DNA of 64,000 nucleotides from a virus, in the IMG/VR virus record IMGVR_UViG_3300016471_000517, positions 32,001 to 96,000 of that record. One strand, given 5' to 3'. A program made the position numbers and the translations under genes. Shown piece after piece: positions 1-64,000 of this stretch (positions are counted from its first letter, which is position 1; the number at the start of each line of letters is the position of its first letter). The notes under the pieces were generated by a model that was not told the DNA's origin, searched no databases, and was given only the letters and a program-made list of their open reading frames with translations.

Positions 1-110
1 CTATCAAAAAATCGCCGCTTAAAGCGATTTTTTGAGGATGGGGGATATTATTATTCCGGATAGTAGCCCAGGACAACTTATAGGACCTGAAAAAAGATTT
101 CTGTCTTTGG

Positions 111-139
111 TTGACTCGGACCAAACCTTGTGGTAAGAT
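111..139 (+). promoter_or_regulatory. sigma70-type early promoter, leaderless
   Basis: TTGACT-17bp-TAAGAT with TG extension; ATG at 146 is 7 nt after the -10. Confidence 0.8.
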
Positions 140-145
140 TGGGGC

Positions 146-1402
146 ATGAACAGCAACATCGACATTCGCAAGCGCAACTTCCTCAACGCCCTCTGCATCA
201 TGTACGGAACGCCCACCTGCGTCGGTGACGCCATCTACACCCGTGACCAATGCCTTGAGGCTCTTCGCCGCTGCCATGATGGGGGATTGCAGACCTATAC
301 CGTCCTCCCGGCTTGGCTGACGCAGGACCAGTCCCGCCGCCAAGGCCGTGGAGTCTACTCCATTCATGAGATGGTCAACGTGGAGATCGAAGAGGACAAG
401 AATCTTTCAGAAACTTTCGACTCAAACTTGACCGCACCCGAAACTTGTGATACAATGGAACCCATGAACAGCAACGCCTACAACCTCGTCATGCCCGCCA
501 ACGATGTTTCCCTCGTCCCCGTCAAGAACGACACTTTCGTGCCGTGGGGTCACTACGAGGACATCAACTCCATCCTCGCATCCAAGCAGTTCGCTCCGGT
601 CTACATCACCGGACTGTCCGGCAACGGCAAGACCACGATGATCGAACAGGTCTGCGCCAACACCGGGCGCGAGTGCATTCGTGTCAACATCACCGCCGAA
701 ACGGATGAGGATGACCTCATCGGTGGCTTCCGCCTCATCAATGGCGAAACGAAGTTCGTGTTCGGTGGCGTGGTGCAGGCCATGCAGCGTGGGGCCATTC
801 TGCTCCTTGACGAGATTGACCTCGGAACGGAGCGCATGATGTGCCTTCAGCCCGTGCTTGAGGGCAAGGGCATCTACATCAAGAAGATCGGCGCGTTCGT
901 CAAGCCCGCTCCCGGCTTCAATGTGGTGGCCACGGCCAACACGAAGGGCAAGGGTGAGTCTGATCGGTTCGTCGGGACTCGCTGCATGAACGAGGCTTTC
1001 CTTGACCGTTTCTCGTACTGGTTTGAGCAGGAGTACGCGGACAAGGCCATCGAAGCCCGCATCATCATTCGCAAGATGAAGGCTTACGGCAAGGAGGACA
1101 AGGACTTCGCCGGATACCTCGTCAAGTGGGCAGAAACGATCCGCTTGGGCTTCAAGGAGGGTGGCTTGGATGACATCATCACGACCCGCCGACTGGAGGA
1201 AGTCTGCAAGGCGTTCGCCATCTTCGGCAACAAGGAGAAGGCCATCCGTCTGACGCTCACGCGGTTCGACGCTGCAACGCAGGAGGCTTTCTTCAACCTC
1301 TACACCAAGATCGACCCCACCATTCTTCCCACCCCGGAGGGGATGAAGGACGAATCTTCATCCGCCAATCACAACACGCCTGCTAACGCAGTTCACGCCT
1401 AA
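146..1402 (+). CDS. cobS: CobS-like MoxR AAA+ ATPase with small N-terminal domain
   Basis: Walker A GLSGNGKT, Walker B LLLDEID, TANTKG, NEAFLDRF; vWA partner downstream. Confidence 0.85.
   Translation: MNSNIDIRKRNFLNALCIMYGTPTCVGDAIYTRDQCLEALRRCHDGGLQTYTVLPAWLTQDQSRRQGRGVYSIHEMVNVEIEEDKNLSETFDSNLTAPETCDTMEPMNSNAYNLVMPANDVSLVPVKNDTFVPWGHYEDINSILASKQFAPVYITGLSGNGKTTMIEQVCANTGRECIRVNITAETDEDDLIGGFRLINGETKFVFGGVVQAMQRGAILLLDEIDLGTERMMCLQPVLEGKGIYIKKIGAFVKPAPGFNVVATANTKGKGESDRFVGTRCMNEAFLDRFSYWFEQEYADKAIEARIIIRKMKAYGKEDKDFAGYLVKWAETIRLGFKEGGLDDIITTRRLEEVCKAFAIFGNKEKAIRLTLTRFDAATQEAFFNLYTKIDPTILPTPEGMKDESSSANHNTPANAVHA
428..456 (+). promoter_or_regulatory. internal sigma70-type promoter within cobS
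   Basis: TTGACC-17bp-TACAAT, in-frame ATG at 464. Confidence 0.65.
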
Positions 1403-1420
1403 CAAAGAAAGAGAAAAAAA

Positions 1421-1651
1421 ATGCCATACCTCAACAAGCGCAATCGTTTCGTCGCAGCCGCCAAGAACTACGCGGAGAACAGTCCGCTCCTTCAGGGCGA
1501 CTTCAGCAAGTTCACCAAGCACGATCTTCTTCAGATCGCGCAGAGCATCAACATGAAGGGTGTTCCGACTTGGGTGCTGAAGGAGTACCGTAGCGCGGTG
1601 AGTCAGAGGGCTTACGATCTGTCCTCACTCATCAACCCCGTGACCGTCTGA
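1421..1651 (+). CDS. small protein resembling the N-terminal domain of the CobS-like protein
   Basis: 76 aa ORF; KRNRF...FTK...PTW...R.Y pattern parallels KRNF...YTR...PAW...RGVY. Confidence 0.7.
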   Translation: MPYLNKRNRFVAAAKNYAENSPLLQGDFSKFTKHDLLQIAQSINMKGVPTWVLKEYRSAVSQRAYDLSSLINPVTV

Positions 1652-1660
1652 TGCTGTTCA

Positions 1661-1690
1661 TGCCCCGGCCCCCACAAGGGGGCCGGGGCA
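1661..1690 (+). terminator. GC-rich hairpin after early operon
   Basis: TGCCCCGGCCCCC-ACAA-GGGGGCCGGGGCA perfect stem; no U-tract. Confidence 0.6.
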
Positions 1691-1700
1691 GCAGGTGTCG

Positions 1701-1778
1701 GACTACTATCCGAGGCCCCGCTAAAGGGCCGAGGACTCGCAGAACTTTATTATTTTTGGATGGTGCCGGATAGTAGTC
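1701..1778. repeat. intergenic inverted-repeat element (copies at 1-69, 1701-1778, 4137-4209)
   Basis: GACTACTATCCG ... CGGATAGTAGTC arms about 55 bp apart. Confidence 0.75.
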
Positions 1779-1831
1779 CCCCCCGGACCAGCTCGAACGT
1801 TACCGGACGCAAAAAAGATTTTCCATTGCGC

Positions 1832-1860
1832 TTGACCTGACCCCGAACTTGTGGTAAGAT
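1832..1860 (+). promoter_or_regulatory. sigma70-type early promoter, leaderless
   Basis: TTGACC-17bp-TAAGAT; ATG at 1867; near copy of the promoter at 111. Confidence 0.8.
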
Positions 1861-1866
1861 TACAGC

Positions 1867-4071
1867 ATGAACACCTCTCTCTCCATCTTCGCCCGCGCTC
1901 TCGCCACCGAAAACCTTTCTTTCTCCTTTGACGCGGAGGCTCCCACGGCATCGTTCGATGTCAAGACCCGCCACCTCGTCATGCCCGTGTGGAATGTCTC
2001 CGACACCCTTCAGACCATGCTCGTGGCTCACGAGATCAGCCATGCCCTGTGGACTCCCTACGAGCGTAGCGAGGAGTTGATGAAGCAGGCGGAGGCTGAT
2101 GGGTTCGTCGCCAAGTTGCTGCACCGCATCTGCAATGTCATCGAAGATGTCCGCATCGAGAAGATGATGAAGGCGAAGTACCCCGGTACTCGTCGGGACT
2201 TCTTCTTGGGCTACAAGGAGGTCGTGGACAGCGACCTGTTCAAGTTCAGCGAGATGGACATTGCGAAGGTCGGACTCATCAACCGCATGAACATTCACTT
2301 CAAGTGGGGCATTCCCGGCTTTCTGAATGTGAATCTTTCTGACGAGGAGCAGGGCATTGCGGACCTGATCGACGCGGTGCAGACCTTTGACGAGGCTTTC
2401 CAGTTGGCGAAGGCTCTCTACAAGCATCCGTCGATGGACGAGATGCGGAAGAAGTACGAGGAGCAGCAGCAGAATGGTTCCGGCAAGGGCGATCCTTCCG
2501 ATGCCAAGCGTGGCAAGGAGCAGACCGAAGGGCTTGGCATGATCGACATGGAGGGTGGGTTCGTTCGCAAGACGGGTGAAACTTTCACCGCGACCACGCT
2601 CACCATTTCTCCGATTCAGAATGTTTCGGATCAGATCATCACGACCGACGATCTTCTTTCGGAGTTTGAGCAGCAGTCTCACCTCCCGCTCACCATCACC
2701 TCCTACCGGGAGTTCGTGAAGGATTCCGATTCCTTCGTTCGCCAGTTGGTTGCCCAGTTTGAGCGTCGCAAGGCGGCTGACGAGATCCGGCGTGAGCGTC
2801 CCAAGCAGACCGGGATGCTCAACCTTGACCGCCTGCACCAGTACCGGACGCATGACGATATCTTCCTGTCGAAGATCATCAAGCAGGACGGCAAGAACCA
2901 CGGGATCTGCTTCTTCCTTGATTGCAGCGGTTCGATGGGGAACACCATTTCGGATTGCTTCCTTCAGATTCTTCAGTTGGTTTGGTTCTGCGAGAAGGCG
3001 AAGATTCCCTTTGAGGTGTTTGGTTTCACCGAAATGGGCATGATGGGCGAGCGTGGCAGGATTGATTCGGAGACTCTCCGCGCAATGATTGCGAAGGGCG
3101 ACAACAGCCCCTACCAGTCGCAATACGCTCCCAAGTTTGTGAATCTTCGTCCGAACAGCCTGATGTACGGTGGGTGCAAGTTGATTCAGTTGGCATCCTC
3201 GTCGGACGATGCGGCCAAGCGTGAACGGCTCCTCGCCTTTCTCTACGAGGCCATTGTCATGAAGGTGCGGAATCGCGTGTTCTCGCTTGGTTCGACTCCG
3301 ACCGTGGAGGCCATGATGATCGGAAGCCAGTTCATGCAGAAGTGGGTGGCCGACAAAAAGATTCAGATTCCGACCGTCATGGTCGTTACGGACGGTCAGC
3401 CCAACGGAGTCTACTTCCAGTCCGAACACATGAGAAGTGGGGGGGATAGCGTTCCCTACACCGCGATTGGTGGGACTTCCCTCACCGTGAACAACGAGAT
3501 TCTTCAGCAGGTCACTCGCGTCGATACGGTGGCCAACCGTGGAATGTCGATGGGCAATGTCGTGGTGTCGGTCATCCTTGAGGATCTTCGCAAGACTCTG
3601 AACGCCCGCACCGTGGGAATGTTCGTGGGTAGCAAGACTTTCAGCGCGAATATGTTCTGCTCGTTCTGCGTCACGACCGACGAATCGGAGAAGATTCATG
3701 AGGAGGAGCAGGAGCAGTATCGCAAGGGCAACTACAACTCTAGTGGTTCCTACGAGTGCAGCCCCCGGTTCATTGCGATCAAGGAAGTCTACAATCGGGA
3801 AGGGTGCATCATTCTGCCGAAGTCTCTGTACCCCGGCTATGACGGCTTCTTCCTCATCAAGACTCCCAAGATCGTCAAGGACGAGGATGCCATCGTGGAC
3901 TCCGGTACTTTCACGCGAGTGAAGAACACCTTTGTCAAGACGATGGGGCAGCGTGGATCTAGCCGTGTGTTCCTCACCCGGTATGTGGACATCGTGGCGG
4001 GTCAGCCTCTCAAGGCCGTGGGCGAGGAGGTCTACCGCCTCTCTGCCAACCCTGCCAAGAAAGATAAGTAA
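1867..4071 (+). CDS. CobT-like vWA protein with N-terminal HExxH domain (MoxR partner)
   Basis: AHEISH, NVIEDVRIE, MIDAS DCSGSM, VVTDG; adjacent to cobS. Confidence 0.85.
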   Translation: MNTSLSIFARALATENLSFSFDAEAPTASFDVKTRHLVMPVWNVSDTLQTMLVAHEISHALWTPYERSEELMKQAEADGFVAKLLHRICNVIEDVRIEKMMKAKYPGTRRDFFLGYKEVVDSDLFKFSEMDIAKVGLINRMNIHFKWGIPGFLNVNLSDEEQGIADLIDAVQTFDEAFQLAKALYKHPSMDEMRKKYEEQQQNGSGKGDPSDAKRGKEQTEGLGMIDMEGGFVRKTGETFTATTLTISPIQNVSDQIITTDDLLSEFEQQSHLPLTITSYREFVKDSDSFVRQLVAQFERRKAADEIRRERPKQTGMLNLDRLHQYRTHDDIFLSKIIKQDGKNHGICFFLDCSGSMGNTISDCFLQILQLVWFCEKAKIPFEVFGFTEMGMMGERGRIDSETLRAMIAKGDNSPYQSQYAPKFVNLRPNSLMYGGCKLIQLASSSDDAAKRERLLAFLYEAIVMKVRNRVFSLGSTPTVEAMMIGSQFMQKWVADKKIQIPTVMVVTDGQPNGVYFQSEHMRSGGDSVPYTAIGGTSLTVNNEILQQVTRVDTVANRGMSMGNVVVSVILEDLRKTLNARTVGMFVGSKTFSANMFCSFCVTTDESEKIHEEEQEQYRKGNYNSSGSYECSPRFIAIKEVYNREGCIILPKSLYPGYDGFFLIKTPKIVKDEDAIVDSGTFTRVKNTFVKTMGQRGSSRVFLTRYVDIVAGQPLKAVGEEVYRLSANPAKKDK

Positions 4072-4092
4072 ATCTTTCCAAACATCTTCATG

Positions 4093-4132
4093 CCCACCCA
4101 GGACTGGAAGGAGAGAGCCAGTTCTGGGTGGG
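4093..4132 (+). terminator. hairpin after vWA gene
   Basis: CCCACCCAGGACTGG ... CCAGTTCTGGGTGGG followed by TTCTT. Confidence 0.55.
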
Positions 4133-4276
4133 TTCTTACTACTATCAAAAAACCTTAAGGTTTTTTGAGTTTTCTTGCATTACTTGCGGACATGGCGGAT
4201 AGTAGTCCCGGACAACCTCTGCCAGGTACGGGATTGTTTCCAGCTTTCCAAATAATTTATTAATTCTCGGACGGAC

Positions 4277-4840
4277 TTATCGGACTCCAGGTGCACGCCT
4301 GGGACCCATTATCGGACTTGTACTTAGTTACTTGACATCCCCCATATCTGGTGTATAGTTATCAGACTGTTCATGCGACCGATAACCCCCTCGTCCCGAC
4401 CTGTGACTGATAATCGTAAGTATTATCGGGCAGGGGGTTATCGGACGTTATGGTGGGTCCTAGTTATCGGACTATGCGTTATCGGTCTCTACTGGGGAGT
4501 TATCAGACTCACCCAGACGGTTTCAAATTTTTCTGAAAAACTTCCCGGACAGGATTCAAAGATTTCTGAAAATATTGAAAACTACTATCCGGGGGTTCTG
4601 GGACTGTATCGAATGTCCCTTATGGGACCTGGACGGGACTGAGATCCCCCCTTGCCTGGACGGGATGTAGCTTTCTGGACAGGATTGACGAGAAATTTAA
4701 TATAATTGCTTGTTTTACCTGTCCTGGCTGGACGGGTTACAAAAAATTGTCAAAAATTTGTAAATTTCTTTGAAAATTTGTCAAATTAATGCTTGACAGG
4801 CTATAAAGCCTTATAAGGCTTTGTTGTTTTGGACGGGCTG
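4277..4840. repeat. iteron-like repeat region, candidate replication origin
   Basis: about 10 TTATCRG(AC) copies at 4277-4508, about 6 GGACRGG copies at 4546-4840, AT-rich tract 4741-4790. Confidence 0.6.
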
Positions 4841-4996
4841 GGACCCTAGGAAGGCTTTCGGACCGTTTATAGAGCATTTAAAGTGGGTTGGAGAGGGTTT
4901 GAGGTGGGGTGTCTAACTCCAATTTTCTCAAATTTTCTTAAATATTCTTTACCCCACTTGCTCCCATTCTCCCCCACCTTTACCCCCCATACATTC

Positions 4997-5386
4997 TTAT
5001 CCGTAGGTAGGTTGTGCTGGAGGAATCGGAGAAGGCTGTGATTGTTGTCTTTCCCACATTCTTTTATGTTTTTCAAGTAAATTTTTATACCATTGGTATA
5101 ATTGTTCTTCAGACCAGTTCAAATGATCAAATGCACCTCTTTTATATTGTTCTATAAACCAATTTTCCAAAAATCTATAATAATCTTCCCATGTGTCATA
5201 CACGACTGGGGGTGGGGTTGGTGTTGACAGCCTTTGCTTAAGTGCAGGTTGTAGGGTTGTTGGTTGATTGGGTTTGTATATTGGTGCTGGTCCACCGCCC
5301 GGTGGGTTTTCCTTCTCACCAACTACCGCTGTTGAAGTAGATGCCTTTGCATCCTCTTCTCTTAAAAATTCCTTAAATTTTTTCAT
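4997..5386 (-). CDS. putative internal head protein
   Basis: N-terminus MKKFKEFLREE resembles T4 capsid targeting sequence. Confidence 0.7.
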   Translation of the reverse strand: MKKFKEFLREEDAKASTSTAVVGEKENPPGGGPAPIYKPNQPTTLQPALKQRLSTPTPPPVVYDTWEDYYRFLENWFIEQYKRGAFDHLNWSEEQLYQWYKNLLEKHKRMWERQQSQPSPIPPAQPTYG

Positions 5387-5390
5387 AGAC

Positions 5391-6164
5391 TTATGCCTCG
5401 TAAGTTCCAGGATTCACTTGTTGACCGGGTGTTGTGGATTGGCCAGGAAAATATCTGTACCACCAAGGAAGATACGGACTAACATTGTCGTCACGTTGAT
5501 ATGGACCGGGAGTTGGTGCGCCGGGTCGTAGAAAGTCAGGATTAAATGGATTTATACCTTCCCATGTGTTTGGGTTTTGTAAATCAAAATTATAACGAGG
5601 ATCATCTGCTCCACCAAAAGGTGTGCCGGGTGTACCGGGAGTTGGTGGGCCGGGATTCACGTAGTCATCAAAGAGGTCATTAAATCTGTCATACAAATCA
5701 CGCATTCTTTGCGTAAAAGTGTTTACTTGTTCGGGAGTGGCATTTGGATATGTTCGCATAAACCATTGTTGTAATTGAAGGTAAAGTGTCATTGTAAAGC
5801 GTGTATAAACATCCATTCCCCCGCCTGCTCCCGTTGTTGTAACTCCAAAAGTTGTCTCTAACCATTGTATGAATGCGTCCCACGATAAAAGTCCCAACAT
5901 ATCTATTTTTTGTTTAAATCTGTCATACAAATCCTCAATTCTATCATCAACTTCCTCCCAGTCGATTGGCTCGGGTGGTTTATGTGGGTTTTCTGGTTTT
6001 TCTTCTGTTTGAGGTTTGTATGGCCAACCACCCGGAAGTGTGGGTGTGGTTCCAAGTGGACTTCCACCCCCATAGAAAACAGGTGCTGACTGTGCTTTTG
6101 AGGAGCCAGCATCACCGGGTGTAGCGGTCATCTCTTCTCTTAAAAATTCTTTGAAACTTTTCAA
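5391..6164 (-). CDS. putative internal head protein (TTG start)
   Basis: (M)KSFKEFLREE; TTG overlaps upstream TGA; Pro/Gly-rich. Confidence 0.7.
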   Translation of the reverse strand: MKSFKEFLREEMTATPGDAGSSKAQSAPVFYGGGSPLGTTPTLPGGWPYKPQTEEKPENPHKPPEPIDWEEVDDRIEDLYDRFKQKIDMLGLLSWDAFIQWLETTFGVTTTGAGGGMDVYTRFTMTLYLQLQQWFMRTYPNATPEQVNTFTQRMRDLYDRFNDLFDDYVNPGPPTPGTPGTPFGGADDPRYNFDLQNPNTWEGINPFNPDFLRPGAPTPGPYQRDDNVSPYLPWWYRYFPGQSTTPGQQVNPGTYEA

Positions 6165-6634
6165 TTTACTCTCTCCCACGTTACATTTCCAAATTGGTCT
6201 TGTTGAACTTGCCAAACCTGACCATTATCATCTATGTAAATATCACCAACCTGTGCGGGTGGTTGAGCAAAAATTGTAACTACTCCATCTGAACCTCTAA
6301 CTCTTTTACCCGGAATTCTTGCAGGATATGTGTAGACATTTCCAAATGGAAAATTGAGTTGTTGGTATGTATCCCATATTTTTTTCAATTCAAGATATTT
6401 CTTGTATCTTTGGGCATATTGCTCTTCACTCTCTCCGGGTTGTCTTTTTGGTGGTTCGCCCGGATCTGTTGGCGCACCATATCCTGGTTGGGCTGTTGGT
6501 TTTCTGTATGCGGGTTTTTGTGAAGGAGGTGCAGAATAAACCATGGCCGAACCCATTGTTTTTTCTTGTGTTCCTTTGTCAGTTCCTTTAGAAACTTCAA
6601 TTTCTTCTTTGAGATAATCTTTAAAACTTTTCAT
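6161..6634 (-). CDS. putative internal head protein
   Basis: MKSFKDYLKEE; CTAAATA late promoter just upstream. Confidence 0.7.
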   Translation of the reverse strand: MKSFKDYLKEEIEVSKGTDKGTQEKTMGSAMVYSAPPSQKPAYRKPTAQPGYGAPTDPGEPPKRQPGESEEQYAQRYKKYLELKKIWDTYQQLNFPFGNVYTYPARIPGKRVRGSDGVVTIFAQPPAQVGDIYIDDNGQVWQVQQDQFGNVTWERVN

Positions 6635-6680
6635 ATAGGTATTTAGTTGACTTTTGTCCTTTGGGGTGTATACTATGTCC

Positions 6681-7052
6681 ATGAAACCCGACATTGAGCG
6701 TCTACGGCGTGAGGTTCGCTATCTGCGTAATTGCATCGCAGAGGCGTTCAATGCCCTCCCCACTCTTCCCGGCACGTCGTTGGATAACTGGTGGGTGTTC
6801 AGTCCAATCTGCCGTGCCATTCGTCCCTACAAGGAAATCTATGACGAAGAGTTTGAACCCAAGGCTGTTGTCCGAAAGCGTAAAAAAGTTTCTCAATATT
6901 TGACCGCAGAGATTCTTCCCGGCGAACAGACTGGAGAAAGAAAGCGTCTGCGAGTGGATGAACTTCCACCTCTGCCTGAAGAAACCCCTAGAGTGGGTAA
7001 GCAGGCCACGAAGGTGATGAATAGTTTGGGTATTGGGATTCATATTGATTGA
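6681..7052 (+). CDS. hypothetical early protein
   Basis: ATG 7 nt after TTGACT-16-TATACT promoter (6647-6674). Confidence 0.7.
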   Translation: MKPDIERLRREVRYLRNCIAEAFNALPTLPGTSLDNWWVFSPICRAIRPYKEIYDEEFEPKAVVRKRKKVSQYLTAEILPGEQTGERKRLRVDELPPLPEETPRVGKQATKVMNSLGIGIHID

Positions 7053-7077
7053 CAACCAACCCAAGAGAGTGTATACT
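7049..7077 (+). promoter_or_regulatory. sigma70-type promoter driving the HEAT-repeat operon
   Basis: TTGACA-17bp-TATACT; ATG at 7084. Confidence 0.8.
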
Positions 7078-7083
7078 ATGAAC

Positions 7084-7314
7084 ATGAACAGCGACGACAT
7101 TCATGAACTGAAGGCAGAGATCGCCCGTCTGAACGCAAAGATTGAAGTCATGCGGGGGGTTCTGTGGGAGTGGAACTGCTCCTCCGGTCCTGTGTGGGAG
7201 TATTACAGACTCAAGCAGGTGGGAGAGAAACAAGAAGATTACGCCTTCCTAGACGAAGATTACGAAGTAGATATGCCCCTCTTTGACGATGTTACTAACT
7301 CCTTTGGAGAATAA
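7084..7314 (+). CDS. hypothetical early protein
   Basis: ORF MNSDDIHELK directly after promoter. Confidence 0.7.
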   Translation: MNSDDIHELKAEIARLNAKIEVMRGVLWEWNCSSGPVWEYYRLKQVGEKQEDYAFLDEDYEVDMPLFDDVTNSFGE

Positions 7315-7315
7315 C

Positions 7316-8002
7316 ATGACTACCAAGACTCCTGAAGAACTCCTGAAAGACCTAGACAGCAATGATGTTAATGTCCGCACGGATGCTGCCAGTAATCCAA
7401 GTGCCACTCCTGAAGTCCTCCTGAAGGCTCTGGAGGACGAGCATAAATATGTCCGCTGTGCTGCTGCCGGGAATCCTAATGCCACTCCTGAAATTCTGCG
7501 GAAGGCTCTGGAGGACAAGAATGAATATGTCCGCTCTTGTGCTGCCGAAAATCCCAATGCTACTCCCGAAATGCTGCTGAAGGCTTTGGAGGACAAAGAT
7601 GTCCGCTATGCTGCTACCCAAAATCTCAATGCCACTCCTGAAGTCCTCCTGAAGGCTCTGGAAGACGAGGATTACCATATCCGCTATTATGCTGCCGAAA
7701 ATCCCAATGCTACTCACGAAGTCTTGTTGAAGGCTCTGGAGGACTGGGATTACCGTGTCAGCCTTGCTGCTGCGGGGCATCCCAATGCCACTCCTGAAGT
7801 CCTGCTGAAGGCTCTGAAGGACACGGATTACCGTGTCCGCAAATATGCTGCCGGGAATCCCAATGCTACTCCTGAAATCTTGTTGAAGGCTCTCAGTGAC
7901 AAGGATGAGTTGGTACGCAAATCTGCTCAAGAGAGTTTACAAAAGGATCCCATTCTTCAAATCCAAGTTGCTGCTCTTAGGGCACAATCAACCGAAACGT
8001 AA
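7316..8002 (+). CDS. HEAT/LRV-repeat protein, 7 repeats
   Basis: 26-aa repeats VRxxAAxNPNATPEVLLKALED; GGAGA RBS. Confidence 0.9.
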   Translation: MTTKTPEELLKDLDSNDVNVRTDAASNPSATPEVLLKALEDEHKYVRCAAAGNPNATPEILRKALEDKNEYVRSCAAENPNATPEMLLKALEDKDVRYAATQNLNATPEVLLKALEDEDYHIRYYAAENPNATHEVLLKALEDWDYRVSLAAAGHPNATPEVLLKALKDTDYRVRKYAAGNPNATPEILLKALSDKDELVRKSAQESLQKDPILQIQVAALRAQSTET

Positions 8003-8021
8003 GAAAATTAAGGAAAACAAA

Positions 8022-8402
8022 ATGACTACCAAGACTCCTGAACAACTCCTGAAAGACCTAGACAGTAAGGATGTTAAGATCCGCCGTACTGCTGCGGGGC
8101 ATCCCAATGCCACCCCTGAAGTCCTGCTGAAGACTATGAGGGACGAGCATCACTTTGTCCGCCGTGGTGCTGCCCTGAATCCTAATGCTACTCCTGAAGT
8201 CCTGCTGAAGGCAATGAGGGACAAGAATTACATTGTACGCTGGGGTGCTGCCGTGAATCCCAATGCTACTCCACAAATGCTGATGAAGGCTTTGAAAGAC
8301 AAGTATAGGGTTGTCCGCAGCGCTGCTCAAGAAAGGTTGCAAAATGATCCCATTCTTCAACTCCAAGTCGCTGCTCTCAGGGCACAATCAACCGCCTCTT
8401 AA
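8022..8402 (+). CDS. HEAT/LRV-repeat protein, 3 repeats
   Basis: same repeat, N-cap and C-cap; AAGGA RBS. Confidence 0.9.
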   Translation: MTTKTPEQLLKDLDSKDVKIRRTAAGHPNATPEVLLKTMRDEHHFVRRGAALNPNATPEVLLKAMRDKNYIVRWGAAVNPNATPQMLMKALKDKYRVVRSAAQERLQNDPILQLQVAALRAQSTAS

Positions 8403-8421
8403 CAAAATTCGGGCAAACAAC

Positions 8422-8958
8422 ATGGATACCAAGACTCCAGAACAACTCCTGAAAGACCTAGACAGCAATGATCGCGTTGTCCGCTATTGTGCTGCTGCGA
8501 ATCCTAATGCCACTCCCGAAGTCCTGCTGAAGGCTCTGGAGGATGAAGAGGTGGATGTCCGCTGGGAGGCTGCCGGGAATCCTAATGCCACTCCCGAAAT
8601 TTTGCTTAAGGCAATTGGAGACAAGAATTCGGATGTCCGCTATGCTGCTGCCGGGAATCCCAATGCCACTCCCGAAATTTTGCTTAAGGCAATTGGAGAC
8701 AAGAATTCGGATGTCCGCTATAATGCTGCGGAGAATCCCAACGCCACTTCTGAAGTCCTGCTGAAGGCAATTGGAGACAGGTTTGTTAAGATCCGTGAGG
8801 CTGCTGCGTATCATCCCAATGCCACTCCTGAAGTCTTGTTGAAGGCAATTGGAGACAAGAATTCGGATGTTCGCAGCGCTGCTCAAGAGAGTTTACAAAA
8901 CGATCCCATTCTTCAACTCCAAGTTGCTGCTCTCAAGGCTCAAAAAAACGCCTCTTAA
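8422..8958 (+). CDS. HEAT/LRV-repeat protein, 5 repeats
   Basis: same repeat and caps. Confidence 0.9.
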   Translation: MDTKTPEQLLKDLDSNDRVVRYCAAANPNATPEVLLKALEDEEVDVRWEAAGNPNATPEILLKAIGDKNSDVRYAAAGNPNATPEILLKAIGDKNSDVRYNAAENPNATSEVLLKAIGDRFVKIREAAAYHPNATPEVLLKAIGDKNSDVRSAAQESLQNDPILQLQVAALKAQKNAS

Positions 8959-8976
8959 GAAAATTAAGGAAACAAA

Positions 8977-9270
8977 ATGGCTACTAAGAAGACCGCAAAG
9001 AACGCTTCAATCACTCTGCACCCCTTGCTCCAAAAGAGAATGGAGTTTTACCAAGAAATGTTTACTTGGTGTATTGAAAACTGGGATAAGTTGCGCAAGT
9101 ATGAAGTAGGCTCCGAAGTTCTCTTTTCCTGTTTCCCTTGGAAATTGCAGCGCGAGTTAGGGGAAACTTATCATATCCGTGGGCGTTTCGATGATGAATG
9201 GCACAAACTGAGGGGGAAGAAAGCAATTACGTTTAAAGATCTTTGTCATCTTTTTTACCTTTGTAAATAA
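8977..9270 (+). CDS. hypothetical protein inserted in the HEAT array
   Basis: shares AAGGAAACAAAATGGCTACTAAG start cassette with HEAT genes but unrelated body. Confidence 0.75.
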   Translation: MATKKTAKNASITLHPLLQKRMEFYQEMFTWCIENWDKLRKYEVGSEVLFSCFPWKLQRELGETYHIRGRFDDEWHKLRGKKAITFKDLCHLFYLCK

Positions 9271-9891
9271 AATCTTGAATCCAAGAAACTCCGAATCAAG
9301 ATTTCTGTTGAGAAAGTAAAGTAAACCACAATGCCCGACCTGAGTTGAGACCTAAAAGGAAACAAAATGGCTACCAAGACTACCAATAAACTCCTGAAAG
9401 ACCTTGACAACAAGGATGTTGACATCCGCTATGCTGCTGCGTATCATTCCAATGCTACGCCCGAAGTCCTGCTGAAGGCTATGGAAGACAAGAATTCGGG
9501 TGTCCGCCGTGGTGCTGCACTTAATCCTAATGCTACGCCAGAAGTCCTCCTGAAGGCTTTGGAAGACGAGGATGTTGATGTCCGCTATGCTGCTGCCAAT
9601 AATCCAAGTGCTACTCCCGAAGTCCTCCTGAAGGCTCTTGAAGACGAGGAGTGGTGTGTCCGCAGTTATGCTGCCGGGAATCCCAATGCCACTCCCGAAG
9701 TTCTCGCGAAGGCAATCATGGACCGGTGGAATGATGTTCGTGATGCTGCTGAAGCAAATCTTGAATCCAAGAAACTCCGAATCAAGATTTCTGTTGAGAA
9801 AGTAAAGTAAACCACAATGCCCGACCTGAGTTGAGACCTGAAAGGAAACAAAATGGCTACTAAGATTACCAACAAACTCCTGAAAGACTTA
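9270..9891 (+). repeat. direct repeat of about 130 bp (9270-9405 and 9756-9891)
   Basis: AAATCTTGAATCCAAGAAACTCCG...AAAGGAAACAAAATGGCTAC nearly identical, offset 486. Confidence 0.9.
9367..9810 (+). CDS. HEAT/LRV-repeat protein, 4 repeats, alternative C-cap
   Basis: same repeat; ends NLESKKLRIKISVEKVK. Confidence 0.9.
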   Translation: MATKTTNKLLKDLDNKDVDIRYAAAYHSNATPEVLLKAMEDKNSGVRRGAALNPNATPEVLLKALEDEDVDVRYAAANNPSATPEVLLKALEDEEWCVRSYAAGNPNATPEVLAKAIMDRWNDVRDAAEANLESKKLRIKISVEKVK

Positions 9892-10467
9892 GACAGCGAT
9901 AATCTCGATGTCCGCCTTACTGCTGCCAGTAATCCCAATGCCACTCCTGAAGTCCTCCTGAAGGCTATGGAAGACAGTAATAGGAATGTCCGCTATGCTG
10001 CTGCCAGTAATCCCAATGCCACTCCTGAAGTCTTGATGAAGGCTTTGGAAGATGAGGAAGTTTGGGTTCGTCGTGATGCTGCATACCATCCCAATGCTAC
10101 TCCAGAAGTCCTGACCAAGGCGATGGAAAACAAGGATGAGTATGTTCGTCGGGATGCGGCAGCGAATCCCAATGCCACTCCTGAAGTACTCCTGAAGGCT
10201 ATGGAGGACAAGGATTCGGATGTCCGTGAGGGTGCTGCGGAGAATCCCAACGCCACTTCTGAAGTCCTGCTGAAGGCAATTGGAGACAGGTTTGTTAAGA
10301 TCCGTGAGGCTGCTGCCGGGAATCCCAATGCCACTCCTGAAGTCTTGTTGAAGGCAATTGGAGACAAGAATTCGGATGTTCGCAGCGCTGCTCAAGAGAG
10401 TTTACAAAACGATCCCATTCTTCAACTCCAAGTTGCTGCTCTCAAAGCACAGAAAGTCGCCTCTTAA
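9853..10467 (+). CDS. HEAT/LRV-repeat protein, 6 repeats
   Basis: same repeat and caps. Confidence 0.9.
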   Translation: MATKITNKLLKDLDSDNLDVRLTAASNPNATPEVLLKAMEDSNRNVRYAAASNPNATPEVLMKALEDEEVWVRRDAAYHPNATPEVLTKAMENKDEYVRRDAAANPNATPEVLLKAMEDKDSDVREGAAENPNATSEVLLKAIGDRFVKIREAAAGNPNATPEVLLKAIGDKNSDVRSAAQESLQNDPILQLQVAALKAQKVAS

Positions 10468-10486
10468 AAAATTCGGGAAAACAACA

Positions 10487-10768
10487 ATGATTACCAAGAT
10501 TAAGAACAATACCAAGAAACCGACGAAATATCATTACTTTTTCAATTACAACAGAGGAAACTATTTTCAGATTTCCCATGGATTGGAAAAGCGTTATGGC
10601 AAAATGTTTTATGGTTCGGGAATTCACTTGACAGGGAAGGCGTTTGATATACACTTCTACTGCACTCCGAAGGAGTACAAGCGCATCGTGGCTTGCGCTC
10701 GTCGTCGCTACGGCAAAATCAAGAGCATCACTCGTTATACCGAAGAAGCCCTTTACGGAGATGACTGA
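10487..10768 (+). CDS. hypothetical protein
   Basis: MITKIK start in same leader context as HEAT genes. Confidence 0.7.
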   Translation: MITKIKNNTKKPTKYHYFFNYNRGNYFQISHGLEKRYGKMFYGSGIHLTGKAFDIHFYCTPKEYKRIVACARRRYGKIKSITRYTEEALYGDD

Positions 10769-10882
10769 TATGGCTACCAAGAACAAGACCAAGATCGAAA
10801 AAACTCCCCTCACCCTCCGATGTTCTGCGGGATATCTGTGAGGCGTATGAGACTATTCAACGACTGACTAAAAGGAGATACC

Positions 10883-11272
10883 ATGAATAAAAAAATTGCA
10901 ACACGTTGGGTTAAGGCTTTGCGTTCGGGTAAGTACAAGCAGGGAACAGACTATCTGTGTAAGACGGAAGATGGGCACACCAAACATTGCTGCTTGGGGG
11001 TTTTGACGGATATGTATCAGCAAGAATGCAAACGCAATAAGAAGAAGGCATTGTCTGTTAAAATTATTAGTGGGTCTCATCCTAGTTACACTGTGTTTAC
11101 CTACAATAAAGAAGATAAAGTTCTTCCTGTTGCGGTAAAAAAATGGGCTGGAATGAAAAATAGAAGTGGCCGTATTGAAACAGAAAACGAATGTCTTGCC
11201 TTCATGAACGATGAGGGGGATTCTTTTAAGAAAATTGCAAACTTTATAGAGAAGAACTATGACAAACTTTGA
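10883..11272 (+). CDS. conserved phage hypothetical protein
   Basis: WVKALRSGKYKQG...CCLGVL...MNDEGDSFKKIA; AAGGAG RBS. Confidence 0.8.
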   Translation: MNKKIATRWVKALRSGKYKQGTDYLCKTEDGHTKHCCLGVLTDMYQQECKRNKKKALSVKIISGSHPSYTVFTYNKEDKVLPVAVKKWAGMKNRSGRIETENECLAFMNDEGDSFKKIANFIEKNYDKL

Positions 11273-11525
11273 ACACATAGACTACCGCTTACGCTGCCAT
11301 AGCAAGCGCACCGATCTTCCCCCTGATGTTCTGCGGGATATCTGTGAGGCGTATGAGGCTATTGAACGACTGACAAAAGAGCGCGACGAGGCAAGACGAG
11401 AAGTTTCCCAATCGCAAGCGCAGTACAACTCCTTCATGTTTGACAATTCTTGTTTCCACGATCCTCATGCCATTGCTGAGTCAAGGGGATGGGATTGCTT
11501 CAAGGAGAATGCCGATGCCCGATAG
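11259..11525 (+). CDS. hypothetical protein (ERDEARRE...RGWDCFKE motif)
   Basis: ORF overlapping neighbours; motif shared with next gene. Confidence 0.7.
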   Translation: MTNFEHIDYRLRCHSKRTDLPPDVLRDICEAYEAIERLTKERDEARREVSQSQAQYNSFMFDNSCFHDPHAIAESRGWDCFKENADAR

Positions 11526-11772
11526 AGATTCAAATGGTGTGGATATCCTTGATCGCTTCTTGGCATTCAAGTATCGGTTCATGCAGTTTAGTGTGACCGA
11601 GGATGTCTTTAATCAGGTGGTTGAATATATCAAGGAACTCCGCAAGGAACGCGACGAGGCGAGGCGGGAGGTGTGCAGGAACGAGGCCAACCATCTACCA
11701 ACTATGGCTGATCCGCACAGAGAAGCAAGGCGGCGTGGATGGGATTGCTTCAAGGAGGGCGGCAATGTGTGA
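11515..11772 (+). CDS. hypothetical protein (ERDEARRE...RGWDCFKE motif)
   Basis: AAGGAG RBS; C-terminal paralog of previous gene. Confidence 0.7.
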   Translation: MPDRDSNGVDILDRFLAFKYRFMQFSVTEDVFNQVVEYIKELRKERDEARREVCRNEANHLPTMADPHREARRRGWDCFKEGGNV

Positions 11773-12046
11773 TAAACACGGAATGTCTGAAGAGCGTTGG
11801 AACTACCTCATGCAGCCCTTTGATGACAATTGGGATGTCATGCTCACGGCAGAGGAACTGAAAAATGGATGGCATTGGTGTGATGAATGGGACGGGCTTC
11901 TAATTCATGTGGATGAACGTGAGTTTGAGCATTGCAAATGTGATTTTATGAAAAAGTTTCGGACTCCTGAGAGACTTCAGAGAATGAAGCAGGAACAGGC
12001 GATGGATAAACTCGCAGACCTTGATGAAGAACTTGGATTGCACTAA
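11765..12046 (+). CDS. hypothetical protein
   Basis: GGAGG RBS; GWHWCDEWDGL..C.C motif. Confidence 0.7.
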   Translation: MCDKHGMSEERWNYLMQPFDDNWDVMLTAEELKNGWHWCDEWDGLLIHVDEREFEHCKCDFMKKFRTPERLQRMKQEQAMDKLADLDEELGLH

Positions 12047-12058
12047 TAAATATTCTAA

Positions 12059-12817
12059 ATGCACTACACAACAGTCTTTCTGTCAGACTTTCACCTTGCC
12101 TCCAAAAAAGCAAAGTACAAGCCTCTCATAGACTTCTTGAAGTCCAATACCTTTGATAACATCTACTTGGTAGGTGACATCATAGACATTTGGAGATTCA
12201 AGGACGCATTCTCCATGAAACATGAGAAGCAGATTGGACAGGTTGAAGTCGTGGAAAGACTGTTGAAACTTTCTCGTAAAGGAACCAAGATTCATTACAT
12301 CTATGGAAACCATGACGAGTTCATGGCAAAGTTCATAGGGCATGAAATATTTGGAAATATTTCTCTGTACGAGAGAATGGATTACACCACCAAGAACGGA
12401 AAGAAGTTTCTCGTTCTTCACGGACATCAGTTTGATTTGCTAACCAAGTATCCAATCAGTTCTTCTCTTTACAAACTTGGAGACATTGGATACGAAATTA
12501 TGCTTGATCTAAATGAAATTTTCAATTGGTGTCGTAGAGCATTAGGAATGCGATACTGGTCTTTGTCCAAGTATGTAAAGATTAAAGTAAAGAGGGCAGC
12601 ACAGTTCATTGAAAGTTTTGAAGATGTTATATGCAGATACGCCAAGGACAAGAAGTATGATGGTGTAATCTGCGGTCATCTTCACAATCCAAAAATTGCG
12701 GAAGTGCATGGGACGGTATACGCAAACTGCGGATGCTGGACTGAAAAAGATAACTGCACTTTTCTCTATGAGGATAACAAAGGAGAACTGAAAATTGGAA
12801 CCTACGCAATCGAATAA
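12059..12817 (+). CDS. calcineurin-like metallophosphoesterase, LpxH-like
   Basis: SDFH, GDIID, GNHD, HGHQFD, CGHLH motifs. Confidence 0.85.
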   Translation: MHYTTVFLSDFHLASKKAKYKPLIDFLKSNTFDNIYLVGDIIDIWRFKDAFSMKHEKQIGQVEVVERLLKLSRKGTKIHYIYGNHDEFMAKFIGHEIFGNISLYERMDYTTKNGKKFLVLHGHQFDLLTKYPISSSLYKLGDIGYEIMLDLNEIFNWCRRALGMRYWSLSKYVKIKVKRAAQFIESFEDVICRYAKDKKYDGVICGHLHNPKIAEVHGTVYANCGCWTEKDNCTFLYEDNKGELKIGTYAIE

Positions 12818-12989
12818 TCATCTTTATGACGATTATAGACCTACAAAATGGCATGATCCATTTGTTCTATATGGTTGCTTGATACTACTAATTCCTGTGG
12901 TATTATATGGAATTATGTGTGGAATAATTCGGGATACAATAAAACCACCAAAGTCAACAAAAACTTGTATGAACTCTGGTAAGCAATAA
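12795..12989 (+). CDS. small membrane protein (start uncertain)
   Basis: single hydrophobic segment. Confidence 0.4.
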   Translation: MEPTQSNNHLYDDYRPTKWHDPFVLYGCLILLIPVVLYGIMCGIIRDTIKPPKSTKTCMNSGKQ

Positions 12990-13105
12990 ATGGATAAAAA
13001 AATTCCAATATTCTGGTTTTTCTTTTTTACTTTCATGCCAGTCTTTATGATGGCACTAAGCGAAATCATTATTTGGATAGATGAAGTAATAATAAATAAA
13101 CTAGA

Positions 13106-13179
13106 TAGGCATTAACTCAGCTTGGTAGAGTGCTTGCTTTGGGAGCAAGATGTCGTTGGTTCAAATCCAGCATGCCTAA
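13106..13179 (+). tRNA. tRNA-Pro(UGG)
   Basis: acceptor TAGGCAT/ATGCCTA, anticodon arm CTTGC-TTTGGGA-GCAAG, T loop TTCAAAT. Confidence 0.9.
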
Positions 13180-13181
13180 TT

Positions 13182-13508
13182 ATGTGTGACTCAAAAAATT
13201 ATTATAGAAAACTAGCAAGACAAGCCGTAAAAAAACAATACGATGAGTACATGAAAGACAAAAAGTGTGCTCATTGTGGTAATGATGATATAAGAGTTTT
13301 GCAATGGCATCATTTGGATCCATCACAAAAAGATGCAAATGTTCCCAATCTTGTCTCAAGATACAAGTGGAAAAGAGTACTTGCTGAAATAAGTAAGTGC
13401 ATATGCCTTTGTGCAAATTGTCATTGTATAGAACACCATGTAAACAGAGACAAGTATAAGTACAAACTTAAAAATTTATTCTTGCCTCTTCCTTTTCTTG
13501 ATACATAA
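13182..13508 (+). CDS. HNH endonuclease-like protein
   Basis: CAHCG...WHHLDP...CICLCANCH..EH. Confidence 0.8.
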   Translation: MCDSKNYYRKLARQAVKKQYDEYMKDKKCAHCGNDDIRVLQWHHLDPSQKDANVPNLVSRYKWKRVLAEISKCICLCANCHCIEHHVNRDKYKYKLKNLFLPLPFLDT

Positions 13509-13515
13509 TACACCT

Positions 13516-13680
13516 ATGAAAACTATTCTAAACAAACTTACCGTACCTTTTCTTGTCTTTCTTGGCTTTAACATGATTGGTTTTTGTTATCACAAAAACT
13601 ATGAAGGAGCAGTTGCTGGCAGTCTTGTTGGAATGCTTGTTGCAATTCTTGTACTAGAAGTCAAAGTTAAATTGGATTAA
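13516..13680 (+). CDS. small two-TM membrane protein
   Basis: two hydrophobic segments; ATG 7 nt after TTGCCT-16-CATAAT. Confidence 0.65.
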   Translation: MKTILNKLTVPFLVFLGFNMIGFCYHKNYEGAVAGSLVGMLVAILVLEVKVKLD

Positions 13681-13692
13681 TGGATAGTAGTC

Positions 13693-13766
13693 GGCCCTTT
13701 CGTCTAGTCGGTCTAGGACACGGCCCTTTCAAGGCCATAACATGGGTTCGAATCCCGTAAGGGTCA
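13693..13766 (+). tRNA. tRNA-Glu(UUC)
   Basis: cloverleaf, loop CTTTCAA, GGTTCGAATCC. Confidence 0.9.
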
Positions 13767-13768
13767 TT

Positions 13769-13996
13769 ATGACATTGCCACACGAAGAATACAATAGTCT
13801 TACAAATACAAGAGAATTTTTATACGATCTTTTGGATGCACATAAGACACCAAACGTGCCAAAGGCAATCAGAGATCGTGCAAGAGATGTGTTGAAGCAT
13901 TATCCGTTTGACACAACTCTAAAGCAATTTTATAAAGAAAGCATGCATCATCCTGATCGTGGAATTCACGGATGGGGAAAAGGAAAAGACGAATGA
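13769..13996 (+). CDS. conserved hypothetical protein (BPSL0761-like)
   Basis: MTLPxE...TREFL...PKAIR.RA...LKHYP pattern. Confidence 0.65.
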   Translation: MTLPHEEYNSLTNTREFLYDLLDAHKTPNVPKAIRDRARDVLKHYPFDTTLKQFYKESMHHPDRGIHGWGKGKDE

Positions 13997-14439
13997 ACAA
14001 TTCAATTGATAATCACCCAGATCAACTGGATAAACTAATTTCAAATTATCCAATTGTATTCAAGCACCTTGATAAAACTATATCTCATAATCTTCCTGCC
14101 GGTTGGTATAAGATTGTGGATAAACTGTGCTCAGAACTTACTCCAATTCTTCTTGAGGCTCTTGAAGAAAGTCCAGAGACTCCTGAAGAACCTCTATTCA
14201 GCGTTCTACAGGTCAAGGAGAAGTTTGGTGGTCTTCGATTTTATTACATGATGAATACGAAGGACGACGAACTTTATAAAAAGATTCAATCACTTGTTGA
14301 CGACGCTGAAGATGCTTCATATGTAACTTGTCAAGTAACTGGAAAGTTGGGTGCTTTGTCTAAAAGTGGTTCTCATTACATGACTTTGTGTGAAGATTCT
14401 CGCAATTCCATGAACTACAAGATTATTGGCAATGGATAA
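13993..14439 (+). CDS. conserved phage hypothetical protein
   Basis: GW..I...QVKEKFGGLRFY...C..G motif. Confidence 0.8.
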   Translation: MNNSIDNHPDQLDKLISNYPIVFKHLDKTISHNLPAGWYKIVDKLCSELTPILLEALEESPETPEEPLFSVLQVKEKFGGLRFYYMMNTKDDELYKKIQSLVDDAEDASYVTCQVTGKLGALSKSGSHYMTLCEDSRNSMNYKIIGNG

Positions 14440-14986
14440 CAGAAACCTCATCGACCATTATAAATATTGGACTGATGATGCCATTAGAGCTGATCTTGAC
14501 GTTAAGCGCAATAACTTTTCTGTTGTCTGCTGCAACATTGGCAACGACTTTAATATTGCTACCGTTATACGGAATGCTAATGCGTTTCTGGCGAGAGAGG
14601 TTGTAATCTATGGTAACAAGAAATACGACCGACGAGGGACTGTTGGTACGCATCATTACACCAACTTCCGCCATGTCAAAAGCATTGAAAATCTCAGCAC
14701 CTATGTTGAAGAAGTTGTTTCCGAGTTTGAAGGAAAAGTTAAACTATTGGGAATTGACAATGTTTCTCAAGCACAAGATGTAAATGCATACGAATTCGAC
14801 CCAAGTATTCATTATGTGATGATTTTTGGACAGGAACAAATCGGTGTTCCCGAAAACGTTCTAAGTATGTGTGATGATCTTCTTTACATTCCTCAGTATG
14901 GTTCTGTGAGAAGCATCAATGTTGGTACGGCATCGGGAATTATTATGAACAATTACTGTGCTAAGGTTCACTCCCTTGTGAGGTAA
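14426..14986 (+). CDS. TrmH/SpoU (SPOUT) RNA 2'-O-methyltransferase
   Basis: NIATVIRNANAF, IFGQEQIG, IPQYGSVRSINVGTA motifs. Confidence 0.85.
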   Translation: MAMDNRNLIDHYKYWTDDAIRADLDVKRNNFSVVCCNIGNDFNIATVIRNANAFLAREVVIYGNKKYDRRGTVGTHHYTNFRHVKSIENLSTYVEEVVSEFEGKVKLLGIDNVSQAQDVNAYEFDPSIHYVMIFGQEQIGVPENVLSMCDDLLYIPQYGSVRSINVGTASGIIMNNYCAKVHSLVR

Positions 14987-15042
14987 AGGTAGCCTATTAG
15001 ACTTTGATTCTAAGTGTAAACGTTCGAATCGTTTCAAGGGAA
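14972..15042 (+). tRNA. tRNA-Gln(UUG)
   Basis: acceptor TCCCTTG/CAAGGGA, TTAGA-CTTTGAT-TCTAA, TTCGAAT. Confidence 0.85.
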
Positions 15043-15091
15043 TTTAGTAGTATTTCTCACCGTCAAAACTTTATGTTACCTAAATATATAC

Positions 15092-15793
15092 ATGAAGAAA
15101 AAACATTCTCCAATATGGAAAATATCAAAAGATAGTTTAGAAAATATTGTAAAAAATTGTTCGACTGTTTCTTGTATACTATTACATTTTGGTTTATCTA
15201 ATAAGGGTGGAAACTATAAAACATTAAAGTCTAGACTGGAAGCTGATAATATAGATTTTAGTCATATTCAATTGGGAATTGGTGCAAATAAAAATAAAAC
15301 ATGGATTACGAAAACAAGAACTCCTTTTGATCAAATGTTTTGTGAAAATTCAATATTTACAAGAAATTCAATAAGAAAAAGAATTTTGATTGATAAATTA
15401 ATAGAACAAAAATGTGCTTTATGTAATTTACATAATGAATGGAATGGAAAAACTTTATCCCTCCATTTAGATCACATAAATGGAGATGGTACTGATAATA
15501 GTCTAAGCAATTTAAGATTTTTGTGTCCAAATTGCCATTCACAAACAGATACTTACGCTGGGAAAAAATTTAAAAAATACAATCTATGCCCATCTTGTAA
15601 TTGTCGTATTCATCACAAATCAAAACTATGTAAAAAGTGTTCTTCAAGTATTAGAAATAAAAAATTTGAAGTAACAAAAGAAGAATTAGAAACATTAGTA
15701 AAAAATAAACCGTTCACACAAATTGGAAAACTTTTTAATGTTTCAGATAATGCAATAAGAAAAAGATGTAAAGTTTTAGGAATTCAAATATGA
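15092..15793 (+). CDS. HNH homing endonuclease
   Basis: LDHINGD..DN...NLRFLCPNCHSQT, Zn finger, C-terminal HTH; very AT-rich. Confidence 0.9.
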   Translation: MKKKHSPIWKISKDSLENIVKNCSTVSCILLHFGLSNKGGNYKTLKSRLEADNIDFSHIQLGIGANKNKTWITKTRTPFDQMFCENSIFTRNSIRKRILIDKLIEQKCALCNLHNEWNGKTLSLHLDHINGDGTDNSLSNLRFLCPNCHSQTDTYAGKKFKKYNLCPSCNCRIHHKSKLCKKCSSSIRNKKFEVTKEELETLVKNKPFTQIGKLFNVSDNAIRKRCKVLGIQI

Positions 15794-16056
15794 AAGATAA
15801 ACAAATGAAACCAGTAGGAAAATGGATACTCGCAAAGTCTTTGATTGGTGGTCAGAAGACTACCGAAGCAGGAATCATTTATAATGAGAGATCTTCTTCG
15901 AAGATAATTCCTGCAAAAGTAGAAGCTATCGGAAATAAACTAACAGAAGACATTCAGGTTGGTGATACGATCTGGTGGGATGTCAGCAAAATTAAAGATG
16001 GCTATGCTGGCTCACACGTAGTTCACCAAGACTGGGTTGAGTTTGTAGAGCGATAA
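15790..16056 (+). CDS. GroES-like co-chaperonin
   Basis: MKPVGKWIL...TTEAGII...VEAIG...IQVGD. Confidence 0.7.
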   Translation: MKDKQMKPVGKWILAKSLIGGQKTTEAGIIYNERSSSKIIPAKVEAIGNKLTEDIQVGDTIWWDVSKIKDGYAGSHVVHQDWVEFVER

Positions 16057-18291
16057 TTATTCTGGAACCCAAACATAATTTGGTGGGGTTGAAACATTTC
16101 TCTCAATCCATACTCCACACCCATTTCCTTCTACAGTTGTGTCTACCGTAATTGTAGAAGGAATATCTCCATCAGATCCGACTCTATTAAAAACAATAGT
16201 ACCATCTTGTCTAGTTGCACTTGGTGGTGCAGTTATTCTCCAAAGATATTTGCCAGTCTTTAATAAATAACCACCGCTTTTTGCCGTATTGATTATAGAA
16301 TCACCAATTAGCAATCTATCTACTGGGGTATTTATATCACCTGTTGAATTTGAGCAGGGTCTTGATTTTGAATTATAACTTATTGTTCTCCAATTATCAA
16401 GAGCTGTATTCATTTTTGCTGCAGTGAAAGAGCTTTGAGAATCAAATTGTATTACATACAGAACACCGTGTAATATGGTGTGATATACTAATTCATACCA
16501 ATATCTATAATCATTTGGATACATTGCTGGGATTCCACCAATCCCATTTACAGATATCCAAGGAGTGTGAACCTGCCAGAAATTTGGGTTTGAACGATGC
16601 ATATGACGAATCCACTTTAAATCGTCTATGAATTGTTTGTGTGACGCTTGGTTCCCCCAATTTTCATCAGAAATATTGTTGGCATATCTTACAAGATTTC
16701 CGGGACCTAGATAAGGATTTTCATTGTGGCCACACCAAGTATATCGTTCTCTGTCTGTAGATGGGTTGGTGATATATCCAGAAATGTAAGTTATTCCACC
16801 AAAAGTATTCCATATTATATTTCCACTCCAACTGTAGAATCCTTTTCCTCCGCTTGAATTGGCAAAATCTGGTTGACAAAAAACTTGATCATTAGAATCT
16901 CTTGCCAACCAAGCTTCTTCTGCAGATATTGGATAATTTTCATAATTAGAATAAGTACATCCCGAATATCTCTCAACTTCTTGAAATGCTTCTGTGAACA
17001 TTCTTGTTGCGTAGTATCCATTCATAAACTGATGTAAGGTACCATACCAAGCCGCTTGTTTGTACGTATCATCTATTTTTTCTGTATTTACTGGGCCAGG
17101 TCCAAAGAAACTAAACTGTTTAAAATAATCTCCAGCAGCGTTGTCAAAATCTCCTGGGTGGGTTATACCAGCCCATCTTGTTAGAAGTGTTCCAGCGGTT
17201 CCTGTGTAATTTGGCTGTGAACTTATAATTTTGTAATTGTCTATTACTGATTGTCCAACTGGCTTCCCTGTGTTTGGATCGATGAAAGATTCAAGTCTAT
17301 CGTCTACTACGACAGCCCCTATTATTCTTGCGTCTAAGGTCCATCCCCTATAGGAAGGGAAAGCAACTATTGGATTGCCATTTATGTCGAAACTAGTGGG
17401 TCTGGTGGTTGTCCATCCGGTGTTATAACCGTACAAACCGTATAATGGAGCAACGTTTTCCTTATCATCGCAGAAATAATCTATGTTTATATTTTGAGAA
17501 TCTAGGTAATTCAATACATTTAGTAAATGATTTTTACAATCAGTATATTGGTTATCTGCCCACGGACTTAAAAATCTTCCACCAGCAAATGTAAAACCAT
17601 CTGTAGTCGCTTTATAATAATCGTGTTTATCTCTTGTCCAAGAAGCCAAATCGTCCCAATACACATAAGTGCTTGCAACTCTTCTTGTTTCCGGGATTGT
17701 TTGTATTTTATTTAAAAAAGTTGTATAGCTCATAGAAACAGATGGCCCAGCTTGTCTGAATCCATTAAACACATTTGATGTTAATGCTGGCATTGGAACT
17801 ATTCCAAAAGTTGAATAGCTTTCTGTATTCCAATTCGGTGGATCATTGATAAACGACGTGGCCCATACTTCATAGTCCAAAGCAGATGTTGGTTCTGGCA
17901 ATGGTGGAAGACTAATTGTAGATTTTTTATTAAATTCATTGCTATATGCAAGATCAATCATGTCTCCAATCAACTGTTCTAATGTTGAAGCAATTTTTCC
18001 AAAAGAATTTGCCCAAGCATTTCTTGATTTACTATAATAAAAAACACCATATGGATTTGTAAAAAGAACCCAGTCATTTATCTGTTGTTTGTTATTTAAT
18101 TTATTTGGTGATCTGTTTATAAAGGAATTAACTTTATTTTGTAGTCCTTCATTTAAAGTTTTAAAATTTGTAGAATTTTCTTTTAAACTTTGATAAAGTT
18201 GCGTTATTTCATTTTTTCCAGGTAAATATCTTTGTTCAATTGCTCTTTTTGTAAAAATTTTCTTTATAAAATCTTCATTAGGATGATTCAT
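16057..18291 (-). CDS. large late protein, unknown function (aromatic-rich globular domain)
   Basis: 744 aa ORF; ATAAATA late promoter 5-6 nt upstream. Confidence 0.75.
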   Translation of the reverse strand: MNHPNEDFIKKIFTKRAIEQRYLPGKNEITQLYQSLKENSTNFKTLNEGLQNKVNSFINRSPNKLNNKQQINDWVLFTNPYGVFYYSKSRNAWANSFGKIASTLEQLIGDMIDLAYSNEFNKKSTISLPPLPEPTSALDYEVWATSFINDPPNWNTESYSTFGIVPMPALTSNVFNGFRQAGPSVSMSYTTFLNKIQTIPETRRVASTYVYWDDLASWTRDKHDYYKATTDGFTFAGGRFLSPWADNQYTDCKNHLLNVLNYLDSQNINIDYFCDDKENVAPLYGLYGYNTGWTTTRPTSFDINGNPIVAFPSYRGWTLDARIIGAVVVDDRLESFIDPNTGKPVGQSVIDNYKIISSQPNYTGTAGTLLTRWAGITHPGDFDNAAGDYFKQFSFFGPGPVNTEKIDDTYKQAAWYGTLHQFMNGYYATRMFTEAFQEVERYSGCTYSNYENYPISAEEAWLARDSNDQVFCQPDFANSSGGKGFYSWSGNIIWNTFGGITYISGYITNPSTDRERYTWCGHNENPYLGPGNLVRYANNISDENWGNQASHKQFIDDLKWIRHMHRSNPNFWQVHTPWISVNGIGGIPAMYPNDYRYWYELVYHTILHGVLYVIQFDSQSSFTAAKMNTALDNWRTISYNSKSRPCSNSTGDINTPVDRLLIGDSIINTAKSGGYLLKTGKYLWRITAPPSATRQDGTIVFNRVGSDGDIPSTITVDTTVEGNGCGVWIERNVSTPPNYVWVPE

Positions 18292-18313
18292 AAAAATATT
18301 TATTCCAAAAGAA

Positions 18314-18362
18314 ACAACCCCGAACTTCTCGGGGTTGTCGGACCTGAGATTCTATCTCGGGT
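18314..18362 (-). terminator. tandem hairpins, second with U-tract
   Basis: minus strand ACAACCCCGAGAAGTTCGGGGTTGT-TTCTTTT. Confidence 0.7.
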
Positions 18363-18391
18363 GGGGTTATCTTCTTCGTGACATGTGTTCA

Positions 18392-19003
18392 TCAGCTATA
18401 GTGTAAATGATCTCTTATTTTATCTAAGAAGTGTGCAGCTGGATGATTTCCGTGCCCAGCGTTATCCAATATTCTAATTGCTTTGGTCAAATCATTGATA
18501 TGCTTTTGTACATTTGCACCCTCTGGTATACGGCCACCTTGACCAATCATCAAAACTTCATCCTCTACATGTGGTAAAATTTGTCTATGAATTTCTGGAG
18601 GAAGTGGAGTGTACATTTCTGCATCTTCTGGCTCATAGCCTTCTGTGCTATTTTTGACAAAAAGATCTGCCAACATCTCTGATGGCAAACCTTTTTTAGA
18701 TTCATTTAATTTTCTTGGGAACCCACCATAAAAAATATAACCATCAGTTACAACGGTTCCTTCATTAATTGGTTTTTTCTTGTTTTTCATTTCTTGTCCT
18801 ATTGCTTCTCTTCTGTTTTTAAGATATTTGTCTCTTGATGTGTTTGCTTTTCCATCATTATCGATATCTTCATCTTCTTTGCCTACAGGATCTAGACTAG
18901 ACTTCTTTTTCTTCTTTTTCTTTGAAAGCATGGCTTCAAGAAGTTTAATTCTTTGTGTCAATTCTTCGCAAAGTTGTTTGTAATATAATCCAGAGTTTTT
19001 CAT
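18392..19003 (-). CDS. putative virion protein with LDPVGKEDxDIDNDG motif
   Basis: coiled-coil leader; motif seen in T4-like phage proteins; late promoter. Confidence 0.75.
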   Translation of the reverse strand: MKNSGLYYKQLCEELTQRIKLLEAMLSKKKKKKKSSLDPVGKEDEDIDNDGKANTSRDKYLKNRREAIGQEMKNKKKPINEGTVVTDGYIFYGGFPRKLNESKKGLPSEMLADLFVKNSTEGYEPEDAEMYTPLPPEIHRQILPHVEDEVLMIGQGGRIPEGANVQKHINDLTKAIRILDNAGHGNHPAAHFLDKIRDHLHYS

Positions 19004-19018
19004 AATAATATTTAGATA

Positions 19019-19483
19019 TTAAACCATTCCATGCATTCTTTTGAGACGGTCAACTTCGCCTCTCATATAGTTTCCTATTGCAGTGTTTGTTGTCTGCCAC
19101 GTTGCTTGCTGGGGAACTTCAACTTCAGCAGTTTCTGGGTTATCCGAATATCTTTGCAAAATATCTCTTAATCCATATTCACCAAGTCCATATGGTTCAA
19201 GGCCGTGCTGTGCTCTTGGATCAAGCGGATCTTGCGCCATGGGTGGTTGCATTCCTTGTTCTTCTTCAGCCGGAACTTCAGTTTCAGACTTTCTTCTTCT
19301 AGCTGATTTTCCTTTTGTACGAACAACAGGTTCTTCACCAACTTGATACGCAGGATCTTGTGCTGACATTCCAGGTGAAATAGATATCTGCTCATCCAAC
19401 AGTTTTAATTGTTGGATGAGCTTCAATCTCTGTTCTTCAAGAATTGCGCAACGAAGTTTGTAAAAATTATCTAATGGATGCAT
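19019..19483 (-). CDS. putative virion protein
   Basis: coiled-coil leader ending LLDE; late promoter. Confidence 0.7.
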   Translation of the reverse strand: MHPLDNFYKLRCAILEEQRLKLIQQLKLLDEQISISPGMSAQDPAYQVGEEPVVRTKGKSARRRKSETEVPAEEEQGMQPPMAQDPLDPRAQHGLEPYGLGEYGLRDILQRYSDNPETAEVEVPQQATWQTTNTAIGNYMRGEVDRLKRMHGMV

Positions 19484-19492
19484 ACAACTTAT

Positions 19493-19864
19493 TTAATTAG
19501 ATTGTTGAAATGAATTTGATGGTGGTGGTGGTGGTGGTGGTACAGTCCCAAAATCATTTCCACCTCCAAAGAAGGGGACCCACGCAGGGTTCCAATGTGG
19601 TTGATAAGTTATAGGTCTACCGAAAAGATCTGAATCAATTTGGCGTGGTTGACCTTGAAAAACTTGATCTAATATTTGTTGATGGCTCGGGGGTTTTTTG
19701 TTCGGATATAATCTCTCAAATGCGTCAAGATAATTCCTAATCATAGCCATAAGCCGGTTTTCATCTACGTAACTTAACACAGGACCGTCTTCATTTAAAT
19801 AATTTAATTTATTTTCAAAAAGAGCTACTTTGTATTTGATAATATTTGAATATTTTTTATTCAT
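19493..19864 (-). CDS. putative virion protein, Pro-rich tail
   Basis: leader ending YLNE; TATAAATA at 19881-19888. Confidence 0.7.
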   Translation of the reverse strand: MNKKYSNIIKYKVALFENKLNYLNEDGPVLSYVDENRLMAMIRNYLDAFERLYPNKKPPSHQQILDQVFQGQPRQIDSDLFGRPITYQPHWNPAWVPFFGGGNDFGTVPPPPPPPSNSFQQSN

Positions 19865-19894
19865 AATTCTTCCCGTAAAGTATTTATACCAATA

Positions 19895-20200
19895 AAAATC
19901 CCGGTTTTTCAGATGCGGGAAAACCGGGAAACCCCACTGCTTTAAGCAGCCATCCGCATTGGTGCGGCTTTTATATTTGCAACTGTTTATTTACGACACT
20001 TGTTACCCGTGTCGGGTATCTCCTTCTTCATTACTCTGCGCCAATCGAAGCCATTTCAGCCCCTTAAATGCCCCGCTGCAACGAGGACTTGAATCGCCAT
20101 TCCCAGAGTTTGCAGAGGTTCTGGGTTAGGCTAATGGAGCCGAGGGGAATCGAACCCCTGTCTTGTTCGCATTTCAATCCGATATCAACAATACCGATAT
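19895..20200 (-). ncRNA. ssrA: two-piece (circularly permuted) tmRNA
   Basis: acceptor piece ...GACAGGGGTTCGATTCCCCTCGGCTCCA (ends 20135) precedes coding piece GGGGCTGAAATGGCTTCGA (starts 20063); G3-U70; tag ANIKAAPMRMAA-stop at 19980-19942. Confidence 0.9.
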
Positions 20201-20814
20201 TATTTATCTTCCTCAATATCGTAATAATATTGGTCATCTTCTCCGGTCAAAATCCAACGATCACTTTTATCTTCGCATCTATAAATTTTATTATCAACTT
20301 TATAATCTGGATTTTCTGGAAATGGTTTTGTAGTAAATGACATATGTTTCCAAAAAATTCTATTATTTGGTTGGAGTGTATAGTTTCCATCATCCAACTC
20401 AATCATATGTAAACATTTGTATTGGCTTGGTTCATCGCTAAAGGGATTTCCATACCAATCAAATGTCATCATGTAATTTCCCCAACAATGAGTTTTGTCT
20501 TTGAAAATTACCTTTGCTCTTGCAGGTTTTAAGTATTCATAAACAGTTACAGTGCAATTAATAGAAAAGCAATCCCAAAGTTGAAGATAATCGAGTGGCT
20601 TTCCTTGAGAGGGCTTACTGCAAAGTTTATGAACAGGAACTCTACTTCTTACGGTTCCATTGTCCAGAAGGACTGTGAACAGCATTGCTCTATCTGGATT
20701 TGACTGTGCCCCAAACACGGTAACTTTTTCATATTCGCCTTTAAATTTTTCATCTTGATAGAGATGTTCCTTTCTCAAGAGACAATAAAAGTGTGGAATA
20801 TTTAAGTTGTACAT
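20200..20814 (-). CDS. conserved phage hypothetical protein
   Basis: MYNLNIPHF start 3 nt after tRNA-Tyr; LQLWDCFS, QPNNRI motifs. Confidence 0.8.
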   Translation of the reverse strand: MYNLNIPHFYCLLRKEHLYQDEKFKGEYEKVTVFGAQSNPDRAMLFTVLLDNGTVRSRVPVHKLCSKPSQGKPLDYLQLWDCFSINCTVTVYEYLKPARAKVIFKDKTHCWGNYMMTFDWYGNPFSDEPSQYKCLHMIELDDGNYTLQPNNRIFWKHMSFTTKPFPENPDYKVDNKIYRCEDKSDRWILTGEDDQYYYDIEEDK

Positions 20815-20816
20815 AA

Positions 20817-20898
20817 TGCGAGCAGGAGGATTCGAACCTTCGTAGGCTATGCCATCTGATTTACAGTCAGACCTCGTTGACCACTTGAGTATACTCGC
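20817..20898 (-). tRNA. tRNA-Tyr(GUA)
   Basis: TCTGA-CTGTAAA-TCAGA, long variable arm, GGTTCGAATCC. Confidence 0.92.
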
Positions 20899-20904
20899 TA
20901 AAAA

Positions 20905-21045
20905 CGGGCATTGAATCCTTTTTCCAAGGCCGATCAAGCCTTGGGAAGTATAGTACTAGCCCTTCGCGTTCTTCTGAGGTATTCGCGCCCCACCTCTGAT
21001 TACTGCGGGGTATCAGTTATCCCTAAGCAGCTTTATAGTCGATGC
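20905..21045 (-). ncRNA. unassigned structured RNA/leader with two predicted pseudoknots
   Basis: GC-rich non-coding stretch between promoter and tRNA-Tyr with multiple complementary segments. Confidence 0.5.
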
Positions 21046-21048
21046 ACT

Positions 21049-21107
21049 AGTATATATCACAATTGTTGTTTGTCAATAGTTGACTTTTATTTTTTGTGTA
21101 GTATATT
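21049..21107. promoter_or_regulatory. divergent sigma70-type promoters
   Basis: minus TTGACA(21076)-16-TATACT; plus TTGACT(21080)-16-TATATT with ATG at 21114. Confidence 0.7.
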
Positions 21108-21113
21108 TTTATC

Positions 21114-21287
21114 ATGTTCAAACACATCAAAAACAATTTCGTTCTTCGTGATTATTCTGAGAGAGTTCTTGCAATTTTAATGTCAGTCATGGCTGGCATC
21201 ATGGCACACATGGGAGAAACATGGTTTGCTATTGCAATTGTCTCTTTTGTATTGATTGATCCAAAATGGTTTAAGGATGTAAAATGA
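21114..21287 (+). CDS. 57-aa membrane protein (not in ORF track)
   Basis: MFKHIKNNFVLRDYSERVLAILMSVMAG...; ATGA overlap with next gene. Confidence 0.6.
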   Translation: MFKHIKNNFVLRDYSERVLAILMSVMAGIMAHMGETWFAIAIVSFVLIDPKWFKDVK

Positions 21288-21631
21288 AAAGAAAAACAAA
21301 AACCGTACCATTCATATTAAATGACTTTGATTTGGTATCATATCTTTTAGAGGATGCTGATGAAAAGTTTAATAAGTCTTTAGAAGAGATGCCTTTTACT
21401 TTACTTCTGCAAAATTATGCAGACTATTGTGAAGCAATCGGTACTCTTGTCAAGGAAAGAAAATCAAATAGCAAAGATCCGAGAATCACCAAACTTTATG
21501 AACGTAAGTATCTATTGGGAGAGAGACTTAAGTTGAAAATGTTTGACACTCAAGAAGAGGCAAATAGAGCAAATTATCATTACGATATGATTGCTGATGA
21601 ATATTGGCAATTGAAGAATAAATCAAAATAA
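21284..21631 (+). CDS. hypothetical protein
   Basis: 115 aa ORF. Confidence 0.7.
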   Translation: MKRKTKTVPFILNDFDLVSYLLEDADEKFNKSLEEMPFTLLLQNYADYCEAIGTLVKERKSNSKDPRITKLYERKYLLGERLKLKMFDTQEEANRANYHYDMIADEYWQLKNKSK

Positions 21632-21647
21632 TTTGATTTAATTATTT

Positions 21648-22247
21648 TTATTCTTCTGGTGGTTGTGGATAACTTATATTACCAATTTTTCTATAATAAA
21701 TTTGTTGTGCCGAAAGTGTAGTGTTTCCGGGTAATATTTCATGTGCAAATGTAATTCCTGTTATAGCATTTGCGGTTGCACCACCACCAGCAGCAGTCAA
21801 AAATGAATTTGTGGTATATTTTAAATAAAACACTTCAAATCTATCACTCGAATTCCCACTATTAGGAGAGCTTGCAAAATTTACAGAACCGCTTGTTGTA
21901 TAATTCCAACCAATTTTTGGTTCATTTGATTGAAAATCTATAAAAAAACTTGGAGCAAAACAAGAAGCTACGGCATAATCTCCGAGATTAGGATCACCCC
22001 CATATAACGAATATTGGTATCTATTATTTAAATAAAGATAAGATAAATTGTTTGCTGTGGCTCCAGCCAATGAACCTCTTGAAAAATATGGTGTTTTGCT
22101 ATATAACTCTTCGGAATTGCCACTTGAAATCCAAAAAGATGCTCCCTCTATTGCTCCACCAGTATTTCCAAATTTTGGAAGACTTTTTGAATCAATATTA
22201 GATCTTAATTTTAATATTCCTGTTAATAATGTTGGTTGTGTTGGCAT
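21648..22247 (-). CDS. putative structural protein
   Basis: Ser/Gly/Thr-rich beta-type sequence in late operon. Confidence 0.65.
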   Translation of the reverse strand: MPTQPTLLTGILKLRSNIDSKSLPKFGNTGGAIEGASFWISSGNSEELYSKTPYFSRGSLAGATANNLSYLYLNNRYQYSLYGGDPNLGDYAVASCFAPSFFIDFQSNEPKIGWNYTTSGSVNFASSPNSGNSSDRFEVFYLKYTTNSFLTAAGGGATANAITGITFAHEILPGNTTLSAQQIYYRKIGNISYPQPPEE

Positions 22248-22253
22248 TTTACT

Positions 22254-23399
22254 TTACAATTGAGATTGTACCTCTGAAACTTTATTTATTAACTCTGTAA
22301 CTTTATTTTGAAATAAAATTAATCGTCCATTCATAGTCGGTCGTGTATCATTATTTAACGAATAAAAATAATAAGGCGATATATCGGTTTTTTCTGTTAA
22401 ATAATCCATCATTATATTTACTGTTCCGGCATGCATCGGTCCTGATACATTTCCTTTGTTATTAGAAAAGCCTGCACCAAATCCATGCATAACATTATAA
22501 AGTTTATTATTTTTTTTGTAAACTAAAATACCGGATGAATCTCCAACCCAAAATCTGCTATTAACTGGGCCTATTGCTGTCATATAAAAAGAAGCCACCG
22601 GATACCTTTCTGCAAATTGATCAAAATAAATAAATAAACTCACCTCAGTAATTGGACAAACAGTATCGCTGCCCCCTATGTAATATAAATTTTGTAAATT
22701 TGTTATTGTGTAGTTATGCGTAATTAGAGTTGTATAATTTAAATAATCTGTAATAGATATATTTTGATCTTTTAATATTGATAGAATTGACACCGATTGT
22801 ACAAATGGGGATGATGATTGTGGTGGATTTGAATTTGATCTAAATTTCATCAAACCAAAATCTTGTTCCATAGCATAATAAAATGTTGCTCCGTTTTGAA
22901 AACCTGGAATTTCTGGTGATCCTGCAAAATACTGTGGTTGAGCAAAATTTGGTGGATCAGAAACACAATTATAAATTCCTTCAAATTCTGTATAATAAGT
23001 GTAACCATCAAAATTTGGATGCCAATATGCCCAACCATAATTTGCAGTTAATCCTGTTTGTTTTACTATACTAGGAACAAGCGAAGGCAAGGAATCGCTG
23101 GGCTTACCAGCCATATAATGTATGCATCCAGAAAAATTTGTAGGAGATATTTTCCAAGAAAGTGGTATATTACAATTATAATAATTTGGCAATTCTGAAT
23201 CTGGTGTTCCGGGTGGTATTTGTCCACTCCAACTTATACCACCGTTTTCATATCTTCTACTTCTAAGCCCTATTGTTTTATAACTTTCTCGGGCATCATA
23301 CAATATACAATTTGTATTCAAACCAATCGGCATACCAGAATTTCCTGGTCCATATAAATATAAATCATGAAGTGTTGGGTTGTAAGATGGAAAATACAT
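22254..23399 (-). CDS. late protein with possible trypsin-like fold
   Basis: ISP....CIHY, DFGLMKF, GDSSG in order. Confidence 0.55.
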   Translation of the reverse strand: MYFPSYNPTLHDLYLYGPGNSGMPIGLNTNCILYDARESYKTIGLRSRRYENGGISWSGQIPPGTPDSELPNYYNCNIPLSWKISPTNFSGCIHYMAGKPSDSLPSLVPSIVKQTGLTANYGWAYWHPNFDGYTYYTEFEGIYNCVSDPPNFAQPQYFAGSPEIPGFQNGATFYYAMEQDFGLMKFRSNSNPPQSSSPFVQSVSILSILKDQNISITDYLNYTTLITHNYTITNLQNLYYIGGSDTVCPITEVSLFIYFDQFAERYPVASFYMTAIGPVNSRFWVGDSSGILVYKKNNKLYNVMHGFGAGFSNNKGNVSGPMHAGTVNIMMDYLTEKTDISPYYFYSLNNDTRPTMNGRLILFQNKVTELINKVSEVQSQL

Positions 23400-23400
23400 T

Positions 23401-24261
23401 TTAAAATATAGTCCACTGATTTCCATTTTCATCCACTGTAATCCCACCTATCGTATCAAAGTTGCTAGGATAAGCTTGATTTAAAACTGAGTCAATATCA
23501 TTGGCTGATTGTTCTACCAAAGCCAAAGCTTGCAATAAAGTAGCTTCTCTAGCAAAATCTAAATCTGCATCCATACCAGAAATATAAATTTCAACGTCTT
23601 TTCCTTTTCTTGATACACCTACACCCGGTCCGGTAAATATAATATTATTTACAGATTTTATTACATTTTCTTTATTTAAGCCATCATCATAAACTATTCC
23701 TACCGCACCGCCACCTACAGTTGCTGAAAGTTTAGAAACTGTTTGGTGAATTTCTTCAGTTTTCTTTTCTAAGTTTTCTGTTATTACTTTTGCATCAACA
23801 GTAAGTTTTCCATCTTTAAATGATAACGGTTTATCAATCTTTAAATAAGACCCAACTTCTTCACTTAAAGGAATTATTATTTCATTATCTTTTTGAACTT
23901 CTTTGTGCTTAAATATATTTTCCAATCGTCCAAGCAAATTTGGATCAACTGGCGTTGGCTCAAAATTAACAATTTCTGGTATTTTTTTACTTTCTTCCAA
24001 TATGTGGTTTATATGTGAAGAAACATCACCAGAATATGTTCTTTCTTCTGGTTTTGGTCGCAATAAATCATCCAAACCACGCAACAAGCCGTTATCTACT
24101 TTTTGAACATTTTTATTTATTTGTGGTGTTCTATTTCCCGCTATCGTTTTTAATATGTCTTCATTTAAAATATGAGTTTTTGAAATTTTTTGTTGTGGTA
24201 TCCCCTGTCTTTTACCACTCATTATATTCAAAATTTCATTTTTAATCGGATCTTTATTCAT
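23401..24261 (-). CDS. putative fibre/adaptor protein
   Basis: GGGAVGI...KSVN.I.FTG.GV.V.R.GKD domain shared with 60598..62541; late promoter. Confidence 0.65.
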   Translation of the reverse strand: MNKDPIKNEILNIMSGKRQGIPQQKISKTHILNEDILKTIAGNRTPQINKNVQKVDNGLLRGLDDLLRPKPEERTYSGDVSSHINHILEESKKIPEIVNFEPTPVDPNLLGRLENIFKHKEVQKDNEIIIPLSEEVGSYLKIDKPLSFKDGKLTVDAKVITENLEKKTEEIHQTVSKLSATVGGGAVGIVYDDGLNKENVIKSVNNIIFTGPGVGVSRKGKDVEIYISGMDADLDFAREATLLQALALVEQSANDIDSVLNQAYPSNFDTIGGITVDENGNQWTIF

Positions 24262-24308
24262 ACTATTATTTATCTTTACTTTTCAATTACTTGGGTTACA
24301 ATAAAAAA

Positions 24309-24485
24309 ATGAGCAAGAAAGAATTTGAAGAATACATTTACGAATACGGCCATGTCATGTATAGAATTGGAAGAATGGAAACGGATGATAATTCTTCTAC
24401 AAAAGAATATAATAACATGGTAAAGAAAAAAGAAGAACTCACCAAAATATTTGATGAGTTCTTCAAAACTTGTATTAAGTTTTAA
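24309..24485 (+). CDS. small hypothetical protein
   Basis: ATG 7 nt after TACAAT. Confidence 0.55.
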   Translation: MSKKEFEEYIYEYGHVMYRIGRMETDDNSSTKEYNNMVKKKEELTKIFDEFFKTCIKF

Positions 24486-25160
24486 TTAGCGAACTGTACG
24501 ACGAGGTCTGCGTTGTTGTGTTCTTGGGAGTGATTGATTTGGGGATTGAGCTTGTCCTGCAATTCCCCAATTTTGGAGAACTCCTTGATAATTACCACCA
24601 CCTTGTCCTCCCAATGCGAGACCAAGGTCTGCCCCGTCAACTACACCGTCACCATTGATATCACCGTTTACAAAACCTCCACCACCTTGGGTTGGTCTTT
24701 GAGTTTGGAAACTATTTGCTCCACCGATGTTCCCGGTTGGTCTCATTCCTCCACCGAAACCTCCACCGCCTTGGGTTGGTCTTGTTCCGGGGCCAGCAAA
24801 TTGATTTCCTTGATTACCTAGGCCGGTTCCGTACTGTGTGGAACGTTGCATTAGTGGGTTAGTGCCACCTTGTCCACCCAAGAGAATACCAAGATCTGCT
24901 CCGTCAACTACACCATCACGGTTGTAATCAAATTGTGATGAGCTTTGACCATAAGCAGCCAAGAGAGCTGCAAGCATTTGAGGATCGTATCCAGGATTTG
25001 TGGCTTCTGGACGACCAGCTTGTGCAAATGATTGTGCACTTGGAGCCATTGTGCCAGCTGTGATTGCTTCGTTGATCATTCTAACTTCTCTCTCAAGATG
25101 ATTAACTTGAGCTTGAAGTTGTTCTGATAAATTTTTGTAGTAGTTTGTGATGTAATTCAT
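24486..25160 (-). CDS. Gly/Gln-rich late protein with two dockerin/EF-hand-like motifs
   Basis: DYNRDGVVDGADLGILLG and DINGDGVVDGADLGLALG; TATAAATA upstream. Confidence 0.8.
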   Translation of the reverse strand: MNYITNYYKNLSEQLQAQVNHLEREVRMINEAITAGTMAPSAQSFAQAGRPEATNPGYDPQMLAALLAAYGQSSSQFDYNRDGVVDGADLGILLGGQGGTNPLMQRSTQYGTGLGNQGNQFAGPGTRPTQGGGGFGGGMRPTGNIGGANSFQTQRPTQGGGGFVNGDINGDGVVDGADLGLALGGQGGGNYQGVLQNWGIAGQAQSPNQSLPRTQQRRPRRTVR

Positions 25161-25191
25161 GAATTGTTCCTTAGTAATATTATTTATAATT

Positions 25192-25938
25192 TTATTTTTT
25201 TAACCAATTGTTGAGTAATTTTTCTCTTGTTGCCATTTTTAATTTTTTTGCAACTTCTGATCCCTTAGATTTTGTGCCCATAACTTTATCCACCGTATCC
25301 TGTAATTTTTTATTAAAAGCCAAATCTGGAACATATCTGCTATATGCGTCGGGCAATCCTTGTTGGTAAGGAGCAGTCATGTCTTGACCTGCAAACAAGC
25401 CAGCCTGAGCTAAAGATTGTTTTAAATTTTGGCTAACATAGTTGCTAACAGCTTGATTTAAATTTTTCCACCCAATTTTAACGTCTTGTTCAGGGTCATC
25501 TGTTTCTGGGATGCTGTCAGAATATTGAGCAATAAAATCTCTTGCTCTTGCAAATGTTGCATCATCCACACCAAATCCCATCCCAGACCCGATATTATTA
25601 GTGTAGTGCGGTTTATTGGGTACAACACGTATGTCGGTTCCTTGGACTATTCCCGGCTTTCCTTGGCCTTTTAAAGCAGACGCTGCTGCCCCTGAGTTCC
25701 ATGACATTGCATCGGATGCACCACCAATGTCAAGGTATGAATAAGTTCCGGCGACACCACCTGCATTGGGAACGGGAACTTTACCACTGCTTGTTGTTTG
25801 AGTTTTTTCAGATGGAGTAAAGAATCCATCAAGAACTTCTTCAAGTAGTTCTTGTTTTTGTTCTATTAATTTTTTAAGTTTAAAAATTTCAATTTCTAAC
25901 TCTTCTGAAAGAATTTTATAAGAGGATTCTTGTTTCAT
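25192..25938 (-). CDS. putative virion protein
   Basis: coiled-coil leader ending LLEE. Confidence 0.7.
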   Translation of the reverse strand: MKQESSYKILSEELEIEIFKLKKLIEQKQELLEEVLDGFFTPSEKTQTTSSGKVPVPNAGGVAGTYSYLDIGGASDAMSWNSGAAASALKGQGKPGIVQGTDIRVVPNKPHYTNNIGSGMGFGVDDATFARARDFIAQYSDSIPETDDPEQDVKIGWKNLNQAVSNYVSQNLKQSLAQAGLFAGQDMTAPYQQGLPDAYSRYVPDLAFNKKLQDTVDKVMGTKSKGSEVAKKLKMATREKLLNNWLKK

Positions 25939-26141
25939 TTTAAACTTTCTCCAAATACAGATTTGAGTATTTCATCTATATTTGGAATGTTATTTCTTTG
26001 GAGCTGTCCGTAAAGTTGTTGAATGACTTCTTTTTTCCACTGATTTATACCGTACTCAGTTGGATTTTGTTTTCCTACAATTTGGTCCTCTATATTATAG
26101 AGATTACCTTCTTTTAAGGAATTATTTTTGTTTCTTTGCAC
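25935..26141 (-). CDS. short ORF, possibly frameshifted continuation of upstream gene
   Basis: no ATG/RBS; overlaps upstream stop in +1 frame. Confidence 0.45.
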   Translation of the reverse strand: MQRNKNNSLKEGNLYNIEDQIVGKQNPTEYGINQWKKEVIQQLYGQLQRNNIPNIDEILKSVFGESLK

Positions 26142-26445
26142 GGAGCTTCTTCAAAGTTAGAGCAAGGCGAGCACGCTTTCCGAGCTTTCCACCTTTTTCA
26201 GCAGCCTTTTCAAGCTTGCCTTCAGGAATCTTTTTTCCTTCTTTTACTTTGAGTGATTTTCTCAAAGCTCCTGGTTTTTTGATGGCACCTTGAATCCAGT
26301 TCTTTTTCTCGTTCAAAGCATAATCAAGAAGAACATTGTCATCTTCAAACAAATTTTCAATAATTTCGTCTGCGATTTCAAGTTCTTCTCTAAGAAGTTC
26401 AACTTGTGCGATTAATTGTCTTAATTGAAATAGTGTTGGGTCCAT
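26122..26445 (-). CDS. acidic leader plus basic KKNWIQGAIKKPGALR domain
   Basis: basic module widespread in phage proteins; TATAAATA upstream. Confidence 0.75.
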   Translation of the reverse strand: MDPTLFQLRQLIAQVELLREELEIADEIIENLFEDDNVLLDYALNEKKNWIQGAIKKPGALRKSLKVKEGKKIPEGKLEKAAEKGGKLGKRARLALTLKKLRAKKQK

Positions 26446-26450
26446 GAAAG

Positions 26451-26470
26451 TATTTATATTTTTCTAAATA
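26451..26470. promoter_or_regulatory. back-to-back T4-type late promoters
   Basis: TATTTATA (minus TATAAATA) and CTAAATA (plus), each within 8 nt of an ATG. Confidence 0.7.
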
Positions 26471-26478
26471 TTTCTAAC

Positions 26479-26721
26479 ATGTATGACATTTATCTAAACG
26501 GATCAACATTAGCTACAGGATCAACAAAATTTCCAAAACATAAAGGTGTTTTGGCCATAGCCAACTCAGCTGGAAATGGTTTAACCGGTTGGTTCATAAA
26601 CCAACAAGGAAACACAATTTCCGTTCCATTTTATTTACCAGCTGGACCAACAATTCTACCACATCAATTTTATTCTATAACAGCTTTGAATACCGGTGTT
26701 ACAGCTTTTTTGCTAAATTAA
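26479..26721 (+). CDS. small putative structural protein
   Basis: late promoter; 80 aa beta-type. Confidence 0.65.
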   Translation: MYDIYLNGSTLATGSTKFPKHKGVLAIANSAGNGLTGWFINQQGNTISVPFYLPAGPTILPHQFYSITALNTGVTAFLLN

Positions 26722-26722
26722 T

Positions 26723-26929
26723 ATGCAAAAAAATCATCGGTGTCTTGTGACCAATCAAAGGTTAGATCCCGGAGATTGGTATTGGTACTCATGGGAAATG
26801 GAAGCTCCCATATCTGCTGCTGGCATGGCAGAACTGGAACAAAGAAGATTTGATCCAGATGATGAATTTGCTAAAATTATTTGGGAAGAATGGGTCTGGT
26901 CTAAAGAAATAGGCCAACCAGACCTTTAA
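26723..26929 (+). CDS. hypothetical protein
   Basis: 68 aa, Trp-rich. Confidence 0.6.
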   Translation: MQKNHRCLVTNQRLDPGDWYWYSWEMEAPISAAGMAELEQRRFDPDDEFAKIIWEEWVWSKEIGQPDL

Positions 26930-29173
26930 TTATCTTATAATTTTCATTCTTCTTATTTCTTCTGGTGTCCATTCTTCATCGGGAAGTTTCAAAGGAGCGT
27001 TCATAGTTCCTTCATTATCTGGTTCAAGATCTTTTGGTCTTCTTGATGTTGTTGCGAACATCGGTCTTCCCAACATTCTATCTCTCAATGGATCAAGCAC
27101 ATCTGCATATCGAGTCATTGGATTGATAAATCTTGGATCCTCCTTACCAGTGTAAGGTCTAACATTTCCAGGAGCATTTACAATTCTCATATTTGAGATA
27201 TCAATGTTTGGAGCTTGTGGTCTGGAAGAAATTTCCGGTTTTGTTGAACCAAATTTTGTAAATTTTCTACCCAAAACTCTATCCAAATATTGACCAACAT
27301 TTCCTGGAAGTTCTGATTTTGTATTTACAGTTGAGCCGCCACCCATTTCTGATTGTATAATTCCAGTTTCTATTTCTGGTCCATATTCATTCGCTTCCTT
27401 TGCCGCTTGTTCATCTTTATCAAGCAACTGATTTAACATTTTGGAAACTCTATTTAAATATGCTGTTTCTGCTGGTGTATTTCCACTTTGATCTTCACTA
27501 AATCTATTTACTTTTTTACCACCAATTCCCAAAAATCCACCTTCAGTTTTTTGTCTTCCACCCATAAATTTAGCAGTTTCTCCCCTAGCTAGAGCAGTTG
27601 CTGCCATAAACAATTTTTCTTTTTCTGAAAGTTTATTCCATTCTTCGGATTCAGGGACTACATAGCCTTTAAATTGAGGTGTGTCGGGAGTAATTTTTAT
27701 TTGTTGAATCTGATCTGTCTCTGCCTTTGTCTCTGTATCTGTTTCTGGAAAAATTGGGAATTGACCTCTTTCCTGGTCTGGAATTGGAACGGCGCCAGGA
27801 ACATCAGTGGTTCCATAAAGTTTTTCCCGCATCGCATTTGGAGTTGTTTGGGCTAAATTCTTTTTAATAAAATCAGATACTTTTGGTCCAACGGAAGATA
27901 TTACATTTTCAGCAGCTTTATTTAAAGTTTGTCTGAAAGGAATCCCACCCTCTTGTTTTGGAAAAATTGGGAATTGACCTCTTTCTACAGCAAAAGGATC
28001 TGGAACATATTTCCCCATTCCAGGTGGTTCGTTTATTACACGACTTCCATCTGTATCCAAGTCATATTGGAGAGCATCCATGTAATCCTGTCTTGCATTT
28101 GAATCTTTTTTTTCCGGTTCCTGTTCTCTTCGAACTATTTCTTGAGCTTGTCGGTTTATCTCGTCATCCTGTGCGGCCAGTTCTCTGTCAATTCTTTCAG
28201 CTGATTGCCTTTGAGCTGTTCTTTCTCTTGATCCTGGAGTTGTTCTTGCTAGTTGACCTGTCTCGGTGTCATACCAAGCATCACTAGTTCCAAATTTTGG
28301 AATGTCCGTGGGTCTTTGACGCATTGTATAGAATTGTGCACTATTTTGTGCTGGCACTTCACCGGGCCCTGAAGTGGCTGACCAATTTGGTGCTCCTCTG
28401 GAAGCTAAATCAAAAAATATTCTTTGGTCTTCTCTGTTAAGAGCATCGTAATCACGACCTGTTGCAGTCTTAAAATCACCATGAGTAACTTGATATACTG
28501 GACTTATTCTTGAACCTGCTTTTCTTTCTTTTCTTTCAGTATCTACCGCTGCTGATTTTTCTCTTGACAAAACAAAAGCTGTTTCAATTTCTTCTGGTGA
28601 AAATTTTTTGCCTCGGGGATTGAGTTTAGAGCCACTAGTTTGAGTTTCAAATGCTTTTTTTGCGGCGTCATATGCTTCTTGTTCTGCTCCCGGTTTTGGA
28701 GTTGTTTTAAACATTCCAAGAGGAAGATTTGATAATTGTGTTCCAGATGCAACTCTCTGTCTTCCTTGAGCTAATTTTTTACTTTCTTCAGCTTTAATTC
28801 TTCCGTAACCACTTTGCGAGAGTTGATTTTCAAGTTCTGCAATTTTAGATTCAACACCCGGATCCACTCCAGCTCCTTGGGCTTGTCTTGCAGCAACTCT
28901 TCTCATTCTGTTTAAAGTTTCTTGAGCATCTTTTTGTCTTGCCTTTACCATTCCACCCAATCTTTGATCAGTATAAGAAGAATAATCGGGTTGATATGCC
29001 GGAGTTGGATTTCCGGTATTATATCCAATAGATCCACCTGTAGTTCCACTTGGAAACATTGGTCTCATATTAGGTGAACCAAAATAACCAGGCGTCCCAT
29101 ATCCTGTTCCAGGAGCATCAAAGGGAGTATCTTCAATGATATAAGAAACTAAAAAATCAGAAATTTTTTTCAT
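26930..29173 (-). CDS. large low-complexity putative internal virion protein
   Basis: MKKISDFLVSYIIE leader; internal repeat ERGQFPIFP x2. Confidence 0.75.
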   Translation of the reverse strand: MKKISDFLVSYIIEDTPFDAPGTGYGTPGYFGSPNMRPMFPSGTTGGSIGYNTGNPTPAYQPDYSSYTDQRLGGMVKARQKDAQETLNRMRRVAARQAQGAGVDPGVESKIAELENQLSQSGYGRIKAEESKKLAQGRQRVASGTQLSNLPLGMFKTTPKPGAEQEAYDAAKKAFETQTSGSKLNPRGKKFSPEEIETAFVLSREKSAAVDTERKERKAGSRISPVYQVTHGDFKTATGRDYDALNREDQRIFFDLASRGAPNWSATSGPGEVPAQNSAQFYTMRQRPTDIPKFGTSDAWYDTETGQLARTTPGSRERTAQRQSAERIDRELAAQDDEINRQAQEIVRREQEPEKKDSNARQDYMDALQYDLDTDGSRVINEPPGMGKYVPDPFAVERGQFPIFPKQEGGIPFRQTLNKAAENVISSVGPKVSDFIKKNLAQTTPNAMREKLYGTTDVPGAVPIPDQERGQFPIFPETDTETKAETDQIQQIKITPDTPQFKGYVVPESEEWNKLSEKEKLFMAATALARGETAKFMGGRQKTEGGFLGIGGKKVNRFSEDQSGNTPAETAYLNRVSKMLNQLLDKDEQAAKEANEYGPEIETGIIQSEMGGGSTVNTKSELPGNVGQYLDRVLGRKFTKFGSTKPEISSRPQAPNIDISNMRIVNAPGNVRPYTGKEDPRFINPMTRYADVLDPLRDRMLGRPMFATTSRRPKDLEPDNEGTMNAPLKLPDEEWTPEEIRRMKIIR

Positions 29174-29175
29174 TT

Positions 29176-29901
29176 TTATTTCTTTCCTCGGAGCATTCGA
29201 TCAATTATAGATTCTATATTTTCTTCTCTTGCTTCCCTACCAGCTTCATACTCTTGCTCCGAAGCAGCTTGTCTGGCTGCGATTCTTGCAGCTCTGCTAG
29301 CTTCTTTATAAGACTGTCTCGCATGCTCTGATCGGGCTTGTGCGGCCAAAGAATAAGTTGGAAGTGGACTTGAAGGATCGCCTATTCCGGGATCGGCCAT
29401 TTCACCGTCTTCCGCATCCATTTCAACTTCATTTGCATTGCCTACAGGAGCAGCATCAACTGGTCCCATTGCTCTGGCTCTTTGAGCCGATAATTCTGCT
29501 CTTTTCATTCTTGCTATTTGGGCATAAACACCAGGATCACCGCCAGCCAAAGAAACTGAAGTTGGTGTAACCTTCTCATAACCTGGAACACCGCCCTGCA
29601 TCTTGTTTTGAATTTCTGCGGCCATTGCTGCTTTCAAAGAACCTTCTCTTGCAGCATCTACTTGTTTACCACTCTCCCCATAAATTGGAAGAACATCATC
29701 ACCTTGCATAGTTCTTGGTGCTGGTGGTTGCATTTGCCCAGAAAGAGCAGCTTGTCTTTGTGGATCTGTAATTCTTCTTGCTTTTTGTTCATTTAGTTGA
29801 ACTCTTTGAGTATAAATTTTTGACTCAGAGAGCAATTTTGCTTTCATGGCAGCTGAATTTAATTCATGGATCCATGAATAACTATTAATTTTCTTTTTCA
29901 T
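29176..29901 (-). CDS. putative internal virion protein
   Basis: leader ending QLNE; CTAAATA upstream. Confidence 0.7.
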   Translation of the reverse strand: MKKKINSYSWIHELNSAAMKAKLLSESKIYTQRVQLNEQKARRITDPQRQAALSGQMQPPAPRTMQGDDVLPIYGESGKQVDAAREGSLKAAMAAEIQNKMQGGVPGYEKVTPTSVSLAGGDPGVYAQIARMKRAELSAQRARAMGPVDAAPVGNANEVEMDAEDGEMADPGIGDPSSPLPTYSLAAQARSEHARQSYKEASRAARIAARQAASEQEYEAGREAREENIESIIDRMLRGKK

Positions 29902-29950
29902 AAAAATATTTAGATTTGACTTAACTTTAAAAAGGATTATAATTAGATAT

Positions 29951-30073
29951 ATGGATTTAAATGGACAAGCAGGAAAGGGTGATACTTATCGCCCGGTAGA
30001 TTATAAAGTTTGGTGTAAAAATTTTGATGCAATTTTTAATAAGAAAAAACCAAAAAAGAAGAAGAAAAAATAA
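29951..30073 (+). CDS. 40-aa basic protein (not in ORF track)
   Basis: MDLNGQAGKGDTYRPVDYKVWCKNFDAIFNKKK; follows TTGACT-16-TATAAT. Confidence 0.65.
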   Translation: MDLNGQAGKGDTYRPVDYKVWCKNFDAIFNKKKPKKKKKK

Positions 30074-30078
30074 AATTT

Positions 30079-30150
30079 GCGGGTGTAACTCAATGGCAGA
30101 GTGCAAGCCTTCCAAGCTTGATGTTGAGGGTTCGACCCCCTTCACCCGCT
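30079..30150 (+). tRNA. tRNA-Gly(UCC)
   Basis: GCGGGTG/CACCCGC, CAAGC-CTTCCAA-GCTTG. Confidence 0.92.
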
Positions 30151-30153
30151 TTC

Positions 30154-30181
30154 TTGACAAACAATAAACACGGTGTATAAT
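30154..30181 (+). promoter_or_regulatory. sigma70-type promoter, leaderless
   Basis: TTGACA-16-TATAAT; ATG at 30188. Confidence 0.8.
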
Positions 30182-30187
30182 ATAACC

Positions 30188-30361
30188 ATGCCTAATTCAA
30201 AACAACGTATTACTGCTCGTACTCACAAAAAGCGCAAGAATAGGATTGCTCGTCAACGTGCCGAGAGTCTTATGAATGCAAAGGTTGGCACTCTTCGTAA
30301 GCTTGACGAGATTGGCCAACTTCCTAAGTCTGTCAAGCTTTCAAGGTTGCCAAATGGCTAA
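30188..30361 (+). CDS. small basic protein
   Basis: MPNSKQR start after promoter. Confidence 0.65.
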   Translation: MPNSKQRITARTHKKRKNRIARQRAESLMNAKVGTLRKLDEIGQLPKSVKLSRLPNG

Positions 30362-30650
30362 AACTGAAACTGTTATGACGTTTGAAGAAGTTCGCAAGAA
30401 GTATGGTCACATTGAATGCTTCTTTACTTACTTCGATGGAGAAAAGTGTTCTTTTGATTTTTATGGAACGGATGCTAATGGAAACGAAGTTCGTCTATCC
30501 ATTGGTGGTTGCCCTGCTTGGATCAAGCATCTTGCATTCGGTCCCAATGATGGTATAAATATTTCTGACGCAATAGAGCGTCATGTTCGATACATTTCTG
30601 TTACGGACAATCGTAGCAAAGTTTTGTATGAACAAATTTTTGACGTTTAA
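30354..30650 (+). CDS. hypothetical protein
   Basis: MAKTETV start overlapping previous gene. Confidence 0.7.
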   Translation: MAKTETVMTFEEVRKKYGHIECFFTYFDGEKCSFDFYGTDANGNEVRLSIGGCPAWIKHLAFGPNDGINISDAIERHVRYISVTDNRSKVLYEQIFDV

Positions 30651-30658
30651 AGGAAAAC

Positions 30659-31057
30659 ATGAATAATTCAGATTTTAACGATTTTATGAATTGGCAGAAT
30701 GGTGACGAAGAGCCACCAAAAAACTTTTTCTACTATGGTCCTTGGAATGAAAAATTCAAGGAGATGTGGAACAAGATGCATCAAAACATTGACAAGAATG
30801 AATACGCAGAGCAGATGAAAGATTATATGAATATTGATGACATCATGAAAGATGTTATGAATAATTCTATGAAAAAGAATAAAGATAATTCAAAGCCAAA
30901 TAAAAATCGTACAAAGAAGACAATCTTCAACCAAGATGATTATTTGAAGCTTATTGAAATTCGTGGTTATCTTGCTATTACTGAACAGTATGCACACGTA
31001 AAGGCTTTGGATAAGCTTCTGAATGAAATTATTATTGTTCCAAAGGAGCCGAAATGA
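30659..31057 (+). CDS. hypothetical protein
   Basis: AAGGA RBS. Confidence 0.7.
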   Translation: MNNSDFNDFMNWQNGDEEPPKNFFYYGPWNEKFKEMWNKMHQNIDKNEYAEQMKDYMNIDDIMKDVMNNSMKKNKDNSKPNKNRTKKTIFNQDDYLKLIEIRGYLAITEQYAHVKALDKLLNEIIIVPKEPK

Positions 31058-31272
31058 CTGAATACACCCCAGGATCTGCATATAATCTAGGATTCAAGTC
31101 TAGAATGAGTGGTGGTTCCAAACCATCAAATGCTACAATGAATGAGAGTGATGTTTATTGGCAAGAATGGCTTGCTGGTTGGGATGATGCCCATCAAAAA
31201 ATTTTGAGTGAGGCGAGAGCAAAAGCAGAATGCTCTAAACCCAAGTGTTGTAAAAATTTTATTCAAGATTGA
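31054..31272 (+). CDS. small hypothetical protein (AY..GF...W..GW, Rmf-like pattern)
   Basis: AAGGAG RBS, ATGA overlap. Confidence 0.6.
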   Translation: MTEYTPGSAYNLGFKSRMSGGSKPSNATMNESDVYWQEWLAGWDDAHQKILSEARAKAECSKPKCCKNFIQD

Positions 31273-31273
31273 T

Positions 31274-31297
31274 AAAACCCCCGAAAGGGGGTTTTTT
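31274..31297. terminator. bidirectional intrinsic terminator
   Basis: AAAACCCCC-GAAA-GGGGGTTTTTT between convergent genes. Confidence 0.85.
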
Positions 31298-33032
31298 ATC
31301 TTATAAATCCTTGAACGTGTTGAACTATACTAGAAAAAAGTTCTTCATCGCTCAAATGTTTTCTCATTGTTTCTATCATTTCATCGTTTATATCTGCATG
31401 AACTATATTTCCTGTACCCATATTTTTAGCGGTGGTTTCAATTGCAGCTTGACGTTTTTTTGGTGATAAATCTGAACCTCTTGCCCATACGTCAATCTCT
31501 GGAGAAACTTCTCCAGTTTTTCCTTTTTTTATCACGACTCTTGGTTTTACAGTTACAGTATCAATAATGTTTGGATCAACTAATACATCTGAAACAAGAC
31601 CGGCACTCAAAACAGCAGGAAGTTTTGTTTGCCCTGTTTCTGGCTCGGGGCTTAAAGTGAGTTTTACTTTTTTTGAAGCTGGTTGTAAGACAGACCAATT
31701 TACTGCTTTAGCCCCCTCCAAATTATAACCAGCTCTAATGTAATCTCTTATAGTTTTTAAATCAACATTTCTAGATAAACCTCTTTTTATTGCATCTTCC
31801 AAAGAACTTTTAGCACCTCTGACTTTTTCTGTATCAGTTATTTTTTTTATTGTTTTGGCATCTAGTGTTGGAAAAGTTTCTTGTGGTATTTTTTCTATTT
31901 CCCTTCCCAACTCCCCTGATAGATCAGCAATCTGTTGTGTAATTCCAAGATTGCGTTTTAATGGTTCATCGGCTCTTCTTCTAATAGAAGTGTTAATTCC
32001 TTTAACATCTAAAAGCTCAGTTCTCAAATCACCAGATTTATCTGCTTTAATTTCTGCTGCATCTGGACCATTTTCAGACGTTTCTTTTTTGGATAAATCA
32101 TCAAAAGATGAAATAAATAAGTCTAAACCTTTTTCACCACCTGTTCTAGCTGCATGTAAAGATCTTATCGCATGAACCATTCGTGCAGTATGTTCTTCTT
32201 TAGATCCAGCAACTGGTTTTGCACCACTTTCTGGGGTATAATCTGCATTTGTCATCAAATTTTTAAAAATATCAGTAATTTTTTTGTTTTCATTTAAAAT
32301 GTCAAGATTTTCTAAGTTAAATTGTTCTACTAAACTTTTTTCATTGTAAGGAATAAAGAATATTTCTCCACTTTCTTCATCCCGAACAGCCATCTTTCCA
32401 TTTTTATTTCTTCTTTGAAATCTTTGTAGATATCTTTTTGTTTTGCTATCTTGAAGTTGTTTCCATGCCTTTGCTGCTTTAAATGCATCAAATTCGGATT
32501 TTGATACATTAAACATCTCAATACTTGGGAACATGTTTACAGGGCCACTCCTAGACATCATGGGCATCATGACCGGATCATACCCCGACACATTGCCTTT
32601 ATTGGCACCGGGAGCCTCTGCAGGCGTTCCTATTGTTCCTGCGCCACCACCAGCAGACCCTGTTGACATATCTTCCAACAGATTAAGATAGCTAACGCCA
32701 TCTTCTGCGTTAATCATGATATGGGATTCTATCAAAGAATTTAATTGTTCTTTACTTATTTCAGGTAAATCAAACTCTTCGTTGAATACCTGCAATGTTC
32801 CCATTAAATTTTGTAATTTATACTTTGTAGTTCCGGGAGGAAGTTGATCAAATATTCTTTTTAATTTTATTACAAAATATTCAAAGGGATCTATACTGCT
32901 TTCGTTTCCCTTTATATTTCCATTTCGATCAATTATTCCAGAAGAATAAGCATTCAGGGCGGTGTATGGGCCACTTACTGCATCTGCAAAACGATAAAAA
33001 TAAAATGAGGGAATATATGACAGGTTTGCCAT
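31296..33032 (-). CDS. T4-like conserved N-terminal domain fused to variable C-terminal domain
   Basis: YRF...PY....AY..GIID.NG N-terminus; late promoter; LLE/LNE junctions. Confidence 0.7.
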   Translation of the reverse strand: MANLSYIPSFYFYRFADAVSGPYTALNAYSSGIIDRNGNIKGNESSIDPFEYFVIKLKRIFDQLPPGTTKYKLQNLMGTLQVFNEEFDLPEISKEQLNSLIESHIMINAEDGVSYLNLLEDMSTGSAGGGAGTIGTPAEAPGANKGNVSGYDPVMMPMMSRSGPVNMFPSIEMFNVSKSEFDAFKAAKAWKQLQDSKTKRYLQRFQRRNKNGKMAVRDEESGEIFFIPYNEKSLVEQFNLENLDILNENKKITDIFKNLMTNADYTPESGAKPVAGSKEEHTARMVHAIRSLHAARTGGEKGLDLFISSFDDLSKKETSENGPDAAEIKADKSGDLRTELLDVKGINTSIRRRADEPLKRNLGITQQIADLSGELGREIEKIPQETFPTLDAKTIKKITDTEKVRGAKSSLEDAIKRGLSRNVDLKTIRDYIRAGYNLEGAKAVNWSVLQPASKKVKLTLSPEPETGQTKLPAVLSAGLVSDVLVDPNIIDTVTVKPRVVIKKGKTGEVSPEIDVWARGSDLSPKKRQAAIETTAKNMGTGNIVHADINDEMIETMRKHLSDEELFSSIVQHVQGFIR

Positions 33033-33041
33033 TAAAAATAT

Positions 33042-33437
33042 TTAGCTTTCGGCACCCTGTAATTTACGATCAACCCTTGGATCTGTATTTAATTTGTTAA
33101 ATTTAACTTCTGGAATGTCTTTTATTTGAAATTCTAAGAAAACCAAAAAAGACTTTAAGTAAGAATGTAATCTTGGTTCCAGCCTAAAAAACAATATTCT
33201 GGCACAATTTTCTTCACCAAAAACATTTTTTAAAATTATAATGTGATTGATTATTAATCTCTCACGTATTGATTTTAAAGTTTTTTGTTTATGTATCTTT
33301 TGTATGAGACGATTTACGTATTTTATACGTTTTAAATCGTCCATAAACTCGGTTTTGCCAGAGCATTCTGGATTAAAATAATAAGTCTGACAGAATTGTA
33401 AAAAGGTATCTTCTGTCAGACTTACTTTATTTTTCAT
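33042..33437 (-). CDS. conserved T4-like phage protein
   Basis: YFNPEC...DDLKRIKY...ERLIINHII.L.NVFG. Confidence 0.8.
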   Translation of the reverse strand: MKNKVSLTEDTFLQFCQTYYFNPECSGKTEFMDDLKRIKYVNRLIQKIHKQKTLKSIRERLIINHIIILKNVFGEENCARILFFRLEPRLHSYLKSFLVFLEFQIKDIPEVKFNKLNTDPRVDRKLQGAES

Positions 33438-33441
33438 TAGT

Positions 33442-33975
33442 TCAGTGCATGCAGCCACAGTCATTACCACCACCCATGTCGGGAACGATTACCATTTGCA
33501 CTTTACGAAGCATGTTTGGTTGCTTTACTACAGTTACAGAAAGATTTAGGCCATGACCCATTTTTTCTTTGATTCCGTCACCCTGTGAGAAACCTGTTTT
33601 ATTTACATCGTCATATGGATTTTGACCATAGACTCCCAAATATGGGCTACCATATTGGTATAGTTTGATTAAATTTTCTCCATCTTGGAGTGCGTTCTGT
33701 TGTTGGAAGTCAAAACCAAAGTGATTTAGTTTTTGCTTTACGACATTGAGAACGTGATCCGGATCAATATAATCTCTTTGGCTCAAGCCATACAATAAGG
33801 CATTGATCGCATCGATAGATCTTGGGAGCTGAATGTTAAAGGTGCCTTTGTCGGTAAGGGCGCTTGGCATTCTGGGTGCTTGTGGATCACCGATAAACAA
33901 ACCACCACCAAAGGTTTGTTCACCTGAATTTTCTGTTATTGGACCGGTTTGTTTTAATAATTGTTTAAATTTCAT
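33442..33975 (-). CDS. putative head-associated protein
   Basis: MKFKQLLK...ITE leader; CTAAATA upstream. Confidence 0.7.
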   Translation of the reverse strand: MKFKQLLKQTGPITENSGEQTFGGGLFIGDPQAPRMPSALTDKGTFNIQLPRSIDAINALLYGLSQRDYIDPDHVLNVVKQKLNHFGFDFQQQNALQDGENLIKLYQYGSPYLGVYGQNPYDDVNKTGFSQGDGIKEKMGHGLNLSVTVVKQPNMLRKVQMVIVPDMGGGNDCGCMH

Positions 33976-33992
33976 GGCTTATATTATTTAGG

Positions 33993-35141
33993 TCAATTAA
34001 AATTTCTTTTCTCGTAAAGTCCAAACAGGTTATCATTGTAGTTATCCGAATGTAAATTTTTACTCATATTATTTGTTATTTCTTCGGAAACAGATTTCCA
34101 TTTTCCACCCTTGCTCTTATAGCATTTTGCAGCCCAAGCATTGGCGTAGGCGGATGGATACACATCAAATTTTTTCTTTGCTTGAGCAATACAAGAACTC
34201 CACTTTGCTGGATCTTTTGGTTTGTTTTTGCCTTCTTGAATACACTCAATATCTTCTTTTAGCATAGCACTGACAGGTTTAGCACTCCATGTCTTGCAGG
34301 CCCAATAACGAGCTTTCCAACGTGGTCCCGGATTGTCGCAGTTGTGTCTAGCTCTAAAGTTTCTACGGCGATCTGGATCGTCTCGCTTGATTTCCATATT
34401 GGGATCACCGAAGTTTACTTTTACAACATTTCCCTTATCATTTTTTACGTAAACTTTATACTTTTTAACATCTCCCCGCATGATTTTGTTGAGCTTTACT
34501 TTTTTACCTTCCGACTCATAAATTTCAATTTTGTCACCATATTCACTGTATGCTGACTCTTCGATATTGTCTAAGAAACCCATGATCGTATCTTCAAAGA
34601 AGTTTTCAACAATCTCATTGCCATCTTCATCACTAAATCTTACTGTGTAAACATTGTCTTCCAAAAGAATTTCATCTACGTTTAGAACTTGTCCAGATTC
34701 ATTTATTACCAAATCACATGGAAGAAGTTCTTGAACTTCAATTGGTTCAAAATTCATTTTAAAAACGTTTGATGCACTTTCTACAATAAAAATATCAAAT
34801 GTTTCTTTTACTTCAGTTACACCAGTTTTTACATATACTGGTTTTTTCCCTTTTCCTTTTACATCGCCTTTTTCAGCTCTACCAGCCTTCTTTTGGGCAG
34901 ATCGTTTTCTTCTTACAAAAGAAGCGATTCCTTCTTTTCCTAGCTTTTTTGCTTTTTGTTTGCTTAAGCAAGCAGAGTATGCTGCACCTTCTTCTGCATC
35001 GCCGCATTTTCCTACTCTTTCACCCTTTGTGTTGTAACGATCCCAACCTGGACCACCGCCAGCAGATTCTTTATTGAACCATTTACCTAGTCCTGATTTT
35101 TCAAATACTTTTTCAAGTAATACTTTTGTACGGGAATTCAT
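33993..35141 (-). CDS. multi-module late protein
   Basis: GLGKWF..GWDRY; KVNFGDP..FRARHNC..ARYWAC; KFDVYPSAYAN modules separated by acidic linkers. Confidence 0.8.
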   Translation of the reverse strand: MNSRTKVLLEKVFEKSGLGKWFNKESAGGGPGWDRYNTKGERVGKCGDAEEGAAYSACLSKQKAKKLGKEGIASFVRRKRSAQKKAGRAEKGDVKGKGKKPVYVKTGVTEVKETFDIFIVESASNVFKMNFEPIEVQELLPCDLVINESGQVLNVDEILLEDNVYTVRFSDEDGNEIVENFFEDTIMGFLDNIEESAYSEYGDKIEIYESEGKKVKLNKIMRGDVKKYKVYVKNDKGNVVKVNFGDPNMEIKRDDPDRRRNFRARHNCDNPGPRWKARYWACKTWSAKPVSAMLKEDIECIQEGKNKPKDPAKWSSCIAQAKKKFDVYPSAYANAWAAKCYKSKGGKWKSVSEEITNNMSKNLHSDNYNDNLFGLYEKRNFN

Positions 35142-37525
35142 TACTTCCAATCCTTATTTTGCTTTTCACCTTTACGGTGTCCATTGTCTGATCTATTTTC
35201 AGATTTGTCTCGGAGGCGTAAGTTATTTATACCATTTGAACCACCGTTTCTTAAAGGTCTTTTATGGTCTACATCTTTTCTCGAACCCTTTTTAACCTTA
35301 CCTTGGCGGATCAAACGTTCTCTGGCAGCAGTTCTTTTTGCTCTTTCTTTTCTTTGTTTTGGTTTGCCATGGTAATTTCTATATTCCATGTCATAATCAC
35401 GTTTATATTCTTCATACATGTGTGAATTAATTTTATTCATCACATAAAGCATCATTTCCGGATTTTGAATAGCTCTTTGATAGGCATTGTTGAATGCTAT
35501 TTTCAATCCATCGTTGCTTTCTAAAAGAATGTTATCTGAATTTAAATATGTTACTTCTTGCGAATCAATTATTTTTGCATTTATCAAAGTATTCAAAACA
35601 AAATTATTTGACAAGGATTCGATCAAAAGATCATTCAACAACAATGATAGATTTTCCGTCATTGTTTCTTTCAAAGACCCTGTCTTTTCTACAGGGATCT
35701 TTACAGTTTTTCCACCAATACGAACATAATTGTATTGAATGGTATTCAAATCTTGTGGAGTGAATCCTGGAAGCAAACTCACACTTATATCAAAATCCAT
35801 ATTTTTAGAGACATAATCTAAAGCTAGTTCTACTGGGTTTATTGAATTTTTTGGTATCAATAGAGACTGTAGTGTTACTTGTTCTTCTGGTTCTACTTGT
35901 TCGACAACTGAAGAAAACTTTTTCATCAATTCTGAAGCTGAATTGGTTTTATTTTCTACATTTCCCCCATTAATTAAATCGGTGGATGGTTTTACCGAGA
36001 TTGTTGCATTTTTTGCAATCTCATCAAAGTAAGCATCTGTCATTGGAAAAATTCCATTTTGTGTAACCAAATGGGTTGGAGAAAAGTCTGGATTCTTGAT
36101 ATTATCACCACGATAAAAAGTTTTCAAAATTGACTTGACAAACACATCAGAAAATTCAGATGGTTTCTTGGAATTGTTTTTAAACAGAGTTGGGGTGGCT
36201 TTTGTTATTTCTTTTTGATAATTTTCAAGAGAAGCAAATTTGTTTAAATTTCCATTTTGATCCAGAACTGGTCCCAAATTCTGTCCAGCATCATTTGTAA
36301 GTTGTGTTGCCTTCAATTGAGCCAACAGTTCTGGATTGTTTTGAATTTGCGATAAAGCACTTCTAGAAATTAAATACTGGCTGAATCCCGAACCATTTTT
36401 TTGTACTGTGTCTACAAATTTAGAAACTTTTGGATCTTGTGAAATGCTTGGTGAGTTGAGTGCTTGCATGATTGCACCAGCAATCATTCCACGGAAACCT
36501 TTACTATTCTGATTAAACTTATCTGTAGTTAAAGAAAATTCTCCGCCAGAAGATATTTTAAATTTATAATTTCCACATTCCATGTCTACGTTTCCTTCTT
36601 CAAACGTAGTCTTGGTTCCATTTTCGATGCTGGTAACTAGATTTTGAATACATTGATCACCAATTTGTGACAAAATCTTCTTGGCTTGTTCGTATGCTTT
36701 TTTTGTAAATTCTAATGCATTTGGTGAAAGAGAAATGAAAGAATCAATTTCTTGTTCGCTCGCGCCAGCTTTAATTTTTGCCAAGAATACCAACGCATTT
36801 AGTACTTGTTGATTATAAGAAGCTGTGGTTAATTGATTGATACCAAACTTTGTTGACAATTTTTCAAATGTCATATCATCAAAGTCTGAGTTTGCAGGTG
36901 GATTTCTCAATCTCTTAAAATATTCTTGACGGACATCAATCGGCATCTGAATCAATTGTTCAGGTGTCATTTGTGTCATCAATTGAAATATTTCTTCTTT
37001 AGAAAGCTTTTTAGCTTTTTTCTCTTCAGAGGGCTTTGCTTCCTCTTCCTCGTCCTCAAATTTTTGTTCTTTTTCTTTTCTAAGTTCTTCGGTAGATTTG
37101 CCTTTTCCTGGTTTCCCTTCTTCAGATTTTTCTTTTTGTCTGATGTTACCAAAAAGAAGTTTAGAGGCTCCAGTTTGTTCAAAGTTTTCATCTTTGGCCA
37201 AAGCATTTGCTTCGCCCATAGAAATTTCTTTGCCCTTACTTATTATTTCATGGTTATTCTTGTTGAAAGAATCTTTAAAAATTAATTGAATCTTACCAGA
37301 CTTGGTTTTGACCGCAATAATTTCTTTTATAAGCTCTTCCTTAGATTTTCTACTTCTAGGAATTTCGCGTGCTCTTTCAGCTCTTTTGCGTGCTGCATCT
37401 TTTGCTTTATCGTCAGCAGAGGAAGATTTAATCTTTTCCTTTTCCATGGCCTCGCCAGTGGTTCTAAAGGAATCTGCTGTAGCACGACTTGCTTCTGTTA
37501 ACTGTAATAGATCTTTAAAGTTCAT
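35141..37525 (-). CDS. large late protein with C-terminal HNH-like domain
   Basis: MNFKDLLQLTE leader; DVDHKRPLRNGGSN..NLR....NRS. Confidence 0.8.
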   Translation of the reverse strand: MNFKDLLQLTEASRATADSFRTTGEAMEKEKIKSSSADDKAKDAARKRAERAREIPRSRKSKEELIKEIIAVKTKSGKIQLIFKDSFNKNNHEIISKGKEISMGEANALAKDENFEQTGASKLLFGNIRQKEKSEEGKPGKGKSTEELRKEKEQKFEDEEEEAKPSEEKKAKKLSKEEIFQLMTQMTPEQLIQMPIDVRQEYFKRLRNPPANSDFDDMTFEKLSTKFGINQLTTASYNQQVLNALVFLAKIKAGASEQEIDSFISLSPNALEFTKKAYEQAKKILSQIGDQCIQNLVTSIENGTKTTFEEGNVDMECGNYKFKISSGGEFSLTTDKFNQNSKGFRGMIAGAIMQALNSPSISQDPKVSKFVDTVQKNGSGFSQYLISRSALSQIQNNPELLAQLKATQLTNDAGQNLGPVLDQNGNLNKFASLENYQKEITKATPTLFKNNSKKPSEFSDVFVKSILKTFYRGDNIKNPDFSPTHLVTQNGIFPMTDAYFDEIAKNATISVKPSTDLINGGNVENKTNSASELMKKFSSVVEQVEPEEQVTLQSLLIPKNSINPVELALDYVSKNMDFDISVSLLPGFTPQDLNTIQYNYVRIGGKTVKIPVEKTGSLKETMTENLSLLLNDLLIESLSNNFVLNTLINAKIIDSQEVTYLNSDNILLESNDGLKIAFNNAYQRAIQNPEMMLYVMNKINSHMYEEYKRDYDMEYRNYHGKPKQRKERAKRTAARERLIRQGKVKKGSRKDVDHKRPLRNGGSNGINNLRLRDKSENRSDNGHRKGEKQNKDWK

Positions 37526-37546
37526 CTCCAATTATTTATCATAATA

Positions 37547-38125
37547 TTAAGGTTCCAACGGATTGTATAATTTTAAATTTCTATAACTTTTTGCCTTTCC
37601 TCTGGCAACTTTATAAAGATTACTTTTGTTTAAATTGTTAATTTTAGCATATTCTGCTATATTTTCTATGTAAAATATCTCTTTTGTTTCCATATTTTGG
37701 AAAGTGGCACCATTATATGTGATGACTTTTGGCTTTTCTTTTTCTTTTACGTCTTCGTATGAACCAACAGTTTCCTTTACCGCTCGAATCTCCACAGCAG
37801 TCCATCCCTTATAAGTCTTTCTTTTTCCATTTAAAAGTTCACAAATTTTTACTGGAGTTAATCCTTGCTGTTTTCCAAAAATTGTCATATTTTCAAAAAA
37901 AGTTTTTTCTCCGGTATCGACTCTTTTTAACCAATATCCGTTTTTTTCTTGTGCTGGAGATTTCCATTTCCAATAACGTCCTTCTTTTGTAAAGAATCCG
38001 CCATGTTCTTTGATAAAAGCATCCCTATTAGAGGATGCTTTCGAGTTATCGTTCATTCTGATCCAAAATTTTGAACCTTTTCTATTTACTTCATCTTCTA
38101 ATGTTTTTAATTCATGAATTTCCAT
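37547..38125 (-). CDS. protein with two NUMOD1/HTH-like DNA-binding repeats
   Basis: EN...F.K..GL....I..L..GKRKTYKGW repeated. Confidence 0.65.
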   Translation of the reverse strand: MEIHELKTLEDEVNRKGSKFWIRMNDNSKASSNRDAFIKEHGGFFTKEGRYWKWKSPAQEKNGYWLKRVDTGEKTFFENMTIFGKQQGLTPVKICELLNGKRKTYKGWTAVEIRAVKETVGSYEDVKEKEKPKVITYNGATFQNMETKEIFYIENIAEYAKINNLNKSNLYKVARGKAKSYRNLKLYNPLEP

Positions 38126-38777
38126 TGCGATATTCCGTAATAATATTTTTTAACTCTCTAACGTAATTAATTGGTCTTCCTTGAAAAACTTGTCTCAAGC
38201 CATCTTCGCATGCTATCATTATAGCAAAATTTTCTACTATAATTCCAGTTCTTTCTTGGAACATTAAAGCATAGGCTGTTGCTTGAGTGAAATAGTTATC
38301 AATATCTTGTTTTCTTTTTTCTTTGGTGCTTGCTTTGAAGTCTATTATTGAAAGTTTTCCATCATATTCTGCTATGCAATCTGTTCTTCCAGCAAGCCCG
38401 AGAGTTTTTGACCAAAGAGGAGTTTCTAATGCTCTTATGTTATCAATTTTATCTAATTCTGGTTTTAGTAAAAGAAAAAGAGCCTTAAAATTTGGAAACA
38501 TATTTTCCAAATCTACTGGCTCATTCTTCAAATAAGATTCAATTATACTATGAAATTTAGTTCCCCTAGAGGTTACCCTTCTGCTTTCTTCGGGATTTTT
38601 TTGTCTCCATTCAGCAAAAAATTTTTGCTTCTTGAAACCTACCACAGTTGTAACACTGGGAAAATCCCCACCGGGGGTAGAATAATGACGTTTTCCGTCT
38701 TTTTCTATTTCCTTAAGTTCGCAGTTTAATTCTACAGGATTATGATTAAATTGTTTAAATTCACACAAGGTCATCAA
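38112..38777 (-). CDS. PD-(D/E)XK exonuclease
   Basis: PSVTTV, RGTKFH, LAGRTDCI, IIDFKAS, Q..AY. Confidence 0.9.
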   Translation of the reverse strand: MMTLCEFKQFNHNPVELNCELKEIEKDGKRHYSTPGGDFPSVTTVVGFKKQKFFAEWRQKNPEESRRVTSRGTKFHSIIESYLKNEPVDLENMFPNFKALFLLLKPELDKIDNIRALETPLWSKTLGLAGRTDCIAEYDGKLSIIDFKASTKEKRKQDIDNYFTQATAYALMFQERTGIIVENFAIMIACEDGLRQVFQGRPINYVRELKNIITEYRNGNS

Positions 38778-38782
38778 TTATA

Positions 38783-39763
38783 TCACTTAATTCGCAAAGA
38801 GGTAGAATATTTTCCTAAGATTCTATCAAGAATTGCATCAATGTCATATGGAATTTCAGATCCAGAAACCTCTTTTGGTTTATCTGGTATTGATGGCAAA
38901 GTAAACGGAGTAAATCCAAATGGTATAGATTTATTTTCTTCTTTTTTGGGTTTTGGGTATGTCTCTGCTTTTGGTAAAGGTTCCGTTAATGGTTCTGGCA
39001 ATGGGCTTGGTCTTGGTAATGGTGCTGGTTCTGGTAATGGGATTGTAGGTTTTATTGGTAATGGTGCTGGTTCTTCTTTTCCTGCAGGTGCTGGTTCTTC
39101 TTTTTCTGAAGGTTTTGGTTCTTCTTTTCCTGAAGGTTTTGGTGCTACGGGAGGTTCAAATGGTTTTTCAGATGGAGCCCCTTCTTCTTTGGGTGGAGCC
39201 CCTTCTTCTTTGGGTGGAGCCCCTTCTTCTTTGGGGAATTTAAAAGGCTCTGGTCCTGTTTCTGGCTCATCTCTTGTTAGTTTTAATTCCCGTGGTTTTT
39301 CTGTAGACACCTCTTCGGGTTTTAATTTTTTTACAACATCCCCCTCAACCGCAACTTCGTCTGGTTTTTTTTCAGGAAATTTGATTGGCCCCTTTTCCTT
39401 CATTGCTGACAATTGTATTTCAACATCATCCGCTGCTTGAAAAATAGTTCTCGTTATTTCTGGATAATCATCAAATTTAAAATCTGGATATTTTTTAAAA
39501 AATTCTAAAACTAGATCTTCACCACGTTTTCCTGTTTTCTGGGCTATAGATAGCATATCTTCTGGCAATTGATCCACTATTTTTCCAATATTAATTTTTA
39601 CTTCAAGTGGATCCAATTTTCCAGATTTAATTAAATCCAAAAGATCACGTAGTATTTTTGCTTTTTGCTCAAGTAAAAAGTTTTTTTTGTTTTCTGACAA
39701 TAATTTATTAATATATCTTTCTTCAAGAAAACAAAATAATATTTTATTTAAAGGTCTAATCAT
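38783..39763 (-). CDS. Pro/Glu/Lys-rich putative virion protein
   Basis: MIRPLNKILFCFLEE leader; KEEGAPP x3. Confidence 0.7.
   Translation of the reverse strand: MIRPLNKILFCFLEERYINKLLSENKKNFLLEQKAKILRDLLDLIKSGKLDPLEVKINIGKIVDQLPEDMLSIAQKTGKRGEDLVLEFFKKYPDFKFDDYPEITRTIFQAADDVEIQLSAMKEKGPIKFPEKKPDEVAVEGDVVKKLKPEEVSTEKPRELKLTRDEPETGPEPFKFPKEEGAPPKEEGAPPKEEGAPSEKPFEPPVAPKPSGKEEPKPSEKEEPAPAGKEEPAPLPIKPTIPLPEPAPLPRPSPLPEPLTEPLPKAETYPKPKKEENKSIPFGFTPFTLPSIPDKPKEVSGSEIPYDIDAILDRILGKYSTSLRIK
39174..39235. repeat. 21-bp tandem repeat x3 (coding)
   Basis: GGAGCCCCTTCTTCTTTGGGT. Confidence 0.85.
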
Positions 39764-39766
39764 TTT

Positions 39767-40549
39767 TTATCTTCCGGGTGGAATATCTGATATATTATAT
39801 TCTTGACTTTTTTTAGCTTTTTCTTCTGATTCTTTCTTTTCTTTTTTCCAATCTTCGTATGCTTGTTTTATTTCTTTCTCTCTTTTTAATGCATAATAAG
39901 CATCTTTTTGTGTTTGAGTCATATCCTTTGTATCAAGATACTCTTCAACTTTTTCTGCACCTTCCATCGCTCCCCAAACTGCAAGAGGACCAAGAGTTAT
40001 AGCTAAATTTAATGGAGTAGTTAATGCAGCCAAACCTTGTGCTCCTCCTGTTGTAAAGGCTGGACCAACTTTTGCTCCTTGTGCTATGAGTTTGGGTGTG
40101 GTTGTTACTAACGGATATGTTAGATCAGTTGCGACGCCAGCTGTAGCCCAACCTCCCCAATATTGACCCCACGGACTTTTTACACCCAAAGATTCCATTG
40201 CTTTCTCTCCGGCTTCTCCGAAAGGTGTAAGATTTGCAATAGCCATCTGTGCACCAAATCTTCCAATATGTGGGACTGCTTTTTTAATAGCAGAAGCTTT
40301 TGATAATTCTTGTATGGGTGATTCAAATGGAATTTTTGGTAATTCGGGAACAACCTCACCTGTAACAGAAACACTCGGTACTGGAGTTCTTGAACCTGGA
40401 ACCGCATTCCATTTTGGATCTGGTTCAATTCTTCCAAGAATATCTTTATCAGATTCAAAACCAGAAGTATCAAAAGGACCTTTTTTGGTAGTCTTTACCA
40501 AAGCTTCCTTTAAAAAATGTTCTAATACTGGATTTAATCTTCTTATCAT
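39767..40549 (-). CDS. putative virion protein with Gly/Ala hydrophobic segments
   Basis: MIRRLNPVLEHFLKE leader. Confidence 0.7.
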   Translation of the reverse strand: MIRRLNPVLEHFLKEALVKTTKKGPFDTSGFESDKDILGRIEPDPKWNAVPGSRTPVPSVSVTGEVVPELPKIPFESPIQELSKASAIKKAVPHIGRFGAQMAIANLTPFGEAGEKAMESLGVKSPWGQYWGGWATAGVATDLTYPLVTTTPKLIAQGAKVGPAFTTGGAQGLAALTTPLNLAITLGPLAVWGAMEGAEKVEEYLDTKDMTQTQKDAYYALKREKEIKQAYEDWKKEKKESEEKAKKSQEYNISDIPPGR

Positions 40550-40550
40550 G

Positions 40551-41324
40551 TTAGACTCTAAAGCTTGATTTTTTCTTTGTATTACCAGTTAATACGGAAA
40601 CTTGTGTTCCATCTGGATTTGTCACGACCTGACTATCTGGCGGAGCATTTCTATCTTTTCTTGGTTTTAAAATATTTCCAGTCAATTTGCTAATTGCTTG
40701 TTCTTTAGTCATTCCTTGATACATACGCTCGTCTGTATCCATAGCTGGTGACGGTGTTAGTTTTGGTTCATTTGGTTCGCTAACTGTTGTCTTTATTCCT
40801 TGTACAACATTAGTTCTTGGAAGTTGACCAAAATTTAAATTCAAAGATCTAAAAGAAGAACTTAAATCTAATGGCGATTGACTAGAAGTAGCTGTGTTTA
40901 ATGTTGATGAAGTGCTATCTGGATTTATAGTTGCTGTTTCAAGTTCATATTGTCCTCTTTTTTTTGAAAGAGTGCTAGAACCGGGTCCCATAGTACCGGA
41001 CATCAATTGTTCATTTAAATTAAAAATATTTGTCGTATAGTTAGCAGAGTTTCCTTTTGAGAAAGGTTTTTCTGCATTCATTCTATCACTGTAATTGTTT
41101 AAAAGATTTGATGTTTTGTCTTTTACTTCGCTACTCATTTTTGAATAGCCCAACAAAGCCTTTCTTTTTTCCATTTCGGAAATTGGTTTGGCAACATTCA
41201 TGACACTTTTTATGTCTTTTAAAAGGTTTGGCTTATTTACAGGCTTTTTAGACTCATTCAAGGTTTTTCCGACAAAGAAATCCTTGACTTCCCAATAAAA
41301 TTGTCTATTTTGTTTATTATCCAT
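40551..41324 (-). CDS. putative virion protein
   Basis: TLNE and NLNE sites; CTAAATA upstream. Confidence 0.7.
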   Translation of the reverse strand: MDNKQNRQFYWEVKDFFVGKTLNESKKPVNKPNLLKDIKSVMNVAKPISEMEKRKALLGYSKMSSEVKDKTSNLLNNYSDRMNAEKPFSKGNSANYTTNIFNLNEQLMSGTMGPGSSTLSKKRGQYELETATINPDSTSSTLNTATSSQSPLDLSSSFRSLNLNFGQLPRTNVVQGIKTTVSEPNEPKLTPSPAMDTDERMYQGMTKEQAISKLTGNILKPRKDRNAPPDSQVVTNPDGTQVSVLTGNTKKKSSFRV

Positions 41325-41364
41325 GGCTGTAAAATATTTAGAATTTCATAAATACTTAAAAGGT

Positions 41365-41862
41365 ATGAAAAAGCAAGTACTCTTGCTCAACCAAGACAAC
41401 ACACCACTCAATATTATCACTGTCGGTAAAGCTTTTAAGTTAATGTCGAATGATAAAGTTTGGGGTGACGAAACTACGACAGAATATTATGAAGTGGCAT
41501 CTGTTTCAAAAATTGTAAAAATACCTAAAATTTTAATCTTAAAATACTATGTAAAATTGCCTTTCAGAAGGGCAGCACCCTCAAGAAAAAACATATTGAG
41601 AAGAGATCAATATGAATGTCAATATTGTGGTGTAGACCTTTGTGATAAGACTGCTACGGTAGATCACATAATTCCAAAATGCAGAGGTGGTGGGTCTACT
41701 TGGGTGAACTTGGTTGCTGCATGCAAAGATTGCAATTTACATAAAGGAAACAGAACACCCAAAGAAGCTAAAATGGATCTTAAAAATAAACCAAAAGAAC
41801 CTTCTTATGGATTCTTTTTTGATCACATGCTAATTACTTTTAGAAAGAAAAAAAATGCCTAA
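41365..41862 (+). CDS. HNH endonuclease (McrA-like)
   Basis: SRKNILRRD...CQYCG, TVDHIIP, NLVAAC..CN..KG. Confidence 0.9.
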   Translation: MKKQVLLLNQDNTPLNIITVGKAFKLMSNDKVWGDETTTEYYEVASVSKIVKIPKILILKYYVKLPFRRAAPSRKNILRRDQYECQYCGVDLCDKTATVDHIIPKCRGGGSTWVNLVAACKDCNLHKGNRTPKEAKMDLKNKPKEPSYGFFFDHMLITFRKKKNA

Positions 41863-42154
41863 TTATTCATTTGTATGTGAATGCTGCAACCACGAATTTG
41901 ATGAAATTTTACCAATGAAAGATTCCGATCTTCCATTGAAAAAACCATGCCCAAAATGCAAAAAGAAAAAAGTTATCAAAAATTGGGGCCAGTATAAGAC
42001 TGGGATTGCTTACGACACCACTTTAACGCCCTCCAAACTGCACGGAAGCGCTTGGGATGAGGTGATGGCCAAGGTTAAGAAGGCCGCTCCTAGGAGCATG
42101 CAAGACCGCCTAGAACAAACCCGTACAATGAACGGTGGAAGATACGTAAGATAA
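41855..42154 (+). CDS. FmdB-family zinc ribbon protein
   Basis: MPNYSFVCECC...CPKC. Confidence 0.85.
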   Translation: MPNYSFVCECCNHEFDEILPMKDSDLPLKKPCPKCKKKKVIKNWGQYKTGIAYDTTLTPSKLHGSAWDEVMAKVKKAAPRSMQDRLEQTRTMNGGRYVR

Positions 42155-42162
42155 ATATTTTT

Positions 42163-42459
42163 ATGGAATACGAAATTCAAAAGGTAATATTTAAAAATTG
42201 CACCGTTTATAATATTTTACACGAATCCAATATTTTGGGTCATGTTATTCAACATGAAAATTCAAATGTTTTGATTCAAAGTGATGAATTGCCAATAATT
42301 CCTTTGGCAGAATCTTTTGGTTTCCAAGGTCATTTTTATCTTGCCACAGAAACTGGTTATGAATCAGTAAATTTGAATTCAACTTCAGAATTTAAACCAA
42401 TTTACGAATTCAAGGTAATTAACCTTGAGAATTACCTTTTGACTGAATCAGAGCTTTAA
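42163..42459 (+). CDS. hypothetical protein
   Basis: ATAAATA just upstream. Confidence 0.6.
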   Translation: MEYEIQKVIFKNCTVYNILHESNILGHVIQHENSNVLIQSDELPIIPLAESFGFQGHFYLATETGYESVNLNSTSEFKPIYEFKVINLENYLLTESEL

Positions 42460-42970
42460 GAATATAAAAGCTATCTACAATATCAGTCACAGGATTAGAT
42501 AGAGTCTTTTGATCAAACGCCAATAACAAATTGGTGTTTGTTTCTTTTGAAAAATACTCATACATCAATGCTTTGTCTGCATTTCCTTTTCCAGTTGCCA
42601 TCTTTTTTGCTTTTGAAGGTTCTATGATTGTTAGTGGAACTGCAGCTTTGTAAAGTTTGTGTTTAAATATTCCCATGTTCTCGGCAAGATTAAAAACTTT
42701 TCCTTTAGAACCAAAAGAATAACCTTCAACTGCAACATCAGACGCACCGACACAAAGATTAATGGCCCAATCAGAAATTGTGTCAAACCTATCAACATCG
42801 GCCACATATTCTTGAAAACTTTCACCGGTTATGTTTGGCAAAATTTTATCTGCGTATTTTTTAGTATTTGTCAGATAATAGAAAAAGCAGTTTTCAAATT
42901 TAAACGGCTTTCTCTCATCATAAAGACAGAGGCATGGGCATGTTATTGAATAATCTACACCTATTAACAT
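42419..42970 (-). CDS. RuvC-like Holliday junction resolvase
   Basis: IGVDYS, VEGYSFGS, KK.ATGKGNADK, DIVDS. Confidence 0.85.
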   Translation of the reverse strand: MLIGVDYSITCPCLCLYDERKPFKFENCFFYYLTNTKKYADKILPNITGESFQEYVADVDRFDTISDWAINLCVGASDVAVEGYSFGSKGKVFNLAENMGIFKHKLYKAAVPLTIIEPSKAKKMATGKGNADKALMYEYFSKETNTNLLLAFDQKTLSNPVTDIVDSFYILKALIQSKGNSQG

Positions 42971-42992
42971 GTGGAACATAGATATTTATGCC

Positions 42993-43087
42993 TTGGCCAG
43001 CGGCGGTGATTCCTGAGCATTACGATGAGCGTTTACTTCGATTGGCCCAAAAGGAATGCGCGGAACAACCCCACCGCCGCTGACTAA
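42993..43087 (-). ncRNA. candidate 95-nt late small RNA (long hairpin)
   Basis: 13-bp GC-rich closing stem starting just after TATAAATA (43091-43098). Confidence 0.55.
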
Positions 43088-43101
43088 AAATATTTATAAA
43101 A

Positions 43102-44823
43102 TTATGCCATTTTTATTTGTTTTAGTCTATCTGTAACACTAGACCCTTTATTTTTCTTGGCAATAGTATCCCAAAAAGCTTTTCCTTTTGGATCCGCCAA
43201 CATGTCAATAATTTGCATAGTTCTGCCACTAGTGTCTCGGAAAAAACCTTTTTTCCATTTTTCAATAATTTCTTTTGACAGACGAGCGGCTTCTTCCGCC
43301 GGCATATTAACATCTACGTGAGGGTATCCCTTTGAATACATCCATTCTTTTGCATCACTAATCTGACTTGGTAGTTCTCTATTTGATAGATAATCTTGAG
43401 TATCTTTAACAGATTTGTCAGCGATATTTATAATGTTTTGTCTCACTCTAGGAAAAATTTGTGGATCTGTTATATCCGAAATATTTTGCTCTCTATGAAC
43501 TTTTTGTAAAATAGAGTGAGTTTTTGGTTTTAAATCCTTTGGTGTCTGGGATTTTACAATATCCATCACAGTTCCAGCCGGTACACCCCATGACTGGTCC
43601 ATATTTCCAAGATCCGCTTCTAATCCAGTTATATTTGTTTGTGGAACAACATCACCAAATACTTGTCTTAACTTTGGATTAGTGTTTGATTCTATGTCCA
43701 GTAGTTTTTTAAATTTTTGTGATGAATTTGGGCTATTCTGTGCTTGAAGTGCAAGTTCTCCAAATTTAAATTGTGGATCTGTTGCGGCAATCCCGTGACC
43801 TGCCTCATGTGCCAATGTAGCTATTGTAATATTTTTTGGATCAGTTGATATATTTAAATTGATAGGAACTGAAGTTTGATTACCCAAATCTCTACCTTTA
43901 TTTGCATTTGCATAAGCCGCTACCATGCTTGGAGGCATAATAGGTGAAAACTGTGCTTCTGGTTTTGACCTAAAAATTGCTGGATTAGTTCCTAGATAAA
44001 TGTCAATTGGTCTCTCTAGAGCATCTTTTGAATAAGATGGAAACATGTACGAAGATACATTATTTGGGTTAAATGATGGGTCTACTAATCGTCTTTGCCC
44101 ACGTGTTGCGAGTTTGGCATATTTCTCTGCATTTTTGCCGTATATGCCTTGTAAAAGTTCTCCCCAAGAAAGAGTTGCTTGTGGATTATCTATGTCTGGA
44201 ACCACTGCTCCAAGTAATTCAAAATCTTCTACTTGTTTAATATTTGGATTACTTATTGTTGTCATGAGTATTCTATTAAATGGATCTTTTGAAGCCCTAG
44301 AGATTTTTTCCAATCCCTCTGGATTGTTTTGCCAATCTTTTGCTTGAGATCTCATCATATCAGCAACATCTCTTGCTTTTTTGCCAGCCAAATTGCCAGC
44401 CAAATTTTTTCCAGTATTTGCAATTCTTCCAACGGCTGGAATCATTCCGAATAGAGGAACGGTGGAAGCTAAAGATGCCTTTACACCTTCTTTATCTCCT
44501 TGGGCAGCATACAAGGCAGCATCAGCCAAATCTGCTAGTTCCCCGACAACTGGGACCATTCCTGCCGCAGCCAAACCGCTATGGTATGTGTCTGGATCCG
44601 TAAATAAAGATTTACCATATTCTTTTGCAAACATCATAGGATCTGAAGCAATACCCTGACCTACTTCAGTAGCGTAATCTTTTATTTCGGAACCAATTTT
44701 TTGAGATGCTTGTTGAAGTCTTTTGCCAAGCACTCCTAAAGGTGCCTTTAATCTGGAAGAGCTGGCGTATGATCTACCACCATCATCCAAACCTTCAATC
44801 AAAAATTGTTTAAATCTCAGCAT
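43102..44823 (-). CDS. capsid-targeted protein with pre-toxin TG-like segment and HExxH domain
   Basis: MLRFKQFLIE; AGMVPVVGELADLADAALYAAQGD; TLAHEAGHG; TATAAATA upstream. Confidence 0.75.
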   Translation of the reverse strand: MLRFKQFLIEGLDDGGRSYASSSRLKAPLGVLGKRLQQASQKIGSEIKDYATEVGQGIASDPMMFAKEYGKSLFTDPDTYHSGLAAAGMVPVVGELADLADAALYAAQGDKEGVKASLASTVPLFGMIPAVGRIANTGKNLAGNLAGKKARDVADMMRSQAKDWQNNPEGLEKISRASKDPFNRILMTTISNPNIKQVEDFELLGAVVPDIDNPQATLSWGELLQGIYGKNAEKYAKLATRGQRRLVDPSFNPNNVSSYMFPSYSKDALERPIDIYLGTNPAIFRSKPEAQFSPIMPPSMVAAYANANKGRDLGNQTSVPINLNISTDPKNITIATLAHEAGHGIAATDPQFKFGELALQAQNSPNSSQKFKKLLDIESNTNPKLRQVFGDVVPQTNITGLEADLGNMDQSWGVPAGTVMDIVKSQTPKDLKPKTHSILQKVHREQNISDITDPQIFPRVRQNIINIADKSVKDTQDYLSNRELPSQISDAKEWMYSKGYPHVDVNMPAEEAARLSKEIIEKWKKGFFRDTSGRTMQIIDMLADPKGKAFWDTIAKKNKGSSVTDRLKQIKMA

Positions 44824-44836
44824 ACCAATATTTATA

Positions 44837-44863
44837 AACCCCCAGGATTACTCCTAGGGGGTT
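44837..44863 (-). terminator. intrinsic terminator after tRNA-Asn
   Basis: AACCCCCAGGA...TCCTAGGGGGTT hairpin. Confidence 0.7.
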
Positions 44864-44872
44864 ATTTTTATG

Positions 44873-44946
44873 CTCCTCGGGTTGGAATCGAACCAACGAC
44901 ATCAAAATTAACAGTTTTGCGCTGCTACCAACTGAGCTACAGAGGA
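44873..44946 (-). tRNA. tRNA-Asn(GUU)
   Basis: CAAAA-CTGTTAA-TTTTG, GGTTCGATTCC; one acceptor mismatch. Confidence 0.88.
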
Positions 44947-44954
44947 GTGAAGAA

Positions 44955-46844
44955 TTATACTATCTGGCAACCACCAGCACCGCAGGCAAATTCCTTTGCC
45001 GACTCAGTATTGTCTTCTGCCTCATATTTAGAGAGCTCCTTGAAGTTAACTTTAACCTTCGGATGCGCTGCATATGTTGCAGAATCAATTTGCTCAAATG
45101 GAGCCTGAGCGTATGTGTGATTGTCACCACCGGGAAGGAACGAGATGCCTGTTGCGACATCGAAGTTCTCCCAGAGCCAGTTACCGACCTCAAGGAACTC
45201 GGAGTCCTTGTAGTTGACGGTGATTGATGGCTTGTGATGGCAGTAATGTTCCTGATAAGTCTTCCACAGATCCAAGTGATCCAATGCACGGAGATCTTCC
45301 GTTGTAGTTGTACCCTTTGGAGCCTTCATAGCAAATGTGAAGACCGCTGTATTATTAGGATTGATCACATCATCTTCGCAAGGAACGCCTTGATCCTTCA
45401 TGAGATTGTAAATTGGATCCTTCTTGTCAATACGAATTCTACGATAATAATGTTCCGCATAACGTGGGTGAAGACCTGATGCTGAATCAACCAAGCACGA
45501 AGTCGTTCCCTCTGGCTTTACGCATGTGATGGACTTGCTTGGATTTATACCAAGCTTCTCTGCCCACTTCATGTTTGTTGCCGTTGCATGATCGCGGAGT
45601 GTTTCGAGCAGACGTACCAACTTTGGCTTGCCTTCGAGCCCACTGGTCAACTTGTTGTCATAGATTCCAGTCATGCTGACACCAAGTAGACGCTCCTCTT
45701 CGCAGTTCTTCTTCCATTCGGGACGAAGATATGGGAAGTCAACAAATGTTGATTGAACTGTGCCGATGATGGTGGCGATCTCAATCTTCTTCTTTAGCGA
45801 AGCAGCGGTGTCATCGGGACGAACAACTACAGTTGAGAGATTGCAGAACTCAAATGGCTTCAGAATAATCTCTGAACATGGATTTGTTCCATACTCACAG
45901 GTTTCATCACGACCCCATTTGGCTGCTTGTTCTTGCAGAGCGTTTCTGTTGATCATACCACGCTCACCGCTGTGGCTGTTGTATAGAGAAGTCCATTCCT
46001 CAAGGAACTGGCCCATCGGAGGACGACCACGATAGACAGCAGAGTTGTTGGCGTATGAACGGAAACCAGCCTGCTCCCACCAAGCACCGCTCTTGCAGAG
46101 AGCCATCTCACGATCCGAAAGATCACTGAGAGAGATCATGGCAGAGCGACGAACACCACCTACGATGACTGCGTTTGCGATTGCGCAGCAGATATCGTGA
46201 CACTCAAGAGCGGTGAGTCTGCGTCCTTGTGCATTGTAGAACACCTTGACAATAAACTTGAAGAGATTGTCAAGAGGAGCGGGACCACTTGCACGACCAC
46301 CAAAGGTCTTCAGTCTTGCACCCGCTGGTCGAATCTTCGACAGATCCCACTTAACGTGGCGACCAGCATAAAGATGATCCATCAAGAATCTAACTGAGTT
46401 GCCCCAACCTTCCTTGGAGTCTTCAACAACATAAGTGATGTTGAAGGCTTTTTCAATCTTGTTTGCAACTTGTGGAAGTTTATCTGTGTATTGGTGCTCA
46501 ACAGAATAACCAACACCAGTACCGTTCATGAGAATTACAAAAAGTTCTGCAAACGAATCAAGGCTGTCAATTGGCAAGTACGAGCAATTGTACAAGCAAG
46601 TGTTGTCATGATCTAATGCAGGTCCAGCGGTCATCAGACTGCGCATGGAAGGAAGAACCTCAAGATTGAGGATTGCTTCTTTTACGTCAGGACGCTCTGC
46701 AAGTTGCGGAACTTTGCCAGTAAAATAATTCCACCAACGGTCTACACATTCATCCCAGGTTTCTCTGCGGTTCTTTTCGGGAATCCAGCGAGAATAACGC
46801 GAAATGAAAATAAACGATTGAAATGGTGACAAATTTTCTGCCAT
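44955..46844 (-). CDS. nrdJ: class II (adenosylcobalamin-dependent) ribonucleotide reductase
   Basis: YNCS, GGVRRSA, TNPCSE, CNL, VKPEGT, C-terminal CGAGGC. Confidence 0.92.
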   Translation of the reverse strand: MAENLSPFQSFIFISRYSRWIPEKNRRETWDECVDRWWNYFTGKVPQLAERPDVKEAILNLEVLPSMRSLMTAGPALDHDNTCLYNCSYLPIDSLDSFAELFVILMNGTGVGYSVEHQYTDKLPQVANKIEKAFNITYVVEDSKEGWGNSVRFLMDHLYAGRHVKWDLSKIRPAGARLKTFGGRASGPAPLDNLFKFIVKVFYNAQGRRLTALECHDICCAIANAVIVGGVRRSAMISLSDLSDREMALCKSGAWWEQAGFRSYANNSAVYRGRPPMGQFLEEWTSLYNSHSGERGMINRNALQEQAAKWGRDETCEYGTNPCSEIILKPFEFCNLSTVVVRPDDTAASLKKKIEIATIIGTVQSTFVDFPYLRPEWKKNCEEERLLGVSMTGIYDNKLTSGLEGKPKLVRLLETLRDHATATNMKWAEKLGINPSKSITCVKPEGTTSCLVDSASGLHPRYAEHYYRRIRIDKKDPIYNLMKDQGVPCEDDVINPNNTAVFTFAMKAPKGTTTTEDLRALDHLDLWKTYQEHYCHHKPSITVNYKDSEFLEVGNWLWENFDVATGISFLPGGDNHTYAQAPFEQIDSATYAAHPKVKVNFKELSKYEAEDNTESAKEFACGAGGCQIV

Positions 46845-46870
46845 AATAGGCTACTCCTTGGTTGGTGTCT

Positions 46871-47602
46871 TTATTTAGTTGTTAGAGTTTTCCACGAAAC
46901 TGGGAAAAGTGGAGCAACAATTTTATCTATTGCTTCAGCATATTTTTGAATTTCCCATTGTGCGTGGCTATCGATTCTCAGGTTATAAACGCGGGCAAAT
47001 GCGTAGAGAGAACCAGTCCACACAAATTCCGTATAAGTTCCTTGGGGAAGAATAGATCTTGCCTGTTCTGGTGCAACACCATCAACCAACAGACGATTGT
47101 AAAGATCAATACATTCCTTTGCAATTCCTTCATATTCTTGTCTCAGTTTGATGCAAAGATCCATATCTTCAATTGCACCAGAACTTCCTTGTTTTGCTCC
47201 GTTCGTTGGGGCACTGCGCCACAGAGGAATATAAACCTCTGGTTCAAACGTGACATATCTGCGGCTAACTTCATTCATGACAAGACCGATTTGATGCTTG
47301 CCAAGTTGTGCACGAACAAAGATTGGACACTTTATTCTCAAACTAATTTGAGCGTGACAAAATGGAGTGAAGTGATTATGCTTTGCAAGATAATTAATAA
47401 GTTTAGCATCACGGTCAGACAATTTCTTTTCACGATAGCCTGTCCAATTATGCTCGCTATCCCAATCACTTTCCTTGTTAAAGGAAACGCGGGCAGCATT
47501 GACAACACTGAGATCGGAACCCATGTAGTCAACCAGCTGAACGTGACCGTGATCCAGAACTTTAATATTAGTCTGATCCACGTTTTGTTTGGTCTCTGTC
47601 AT
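46871..47602 (-). CDS. thyX: FAD-dependent thymidylate synthase
   Basis: VVNAARVS, H.TPF, NEVSRRY, PEQAR..LP, HAQWEI. Confidence 0.95.
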   Translation of the reverse strand: MTETKQNVDQTNIKVLDHGHVQLVDYMGSDLSVVNAARVSFNKESDWDSEHNWTGYREKKLSDRDAKLINYLAKHNHFTPFCHAQISLRIKCPIFVRAQLGKHQIGLVMNEVSRRYVTFEPEVYIPLWRSAPTNGAKQGSSGAIEDMDLCIKLRQEYEGIAKECIDLYNRLLVDGVAPEQARSILPQGTYTEFVWTGSLYAFARVYNLRIDSHAQWEIQKYAEAIDKIVAPLFPVSWKTLTTK

Positions 47603-47801
47603 CTGTGTCCTCTTCATCATCTATAAGTTCAATTGTAACACCATCAATCTTGGTAAAGTCTTGGGCATACTCTCTTGCTTTATGCCAAAGTTCTCTATCC
47701 ATTTCCTTGATGTATTCCGAAAATCTATGAACAAACATTAAATATGCTTCGCTGCCTTTTTCTAGATCTTCGTCGGACATGTCTTCATTATTGTTATTCA
47801 T
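47568..47801 (-). CDS. small acidic hypothetical protein
   Basis: 77 aa ORF between primase and thyX. Confidence 0.65.
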   Translation of the reverse strand: MNNNNEDMSDEDLEKGSEAYLMFVHRFSEYIKEMDRELWHKAREYAQDFTKIDGVTIELIDDEEDTDDRDQTKRGSD

Positions 47802-47802
47802 A

Positions 47803-48786
47803 TTAATTTTTCTTCCAGTAAGTATACTTCATTTTTGCTTTAAGTCCAGAATAAACATTATTGATAATCAGCTTCATGGTTGTTTTTTCTCCATATGCGA
47901 TAACCATGTCATTGATGTCCTTCTTGTCTATTTCAGATGGCCAGATTACTACGTTTCTTCCGGCATCTATGTATCTACCCAACAATGCAGAAATTTCTGC
48001 GTTTCTAGGTTCATTGTCAAATATGAACACTACTTTTGATTTTGCAATTTTTGCAGGCAATTCTTCAAGCCATCCTGCACCCTGCATCGCTGTGCAGTTT
48101 GGGATAAACATTGAATCAATAGGTCCTTCAGTAACATATACCGTTGACCTGGGATCTATTTTATCTAGGTTGTACCAGAGCCTTTCTTGCCCTTCTTTTT
48201 TGAGCGTGATGTACCGGATTGCTTTTTCGTCATCGATTGCTCTTCCTTGTACCCCAACAAGTGCGCCCATCTCGTCGTAGAACGGTATGACGAGTCTGGC
48301 TTCCTTATGTCCAGTTCTGTCAAAGTCGGCCATGATCTTGCCGAAATCAGGGCTGTAATAAAAGTTGCTATACTTTTCTTTCGGAATTTGTCTAGACTGA
48401 ACATATTTTATAGCCTTATGATCTGAATTGAGTAAGTCAAGCCTTGTTCCGAGGTTAGTGAAAGATGGCTGCTTGACTTCTTTCTTTTCTGTAACCACTG
48501 GTTCTGGAGTTTTTTCCTTAAACATTTCGAACGAGTATTCTTTGCATAGTGTCGGGCTAACAGACTCAAGAACCCCATATAGATTAGAAGAAAAACCGCA
48601 ATTGTGGCATTTGTATACATAATGTCCTTTATGCTCAAAGAAATATCCCCTTGTCTTGGACTTATTTCTCTTTGAGTCGCCACATTTAAAACATCTGCAT
48701 GTGGCTAGAGTTTCTTTCTTCCACTTAAATTTTTCAAGTGAACCAGAAACAAGATTTACAAACTTCTTGTCAATATATAGAGTCAT
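47803..48786 (-). CDS. DNA primase (T4 gp61-like)
   Basis: Zn finger C..CGDS...CHNCG, QGR, EGPIDS, FDNEPRN, KDINDM. Confidence 0.95.
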   Translation of the reverse strand: MTLYIDKKFVNLVSGSLEKFKWKKETLATCRCFKCGDSKRNKSKTRGYFFEHKGHYVYKCHNCGFSSNLYGVLESVSPTLCKEYSFEMFKEKTPEPVVTEKKEVKQPSFTNLGTRLDLLNSDHKAIKYVQSRQIPKEKYSNFYYSPDFGKIMADFDRTGHKEARLVIPFYDEMGALVGVQGRAIDDEKAIRYITLKKEGQERLWYNLDKIDPRSTVYVTEGPIDSMFIPNCTAMQGAGWLEELPAKIAKSKVVFIFDNEPRNAEISALLGRYIDAGRNVVIWPSEIDKKDINDMVIAYGEKTTMKLIINNVYSGLKAKMKYTYWKKN

Positions 48787-50198
48787 TTTGCGCCTTCAAA
48801 CGTCCAGTTCACAGCTTTGTTCTTTTTCTTTCCAAATGCCGGGTTGAACGCCTGTCCATCATATCCTGATCCGACTCCTTCATCATCCGTGTTATTAGCA
48901 TTAACAAGATTGTTGCTAGAATTGTCAACATCATAAAATTTCATCTTAGATTTATTTACACCAACCAGGAACTTACGGTTTTTTGTAGTATCGTTTCCAC
49001 GATTCTTCAATTGCTTAACCATAAGTTGCCCTGCTTCTGCAAGCTCTTCATTCTCAATCAGAGCAAAAAAGAAATCTGCAGTTTGGGGAAGACCAAAACT
49101 TTCAGAAGTATCGGTCATCTCCATATCGCTGCTCTTTGCGCCCTCGCGGTTGACCTGTGTAGCCGTCCAAAGAGGAACGTTAAACTGCTTGGCGAGACCA
49201 CGAAGCTCTTCTGCAATGCCTTTAACGTAAGTGTAACTATTCATGCCGTTGCCGAGTTTAAAGCGAGCGCAAGAACAAATGTTCAGGTAATCCACAAAAA
49301 TTACATCTGGAATAAACTTTTTCTTAATCTTTAGTTCTTCCATAAGATTACGGAAGTGAGTAACGTTGGCAGCTGCTGTTGGATATTCCTTGATGATTAG
49401 CTTTCCACGGCAAGTCTTCTTGAAATTTTCAACCTTACTTTCGTATTGATTGATTGGCATTTGTTCGAGGACGTGAATATCCGAATCCAGAAGATTTGCA
49501 TCAATTCTTTTTGCAATTTCTTCTTCCGCCATCTCAAGAGTGATATAAAGCACGTTCATGTTTTGTGACAAACATGCTGCTGCATGGTGGCAAAGAAATG
49601 CGCTCTTGCCCACACCCGATGCTGCCATAACTACATTGAGCGTCTTCTTCCTAACCCCACCACGGGTGATTGTATTAAACATCTCAAGATCAAAAGGAAC
49701 TTTTTCCTCAACTCTGTGATAATATTCGTAGCGCTCATCCACATCTTCAAGAAAATCATGCCCGACTCTTGTATCAAATGAGACGGACAAAGCCTTTGAC
49801 ATAATTTCTGGAATTGCATTTTGTGTTTTCTCCTTGTCTTTGCCCTCAATAATACCAATGGATTCCATGATACCATTATAGATGGCCTTTTCTTTGCAAA
49901 ACTTTTCTGTGTTTTCTACAAGCCAAATGGTGTCTGACTTCTCACCTTCCTTGTACATTTCATCGGAAATGGATACACACCTTTTAAACTCAATTTCACC
50001 TAGAGCTTTTTCATTCTCCAATGAGATGAGAATTGCATCTTTGGTTGGGATGTTATTGTACTTAAGAATAAACTTGCTTACAATGTTGAATACTATTTTT
50101 TCACACTTATCGTGAAAGTATTCTTCCTGCAAGAAGGGGACTACTTTTCTTGCGTACTCTTCATTGAGCACCAAGTTCTTTAGAATAACTGTTTCCAT
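48783..50198 (-). CDS. replicative helicase (T4 gp41-like)
   Basis: ASGVGKS, LEMAEE, DYLNI, ATQVNR, SESFGLP, KQLKNR. Confidence 0.95.
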   Translation of the reverse strand: METVILKNLVLNEEYARKVVPFLQEEYFHDKCEKIVFNIVSKFILKYNNIPTKDAILISLENEKALGEIEFKRCVSISDEMYKEGEKSDTIWLVENTEKFCKEKAIYNGIMESIGIIEGKDKEKTQNAIPEIMSKALSVSFDTRVGHDFLEDVDERYEYYHRVEEKVPFDLEMFNTITRGGVRKKTLNVVMAASGVGKSAFLCHHAAACLSQNMNVLYITLEMAEEEIAKRIDANLLDSDIHVLEQMPINQYESKVENFKKTCRGKLIIKEYPTAAANVTHFRNLMEELKIKKKFIPDVIFVDYLNICSCARFKLGNGMNSYTYVKGIAEELRGLAKQFNVPLWTATQVNREGAKSSDMEMTDTSESFGLPQTADFFFALIENEELAEAGQLMVKQLKNRGNDTTKNRKFLVGVNKSKMKFYDVDNSSNNLVNANNTDDEGVGSGYDGQAFNPAFGKKKNKAVNWTFEGAK

Positions 50199-50235
50199 TA
50201 TTTTAGTATACTCTTATATAATGATTTGTCCAACA

Positions 50236-50547
50236 TTAATCTTGATGGACATCGTCTTCAAGATCAACTGGCTCAGATTTACTCTGAACACCTTGTTCAA
50301 TCAAGTTCACAAAAATTTCTCCAATTATTTTTGTAAACTTTTCATTGTTTTGATCAAATCCTTCAAACGAATCAATAATATCTACTTGCATATTGACCTT
50401 CAAATCTCCGCTTTCAAGTTCTTCCAATGAAATTTTTCCATACTTATACACAATACCCTCAAATTCTCCAGAAAGAATTTCAATGGGGCATGTTTCGTCC
50501 GCTTTTGCTTCTATGTCTAAAAATTTATAATCAGGAACCTTGTCCAT
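50236..50547 (-). CDS. hypothetical protein in the T4 gp40 position
   Basis: between uvsX and helicase; IVYKYGKI motif. Confidence 0.65.
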   Translation of the reverse strand: MDKVPDYKFLDIEAKADETCPIEILSGEFEGIVYKYGKISLEELESGDLKVNMQVDIIDSFEGFDQNNEKFTKIIGEIFVNLIEQGVQSKSEPVDLEDDVHQD

Positions 50548-51553
50548 ACTTGAAGTCCTTTTGTATTTCTGCGTCCAATTTATCTAGTACATCCTTCGTG
50601 TAATACTTTTCTGGTTCGTCGTCAATGTTTTTTTCAAATACCTTTGTACCATCTGGAAGTTCCACTCTTGTGGATACCTTCTTGAAAATACCATATTTGA
50701 TTGCGAGGTCGGTCAGTCCATAATAACGACTTAGACCTGATGTGTAATTCAAACGAGTTTCGACTTGCATATTTTCTTTAACAAATCTGTTCTTGTAGTT
50801 AGTGCATTTGATGAAGTTTCCAACTACACCCTCATCGGTCTTGTCTTTGGATTTTGAAAGAGTGAGAATGTTGCTTGCGGCGTACTTCAATCCAATTCCA
50901 CCACCAAGTTCTTTAGTTGGAACATAGGCACCGATAACTTGGTATGTGTGGTTAGTCAAAAGCATTGGGATTTTTGCTTTTCCAAGTTTTAAAGTTAATA
51001 CTCGAAATGTTGCTTTGGTCTGCTGTGCCTTGGTCATGTCTCTGACATCTTTACCTTCGGCGGAATCTGTCATCTCCTTGCGGGTAGACAACATTCCCAA
51101 AGAATCAAGAATCATGAATACTGGCTTTCTATCCTCTTCGGGTTGCTCAAGAATATCGTTTACAATTTTAAGAGCCTGAGTTTTAAATTCTTCAATCGTG
51201 GCTACGGGAATTACTGCGACTCTTTGGGGATCAACACCGCGAGCTGTAAACATGTCTGATGTTACTGCCTGTTCCGTGTCGAAGTAAATAACAACACCAT
51301 CTTTATGATCTTTTAAAAACTGTCCTGCAATTCCAATTGCATAAAATGTTTTTCCTGTTGCTGGATCTCCAGCAAGACATGAAATTTTATTATTTGGTAG
51401 ACCACCATAGATTGAACCGGAGAGCAGTGCATTGAGAACATATGAACCTGTATCAATATGGCCTGCTACATCTGCACCATCAATTCCGTCTGCTACGATT
51501 GATGCGTCCGGGTTTTCAATTTTACTCAATAAATTTTTAAGATACTTTGACAT
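50531..51553 (-). CDS. uvsX: UvsX/RecA-like recombinase
   Basis: DTGSY..N.LLSG, GDPATGKT, LDSLG, RDMTKA, NHTY, GGG.GLKY. Confidence 0.95.
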   Translation of the reverse strand: MSKYLKNLLSKIENPDASIVADGIDGADVAGHIDTGSYVLNALLSGSIYGGLPNNKISCLAGDPATGKTFYAIGIAGQFLKDHKDGVVIYFDTEQAVTSDMFTARGVDPQRVAVIPVATIEEFKTQALKIVNDILEQPEEDRKPVFMILDSLGMLSTRKEMTDSAEGKDVRDMTKAQQTKATFRVLTLKLGKAKIPMLLTNHTYQVIGAYVPTKELGGGIGLKYAASNILTLSKSKDKTDEGVVGNFIKCTNYKNRFVKENMQVETRLNYTSGLSRYYGLTDLAIKYGIFKKVSTRVELPDGTKVFEKNIDDEPEKYYTKDVLDKLDAEIQKDFKYGQGS

Positions 51554-51824
51554 TTTTCTTCCTTTTTGGTATTTCTCTTGTTGTAATAATAACTGCACCC
51601 CAGTCTTTCTGGGATGCCTCAATTGGTTTAACTGAATCTACGATTAGGTCACCAATGCCTTCATAAAATCTATCACCAACCATATAGCATGGCCCACCTT
51701 CAAAATCAAATAGGCCATCAGCGTGGCGAGTAAACAGAGACCTACCTTCGATTTTGTAAGATCCATCTTCAAGAAGTGTGAGTATTCTTTCATCACCATA
51801 TCTAGATTTAAATTTCTTAACCAT
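51537..51824 (-). CDS. hypothetical protein
   Basis: SRYGDER...DFEGGP motif. Confidence 0.7.
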   Translation of the reverse strand: MVKKFKSRYGDERILTLLEDGSYKIEGRSLFTRHADGLFDFEGGPCYMVGDRFYEGIGDLIVDSVKPIEASQKDWGAVIITTREIPKRKKNVKVS

Positions 51825-51827
51825 ATA

Positions 51828-52067
51828 TTAACACTCCTGATTCATTGCTTTTAGCAATTCCAGCTCTTCTTTCAACTCTTCTAGTTCTTCTTTGAGTTGA
51901 TTGATTACGATATTCTGTCTTTGAATTTCTCTCTTCTGTTCTTCAATGACACTATTATTTGAAAAATTTATTTCATGATTTGAATCATAACTAAAAATAT
52001 ATCTACCATCGATAAATTCAGACTTTTTTGTACTATACTGTTTATATTTTTTAGAAAAACTTTTCAT
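51828..52067 (-). CDS. small coiled-coil protein
   Basis: ORF after polymerase with heptad C-terminus. Confidence 0.55.
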   Translation of the reverse strand: MKSFSKKYKQYSTKKSEFIDGRYIFSYDSNHEINFSNNSVIEEQKREIQRQNIVINQLKEELEELKEELELLKAMNQEC

Positions 52068-52081
52068 TTTTATATTATATC

Positions 52082-54583
52082 TCAAACAAAGAAAGAATCA
52101 AGCGTAGCCTGTTTACTTATTGACCAATTTATGGCTTGAAGAATATTGTCAAGAGGTTCTTGAAAAGTTTTTTCAAACTGTTTCTTTCGGTCAATATATT
52201 TTTCAAGTTGAAATTGCTTGGGTGGTTTGTTGATAAATCCCATGACAGCATCTCTTCCACTCATTCCATAGGGATTTGGAACTTTAACAAAGACAAACTT
52301 CATCTTATCATTTTCCTTAATGGATTGAATTTCTTTGTCTATGTTTAGTTTCTTTGTATATGAATTGTGCAGCAATGCTGCCTTTGTAGCGATTGGAGTT
52401 CCAGTCTTGTAAATATTTGAACCGTCTTTGTATTTGTTGATACCCTTGACACCCCGAGGAGCTGCGACATCCTCAATAGGCATAATCATAAACGCATCAT
52501 AGAATTCATCCACATAGTCTCGCAACTCCTCGGGGGTTTTTGTCAAGATAATACGAATACAATCTTTTAGCTTGGAACGAACGACTGCTGGTGTGCTACT
52601 TCTTGCAGTTTCAAGACCCATGATTTTTAACTTTGGATCGGCAAACCGAACACCTTCAAGATCTTGCATAAGCAGTGCATATCGCTTTTTGGCAATAAAC
52701 ATTCCAGCAGAAGCAATTGCTTCACGCTTGAAGAAGATCTTATTCTCCGGACAACCCAGAGTATATGCAAGCAGTTCCATCTCTTTTTTAAATTCAGGCT
52801 GGATCTTCTGCTCGCAAACTTGATTGATAAACTCTGTGATATCTGGAATCTTTGTTTTCTTGGAAATTTGTTCCACTATCGGATCTAGATTCAAATATAC
52901 GGAGTCAGTGTCAACTGCGATGACATAGTCTTTGTCAGTTTTAGTAATTTTTTGAATGTACTCATTCATGCAGTTTTCTGCTTTACGAATAATAACTTGT
53001 CCCGTTACTGTAACCGCTGTTGCCAGATGCGGTGCGGAATAAACGAATGCGGGATTGCCCAAACAGCCGTAGAGACTGTTTGCAAGAATTTTTTTAACTG
53101 ACTGACGAATTTTAAGCGCGGCAATGCGTGGCAACAGATCTTGATTCTTTGTCGCTTCGTATTCCCTCTCAAGATCAATCATCTTAGACTTTGCTTCTTT
53201 TCTTTGGTTGAATGTTTTTTCAATAAGAACGGGTATAAATCCCTTTACATTACGAGTGAACATTGAACCATTACAGGCAAGGCAGCATGATCTGCTTTCA
53301 GCATCCTCAATAATATCTGGGATGCTGGCTCTTTTGTTTTTCAAGAAGTCATCAGCATTAAGTGAAGAATCACTATTTTCACAAGTTTCTGGTGAAATAT
53401 TCCATTGCATGATAATGCTGGGATACAGACTTGTAGCATCGAAGCTTACAATGTTTTTGTAGAGACCCGGAGTAACATCCTTTACATAGGCACCAATAAA
53501 TTGATCGTCTTTGGCATAACTCCGTTTTAACGGTGGAATTATGCTCTGTTTAAACAGATAATCACAGCAAATGGTTTCCCAGATGCGTGTTGCAAAGAAA
53601 ACCGTATCAAATGTTATCTTGGCTTCGTATGCAATAGAAACCGCAAGGTCGATCAGTCTGAGCTTATTGTCAAGCTGTTCAACCAAGATTGCATCTTGGA
53701 CGTTATACTCCGCAAACTTTTGAAAATCATTGCGGTAAAACTCCCGAAGTGACCCATACTCGCTGTAATCAAGTTTTTGAGCATCCAGTTCCGCCTTTGC
53801 AATAAAATTTAGAGCGTAACTTTCTTGACTCGTTCCGGAGAACTTTTTGTACAGATCCATGTAATCAAGAATCGTATATCCAGGAAATTCATAGATCTTA
53901 TAGACCTTTCCTCCGATATCCGTTTCCCGCATCTTCATCAAACCAAAAGGCAACCACTCCTGAATTTCCTTCTCGTCAAAGAAGAGTTTAGCCCTACCTA
54001 TTATATAGGGCATATCGAAGAGTTTAATATTCCACCCAGAAATAATGTCAACATCTTCTTTTGCCAAGACTTCAAAGGTTTTTTTGATCAGTTCCTTTTC
54101 TGAACTTGTAAGTATTACTTTACAGTCGGGAAGATCAACTGGCTTTGAAGTTATGACATAAGTAGCACCATCAACCCGAATGCTAATCAGGTTGATTTTT
54201 TCATTCGGGTTGTCCAAATCAGGAAACCCGTCTTCGCTCTCACACTCCAAGTCTAGGTATGCGACTTTGATCTTGGAAAGATCGTATTCCACCTCAGCCT
54301 CATAAGTCTCCATGAGATATTGAGTGAGAAAATCAGTGTTTCCATAAATCGGGCAATCATCTAAATCCCTGTATTGGTCAAGAAACTGTCTGCAATCATA
54401 AAGAGTGTCAAAGATCATACGCTTAACCTTGACACCATTCAGCGACCTATACTTGCTGTCTTTATCTGTTTTGATGTACAGAGAAGGTTTAAACGCAACG
54501 GTGTCCGTAAACCGAACACCATTGCGATAACCTCGGACAAGTATCTTGTTGCCCTTTAGAGCGCAGGCAGTATAAAATTTCAT
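52082..54583 (-). CDS. family B DNA polymerase (T4 gp43-like)
   Basis: DLE exo, FDATSLYPSI, K..ANSLYG, DTDS, KKRY. Confidence 0.97.
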   Translation of the reverse strand: MKFYTACALKGNKILVRGYRNGVRFTDTVAFKPSLYIKTDKDSKYRSLNGVKVKRMIFDTLYDCRQFLDQYRDLDDCPIYGNTDFLTQYLMETYEAEVEYDLSKIKVAYLDLECESEDGFPDLDNPNEKINLISIRVDGATYVITSKPVDLPDCKVILTSSEKELIKKTFEVLAKEDVDIISGWNIKLFDMPYIIGRAKLFFDEKEIQEWLPFGLMKMRETDIGGKVYKIYEFPGYTILDYMDLYKKFSGTSQESYALNFIAKAELDAQKLDYSEYGSLREFYRNDFQKFAEYNVQDAILVEQLDNKLRLIDLAVSIAYEAKITFDTVFFATRIWETICCDYLFKQSIIPPLKRSYAKDDQFIGAYVKDVTPGLYKNIVSFDATSLYPSIIMQWNISPETCENSDSSLNADDFLKNKRASIPDIIEDAESRSCCLACNGSMFTRNVKGFIPVLIEKTFNQRKEAKSKMIDLEREYEATKNQDLLPRIAALKIRQSVKKILANSLYGCLGNPAFVYSAPHLATAVTVTGQVIIRKAENCMNEYIQKITKTDKDYVIAVDTDSVYLNLDPIVEQISKKTKIPDITEFINQVCEQKIQPEFKKEMELLAYTLGCPENKIFFKREAIASAGMFIAKKRYALLMQDLEGVRFADPKLKIMGLETARSSTPAVVRSKLKDCIRIILTKTPEELRDYVDEFYDAFMIMPIEDVAAPRGVKGINKYKDGSNIYKTGTPIATKAALLHNSYTKKLNIDKEIQSIKENDKMKFVFVKVPNPYGMSGRDAVMGFINKPPKQFQLEKYIDRKKQFEKTFQEPLDNILQAINWSISKQATLDSFFV

Positions 54584-54897
54584 TTCTTTGCGTCTTTGTC
54601 CTTAAGCAATCCTGCAAGGATAACACTATAATTGATAATGTCAACGATTGCGTCGTACACGCTCTCGTTTTTCAAACAAAGTTCTCCACGGTTCAAATAA
54701 GTAGAGATTCTTGACATTTTATCCGTCATTCGAATAAGAACCCCGAGTTCTGCTGTTGAAAACCCAAGATATTCCGCTCGTCTGAAGTTCATGAACGGAT
54801 CTGCGGTAGAAGCATAGTCATTGTTCTTTTTTTCCATCAATTCCTTGGCTTCTGTGCAAATTTTAGTATGTAAGGCAAATAGTTCATCTCTAGTCAT
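54580..54897 (-). CDS. DUF1599/nucleotide-modification-associated-like protein
   Basis: KKNNDY...NF...GVLIRMTDKMSR...D..NY. Confidence 0.7.
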   Translation of the reverse strand: MTRDELFALHTKICTEAKELMEKKNNDYASTADPFMNFRRAEYLGFSTAELGVLIRMTDKMSRISTYLNRGELCLKNESVYDAIVDIINYSVILAGLLKDKDAKK

Positions 54898-54969
54898 GGT
54901 TGTTCAATATACCACCTTTTAATGGAGTGTCAAGAATATAAATATTAAGACACATTGGAGTTTACAAAG

Positions 54970-55575
54970 ATGTACCTATCCATGATCGACCCCATTAAAG
55001 TAATAGAAGGCATTTCTCTCGCAGTCATGGGAATTTTGGGCATTGGATGGGGTATTGCAAAATTTTGGAAGTCTAAAGAAAAAACAGATAACTTTATAGA
55101 AATTCATACAGAAATTCATGAATTGCTTACTGAACTTAGAATTAATACTAAAGCCATGCGAGCAAGTATAATTCAATTTCATAATGGAGAATATACGATG
55201 GATGGTATATCAATGCGTAAATTTTCAGTTACGCATGAATCCACTCACAAAGGATATGTTTCTCAGGTGGCGAAATTAAAAGGAAACTTATGTTCAATGT
55301 ATATTCCCTTATTAACCAAGGTTGTAGAAAATAAAAGCACAGTTCATCATATCGCTACTTTTCCAGATAGTTACGTTAAAGGATTTTTTGAAGATGAAAA
55401 TGTATCACAGTATGCTTGTTTGCCGTTAAAAAATAAAGGGGCCAATATAGGGTTTATATTAATTCAATGGCATCAAGATTTTAAAATTTTAAGCGAAAAC
55501 CAAGAATCTGCAATTAAAATTTTTGAACATTTGCGTGATTCTATAGAAATTCAATTATCTCAACAAAGGAACTAA
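54970..55575 (+). CDS. N-terminal TM plus GAF-like domain protein (holin T-like layout)
   Basis: one TM, then QFHNG...KFS.THE; TATAAATA at 54937-54944. Confidence 0.6.
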   Translation: MYLSMIDPIKVIEGISLAVMGILGIGWGIAKFWKSKEKTDNFIEIHTEIHELLTELRINTKAMRASIIQFHNGEYTMDGISMRKFSVTHESTHKGYVSQVAKLKGNLCSMYIPLLTKVVENKSTVHHIATFPDSYVKGFFEDENVSQYACLPLKNKGANIGFILIQWHQDFKILSENQESAIKIFEHLRDSIEIQLSQQRN

Positions 55576-55576
55576 T

Positions 55577-56011
55577 ATGCCTACAGAATTAATATCTTTG
55601 CTTGGTGGAGGAGTCACGGGATTCCTATTCCGTTACTGGGCGCAAAGAGCCCAAGACCAAAAAGACATGTTTAAAATGGCTATTGAGGCCAACAAACAAA
55701 CAACAGATAACCAAGATAAAGCAGCCCAACGAGTGCCACTTGACGTAGGCAAAGGAGTGAGACAGTTAATAGTTCTAGCATGCCTTTTTGCAGTCGTTGC
55801 GGCACCATTTGTCCTTCCATTCTTTGGAATTTCAACATTTGCAGAGTTTACTCAAAAGCAACCTGAAAGTTTCTTTGGTTTGATTCCAGAAACAACTCGT
55901 AAATATTTTGTGGAAATTCCCGGATATTTATTTGCTGAAGAGAACCGTCAAGTTTTATTAGCGGTCGTCGGGTTCTACTTCGGCACAGCAGCAGGAGGAA
56001 ATAAATCATGA
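55577..56011 (+). CDS. putative holin-like membrane protein
   Basis: three hydrophobic segments, C-terminal GFYFG. Confidence 0.6.
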   Translation: MPTELISLLGGGVTGFLFRYWAQRAQDQKDMFKMAIEANKQTTDNQDKAAQRVPLDVGKGVRQLIVLACLFAVVAAPFVLPFFGISTFAEFTQKQPESFFGLIPETTRKYFVEIPGYLFAEENRQVLLAVVGFYFGTAAGGNKS

Positions 56012-56274
56012 AATATCTTCTAGCACTACTTTTTCTGGCCTCCTGCACAACACCACAGATTGTTTCTCCTTTAGACAAACAAGGAAACCCAATTCATAGT
56101 GTATTGAAGGAACCATTCTTTGGCACACCAAGCCAAGCATCAGAATGGAGCTTTTGGTATGTTATAATTTGCGCAGTTGTATTCTGGTTTGCTTGGAAAG
56201 AATTTAAATCAATCAAGTGGCCCAAGAAGAAATCAGAATCTTCCGGTACTTCCGAACCCACCGACTCGGTTTGA
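56008..56274 (+). CDS. lipoprotein with C-terminal TM (u-spanin-like)
   Basis: MKYLLALLFLAS-C lipobox; WSFWYVIICAVVFWFAW. Confidence 0.6.
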   Translation: MKYLLALLFLASCTTPQIVSPLDKQGNPIHSVLKEPFFGTPSQASEWSFWYVIICAVVFWFAWKEFKSIKWPKKKSESSGTSEPTDSV

Positions 56275-56748
56275 TTTCTGGGTAGGAAGTTCCCAAGTTT
56301 CTTCAATATCTGCCTGTTCATAACGAACTAGTTCACCTTGAGCGATTCTGTCGCCATGATAGATTTTCATAATTTCATCTGAAGTATTGAGAACGATGAT
56401 TTGAGTTTCATTGACATAATCTTCGTCAATCACTCCTTCACAATTTGCCAAGACCAAACCATACTTCAAAGCCATACCAGACCTTGGATGAAGTCTTATA
56501 GAATAACCTTCCGGGATATCGAAAATGAGACCTGTGGGAATTAGGGCTCTTTCCTGTGGAACAATGGTTATGTAATTTTTACCATTTTCTCCATCATGCT
56601 GAACATCATAGTCTTTTTGGGTTTTACCTGCCCAGATTCTTACAGTTGAAGCAGCTGGAAGATAAGCAGCCAAATCAAAGCAGGCTGCTTTACGGGTTTG
56701 ATAATTTGGAATTTGTGCGTCTGGAAAGATCTTATAAACTTTTAGCAT
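56233..56748 (-). CDS. dut: trimeric dUTPase
   Basis: ACFDL, PRSG, GVIDEDY, GDRIAQ, R.GGFGSTG; leaderless promoter 56755-56782. Confidence 0.95.
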   Translation of the reverse strand: MLKVYKIFPDAQIPNYQTRKAACFDLAAYLPAASTVRIWAGKTQKDYDVQHDGENGKNYITIVPQERALIPTGLIFDIPEGYSIRLHPRSGMALKYGLVLANCEGVIDEDYVNETQIIVLNTSDEIMKIYHGDRIAQGELVRYEQADIEETWELPTQKSNRVGGFGSTGRF

Positions 56749-56771
56749 ACAGATATTATACTACAAAAAAG

Positions 56772-56981
56772 TTAAAAGTCAACTGGATCTACTTCTTCAA
56801 ATAATGTCGAAACCAAATAAGGCATAATTCTTCCACTGCTCAAACTTTGAACTATGCATCTCGTATTATCTTGGGCAATTAATCCAAAGTATATGAATCT
56901 TTCATTTTCAGGAAAGTCAAACATTTTTGATTCTTGGCATTGTGGGTCAGAAAATTTTACGATAGATAAAAATCTTGGCAT
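56772..56981 (-). CDS. small hypothetical protein
   Basis: AAGGA RBS. Confidence 0.55.
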   Translation of the reverse strand: MPRFLSIVKFSDPQCQESKMFDFPENERFIYFGLIAQDNTRCIVQSLSSGRIMPYLVSTLFEEVDPVDF

Positions 56982-56990
56982 TTTTTTCCT

Positions 56991-57878
56991 TTAACTATAG
57001 AGTAGTATTTCTCTTGTAAGTGGTCTTCTTATTCTTGCGCCTATATAATCCATAAGAATTTTTGGAGATACACCCGGATATCCTGCACCACCACCTATTC
57101 CAAGATTAATCCAAAAAATAGTCATGTAATCAGAGTTTCCTGTTGGATAATGCGAATTACTAGATGGAGATGCGGTTCCTGATGTTTTTACAGAATCTGT
57201 TTTGTTGTTTATTGAATAAGTAGTTATAAAATTTCCAGCAGAATCTTGTTCTATTCCAAGATACAGTTGATAAATTTTTTGAAACTCTACTAAAACTCCA
57301 GTATCGTATGAACTACTCGTTCCATCTTTACGCCAAACAATATTCCATGTGGTATTTATTGGTGTACTGTCTACAAAGTATCCTAATTCGGGATCACTAA
57401 CACCATTCACCCAAAATTGAAAATAAACTCCATCACTTGGAGATGATGCACTATTTGCAAAACCAAATCTAAAATAACCATACTGAACCGCAGAACCGTA
57501 TATATTATTTGTTACAAATATTGCTGTTTCTGCTTCATATTTGGTTTTTAAACCAGAAGAAGGTTGTATTAATCCCGGTATATGAATTCCACTTGTTTGA
57601 ATTATTTGAAACGCACTTGGAGTTGAAGTTCCATCCATACTAAGAATTCCATGACCATTTGATTGTCCATATTCTGTTGTATTTGCTGCAGTTCTTGAAA
57701 TTGTGCTGTTTAATTGACTTAGATAAAACGGTGTTCCATCAATTCCTGGACCATTGTTTGAAGTAGCAACACCTTGTACAAAATCTGTAAAATATAACAA
57801 ATCTAATTGATTTGGATTTTCACTCTGAGAGGTATTTGATAATATAGGATCATTTAATGATGTTGCTGAATATGCCAT
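56991..57878 (-). CDS. beta-rich tail-associated protein, paralog 1
   Basis: QSENP.QLD, DGVYF.F, DY.G.RIRR.L.REILLYS. Confidence 0.7.
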   Translation of the reverse strand: MAYSATSLNDPILSNTSQSENPNQLDLLYFTDFVQGVATSNNGPGIDGTPFYLSQLNSTISRTAANTTEYGQSNGHGILSMDGTSTPSAFQIIQTSGIHIPGLIQPSSGLKTKYEAETAIFVTNNIYGSAVQYGYFRFGFANSASSPSDGVYFQFWVNGVSDPELGYFVDSTPINTTWNIVWRKDGTSSSYDTGVLVEFQKIYQLYLGIEQDSAGNFITTYSINNKTDSVKTSGTASPSSNSHYPTGNSDYMTIFWINLGIGGGAGYPGVSPKILMDYIGARIRRPLTREILLYS

Positions 57879-57879
57879 A

Positions 57880-58743
57880 TTAAGAATACAACAGAATTTC
57901 TCTGTTCAACTCCCTTCTTATTCTACAACCCATATAATCTAAAAACAACAATCTTGCAGTTGTAGACGTTGTTGTAATTTTTGAATTTGTCCAAACCATT
58001 CCCATGTAATCTGCTGATCCTGTTGGATAATGAGATGAACTTGATGGCGATGCTGTTCCCTCTACCGAAGAGTTATCAGTAACATTTTTAACTTTATAAG
58101 TTGTAGTAATAGTACCAGCACTATTAACTTCCACACAAAGATAAAGTCTATATGTTTTACTGGCTGAAACCGTAAGTGTAGTATCTGCTCTTGACTGTGT
58201 TCCATCTTTTCGAAATACTATATTCCATGTTGTATCCGTTGTAGTTCCGTCACAAAGAAATTCAAAATAAACTCCATCAGCAGAAACAGTATTAGTTATG
58301 CTACTTTGTAGCCCAAAACGATAAAATCCTCTGTTTGTTGTTGGTGAGTCTCCGTGTATTGTAGAATCAGTTCTTACCAAAGTTTCTACTTCATACTTTG
58401 ATATTTTTCCCGAGCCGGGTGTAGATAAACCGGGAATAATAAATGGACTGGTATATACTACAGTATAACCTGTAGCATTGCTCGTTGTTCCTGTAGATAT
58501 TGATATAACTCCAGAACAAGCGGTTATTCCAAAAGCTTCTATATGGGCTTGAGTATTATTTGTTATCGCTCCACCGTTTGCTGTTGCAGCATATATAACT
58601 CCACCCTGAGCAGGAATTGTTGCTGAAGTGGCAATTCCTTGACTAAAATCCGTAAAAATAATTGTATCTAGTTGAGAAGGATTTTCTGATTGTGCAACGC
58701 CGGGAAGAACGTAATCATTTGGGCTATATGAACTGTAAGCCAT
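57880..58743 (-). CDS. beta-rich tail-associated protein, paralog 2
   Basis: same motifs as neighbour. Confidence 0.7.
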   Translation of the reverse strand: MAYSSYSPNDYVLPGVAQSENPSQLDTIIFTDFSQGIATSATIPAQGGVIYAATANGGAITNNTQAHIEAFGITACSGVISISTGTTSNATGYTVVYTSPFIIPGLSTPGSGKISKYEVETLVRTDSTIHGDSPTTNRGFYRFGLQSSITNTVSADGVYFEFLCDGTTTDTTWNIVFRKDGTQSRADTTLTVSASKTYRLYLCVEVNSAGTITTTYKVKNVTDNSSVEGTASPSSSSHYPTGSADYMGMVWTNSKITTTSTTARLLFLDYMGCRIRRELNREILLYS

Positions 58744-58753
58744 AGTTTCTCCG

Positions 58754-60373
58754 TTATATTATAAACCAATTAGAGTTATCGCTTAACAAATCAATTGCTT
58801 GATATTGTTTTGACAAAGCATAAGCAGTAACACCATCTATTGTTTGCGATGAAGTTGTTAAAACTGTTAGTATTCCGATATTGGAATTTTTAACTGTATA
58901 TCTATTTGTGTTGCTAACTGCCGTGGGGAGAGTTAAATTTATATTTCCAGATGTATTTCCATTATACACATAATCTATATTTGCAGTAGAACCTGCTGTA
59001 GTAGATGACGTTATTGTGTTTATTGAACGAGAAAAACCACCACTTGCAGTAGAAGCAATTGTTAAAGTAAGACCGGATGGTGTTATTGTTATATTTGATC
59101 CGGCAGCAATATTTACTGCTCCAGTAATTCCGTTTATAGAATTTACTAATTTTCCTATTATATTTCCTGCAAAAGTTGCAGTAACTCCAGCCAAAAATGG
59201 AACACTAGAAAAAACTACATTTGAATCAATCTCAAGTGCCAAAACATCTTTTGGTCTTATAAGTATAGAACCGCCCACTTGACCCGAAGAAATATATTGT
59301 GTAGAAAGAATTAAATTGTTAACAAAATATCCACCATCATCCGATGCTCCAACTGCTTTAATAACTGCACTCGCAGCTTCATCATATCCAACTTCATTAT
59401 TAGGATATATTTCTATTCCATATGTTGATAATTCAGATGGATTTATACTATTCTGTGGTTGTAGTACTCTTAATCCGGGTGCACTTGTATTATAGGTATC
59501 AACTGTTATTATTGAAGTATTGTTCAATAAAATAGATCCACTTGCACTTATTCCTGCACTACAATTTATTCTTCCACCAAATGTCGCGGTGGAACCTTGA
59601 AAAGATCCCGCGAGAGTCATTCCACCAGCAGCACTAATCCCCGCAGTGAATCTTGTGAGTGCGCTGAAAGTTCCTCCTGCTGCACTGATTCCCGCAGCAA
59701 AGTTTGTCAGGGCATTAAATGTCTTTGTTCCACCAAATGTTTGAGTTCCAGAAAGCCCTGCAAGAGTTGTTGTAATATTTGGTAAAGTTACAACTTGACC
59801 TTGAGGATTAAAATCAAGAGTTGATTGATTTAATCCATTTGTCCAAATAATATCATTTGCAACCGGATCAATCGTAACGCCCGCGCTATTTAAAGTGTCA
59901 TAAATTCCAAATACAGCTCCAGATGCATTAATTGTTTGTGGGGCACTAAAATTGTTGTCAATATTTTTGCGAGCAACATTCGTAATTGCACCAGTAGTCC
60001 CATCAATACTCAAAACACCAGTATTCGAAACAGTCAGAGTGTTTCCAGAGACAGACAGACCGATTCCAGAGCCATTGGTAATGCCAACAGCACCAGTAAG
60101 ACCGCGAATAGAAATGACATAATCACCCACTGGACCAGTGTTTCCTTGAGGACCTGTGGCACCTGTTGCCCCAGTGTTTCCTTGCGGACCAGTTGCTCCT
60201 GTTGCTCCTGTTGCTCCTGTAGGACCAGTGGCTCCAGTGTTTCCTTGAGGACCCGTTGGACCCGTATTTCCACTACTATAAACATCCCAAGCAGTACCGT
60301 TAAAAATCCACGAACGACCACCAAAGGTATAAATTTCGTTGAGTGTCGGTGATGTTGGAAAATCTAGTGGCAT
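58754..60373 (-). CDS. tail fibre protein with collagen-like segment
   Basis: MPLDFPTSP...W.FNGTAW N-terminus, GPT/GAT repeats, S.NG.TGAV repeats. Confidence 0.8.
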
Positions 60374-60388
60374 ATGTTAATATTTATC

Positions 60389-60601
60389 TCATTTACGGGT
60401 TATCTGCTGATTTCTTCCCAATCCACCGTTTGCATTAAATCCTGCGGTTGCCCCTCCAGTTGCTCCAGTTGACCATAAGCCGTTATCACGATAACGGTGA
60501 GAAGAGTCGAAGAGAGTAAATGGTTCCGATACACGCAATCTCTCAAAGGAATCTTTTGCTGTTGGTACAAACCCCGTTTGATTGTTAAAAAGATAACTCA
60601 T
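60389..60601 (-). pseudogene. apparently truncated structural gene
   Basis: DSFERLRVSEPFTLFDSSHRY motif, usually the start of a much longer phage protein. Confidence 0.5.
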
Positions 60602-62541
60602 ATTATTCTCCATCCATTTCTGTAAATGAAATGTAACCCGGCATTGTCTAGATTAATTATAGCTGAATTTTGATTGTCAATTGTGTGTGCTGCGGTGGCT
60701 CCCACAATAGTAATTTGACGGGAGACTCCACCACCCGCATTTCCTGATTCGTCTTTTACCACTATTTCTCTCCCGGTTTCTGGGTTGGCTGGAAGTGTTA
60801 TTGTTGCTGGTCCAGCATAACTTACACCGATGTAATAATCTGTGGGCAGTGCTGCGTAAGTGGCACCTGTTACAGCGGTGGTTGCAAGAATTGATATTGA
60901 AGTTGTGCTAGATCCACCAGTATTTGTTGGTTGCACCCATTGATTCGAATTTCCATCATTTATGTAAATATATTCAATTCCATTATCCGAATCCATCCAC
61001 CTATCGCCCAAAGTTGCACCAGATGGTGCCGTAGTATTATATGTAAATTTGAGTGAAGCTGTTCCTTGAGTTGTTCCATTTGGAAATTCAACATATCCTG
61101 GTCCAGAATTTTGAGTTAATTTTAAAATTGCAGGAACTTCAAGAGCATTTGTATCCGAATCATATTTAAGATCTGTAGCGAATTCAAGATCATTTCCTGC
61201 ACTATTTGCAAACTGCAATGATCCAACAGTACCTTTTACTGATATGTTGCTACCACCAGCAATATTTACAGTAATATCTTTACCAGTTCTGTTTACCGTT
61301 ACACCATTACCAGTAAAATTTATATCATTTACAGATTTTAAAACATAATTTCCATTTTCTTTAATACCGACTGCTCCGCCGCCAGACGAAGACATTGAGT
61401 AAAGTTTATTTATTACATTTTGAATATCTTTACTTCCAATGTCTTTTAAAACTTTTGTAAATTTTTCAGATTCAAAATACAAAGTTCCATTTTCTAATTT
61501 TAATGGATATTCGGTTTTAATTACTGGGGTTTCTCCAGCATCCCCTTTTGGTCCACGTGGACCAATTGGACCATCGTTTCCAGGATCACCTTTTGGACCC
61601 TGTATTCCCTGCGGACCTGGTAGACCTTGGAGCCCACTTTCTCCTCGTTCTCCTTTTTCTCCGCGTTCTCCTTGTTCTCCGCGTTCTCCTTGTTCTCCGC
61701 GTTCTCCTTTGGGACCCTGTATTCCCGAATCACCTTTTGGACCCGGAATTCCCTGGTCTCCTCTTTCTCCTTTTAATCCCTGAGGTCCCTGTTTTCCTTC
61801 AACTCCTTGTGGTCCTTCTGGCCCCATGGGACCAATAGGTCCGACTGATCCATTTTTTCCAGATTCCCCCCTCTCTCCTCTATCTCCTTTTGCTCCCCTT
61901 GGACCAACATCTCCTTTGGGGCCCATTGGTCCAATTTGTCCGGCCTTGCCTTCGGGCCCCTGTAAACCAGTTTCACCTCTATCTCCCTTTATTCCTTGAG
62001 AACCTACGACGGGAATTGATTCTTTTATTATTACTTTTTCAATTACTTCAATTTTTGGTTTAGTAATTATTTTTTTTGATTCTTTTGGTTCTTTGTTTTC
62101 TATTACTTCTTCAAATAAATTTTTAATTTGGTTAGAATTACCATATAGTTTTATTATTTTATTATTAAATTTTTGTATAAAATAATGTTCGCTTACTCCA
62201 TGCCCCAATTGATATTTTTCATCGTAATTACAAGAAGATATTTCTTTTAATAAAGCATTTTGTAATATATTACCAAAAGGACGTTTAGCTCTATACACTC
62301 TTCCTTTTAAAAAATTATAACTCATATTTGGTGCAAAATATTCTTTAATTTTTGAAGAGTTACCTTCAATTAAATATTCTTCACCTTCTTCATTTTTTAA
62401 ATAAAGTTGAGTTATTCCAGATCCGATCTTAATTTTTTTGGGATTTACTGCATTTTCAATAATGTGATAATCACAACCTAGCAGCAATTCTGGGTGCTGT
62501 TTGACTAATTTTAAGGATGTTTTGTTCTTTCCGAAGAACAT
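60598..62541 (-). CDS. collagen-like fibre protein
   Basis: about 50 Gly-X-Y triplets; fibre-type C-terminal domains. Confidence 0.85.
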   Translation of the reverse strand: MFFGKNKTSLKLVKQHPELLLGCDYHIIENAVNPKKIKIGSGITQLYLKNEEGEEYLIEGNSSKIKEYFAPNMSYNFLKGRVYRAKRPFGNILQNALLKEISSCNYDEKYQLGHGVSEHYFIQKFNNKIIKLYGNSNQIKNLFEEVIENKEPKESKKIITKPKIEVIEKVIIKESIPVVGSQGIKGDRGETGLQGPEGKAGQIGPMGPKGDVGPRGAKGDRGERGESGKNGSVGPIGPMGPEGPQGVEGKQGPQGLKGERGDQGIPGPKGDSGIQGPKGERGEQGERGEQGERGEKGERGESGLQGLPGPQGIQGPKGDPGNDGPIGPRGPKGDAGETPVIKTEYPLKLENGTLYFESEKFTKVLKDIGSKDIQNVINKLYSMSSSGGGAVGIKENGNYVLKSVNDINFTGNGVTVNRTGKDITVNIAGGSNISVKGTVGSLQFANSAGNDLEFATDLKYDSDTNALEVPAILKLTQNSGPGYVEFPNGTTQGTASLKFTYNTTAPSGATLGDRWMDSDNGIEYIYINDGNSNQWVQPTNTGGSSTTSISILATTAVTGATYAALPTDYYIGVSYAGPATITLPANPETGREIVVKDESGNAGGGVSRQITIVGATAAHTIDNQNSAIINLDNAGLHFIYRNGWRII

Positions 62542-62567
62542 TATTTTTTGTTAACTTTGTATGTAAT

Positions 62568-62990
62568 TTACGGTAAGTTTTGTATGTAATTTACTTGAGG
62601 TAATATTTGAATATTGCCTCTTAATAAAGTAGTGATTGTATTTGTGCTCTGATTATTAACCTTAAAATCATATTTGCACATTCTATCCGTTGGCATTTCG
62701 TTTGAAAAACTCCAACCAATGCAAAAATTGCAAGTCCCTCCAGTTGTTCCGGATGCAACACCTATTCCACCAGTAAGTCCACCCGGAGATGTCAATGTCA
62801 TTCCGGGTAAAATTTGTTTACTATAAGAAGCTATTAAAGTAGCTGGATAATATCCATTTCTTACACTTAATTCTACATTATAATTTGAATTAAAATTAAA
62901 AGTAGTTCCAGTATTTTCATCAATAAAAAATTTAGACCACCTTATGGTGTCTCCTTGAACTGCAATGATGTCATAATTTTCTGGATACAT
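62568..62990 (-). CDS. baseplate/tail adaptor-like protein
   Basis: YDI...QGDT...YD......LLRG.I...P.V pattern. Confidence 0.65.
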   Translation of the reverse strand: MYPENYDIIAVQGDTIRWSKFFIDENTGTTFNFNSNYNVELSVRNGYYPATLIASYSKQILPGMTLTSPGGLTGGIGVASGTTGGTCNFCIGWSFSNEMPTDRMCKYDFKVNNQSTNTITTLLRGNIQILPQVNYIQNLP

Positions 62991-63001
62991 TTTTAAAAAA
63001 T

Positions 63002-63024
63002 AATGACCTATATGCTAGGTCATT
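63002..63024. terminator. hairpin
   Basis: AATGACCTA-TATGC-TAGGTCATT. Confidence 0.45.
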
Positions 63025-63043
63025 ATTAAGTATTTATGATTTT

Positions 63044-64000
63044 TTAAAGGGTTACTGCGACTTTGTTTGGATCAAAAGTCAATGTTGTTTTGTTTGCTGT
63101 ATTTTTAACATTTTCTAGGACTTTTGATTGCTGTTCTAACATTTTTTGTTGCCACTCTTGAATTATTTTAGCATATAAATTTTTGTTATTTGCTACTCTT
63201 TCTCTGTGTTCTGCTGGCAAATGTGGTTCAGCAAGAAGTTTTTCACATGCGGCCAAACCCATATGATGCTTTCCTACATGTGCTGCTGTAGTCGCAACTT
63301 CATCAAGAATGCCCCACAAATAATTTGCAGTATCAACAAATAGAATGTGATCCGTTGGCATCGGAATACTTAAGCCCATATTTGCCATGATGAAAGCATT
63401 TTTATTTCTACCATGCTTTCTGTAAATGCATGACATATGATAAAGAGGTTCTACTCTAGATGGTAAAGTTTCATATGCATTCATAAACGCATCAATTACT
63501 TGTTCTACCGGCTTACCGATAATCTCTCTGCACATTCCCACCCGCATCCATGAGTAGAATACTTCTTCGATCCAGTTTCCCATCTTAGTTCGCTTTTCAT
63601 ATTCTACTTCAGCAACATCAAACATGTGAGCATCGAAAGCCGATTGTGCCAAATAAAATTGTTTTCTTGGTTGATCTGGATTTTCATCGATGTACTTCTT
63701 TAGGATGTGATAATCTCGTCTGTATTTTTCACGGTCATCGCCGTTGGTTTCTCTGGATCGGCAACCCTCGGTTCTTACTTCCCATGCATAATCACCCTCT
63801 AGGCGTTGAATGTTCATGGGTTGCTCGCAGCAAGCGTATTCATGCAATGGTTCTTCGTACCACCATTTTTTCTTTCCAACGTTGAATATTTGGGCGCGAT
63901 ACCATTCAAAGGGCCCTCTTTTTATTTTTACAACATAACCGTCAAGATTTAAATCAAATTTATCAACTGGCAAGGTTCCGGTGATAAAATCATCTGCATC
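63044..64000 (-). CDS. glycosyltransferase family 2 with TPR repeats (5' end outside window)
   Basis: DAD at window edge, W.Y.EPLHE, FYLAQS, W.EE..YS. Confidence 0.8.
   Translation of the reverse strand, partial: DADDFITGTLPVDKFDLNLDGYVVKIKRGPFEWYRAQIFNVGKKKWWYEEPLHEYACCEQPMNIQRLEGDYAWEVRTEGCRSRETNGDDREKYRRDYHILKKYIDENPDQPRKQFYLAQSAFDAHMFDVAEVEYEKRTKMGNWIEEVFYSWMRVGMCREIIGKPVEQVIDAFMNAYETLPSRVEPLYHMSCIYRKHGRNKNAFIMANMGLSIPMPTDHILFVDTANYLWGILDEVATTAAHVGKHHMGLAACEKLLAEPHLPAEHRERVANNKNLYAKIIQEWQQKMLEQQSKVLENVKNTANKTTLTFDPNKVAVTL

What the first reader, a model, noticed from the sequence alone, without database searches (positions are those of the whole stretch)
7316..10467. Natural library of capped HEAT-repeat binders with hypervariable positions
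Seen: five early genes built as N-cap (MxTKxxxxLLKDLD), then 7, 3, 5, 4 or 6 modules of 26 aa, then C-cap (AQESLQNDPILQLQVAAL in four). The scaffold NPNATPEVLLKAxxD is nearly fixed. The four residues before VR, the two after it (TD, CA, SC, YA, YY, KY, RT, RG, WG, YC, WE, YN, EA, SY, LT, RD, EG) and the one after AA vary strongly. Established: engineered alphaRep/DARPin binders use the same logic. Inference: a recombination-diversified set of binders expressed early, for example against host defence proteins.
Basis: partly seen in the sequence, partly recalled or inferred. Interest (0 to 1): 0.85.

Follow-up and report, generated by a model that had tools for sequence, protein, structure and literature searches.

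The report
Phage array of variable-surface repeat proteins
An uncultured T4-like freshwater phage carries five neighbouring genes for small helical-repeat proteins with a fixed framework and one fast-changing, tyrosine- and tryptophan-rich surface stripe, so they look like a natural panel of binding proteins, but what they bind is unknown.

Summary
Five co-oriented genes (7316-10467) encode capped solenoids built from a 26-residue LRV/HEAT-like module (Pfam PF01816 and PF02985, above cut-off in 5 of 5).

- **Fold:** AlphaFold2 gives a two-helix-per-module solenoid (pLDDT 97.3). The closest solved structures are artificial alphaRep binders, then 1LRV.
- **Variable sites:** module positions 18, 19, 22, 23 and 26 align with alphaRep's randomised positions. 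They hold 14.5-16.7% Tyr+Trp, against 4.5-7.2% expected.
- **Selection:** dN/dS is about 1.1-1.5 at variable codons and 0.37-0.44 at scaffold codons. That is at least neutral; positive selection is not proven.
- **Turnover:** three related phages carry 1, 2 and 5 genes at this locus. Conversion tracts link g3 to g5, and a large phage without shared gene order here carries 89-92% identical genes.

No part of the function was tested: not binding, not targets, not early timing, not anti-defence. The same fixed-scaffold/variable-stripe pattern occurs in other LRV arrays. Small LRV proteins are common in uncultured tailed phages. This scan has already noted similar arrays in other T4-like lake phages.

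Verdict: a new variant of a known kind, of moderate interest.

The parts
7049..7077 (+). Sigma-70-like promoter consensus (TTGACA, 17-nt spacer, TATACT; 11 of 12 matches). It lies just upstream of the small ORF 7084-7314 and the five repeat genes.
   Evidence: This is a consensus match only: the scan found 38 sites in 4000-16500 against 25.7 +/- 5.2 in shuffles. The T4-type late motif TATAAATA is absent from 1-14458.
7316..8002 (+). g1: a 228-aa capped LRV/HEAT-like solenoid made of an N-cap module, 6 internal modules (one of 24 aa) and a C-cap module plus helix. pI 4.9.
   Evidence: Pfam HEAT 72.4 bits and LRV 54.9 bits. pI.
8022..8402 (+). g2: a 126-aa paralog with 3 NPNAT modules. It is the only basic one (pI 10.3).
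   Evidence: (HEAT 32.4 bits, LRV 31.8 bits).
8422..8958 (+). g3: a 178-aa paralog with 5 modules. Modules 2 and 3 are near-duplicates (8566-8653 matches 8644-8731 at 93%). It is 90% nt identical to L006:9987-10543.
8977..9270 (+). An unrelated 97-aa ORF with no family match, lying inside the array. It is followed at 9264-9366 by an orphan copy of g4's 3' end plus spacer.
   Evidence: 0 Pfam families; 9264-9386 matches 9750-9872 at 95% over 123 nt.
9367..9810 (+). g4: a 147-aa paralog with 4 modules. Its C-terminus (…ANLESKKLRIKISVEKVK) differs from the shared cap.
   Evidence: HEAT 50.1 bits, LRV 44.1 bits.
9853..10467 (+). g5: a 204-aa paralog with 6 modules. This is the protein that was folded. 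Its 3' part, 10229-10455, is about 95% identical to g3's 8720-8946.
   Evidence: (pLDDT 97.3, pTM 0.89).
10487..10768 (+). A 93-aa basic small ORF (…KYHYFFNY…, pI 9.8) with no family match. Homologues lie beside LRV genes in L015 and twice in L006, and are absent from L030. It may belong to the same cassette.

Best explanation
The five genes form a tandem paralog family of a mainly viral or metagenomic subfamily of LRV (PF01816)/HEAT-like repeat proteins. Each product is a minimal soluble alpha-solenoid. It has an N-cap module, 2-6 internal 26-residue modules (helix A = positions 6-13, helix B = positions 18-26), and a last module extended by a capping helix.

The framework residues (NPNATPEVLLKA..D….VR..AA.) are held by purifying selection. 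The loop before helix B (positions 16-17) and one stripe of helix B (18, 19, 22, 23, 26) change at neutral or higher rates. These sites are enriched in Tyr and Trp, which is the make-up of a protein-recognition surface.

The most likely function is inferred, not shown. The phage makes these proteins in the host cytoplasm, probably early and with host RNA polymerase, as stoichiometric binders. Each would use its variable groove to bind and block or redirect a different host (or rival-element) protein. Defence proteins are one plausible class of target.

The panel diversifies in four ways:
- point change at the stripe;
- module duplication and gene conversion;
- gain and loss of whole genes;
- exchange of the cassette between phage lineages.
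For: Family and fold:
- Pfam HEAT and LRV score above the curated cut-offs in 5 of 5 proteins.
- The AlphaFold2 model of g5 has pLDDT 97.3 and pTM 0.89, with two helices per module and a terminal capping helix.
- In the Foldseek PDB search, ranks 1-11 are alphaRep binders or complexes (TM 0.48-0.68, 26-33% identity) and 1LRV is rank 12.
- In phmmer against PDB, 17 of 19 matched sequences are alphaRep-type.

Binding-face register:
- The residue alignment puts E7, L9, K11-A12-L13, D15, V20-R21 and A24-A25 in the same register as alphaRep.
- alphaRep's randomised positions 18, 19, 22, 23, 26 (and 30) lie on the concave faces, and those variable surfaces form the interfaces in the crystal complexes. 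Position 23 favours small side chains there (PMC3754942, passages read). Here position 23 is A, G or S in 35 of 53 modules.

Selection and composition:
- Within the window, pN/pS is 1.5 at variable columns and 0.29 at scaffold columns.
- Between g3 and L006:9989-10522, dN/dS is 2.1 at variable codons (Nd 14.5, Sd 1.5) and 0.31 at scaffold codons.
- Across 223 unique modules, independent close pairs give omega 1.43, 1.11 and 1.49 at variable codons and 0.44, 0.37 and 0.38 at scaffold codons, for 27, 41 and 69 pairs.
- Tyr+Trp make up 25 of 150 residues (window) and 47 of 325 (four phage groups) at the helix-B sites. The codon expectation is 4.5-7.2%. The scaffold holds 0-0.2% Tyr+Trp.
- The paralogs differ in charge, with pI from 4.9 to 10.3.

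Turnover:
- The window contains near-identical tracts: 8720-8946 with 10229-10455, 9264-9386 with 9750-9872, and 8566-8653 with 8644-8731.
- At the same locus, with flanks 80-91% identical for L015 and neighbouring genes in the same order for L030, L030 holds 1 gene (9 modules), L015 holds 2 (3+3) and the window holds 5 (25 modules).
- The large phage behind L006-L010 shows no shared gene order here, yet carries genes 89-92% identical to those of L015 and the window.
- Tandem LRV genes occur in 13 of the 74 metagenome loci fetched.

Timing:
- A sigma-70-like site lies at 7049-7077.
- None of the 12 TATAAATA motifs in the window lies in 1-14458.
Against: - No binding partner, expression data or phenotype exists.
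- No run on record as RNA holds the stretch, so timing rests on consensus motifs only.
- Omega at the variable sites is statistically above 1 at only one of three thresholds (bootstrap intervals 0.68-3.82, 0.70-1.95 and 1.09-2.12). Relaxed constraint alone could give omega near 1. The counts use a simple Nei-Gojobori method on short, recombining modules, and the pairs need not be orthologous.
- The fixed-scaffold/variable-stripe pattern is generic. All 7 other LRV proteins that could be parsed (of 10 tried) show higher entropy at the same positions. alphaRep's variable positions were themselves taken from natural variability. The resemblance to a designed library is therefore partly built in.
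- Between g3 and its L006 counterpart, 4 of 6 modules are unchanged at the variable sites. The surface is not hypervariable on short timescales.
- Contigs from 3 runs in 2 studies match the array at 99% or more.
- The Tyr/Trp p-values treat related modules as independent.
- The host is unknown.
Confidence: 0.55

Rival explanations
1. These are generic scaffold proteins with unconstrained surfaces. The paralogs would share one non-specific role, for example a chaperone or spacer, or multivalent low-affinity binding through the conserved framework. The variable sites would then be solvent-exposed positions that drift, and gene number would vary by neutral tandem duplication in a hyperplastic region.
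For: - Omega at the variable sites is close to 1, and the interval includes 1 at 2 of 3 thresholds.
- The same positions vary in unrelated LRV arrays.
- The surrounding region is full of insertions and deletions relative to L015. The phosphoesterase, the HNH endonuclease and a 744-aa ORF are present or absent.
Against: - Drift should take composition toward the codon expectation. Instead Tyr+Trp are 2-3.6 times enriched at the exposed sites and absent from the scaffold.
- The ORFs are intact and the scaffold has omega 0.3-0.4 in every lineage examined.
- Position 23 keeps small residues, as in functional binders.
- The paralogs have very different charge.
Confidence: 0.2
2. These are virion-associated adaptor or receptor-recognition proteins. 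The repeat proteins would attach to tail fibres or spikes, or be packaged, and the variable face would recognise host surface structures.
For: In another lineage (L016, L020, L027, L053), 3-5 tandem LRV genes with a different conserved C-terminal domain sit directly upstream of, and co-oriented with, one or two roughly 800-aa genes. Those genes look like tailspikes of the pectate-lyase type from their sequence (my reading; no family search was run on them). They share the same upstream element and the MPD start.
Against: - In the window the genes lie among small ORFs of unknown function, about 48 kb from the tail-fibre genes at 58754-62541.
- They have no anchoring domain beyond the caps and no signal sequence.
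- They follow a sigma-70-like site rather than a late motif.
Confidence: 0.1
3. These are decoys of host LRV-type immune sensors. The phage proteins would mimic the repeat sensor domain of host NTPase-LRV proteins and soak up the phage component that would trigger them. This is a special case of the binder model in which the target is a phage protein.
For: The best-scoring representative hit (P0079, E 5.5e-137, 41% identity) joins a long N-terminal region containing a GGGKT Walker-A-like motif to twelve or more 26-residue NPNATEAVLL modules. There is also a weak PADLOC match to HEAT-ARM_XIII (28 bits) for 2 of the 3 repeat proteins scanned.
Against: - Pfam finds no NTPase family in P0079 at E <= 1e-5.
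- The repeat type occurs in 10,200 representative proteins of many architectures, so this hit is not specific.
- The host is unknown, and no host sensor has been identified.
Confidence: 0.07
4. These are phycobilisome-directed HEAT-like proteins of a cyanophage, of the CpcE/F or NblB type.
For: The DNA polymerase's best matches are Synechococcus myophages (41-42% identity), and cobS/cobT-like genes are present.
Against: - HEAT_PBS (PF03130) is not among the Pfam hits at E <= 0.1 for any of the 5 proteins.
- No psbA/psbD was found in the 117-kb record, although that record is only 58% complete.
- A polymerase identity of 42% does not assign a host.
Confidence: 0.03

Closest known systems
Leucine-rich repeat variant (LRV) family, Pfam PF01816; solved member Azotobacter vinelandii LRV protein (PDB 1LRV)
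   Same: The Pfam model is 26 positions long and scores above cut-off in all five proteins. The solenoid is helical. Foldseek matches 1LRV at E 7e-6 with TM 0.65/0.58.
   Different: By sequence 1LRV is not found at E <= 1e-3. As I recall, 1LRV carries an N-terminal Fe-S domain; nothing of that kind is present here. These proteins are free-standing, capped, phage-encoded and in tandem paralog arrays.
alphaRep artificial binders (consensus HEAT-like repeats; PDB 3LTJ, 4JW2, 4XL5, 6GWC, 7Z0G)
   Same: They are the closest solved structures and sequences. Both have an N-cap, n modules and a C-cap. The register of conserved residues is the same, and the variable positions 18, 19, 22, 23 and 26 are the same. 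Small residues are favoured at position 23 in both.
   Different: The alphaRep module has 31 residues; here it has 26, because helix B and the turn are five residues shorter. Positions 16 and 17 also vary here, and position 30 does not exist. alphaReps are man-made and selected in vitro, and their design copied natural variability, so part of the likeness is by construction.
Fungal NLR repeats with high internal conservation (Podospora het-d/het-e WD40, ANK and TPR repeats)
   Same: A natural repeat array that is taken to diversify recognition. Hypervariable positions under selection and repeat shuffling are recalled for these NLRs. The abstract start seen in the listing (PMC11761791) names only NLR alleles with high internal conservation.
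   Different: Those are sensor domains of large immune receptors, with very high nucleotide identity between repeats. Here modules are 72-80% alike apart from three recent tracts. There is no effector or NTPase domain, and the owner is a virus.
Multigene repeat-protein families of large eukaryotic viruses (poxvirus and giant-virus ankyrin-repeat proteins), and gene 'accordions'
   Same: Virus-encoded families of small solenoid proteins, amplified in tandem and varying in copy number between strains. Ankyrin-repeat proteins of giant viruses appear as weak structural neighbours in BFVD. The functional parallel is recalled, not tested.
   Different: The repeat fold is different (ankyrin against LRV), the hosts are eukaryotic, and those proteins are often fused to F-box or PRANC domains. 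Nothing comparable has been described for phages in the searches I ran.

Membership tests
LRV (Pfam PF01816) | Profile match above the curated gathering score | tested here: met
   Scores of 54.9, 31.8, 49.4, 44.1 and 67.2 bits against a cut-off of 21.6, in 5 of 5 proteins.
LRV (Pfam PF01816) | Short (24-26 residue) module forming two helices, stacked into a right-handed solenoid like 1LRV | tested here: met
   The register is 26 aa. DSSP on the AF2 model gives two helices per module. Foldseek matches 1LRV with TM 0.65/0.58. Whether the second helix is 3-10, as I recall for 1LRV, cannot be told from the output.
HEAT repeat (Pfam PF02985) | Profile match above the curated gathering score | tested here: met
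   Scores of 72.4, 32.4, 67.7, 50.1 and 62.9 bits against a cut-off of 23.5.
HEAT repeat (canonical) | Repeat unit of roughly 37-47 residues (recalled definition) | tested here: not met
   The unit is 26 residues, so this is HEAT-like, not canonical HEAT.
PBS-lyase HEAT-like repeats (PF03130; natural source family of alphaRep; CpcE/F, NblB) | Profile match to HEAT_PBS; unit of about 31 residues | tested here: not met
   PF03130 is absent from the hit lists at E <= 0.1 for all 5 proteins. The unit is 5 residues shorter than alphaRep's.
Diversity-generating retroelement targets | A reverse transcriptase and a template repeat near the variable gene | tested here: not met
   There is no RVT_1 match in the 117-kb record. 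That record is only 58% complete, so absence from the whole genome is not shown.
High-internal-conservation repeats (fungal NLR type) | Repeats nearly identical at the DNA level within a gene | tested here: not met
   Period-78 arrays show 72-80% matches. Only three tracts reach 93-96%.
Known anti-defence or defence proteins | Match to a described family | tested here: inconclusive
   In PADLOC, only a weak match to HEAT-ARM_XIII (28 bits) in 2 of the 3 repeat proteins scanned. No library of anti-defence proteins was available. The best PHROGs match is 9.4e-06 to a family of unknown function; all strong matches are unannotated, and weak 'tail tube protein' matches (E about 0.01-0.02) occur for g3 and g5.

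The most novel reading that the evidence does not exclude
Tailed phages of lakes carry a natural, evolvable repertoire of minimal solenoid 'antibody-like' binders. These are capped LRV modules whose Tyr/Trp-rich groove is under diversifying selection. The modules and whole genes are shuffled, amplified and traded between phage lineages without shared gene order here, to keep pace with variable host immune proteins. This would be a viral counterpart of the repeat-based recognition systems of hosts (NLR, VLR and STAND sensors), and a ready-made scaffold for binder engineering.
Probability: 0.3. Interest if true: 0.8.

Novelty: new variant of a known kind. Interest (0 to 1): 0.55.

Why it matters
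Small LRV proteins form many mostly viral clusters in the ESM Atlas (59-252 members each). They also appear in BFVD only as 'Leucine rich repeat variant [uncultured Caudovirales phage]'. Yet only 1 of 50,697 isolate phage records matches, and my literature searches found no study of them.

If the panels are target-specific binders, three things would follow:
- They would be a large untapped class of phage host-takeover or counter-defence proteins.
- Their targets would point to host factors that matter in lake phage-host conflicts.
- The 26-residue capped module would be a compact natural alternative to alphaRep and DARPin scaffolds.

The three-way locus comparison (1, 2 and 5 genes) also gives a clean case of gene-number and repeat-number change in a phage hyperplastic region.

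Tried and rejected
Searches that found nothing useful:
- DNA searches of the isolate-phage collection with the region and with 20 kb of the window gave no match.
- PHROGs gave its strongest matches to families of unknown function; weak 'tail tube protein' matches (E about 0.01-0.02) also appeared for g3 and g5. Pfam on the ten neighbouring ORFs gave nothing except the phosphoesterase.
- The DNA polymerase search on the records behind L010 and L006 found nothing. Both records are partial, so I claim no more than that those phages share no gene order with the window in this region.

Ideas considered and dropped:
- DNA-mimic idea: dropped, because the paralogs range from pI 4.9 to 10.3.
- DGR idea: dropped, because there is no reverse transcriptase in the record.
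I saw no L-x-E cleavage-type motif in the N-cap by eye. This was not tested further.
- Foreign origin by composition: GC3 of the repeat genes is 0.46-0.50. That lies between the core genes (0.33-0.45) and the cobS/T-like genes (0.77), so it is not diagnostic.

Sequencing runs:
- No RNA holder is listed.
- Only assembled contigs were available, and they break at the repeats. They cannot show rare repeat-number variants.
- The X5 joint 8723>10233 falls in 84 shared letters, so it is ambiguous.
- The X3 joint 9494>9680 with 29 replaced letters, and the many X6 joints at 90-95% likeness, most likely come from co-occurring relatives with other module orders. They are a weak hint only.

Steps not taken or failed:
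- No coordinates of the model were available to my scripts. 'One face' therefore rests on DSSP, on helical periodicity, and on the residue alignment to alphaRep, not on a measured surface.
- Searches printed nothing, because BLAST merged the repeats into long alignments. One search replaced them.
- Supplements of papers were not consulted.

Full report
**What is there**

The window is bases 32001-96000 of a 117,060-base uncultured virus record, which CheckV rates 58% complete. The phage is T4-like. It has a family-B DNA polymerase whose best matches are Synechococcus myophages at only 41-42% identity. It also has a UvsX-like recombinase, a primase, a DnaB-like helicase, ribonucleotide reductase and collagen-like tail-fibre genes, cobS- and cobT-like genes, and six tRNA genes. 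The runs that hold the stretch are labelled freshwater metagenomes. The host is unknown. No psbA/psbD was found in the partial record.

Between 7316 and 10467 lie five co-oriented ORFs, g1-g5, of 228, 126, 178, 147 and 204 aa. All five begin with MxTKxxxxLLKDLD. They contain 7, 3, 5, 4 and 6 modules that start N/H-x-N/S-A-T. Four end with a shared cap. The cap is exact in g3 and g5, has one substitution in g2 and two in g1. g4 ends differently.
- One module has 24 residues rather than 26.
- An unrelated 97-aa ORF (8977-9270) interrupts the array.

Tandem Repeats Finder reports period-78 arrays with 72-80% matches in every gene. The phage record holds exactly these five copies.

**Family and fold**

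Pfam places all five proteins in HEAT (PF02985) and LRV (PF01816) above the curated cut-offs. HEAT_PBS is not among the hits.

An AlphaFold2 model of g5, built on a 19-sequence alignment, has mean pLDDT 97.3 and pTM 0.89. It shows two helices per module (positions 6-13 and 18-26), and the last module extends into a long capping helix.

Against the PDB, Foldseek ranks 1-11 are artificial alphaRep binders or their complexes (TM 0.48-0.68, 26-33% identity). 1LRV is rank 12. By sequence, 17 of the 19 PDB matches are alphaRep-type proteins, and 1LRV is not found.

The residue alignment shows that the phage module equals the 31-residue alphaRep module minus five residues at the end of helix B. The register is otherwise the same: E7, L9, K11-A12-L13, D15, V20-R21 and A24-A25.

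In the alphaRep paper (PMC3754942, passages read):
- the randomised positions are 18, 19, 22, 23, 26 and 30;
- the concave faces hold the residues that were allowed to vary, and the variable surfaces form the interfaces in the crystal complexes;
- position 23 favours small side chains.

Here the high-entropy columns are 16-19, 22, 23 and 26. Position 23 is A, G or S in 35 of 53 non-N-cap modules. Positions 19, 22, 23 and 26 are spaced i, i+3, i+4 and i+7, so they form one stripe of helix B. V20, R21, A24 and A25 form the opposite, packed stripe. I had no model coordinates, so 'one face' is inferred from these three lines of evidence, not measured.

**Is the variability more than generic?**

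The pattern itself is generic. I tried ten other LRV-type proteins from the representatives search. Seven could be parsed into five or more modules, and all seven show higher mean entropy at the same five positions than elsewhere. The repeat type occurs in 10,200 representative proteins at E <= 1e-3.

Three things stand out in the phage family:

1. **Entropy.** It reaches 3.0-3.3 bits at positions 18, 19, 22 and 26.

2. **Composition.** Tyr+Trp make up 25 of 150 helix-B stripe residues in the window, and 47 of 325 across four phage groups. The expectation from base composition is 4.5-7.2%. The scaffold holds 0-0.2% Tyr+Trp. The p-values (7e-5 to 2e-12) overstate significance, because the modules are related to each other.

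3. **Rates.**
   - Within the window, pN/pS is 1.5 at the seven variable columns and 0.29 at the scaffold, but the distances are near saturation.
   - Between g3 and its 90%-identical counterpart in L006, dN/dS is 2.1 (Nd 14.5, Sd 1.5) at variable codons and 0.31 at the scaffold. The changes are confined to modules 1 and 2, and four of six modules are unchanged at the variable sites.
   - I then used 223 unique modules from the window, the viral loci and the metagenome loci. Non-overlapping closest pairs give omega 1.43, 1.11 and 1.49 at variable codons for 27, 41 and 69 pairs. The bootstrap intervals are 0.68-3.82, 0.70-1.95 and 1.09-2.12. Scaffold omega is 0.44, 0.37 and 0.38.
   - An earlier pairing by scaffold similarity gave omega 1.07 and 0.28. 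That pairing biases scaffold dS downward.

Positive selection is suggested but not established.

**Turnover**

Inside the window there are three near-identical tracts:
- 8720-8946 matches 10229-10455, about 227 nt at 93-96%. This links g3 modules 4-5 plus cap to g5 modules 5-6 plus cap.
- 9264-9386 matches 9750-9872, 123 nt at 95%. The 3' end of g4, the spacer and the next gene's start therefore occur twice, once directly after the foreign ORF 8977-9270.
- 8566-8653 matches 8644-8731, 88 nt at 93%. This links g3 module 2 to module 3.

Two relatives of the same phage lineage cover the locus:
- L015 has flanks 80-91% identical to the window and in the same order. It has two repeat genes of 3+3 modules where the window has five.
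- L030 has the same upstream and downstream genes and a single gene of nine modules.

The phage behind L006-L010 comes from a 224-kb contig rated 55% complete. It shows no nucleotide-level gene order in common with the window here. It nevertheless carries three capped genes that are 89-92% identical to those of L015 and the window, three more degenerate LRV genes, and two small-ORF families also found next to the window's array. The cassette therefore appears to move between phage lineages.

Further lineages also carry tandem sets:
- L025 has genes of 11 and 4 modules.
- L016, L020 and L027 have 3 genes, and L053 has 5. These have other terminal domains and lie next to genes that look like tailspikes.
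- Of the 74 metagenome loci fetched, my regular-expression criteria found at least one LRV gene in 49, and two or more in tandem in 13 (8 with two, 4 with three, 1 with five). Some of these loci are copies of the same phage.

Within the window's own population, contigs of three runs from two studies agree with the array at 99% or more. Contigs cannot show rare variants.

No reverse transcriptase is present in the record.

**Distribution**

- The close subfamily is known only from metagenomes. The word-indexed search scored 8000 candidates and found 78 proteins at E <= 1e-3. The best has 57% identity, and none is named beyond 'HEAT repeat protein'.
- The motif search over one genome for each of 185,579 species gave one weak relative, at 28% identity.
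- 1 of 50,697 isolate phage records matches.
- The nearest ESM Atlas clusters are mostly viral.
- The top four BFVD structures are 'Leucine rich repeat variant [uncultured Caudovirales phage]'.
- This scan has earlier follow-up notes on similar LRV gene families in other T4-like lake phages. I treat these as leads, not evidence.
- Literature searches for LRV, PF01816 or HEAT repeats together with phage terms returned nothing on such arrays.

**How it most likely works**

Shown:
- the fold class;
- the capped architecture;
- purifying selection on the framework;
- neutral-or-faster change and aromatic enrichment on the stripe that corresponds to the alphaRep paratope;
- recombinational turnover.

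Inferred:
- The proteins are cytoplasmic, since no signal sequence is seen.
- They are made early from the sigma-70-like site at 7049-7077. None of the window's 12 T4-type late motifs lies in 1-14458.
- Each binds a different protein through its groove. The range of pI from 4.9 to 10.3 fits different targets.

Whether the targets are host defence proteins is open. Rivals are relaxed constraint without specific targets, a virion-associated role, decoys of host LRV sensors, and phycobilisome-directed HEAT-like proteins. They are scored in their own section.

**Verdict**

This is a new variant of a known kind: LRV/HEAT-like solenoids, here as a phage-borne, recombining paralog panel. Interest is moderate, because function and targets remain untested and the variable-stripe design is a general property of the repeat family.

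Noticed in passing
window 10487-10768; L015 5988-6257; L006 7012-7302 and 9718-9987: A family of basic proteins of about 90 aa (…KYHYF…FYCT…YKRIV…) with no Pfam match lies next to LRV genes in three phage groups. It is absent from L030. It may be part of the same mobile cassette or a partner of the repeat proteins.
   Followed up: partly
window 11259-11525 and 11440-11772; L006 8423-8800; L015 6642-6914: Small ORFs sharing the motif …ERDEARREV…GWDCFK occur twice in the window, partly overlapping in different frames. They also occur beside the LRV genes of the other phages. Function unknown.
   Followed up: no
window 10770-10841 vs L015 6250-6447 and L030: The window holds only a 23-codon remnant (MATKNKTKIEKTPLTL…) of a 65-aa gene that is intact in L015 and L030. 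This indicates a truncation at the edge of the array.
   Followed up: partly
window 12059-12817, 15092-15793, 16057-18291: The metallophosphoesterase gene, the HNH endonuclease gene and a 744-aa ORF are present in the window but missing from the otherwise collinear relative L015 (80-91% identical flanks). The whole region is hyperplastic.
   Followed up: partly
L016 5115-12558; L053 1674-5853: Another phage lineage has 3-5 tandem LRV genes with a conserved N-terminal GWYR.AK…GHK motif and a roughly 90-aa C-terminal domain. They lie directly upstream of one or two roughly 800-aa genes that look like tailspikes. All of these genes share the same upstream element and the MPD start.
   Followed up: partly
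protein P0079 (1123 aa, from the representatives search): The best-scoring relative joins a long N-terminal region containing a GGGKT Walker-A-like motif to twelve or more 26-residue NPNATEAVLL modules. It may be a STAND-type sensor. Pfam names no NTPase family at E <= 1e-5.
   Followed up: partly
window 1-4071: The cobS-like (146-1402) and cobT-like (1867-4071) genes have GC3 of 0.77-0.78, against 0.18-0.45 in the core and structural genes of the same phage. This is a strong compositional island.
   Followed up: no
window, whole: The T4-type late promoter motif TATAAATA occurs 12 times, against 3.6 +/- 2.2 expected. All copies lie between 14459 and 54944.
   Followed up: partly
window 19851-20226 (- strand): ARAGORN calls a permuted tmRNA-like gene with tag peptide ANIKAAPMRMAA among the phage tRNA genes. 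This was not checked against Rfam.
   Followed up: no
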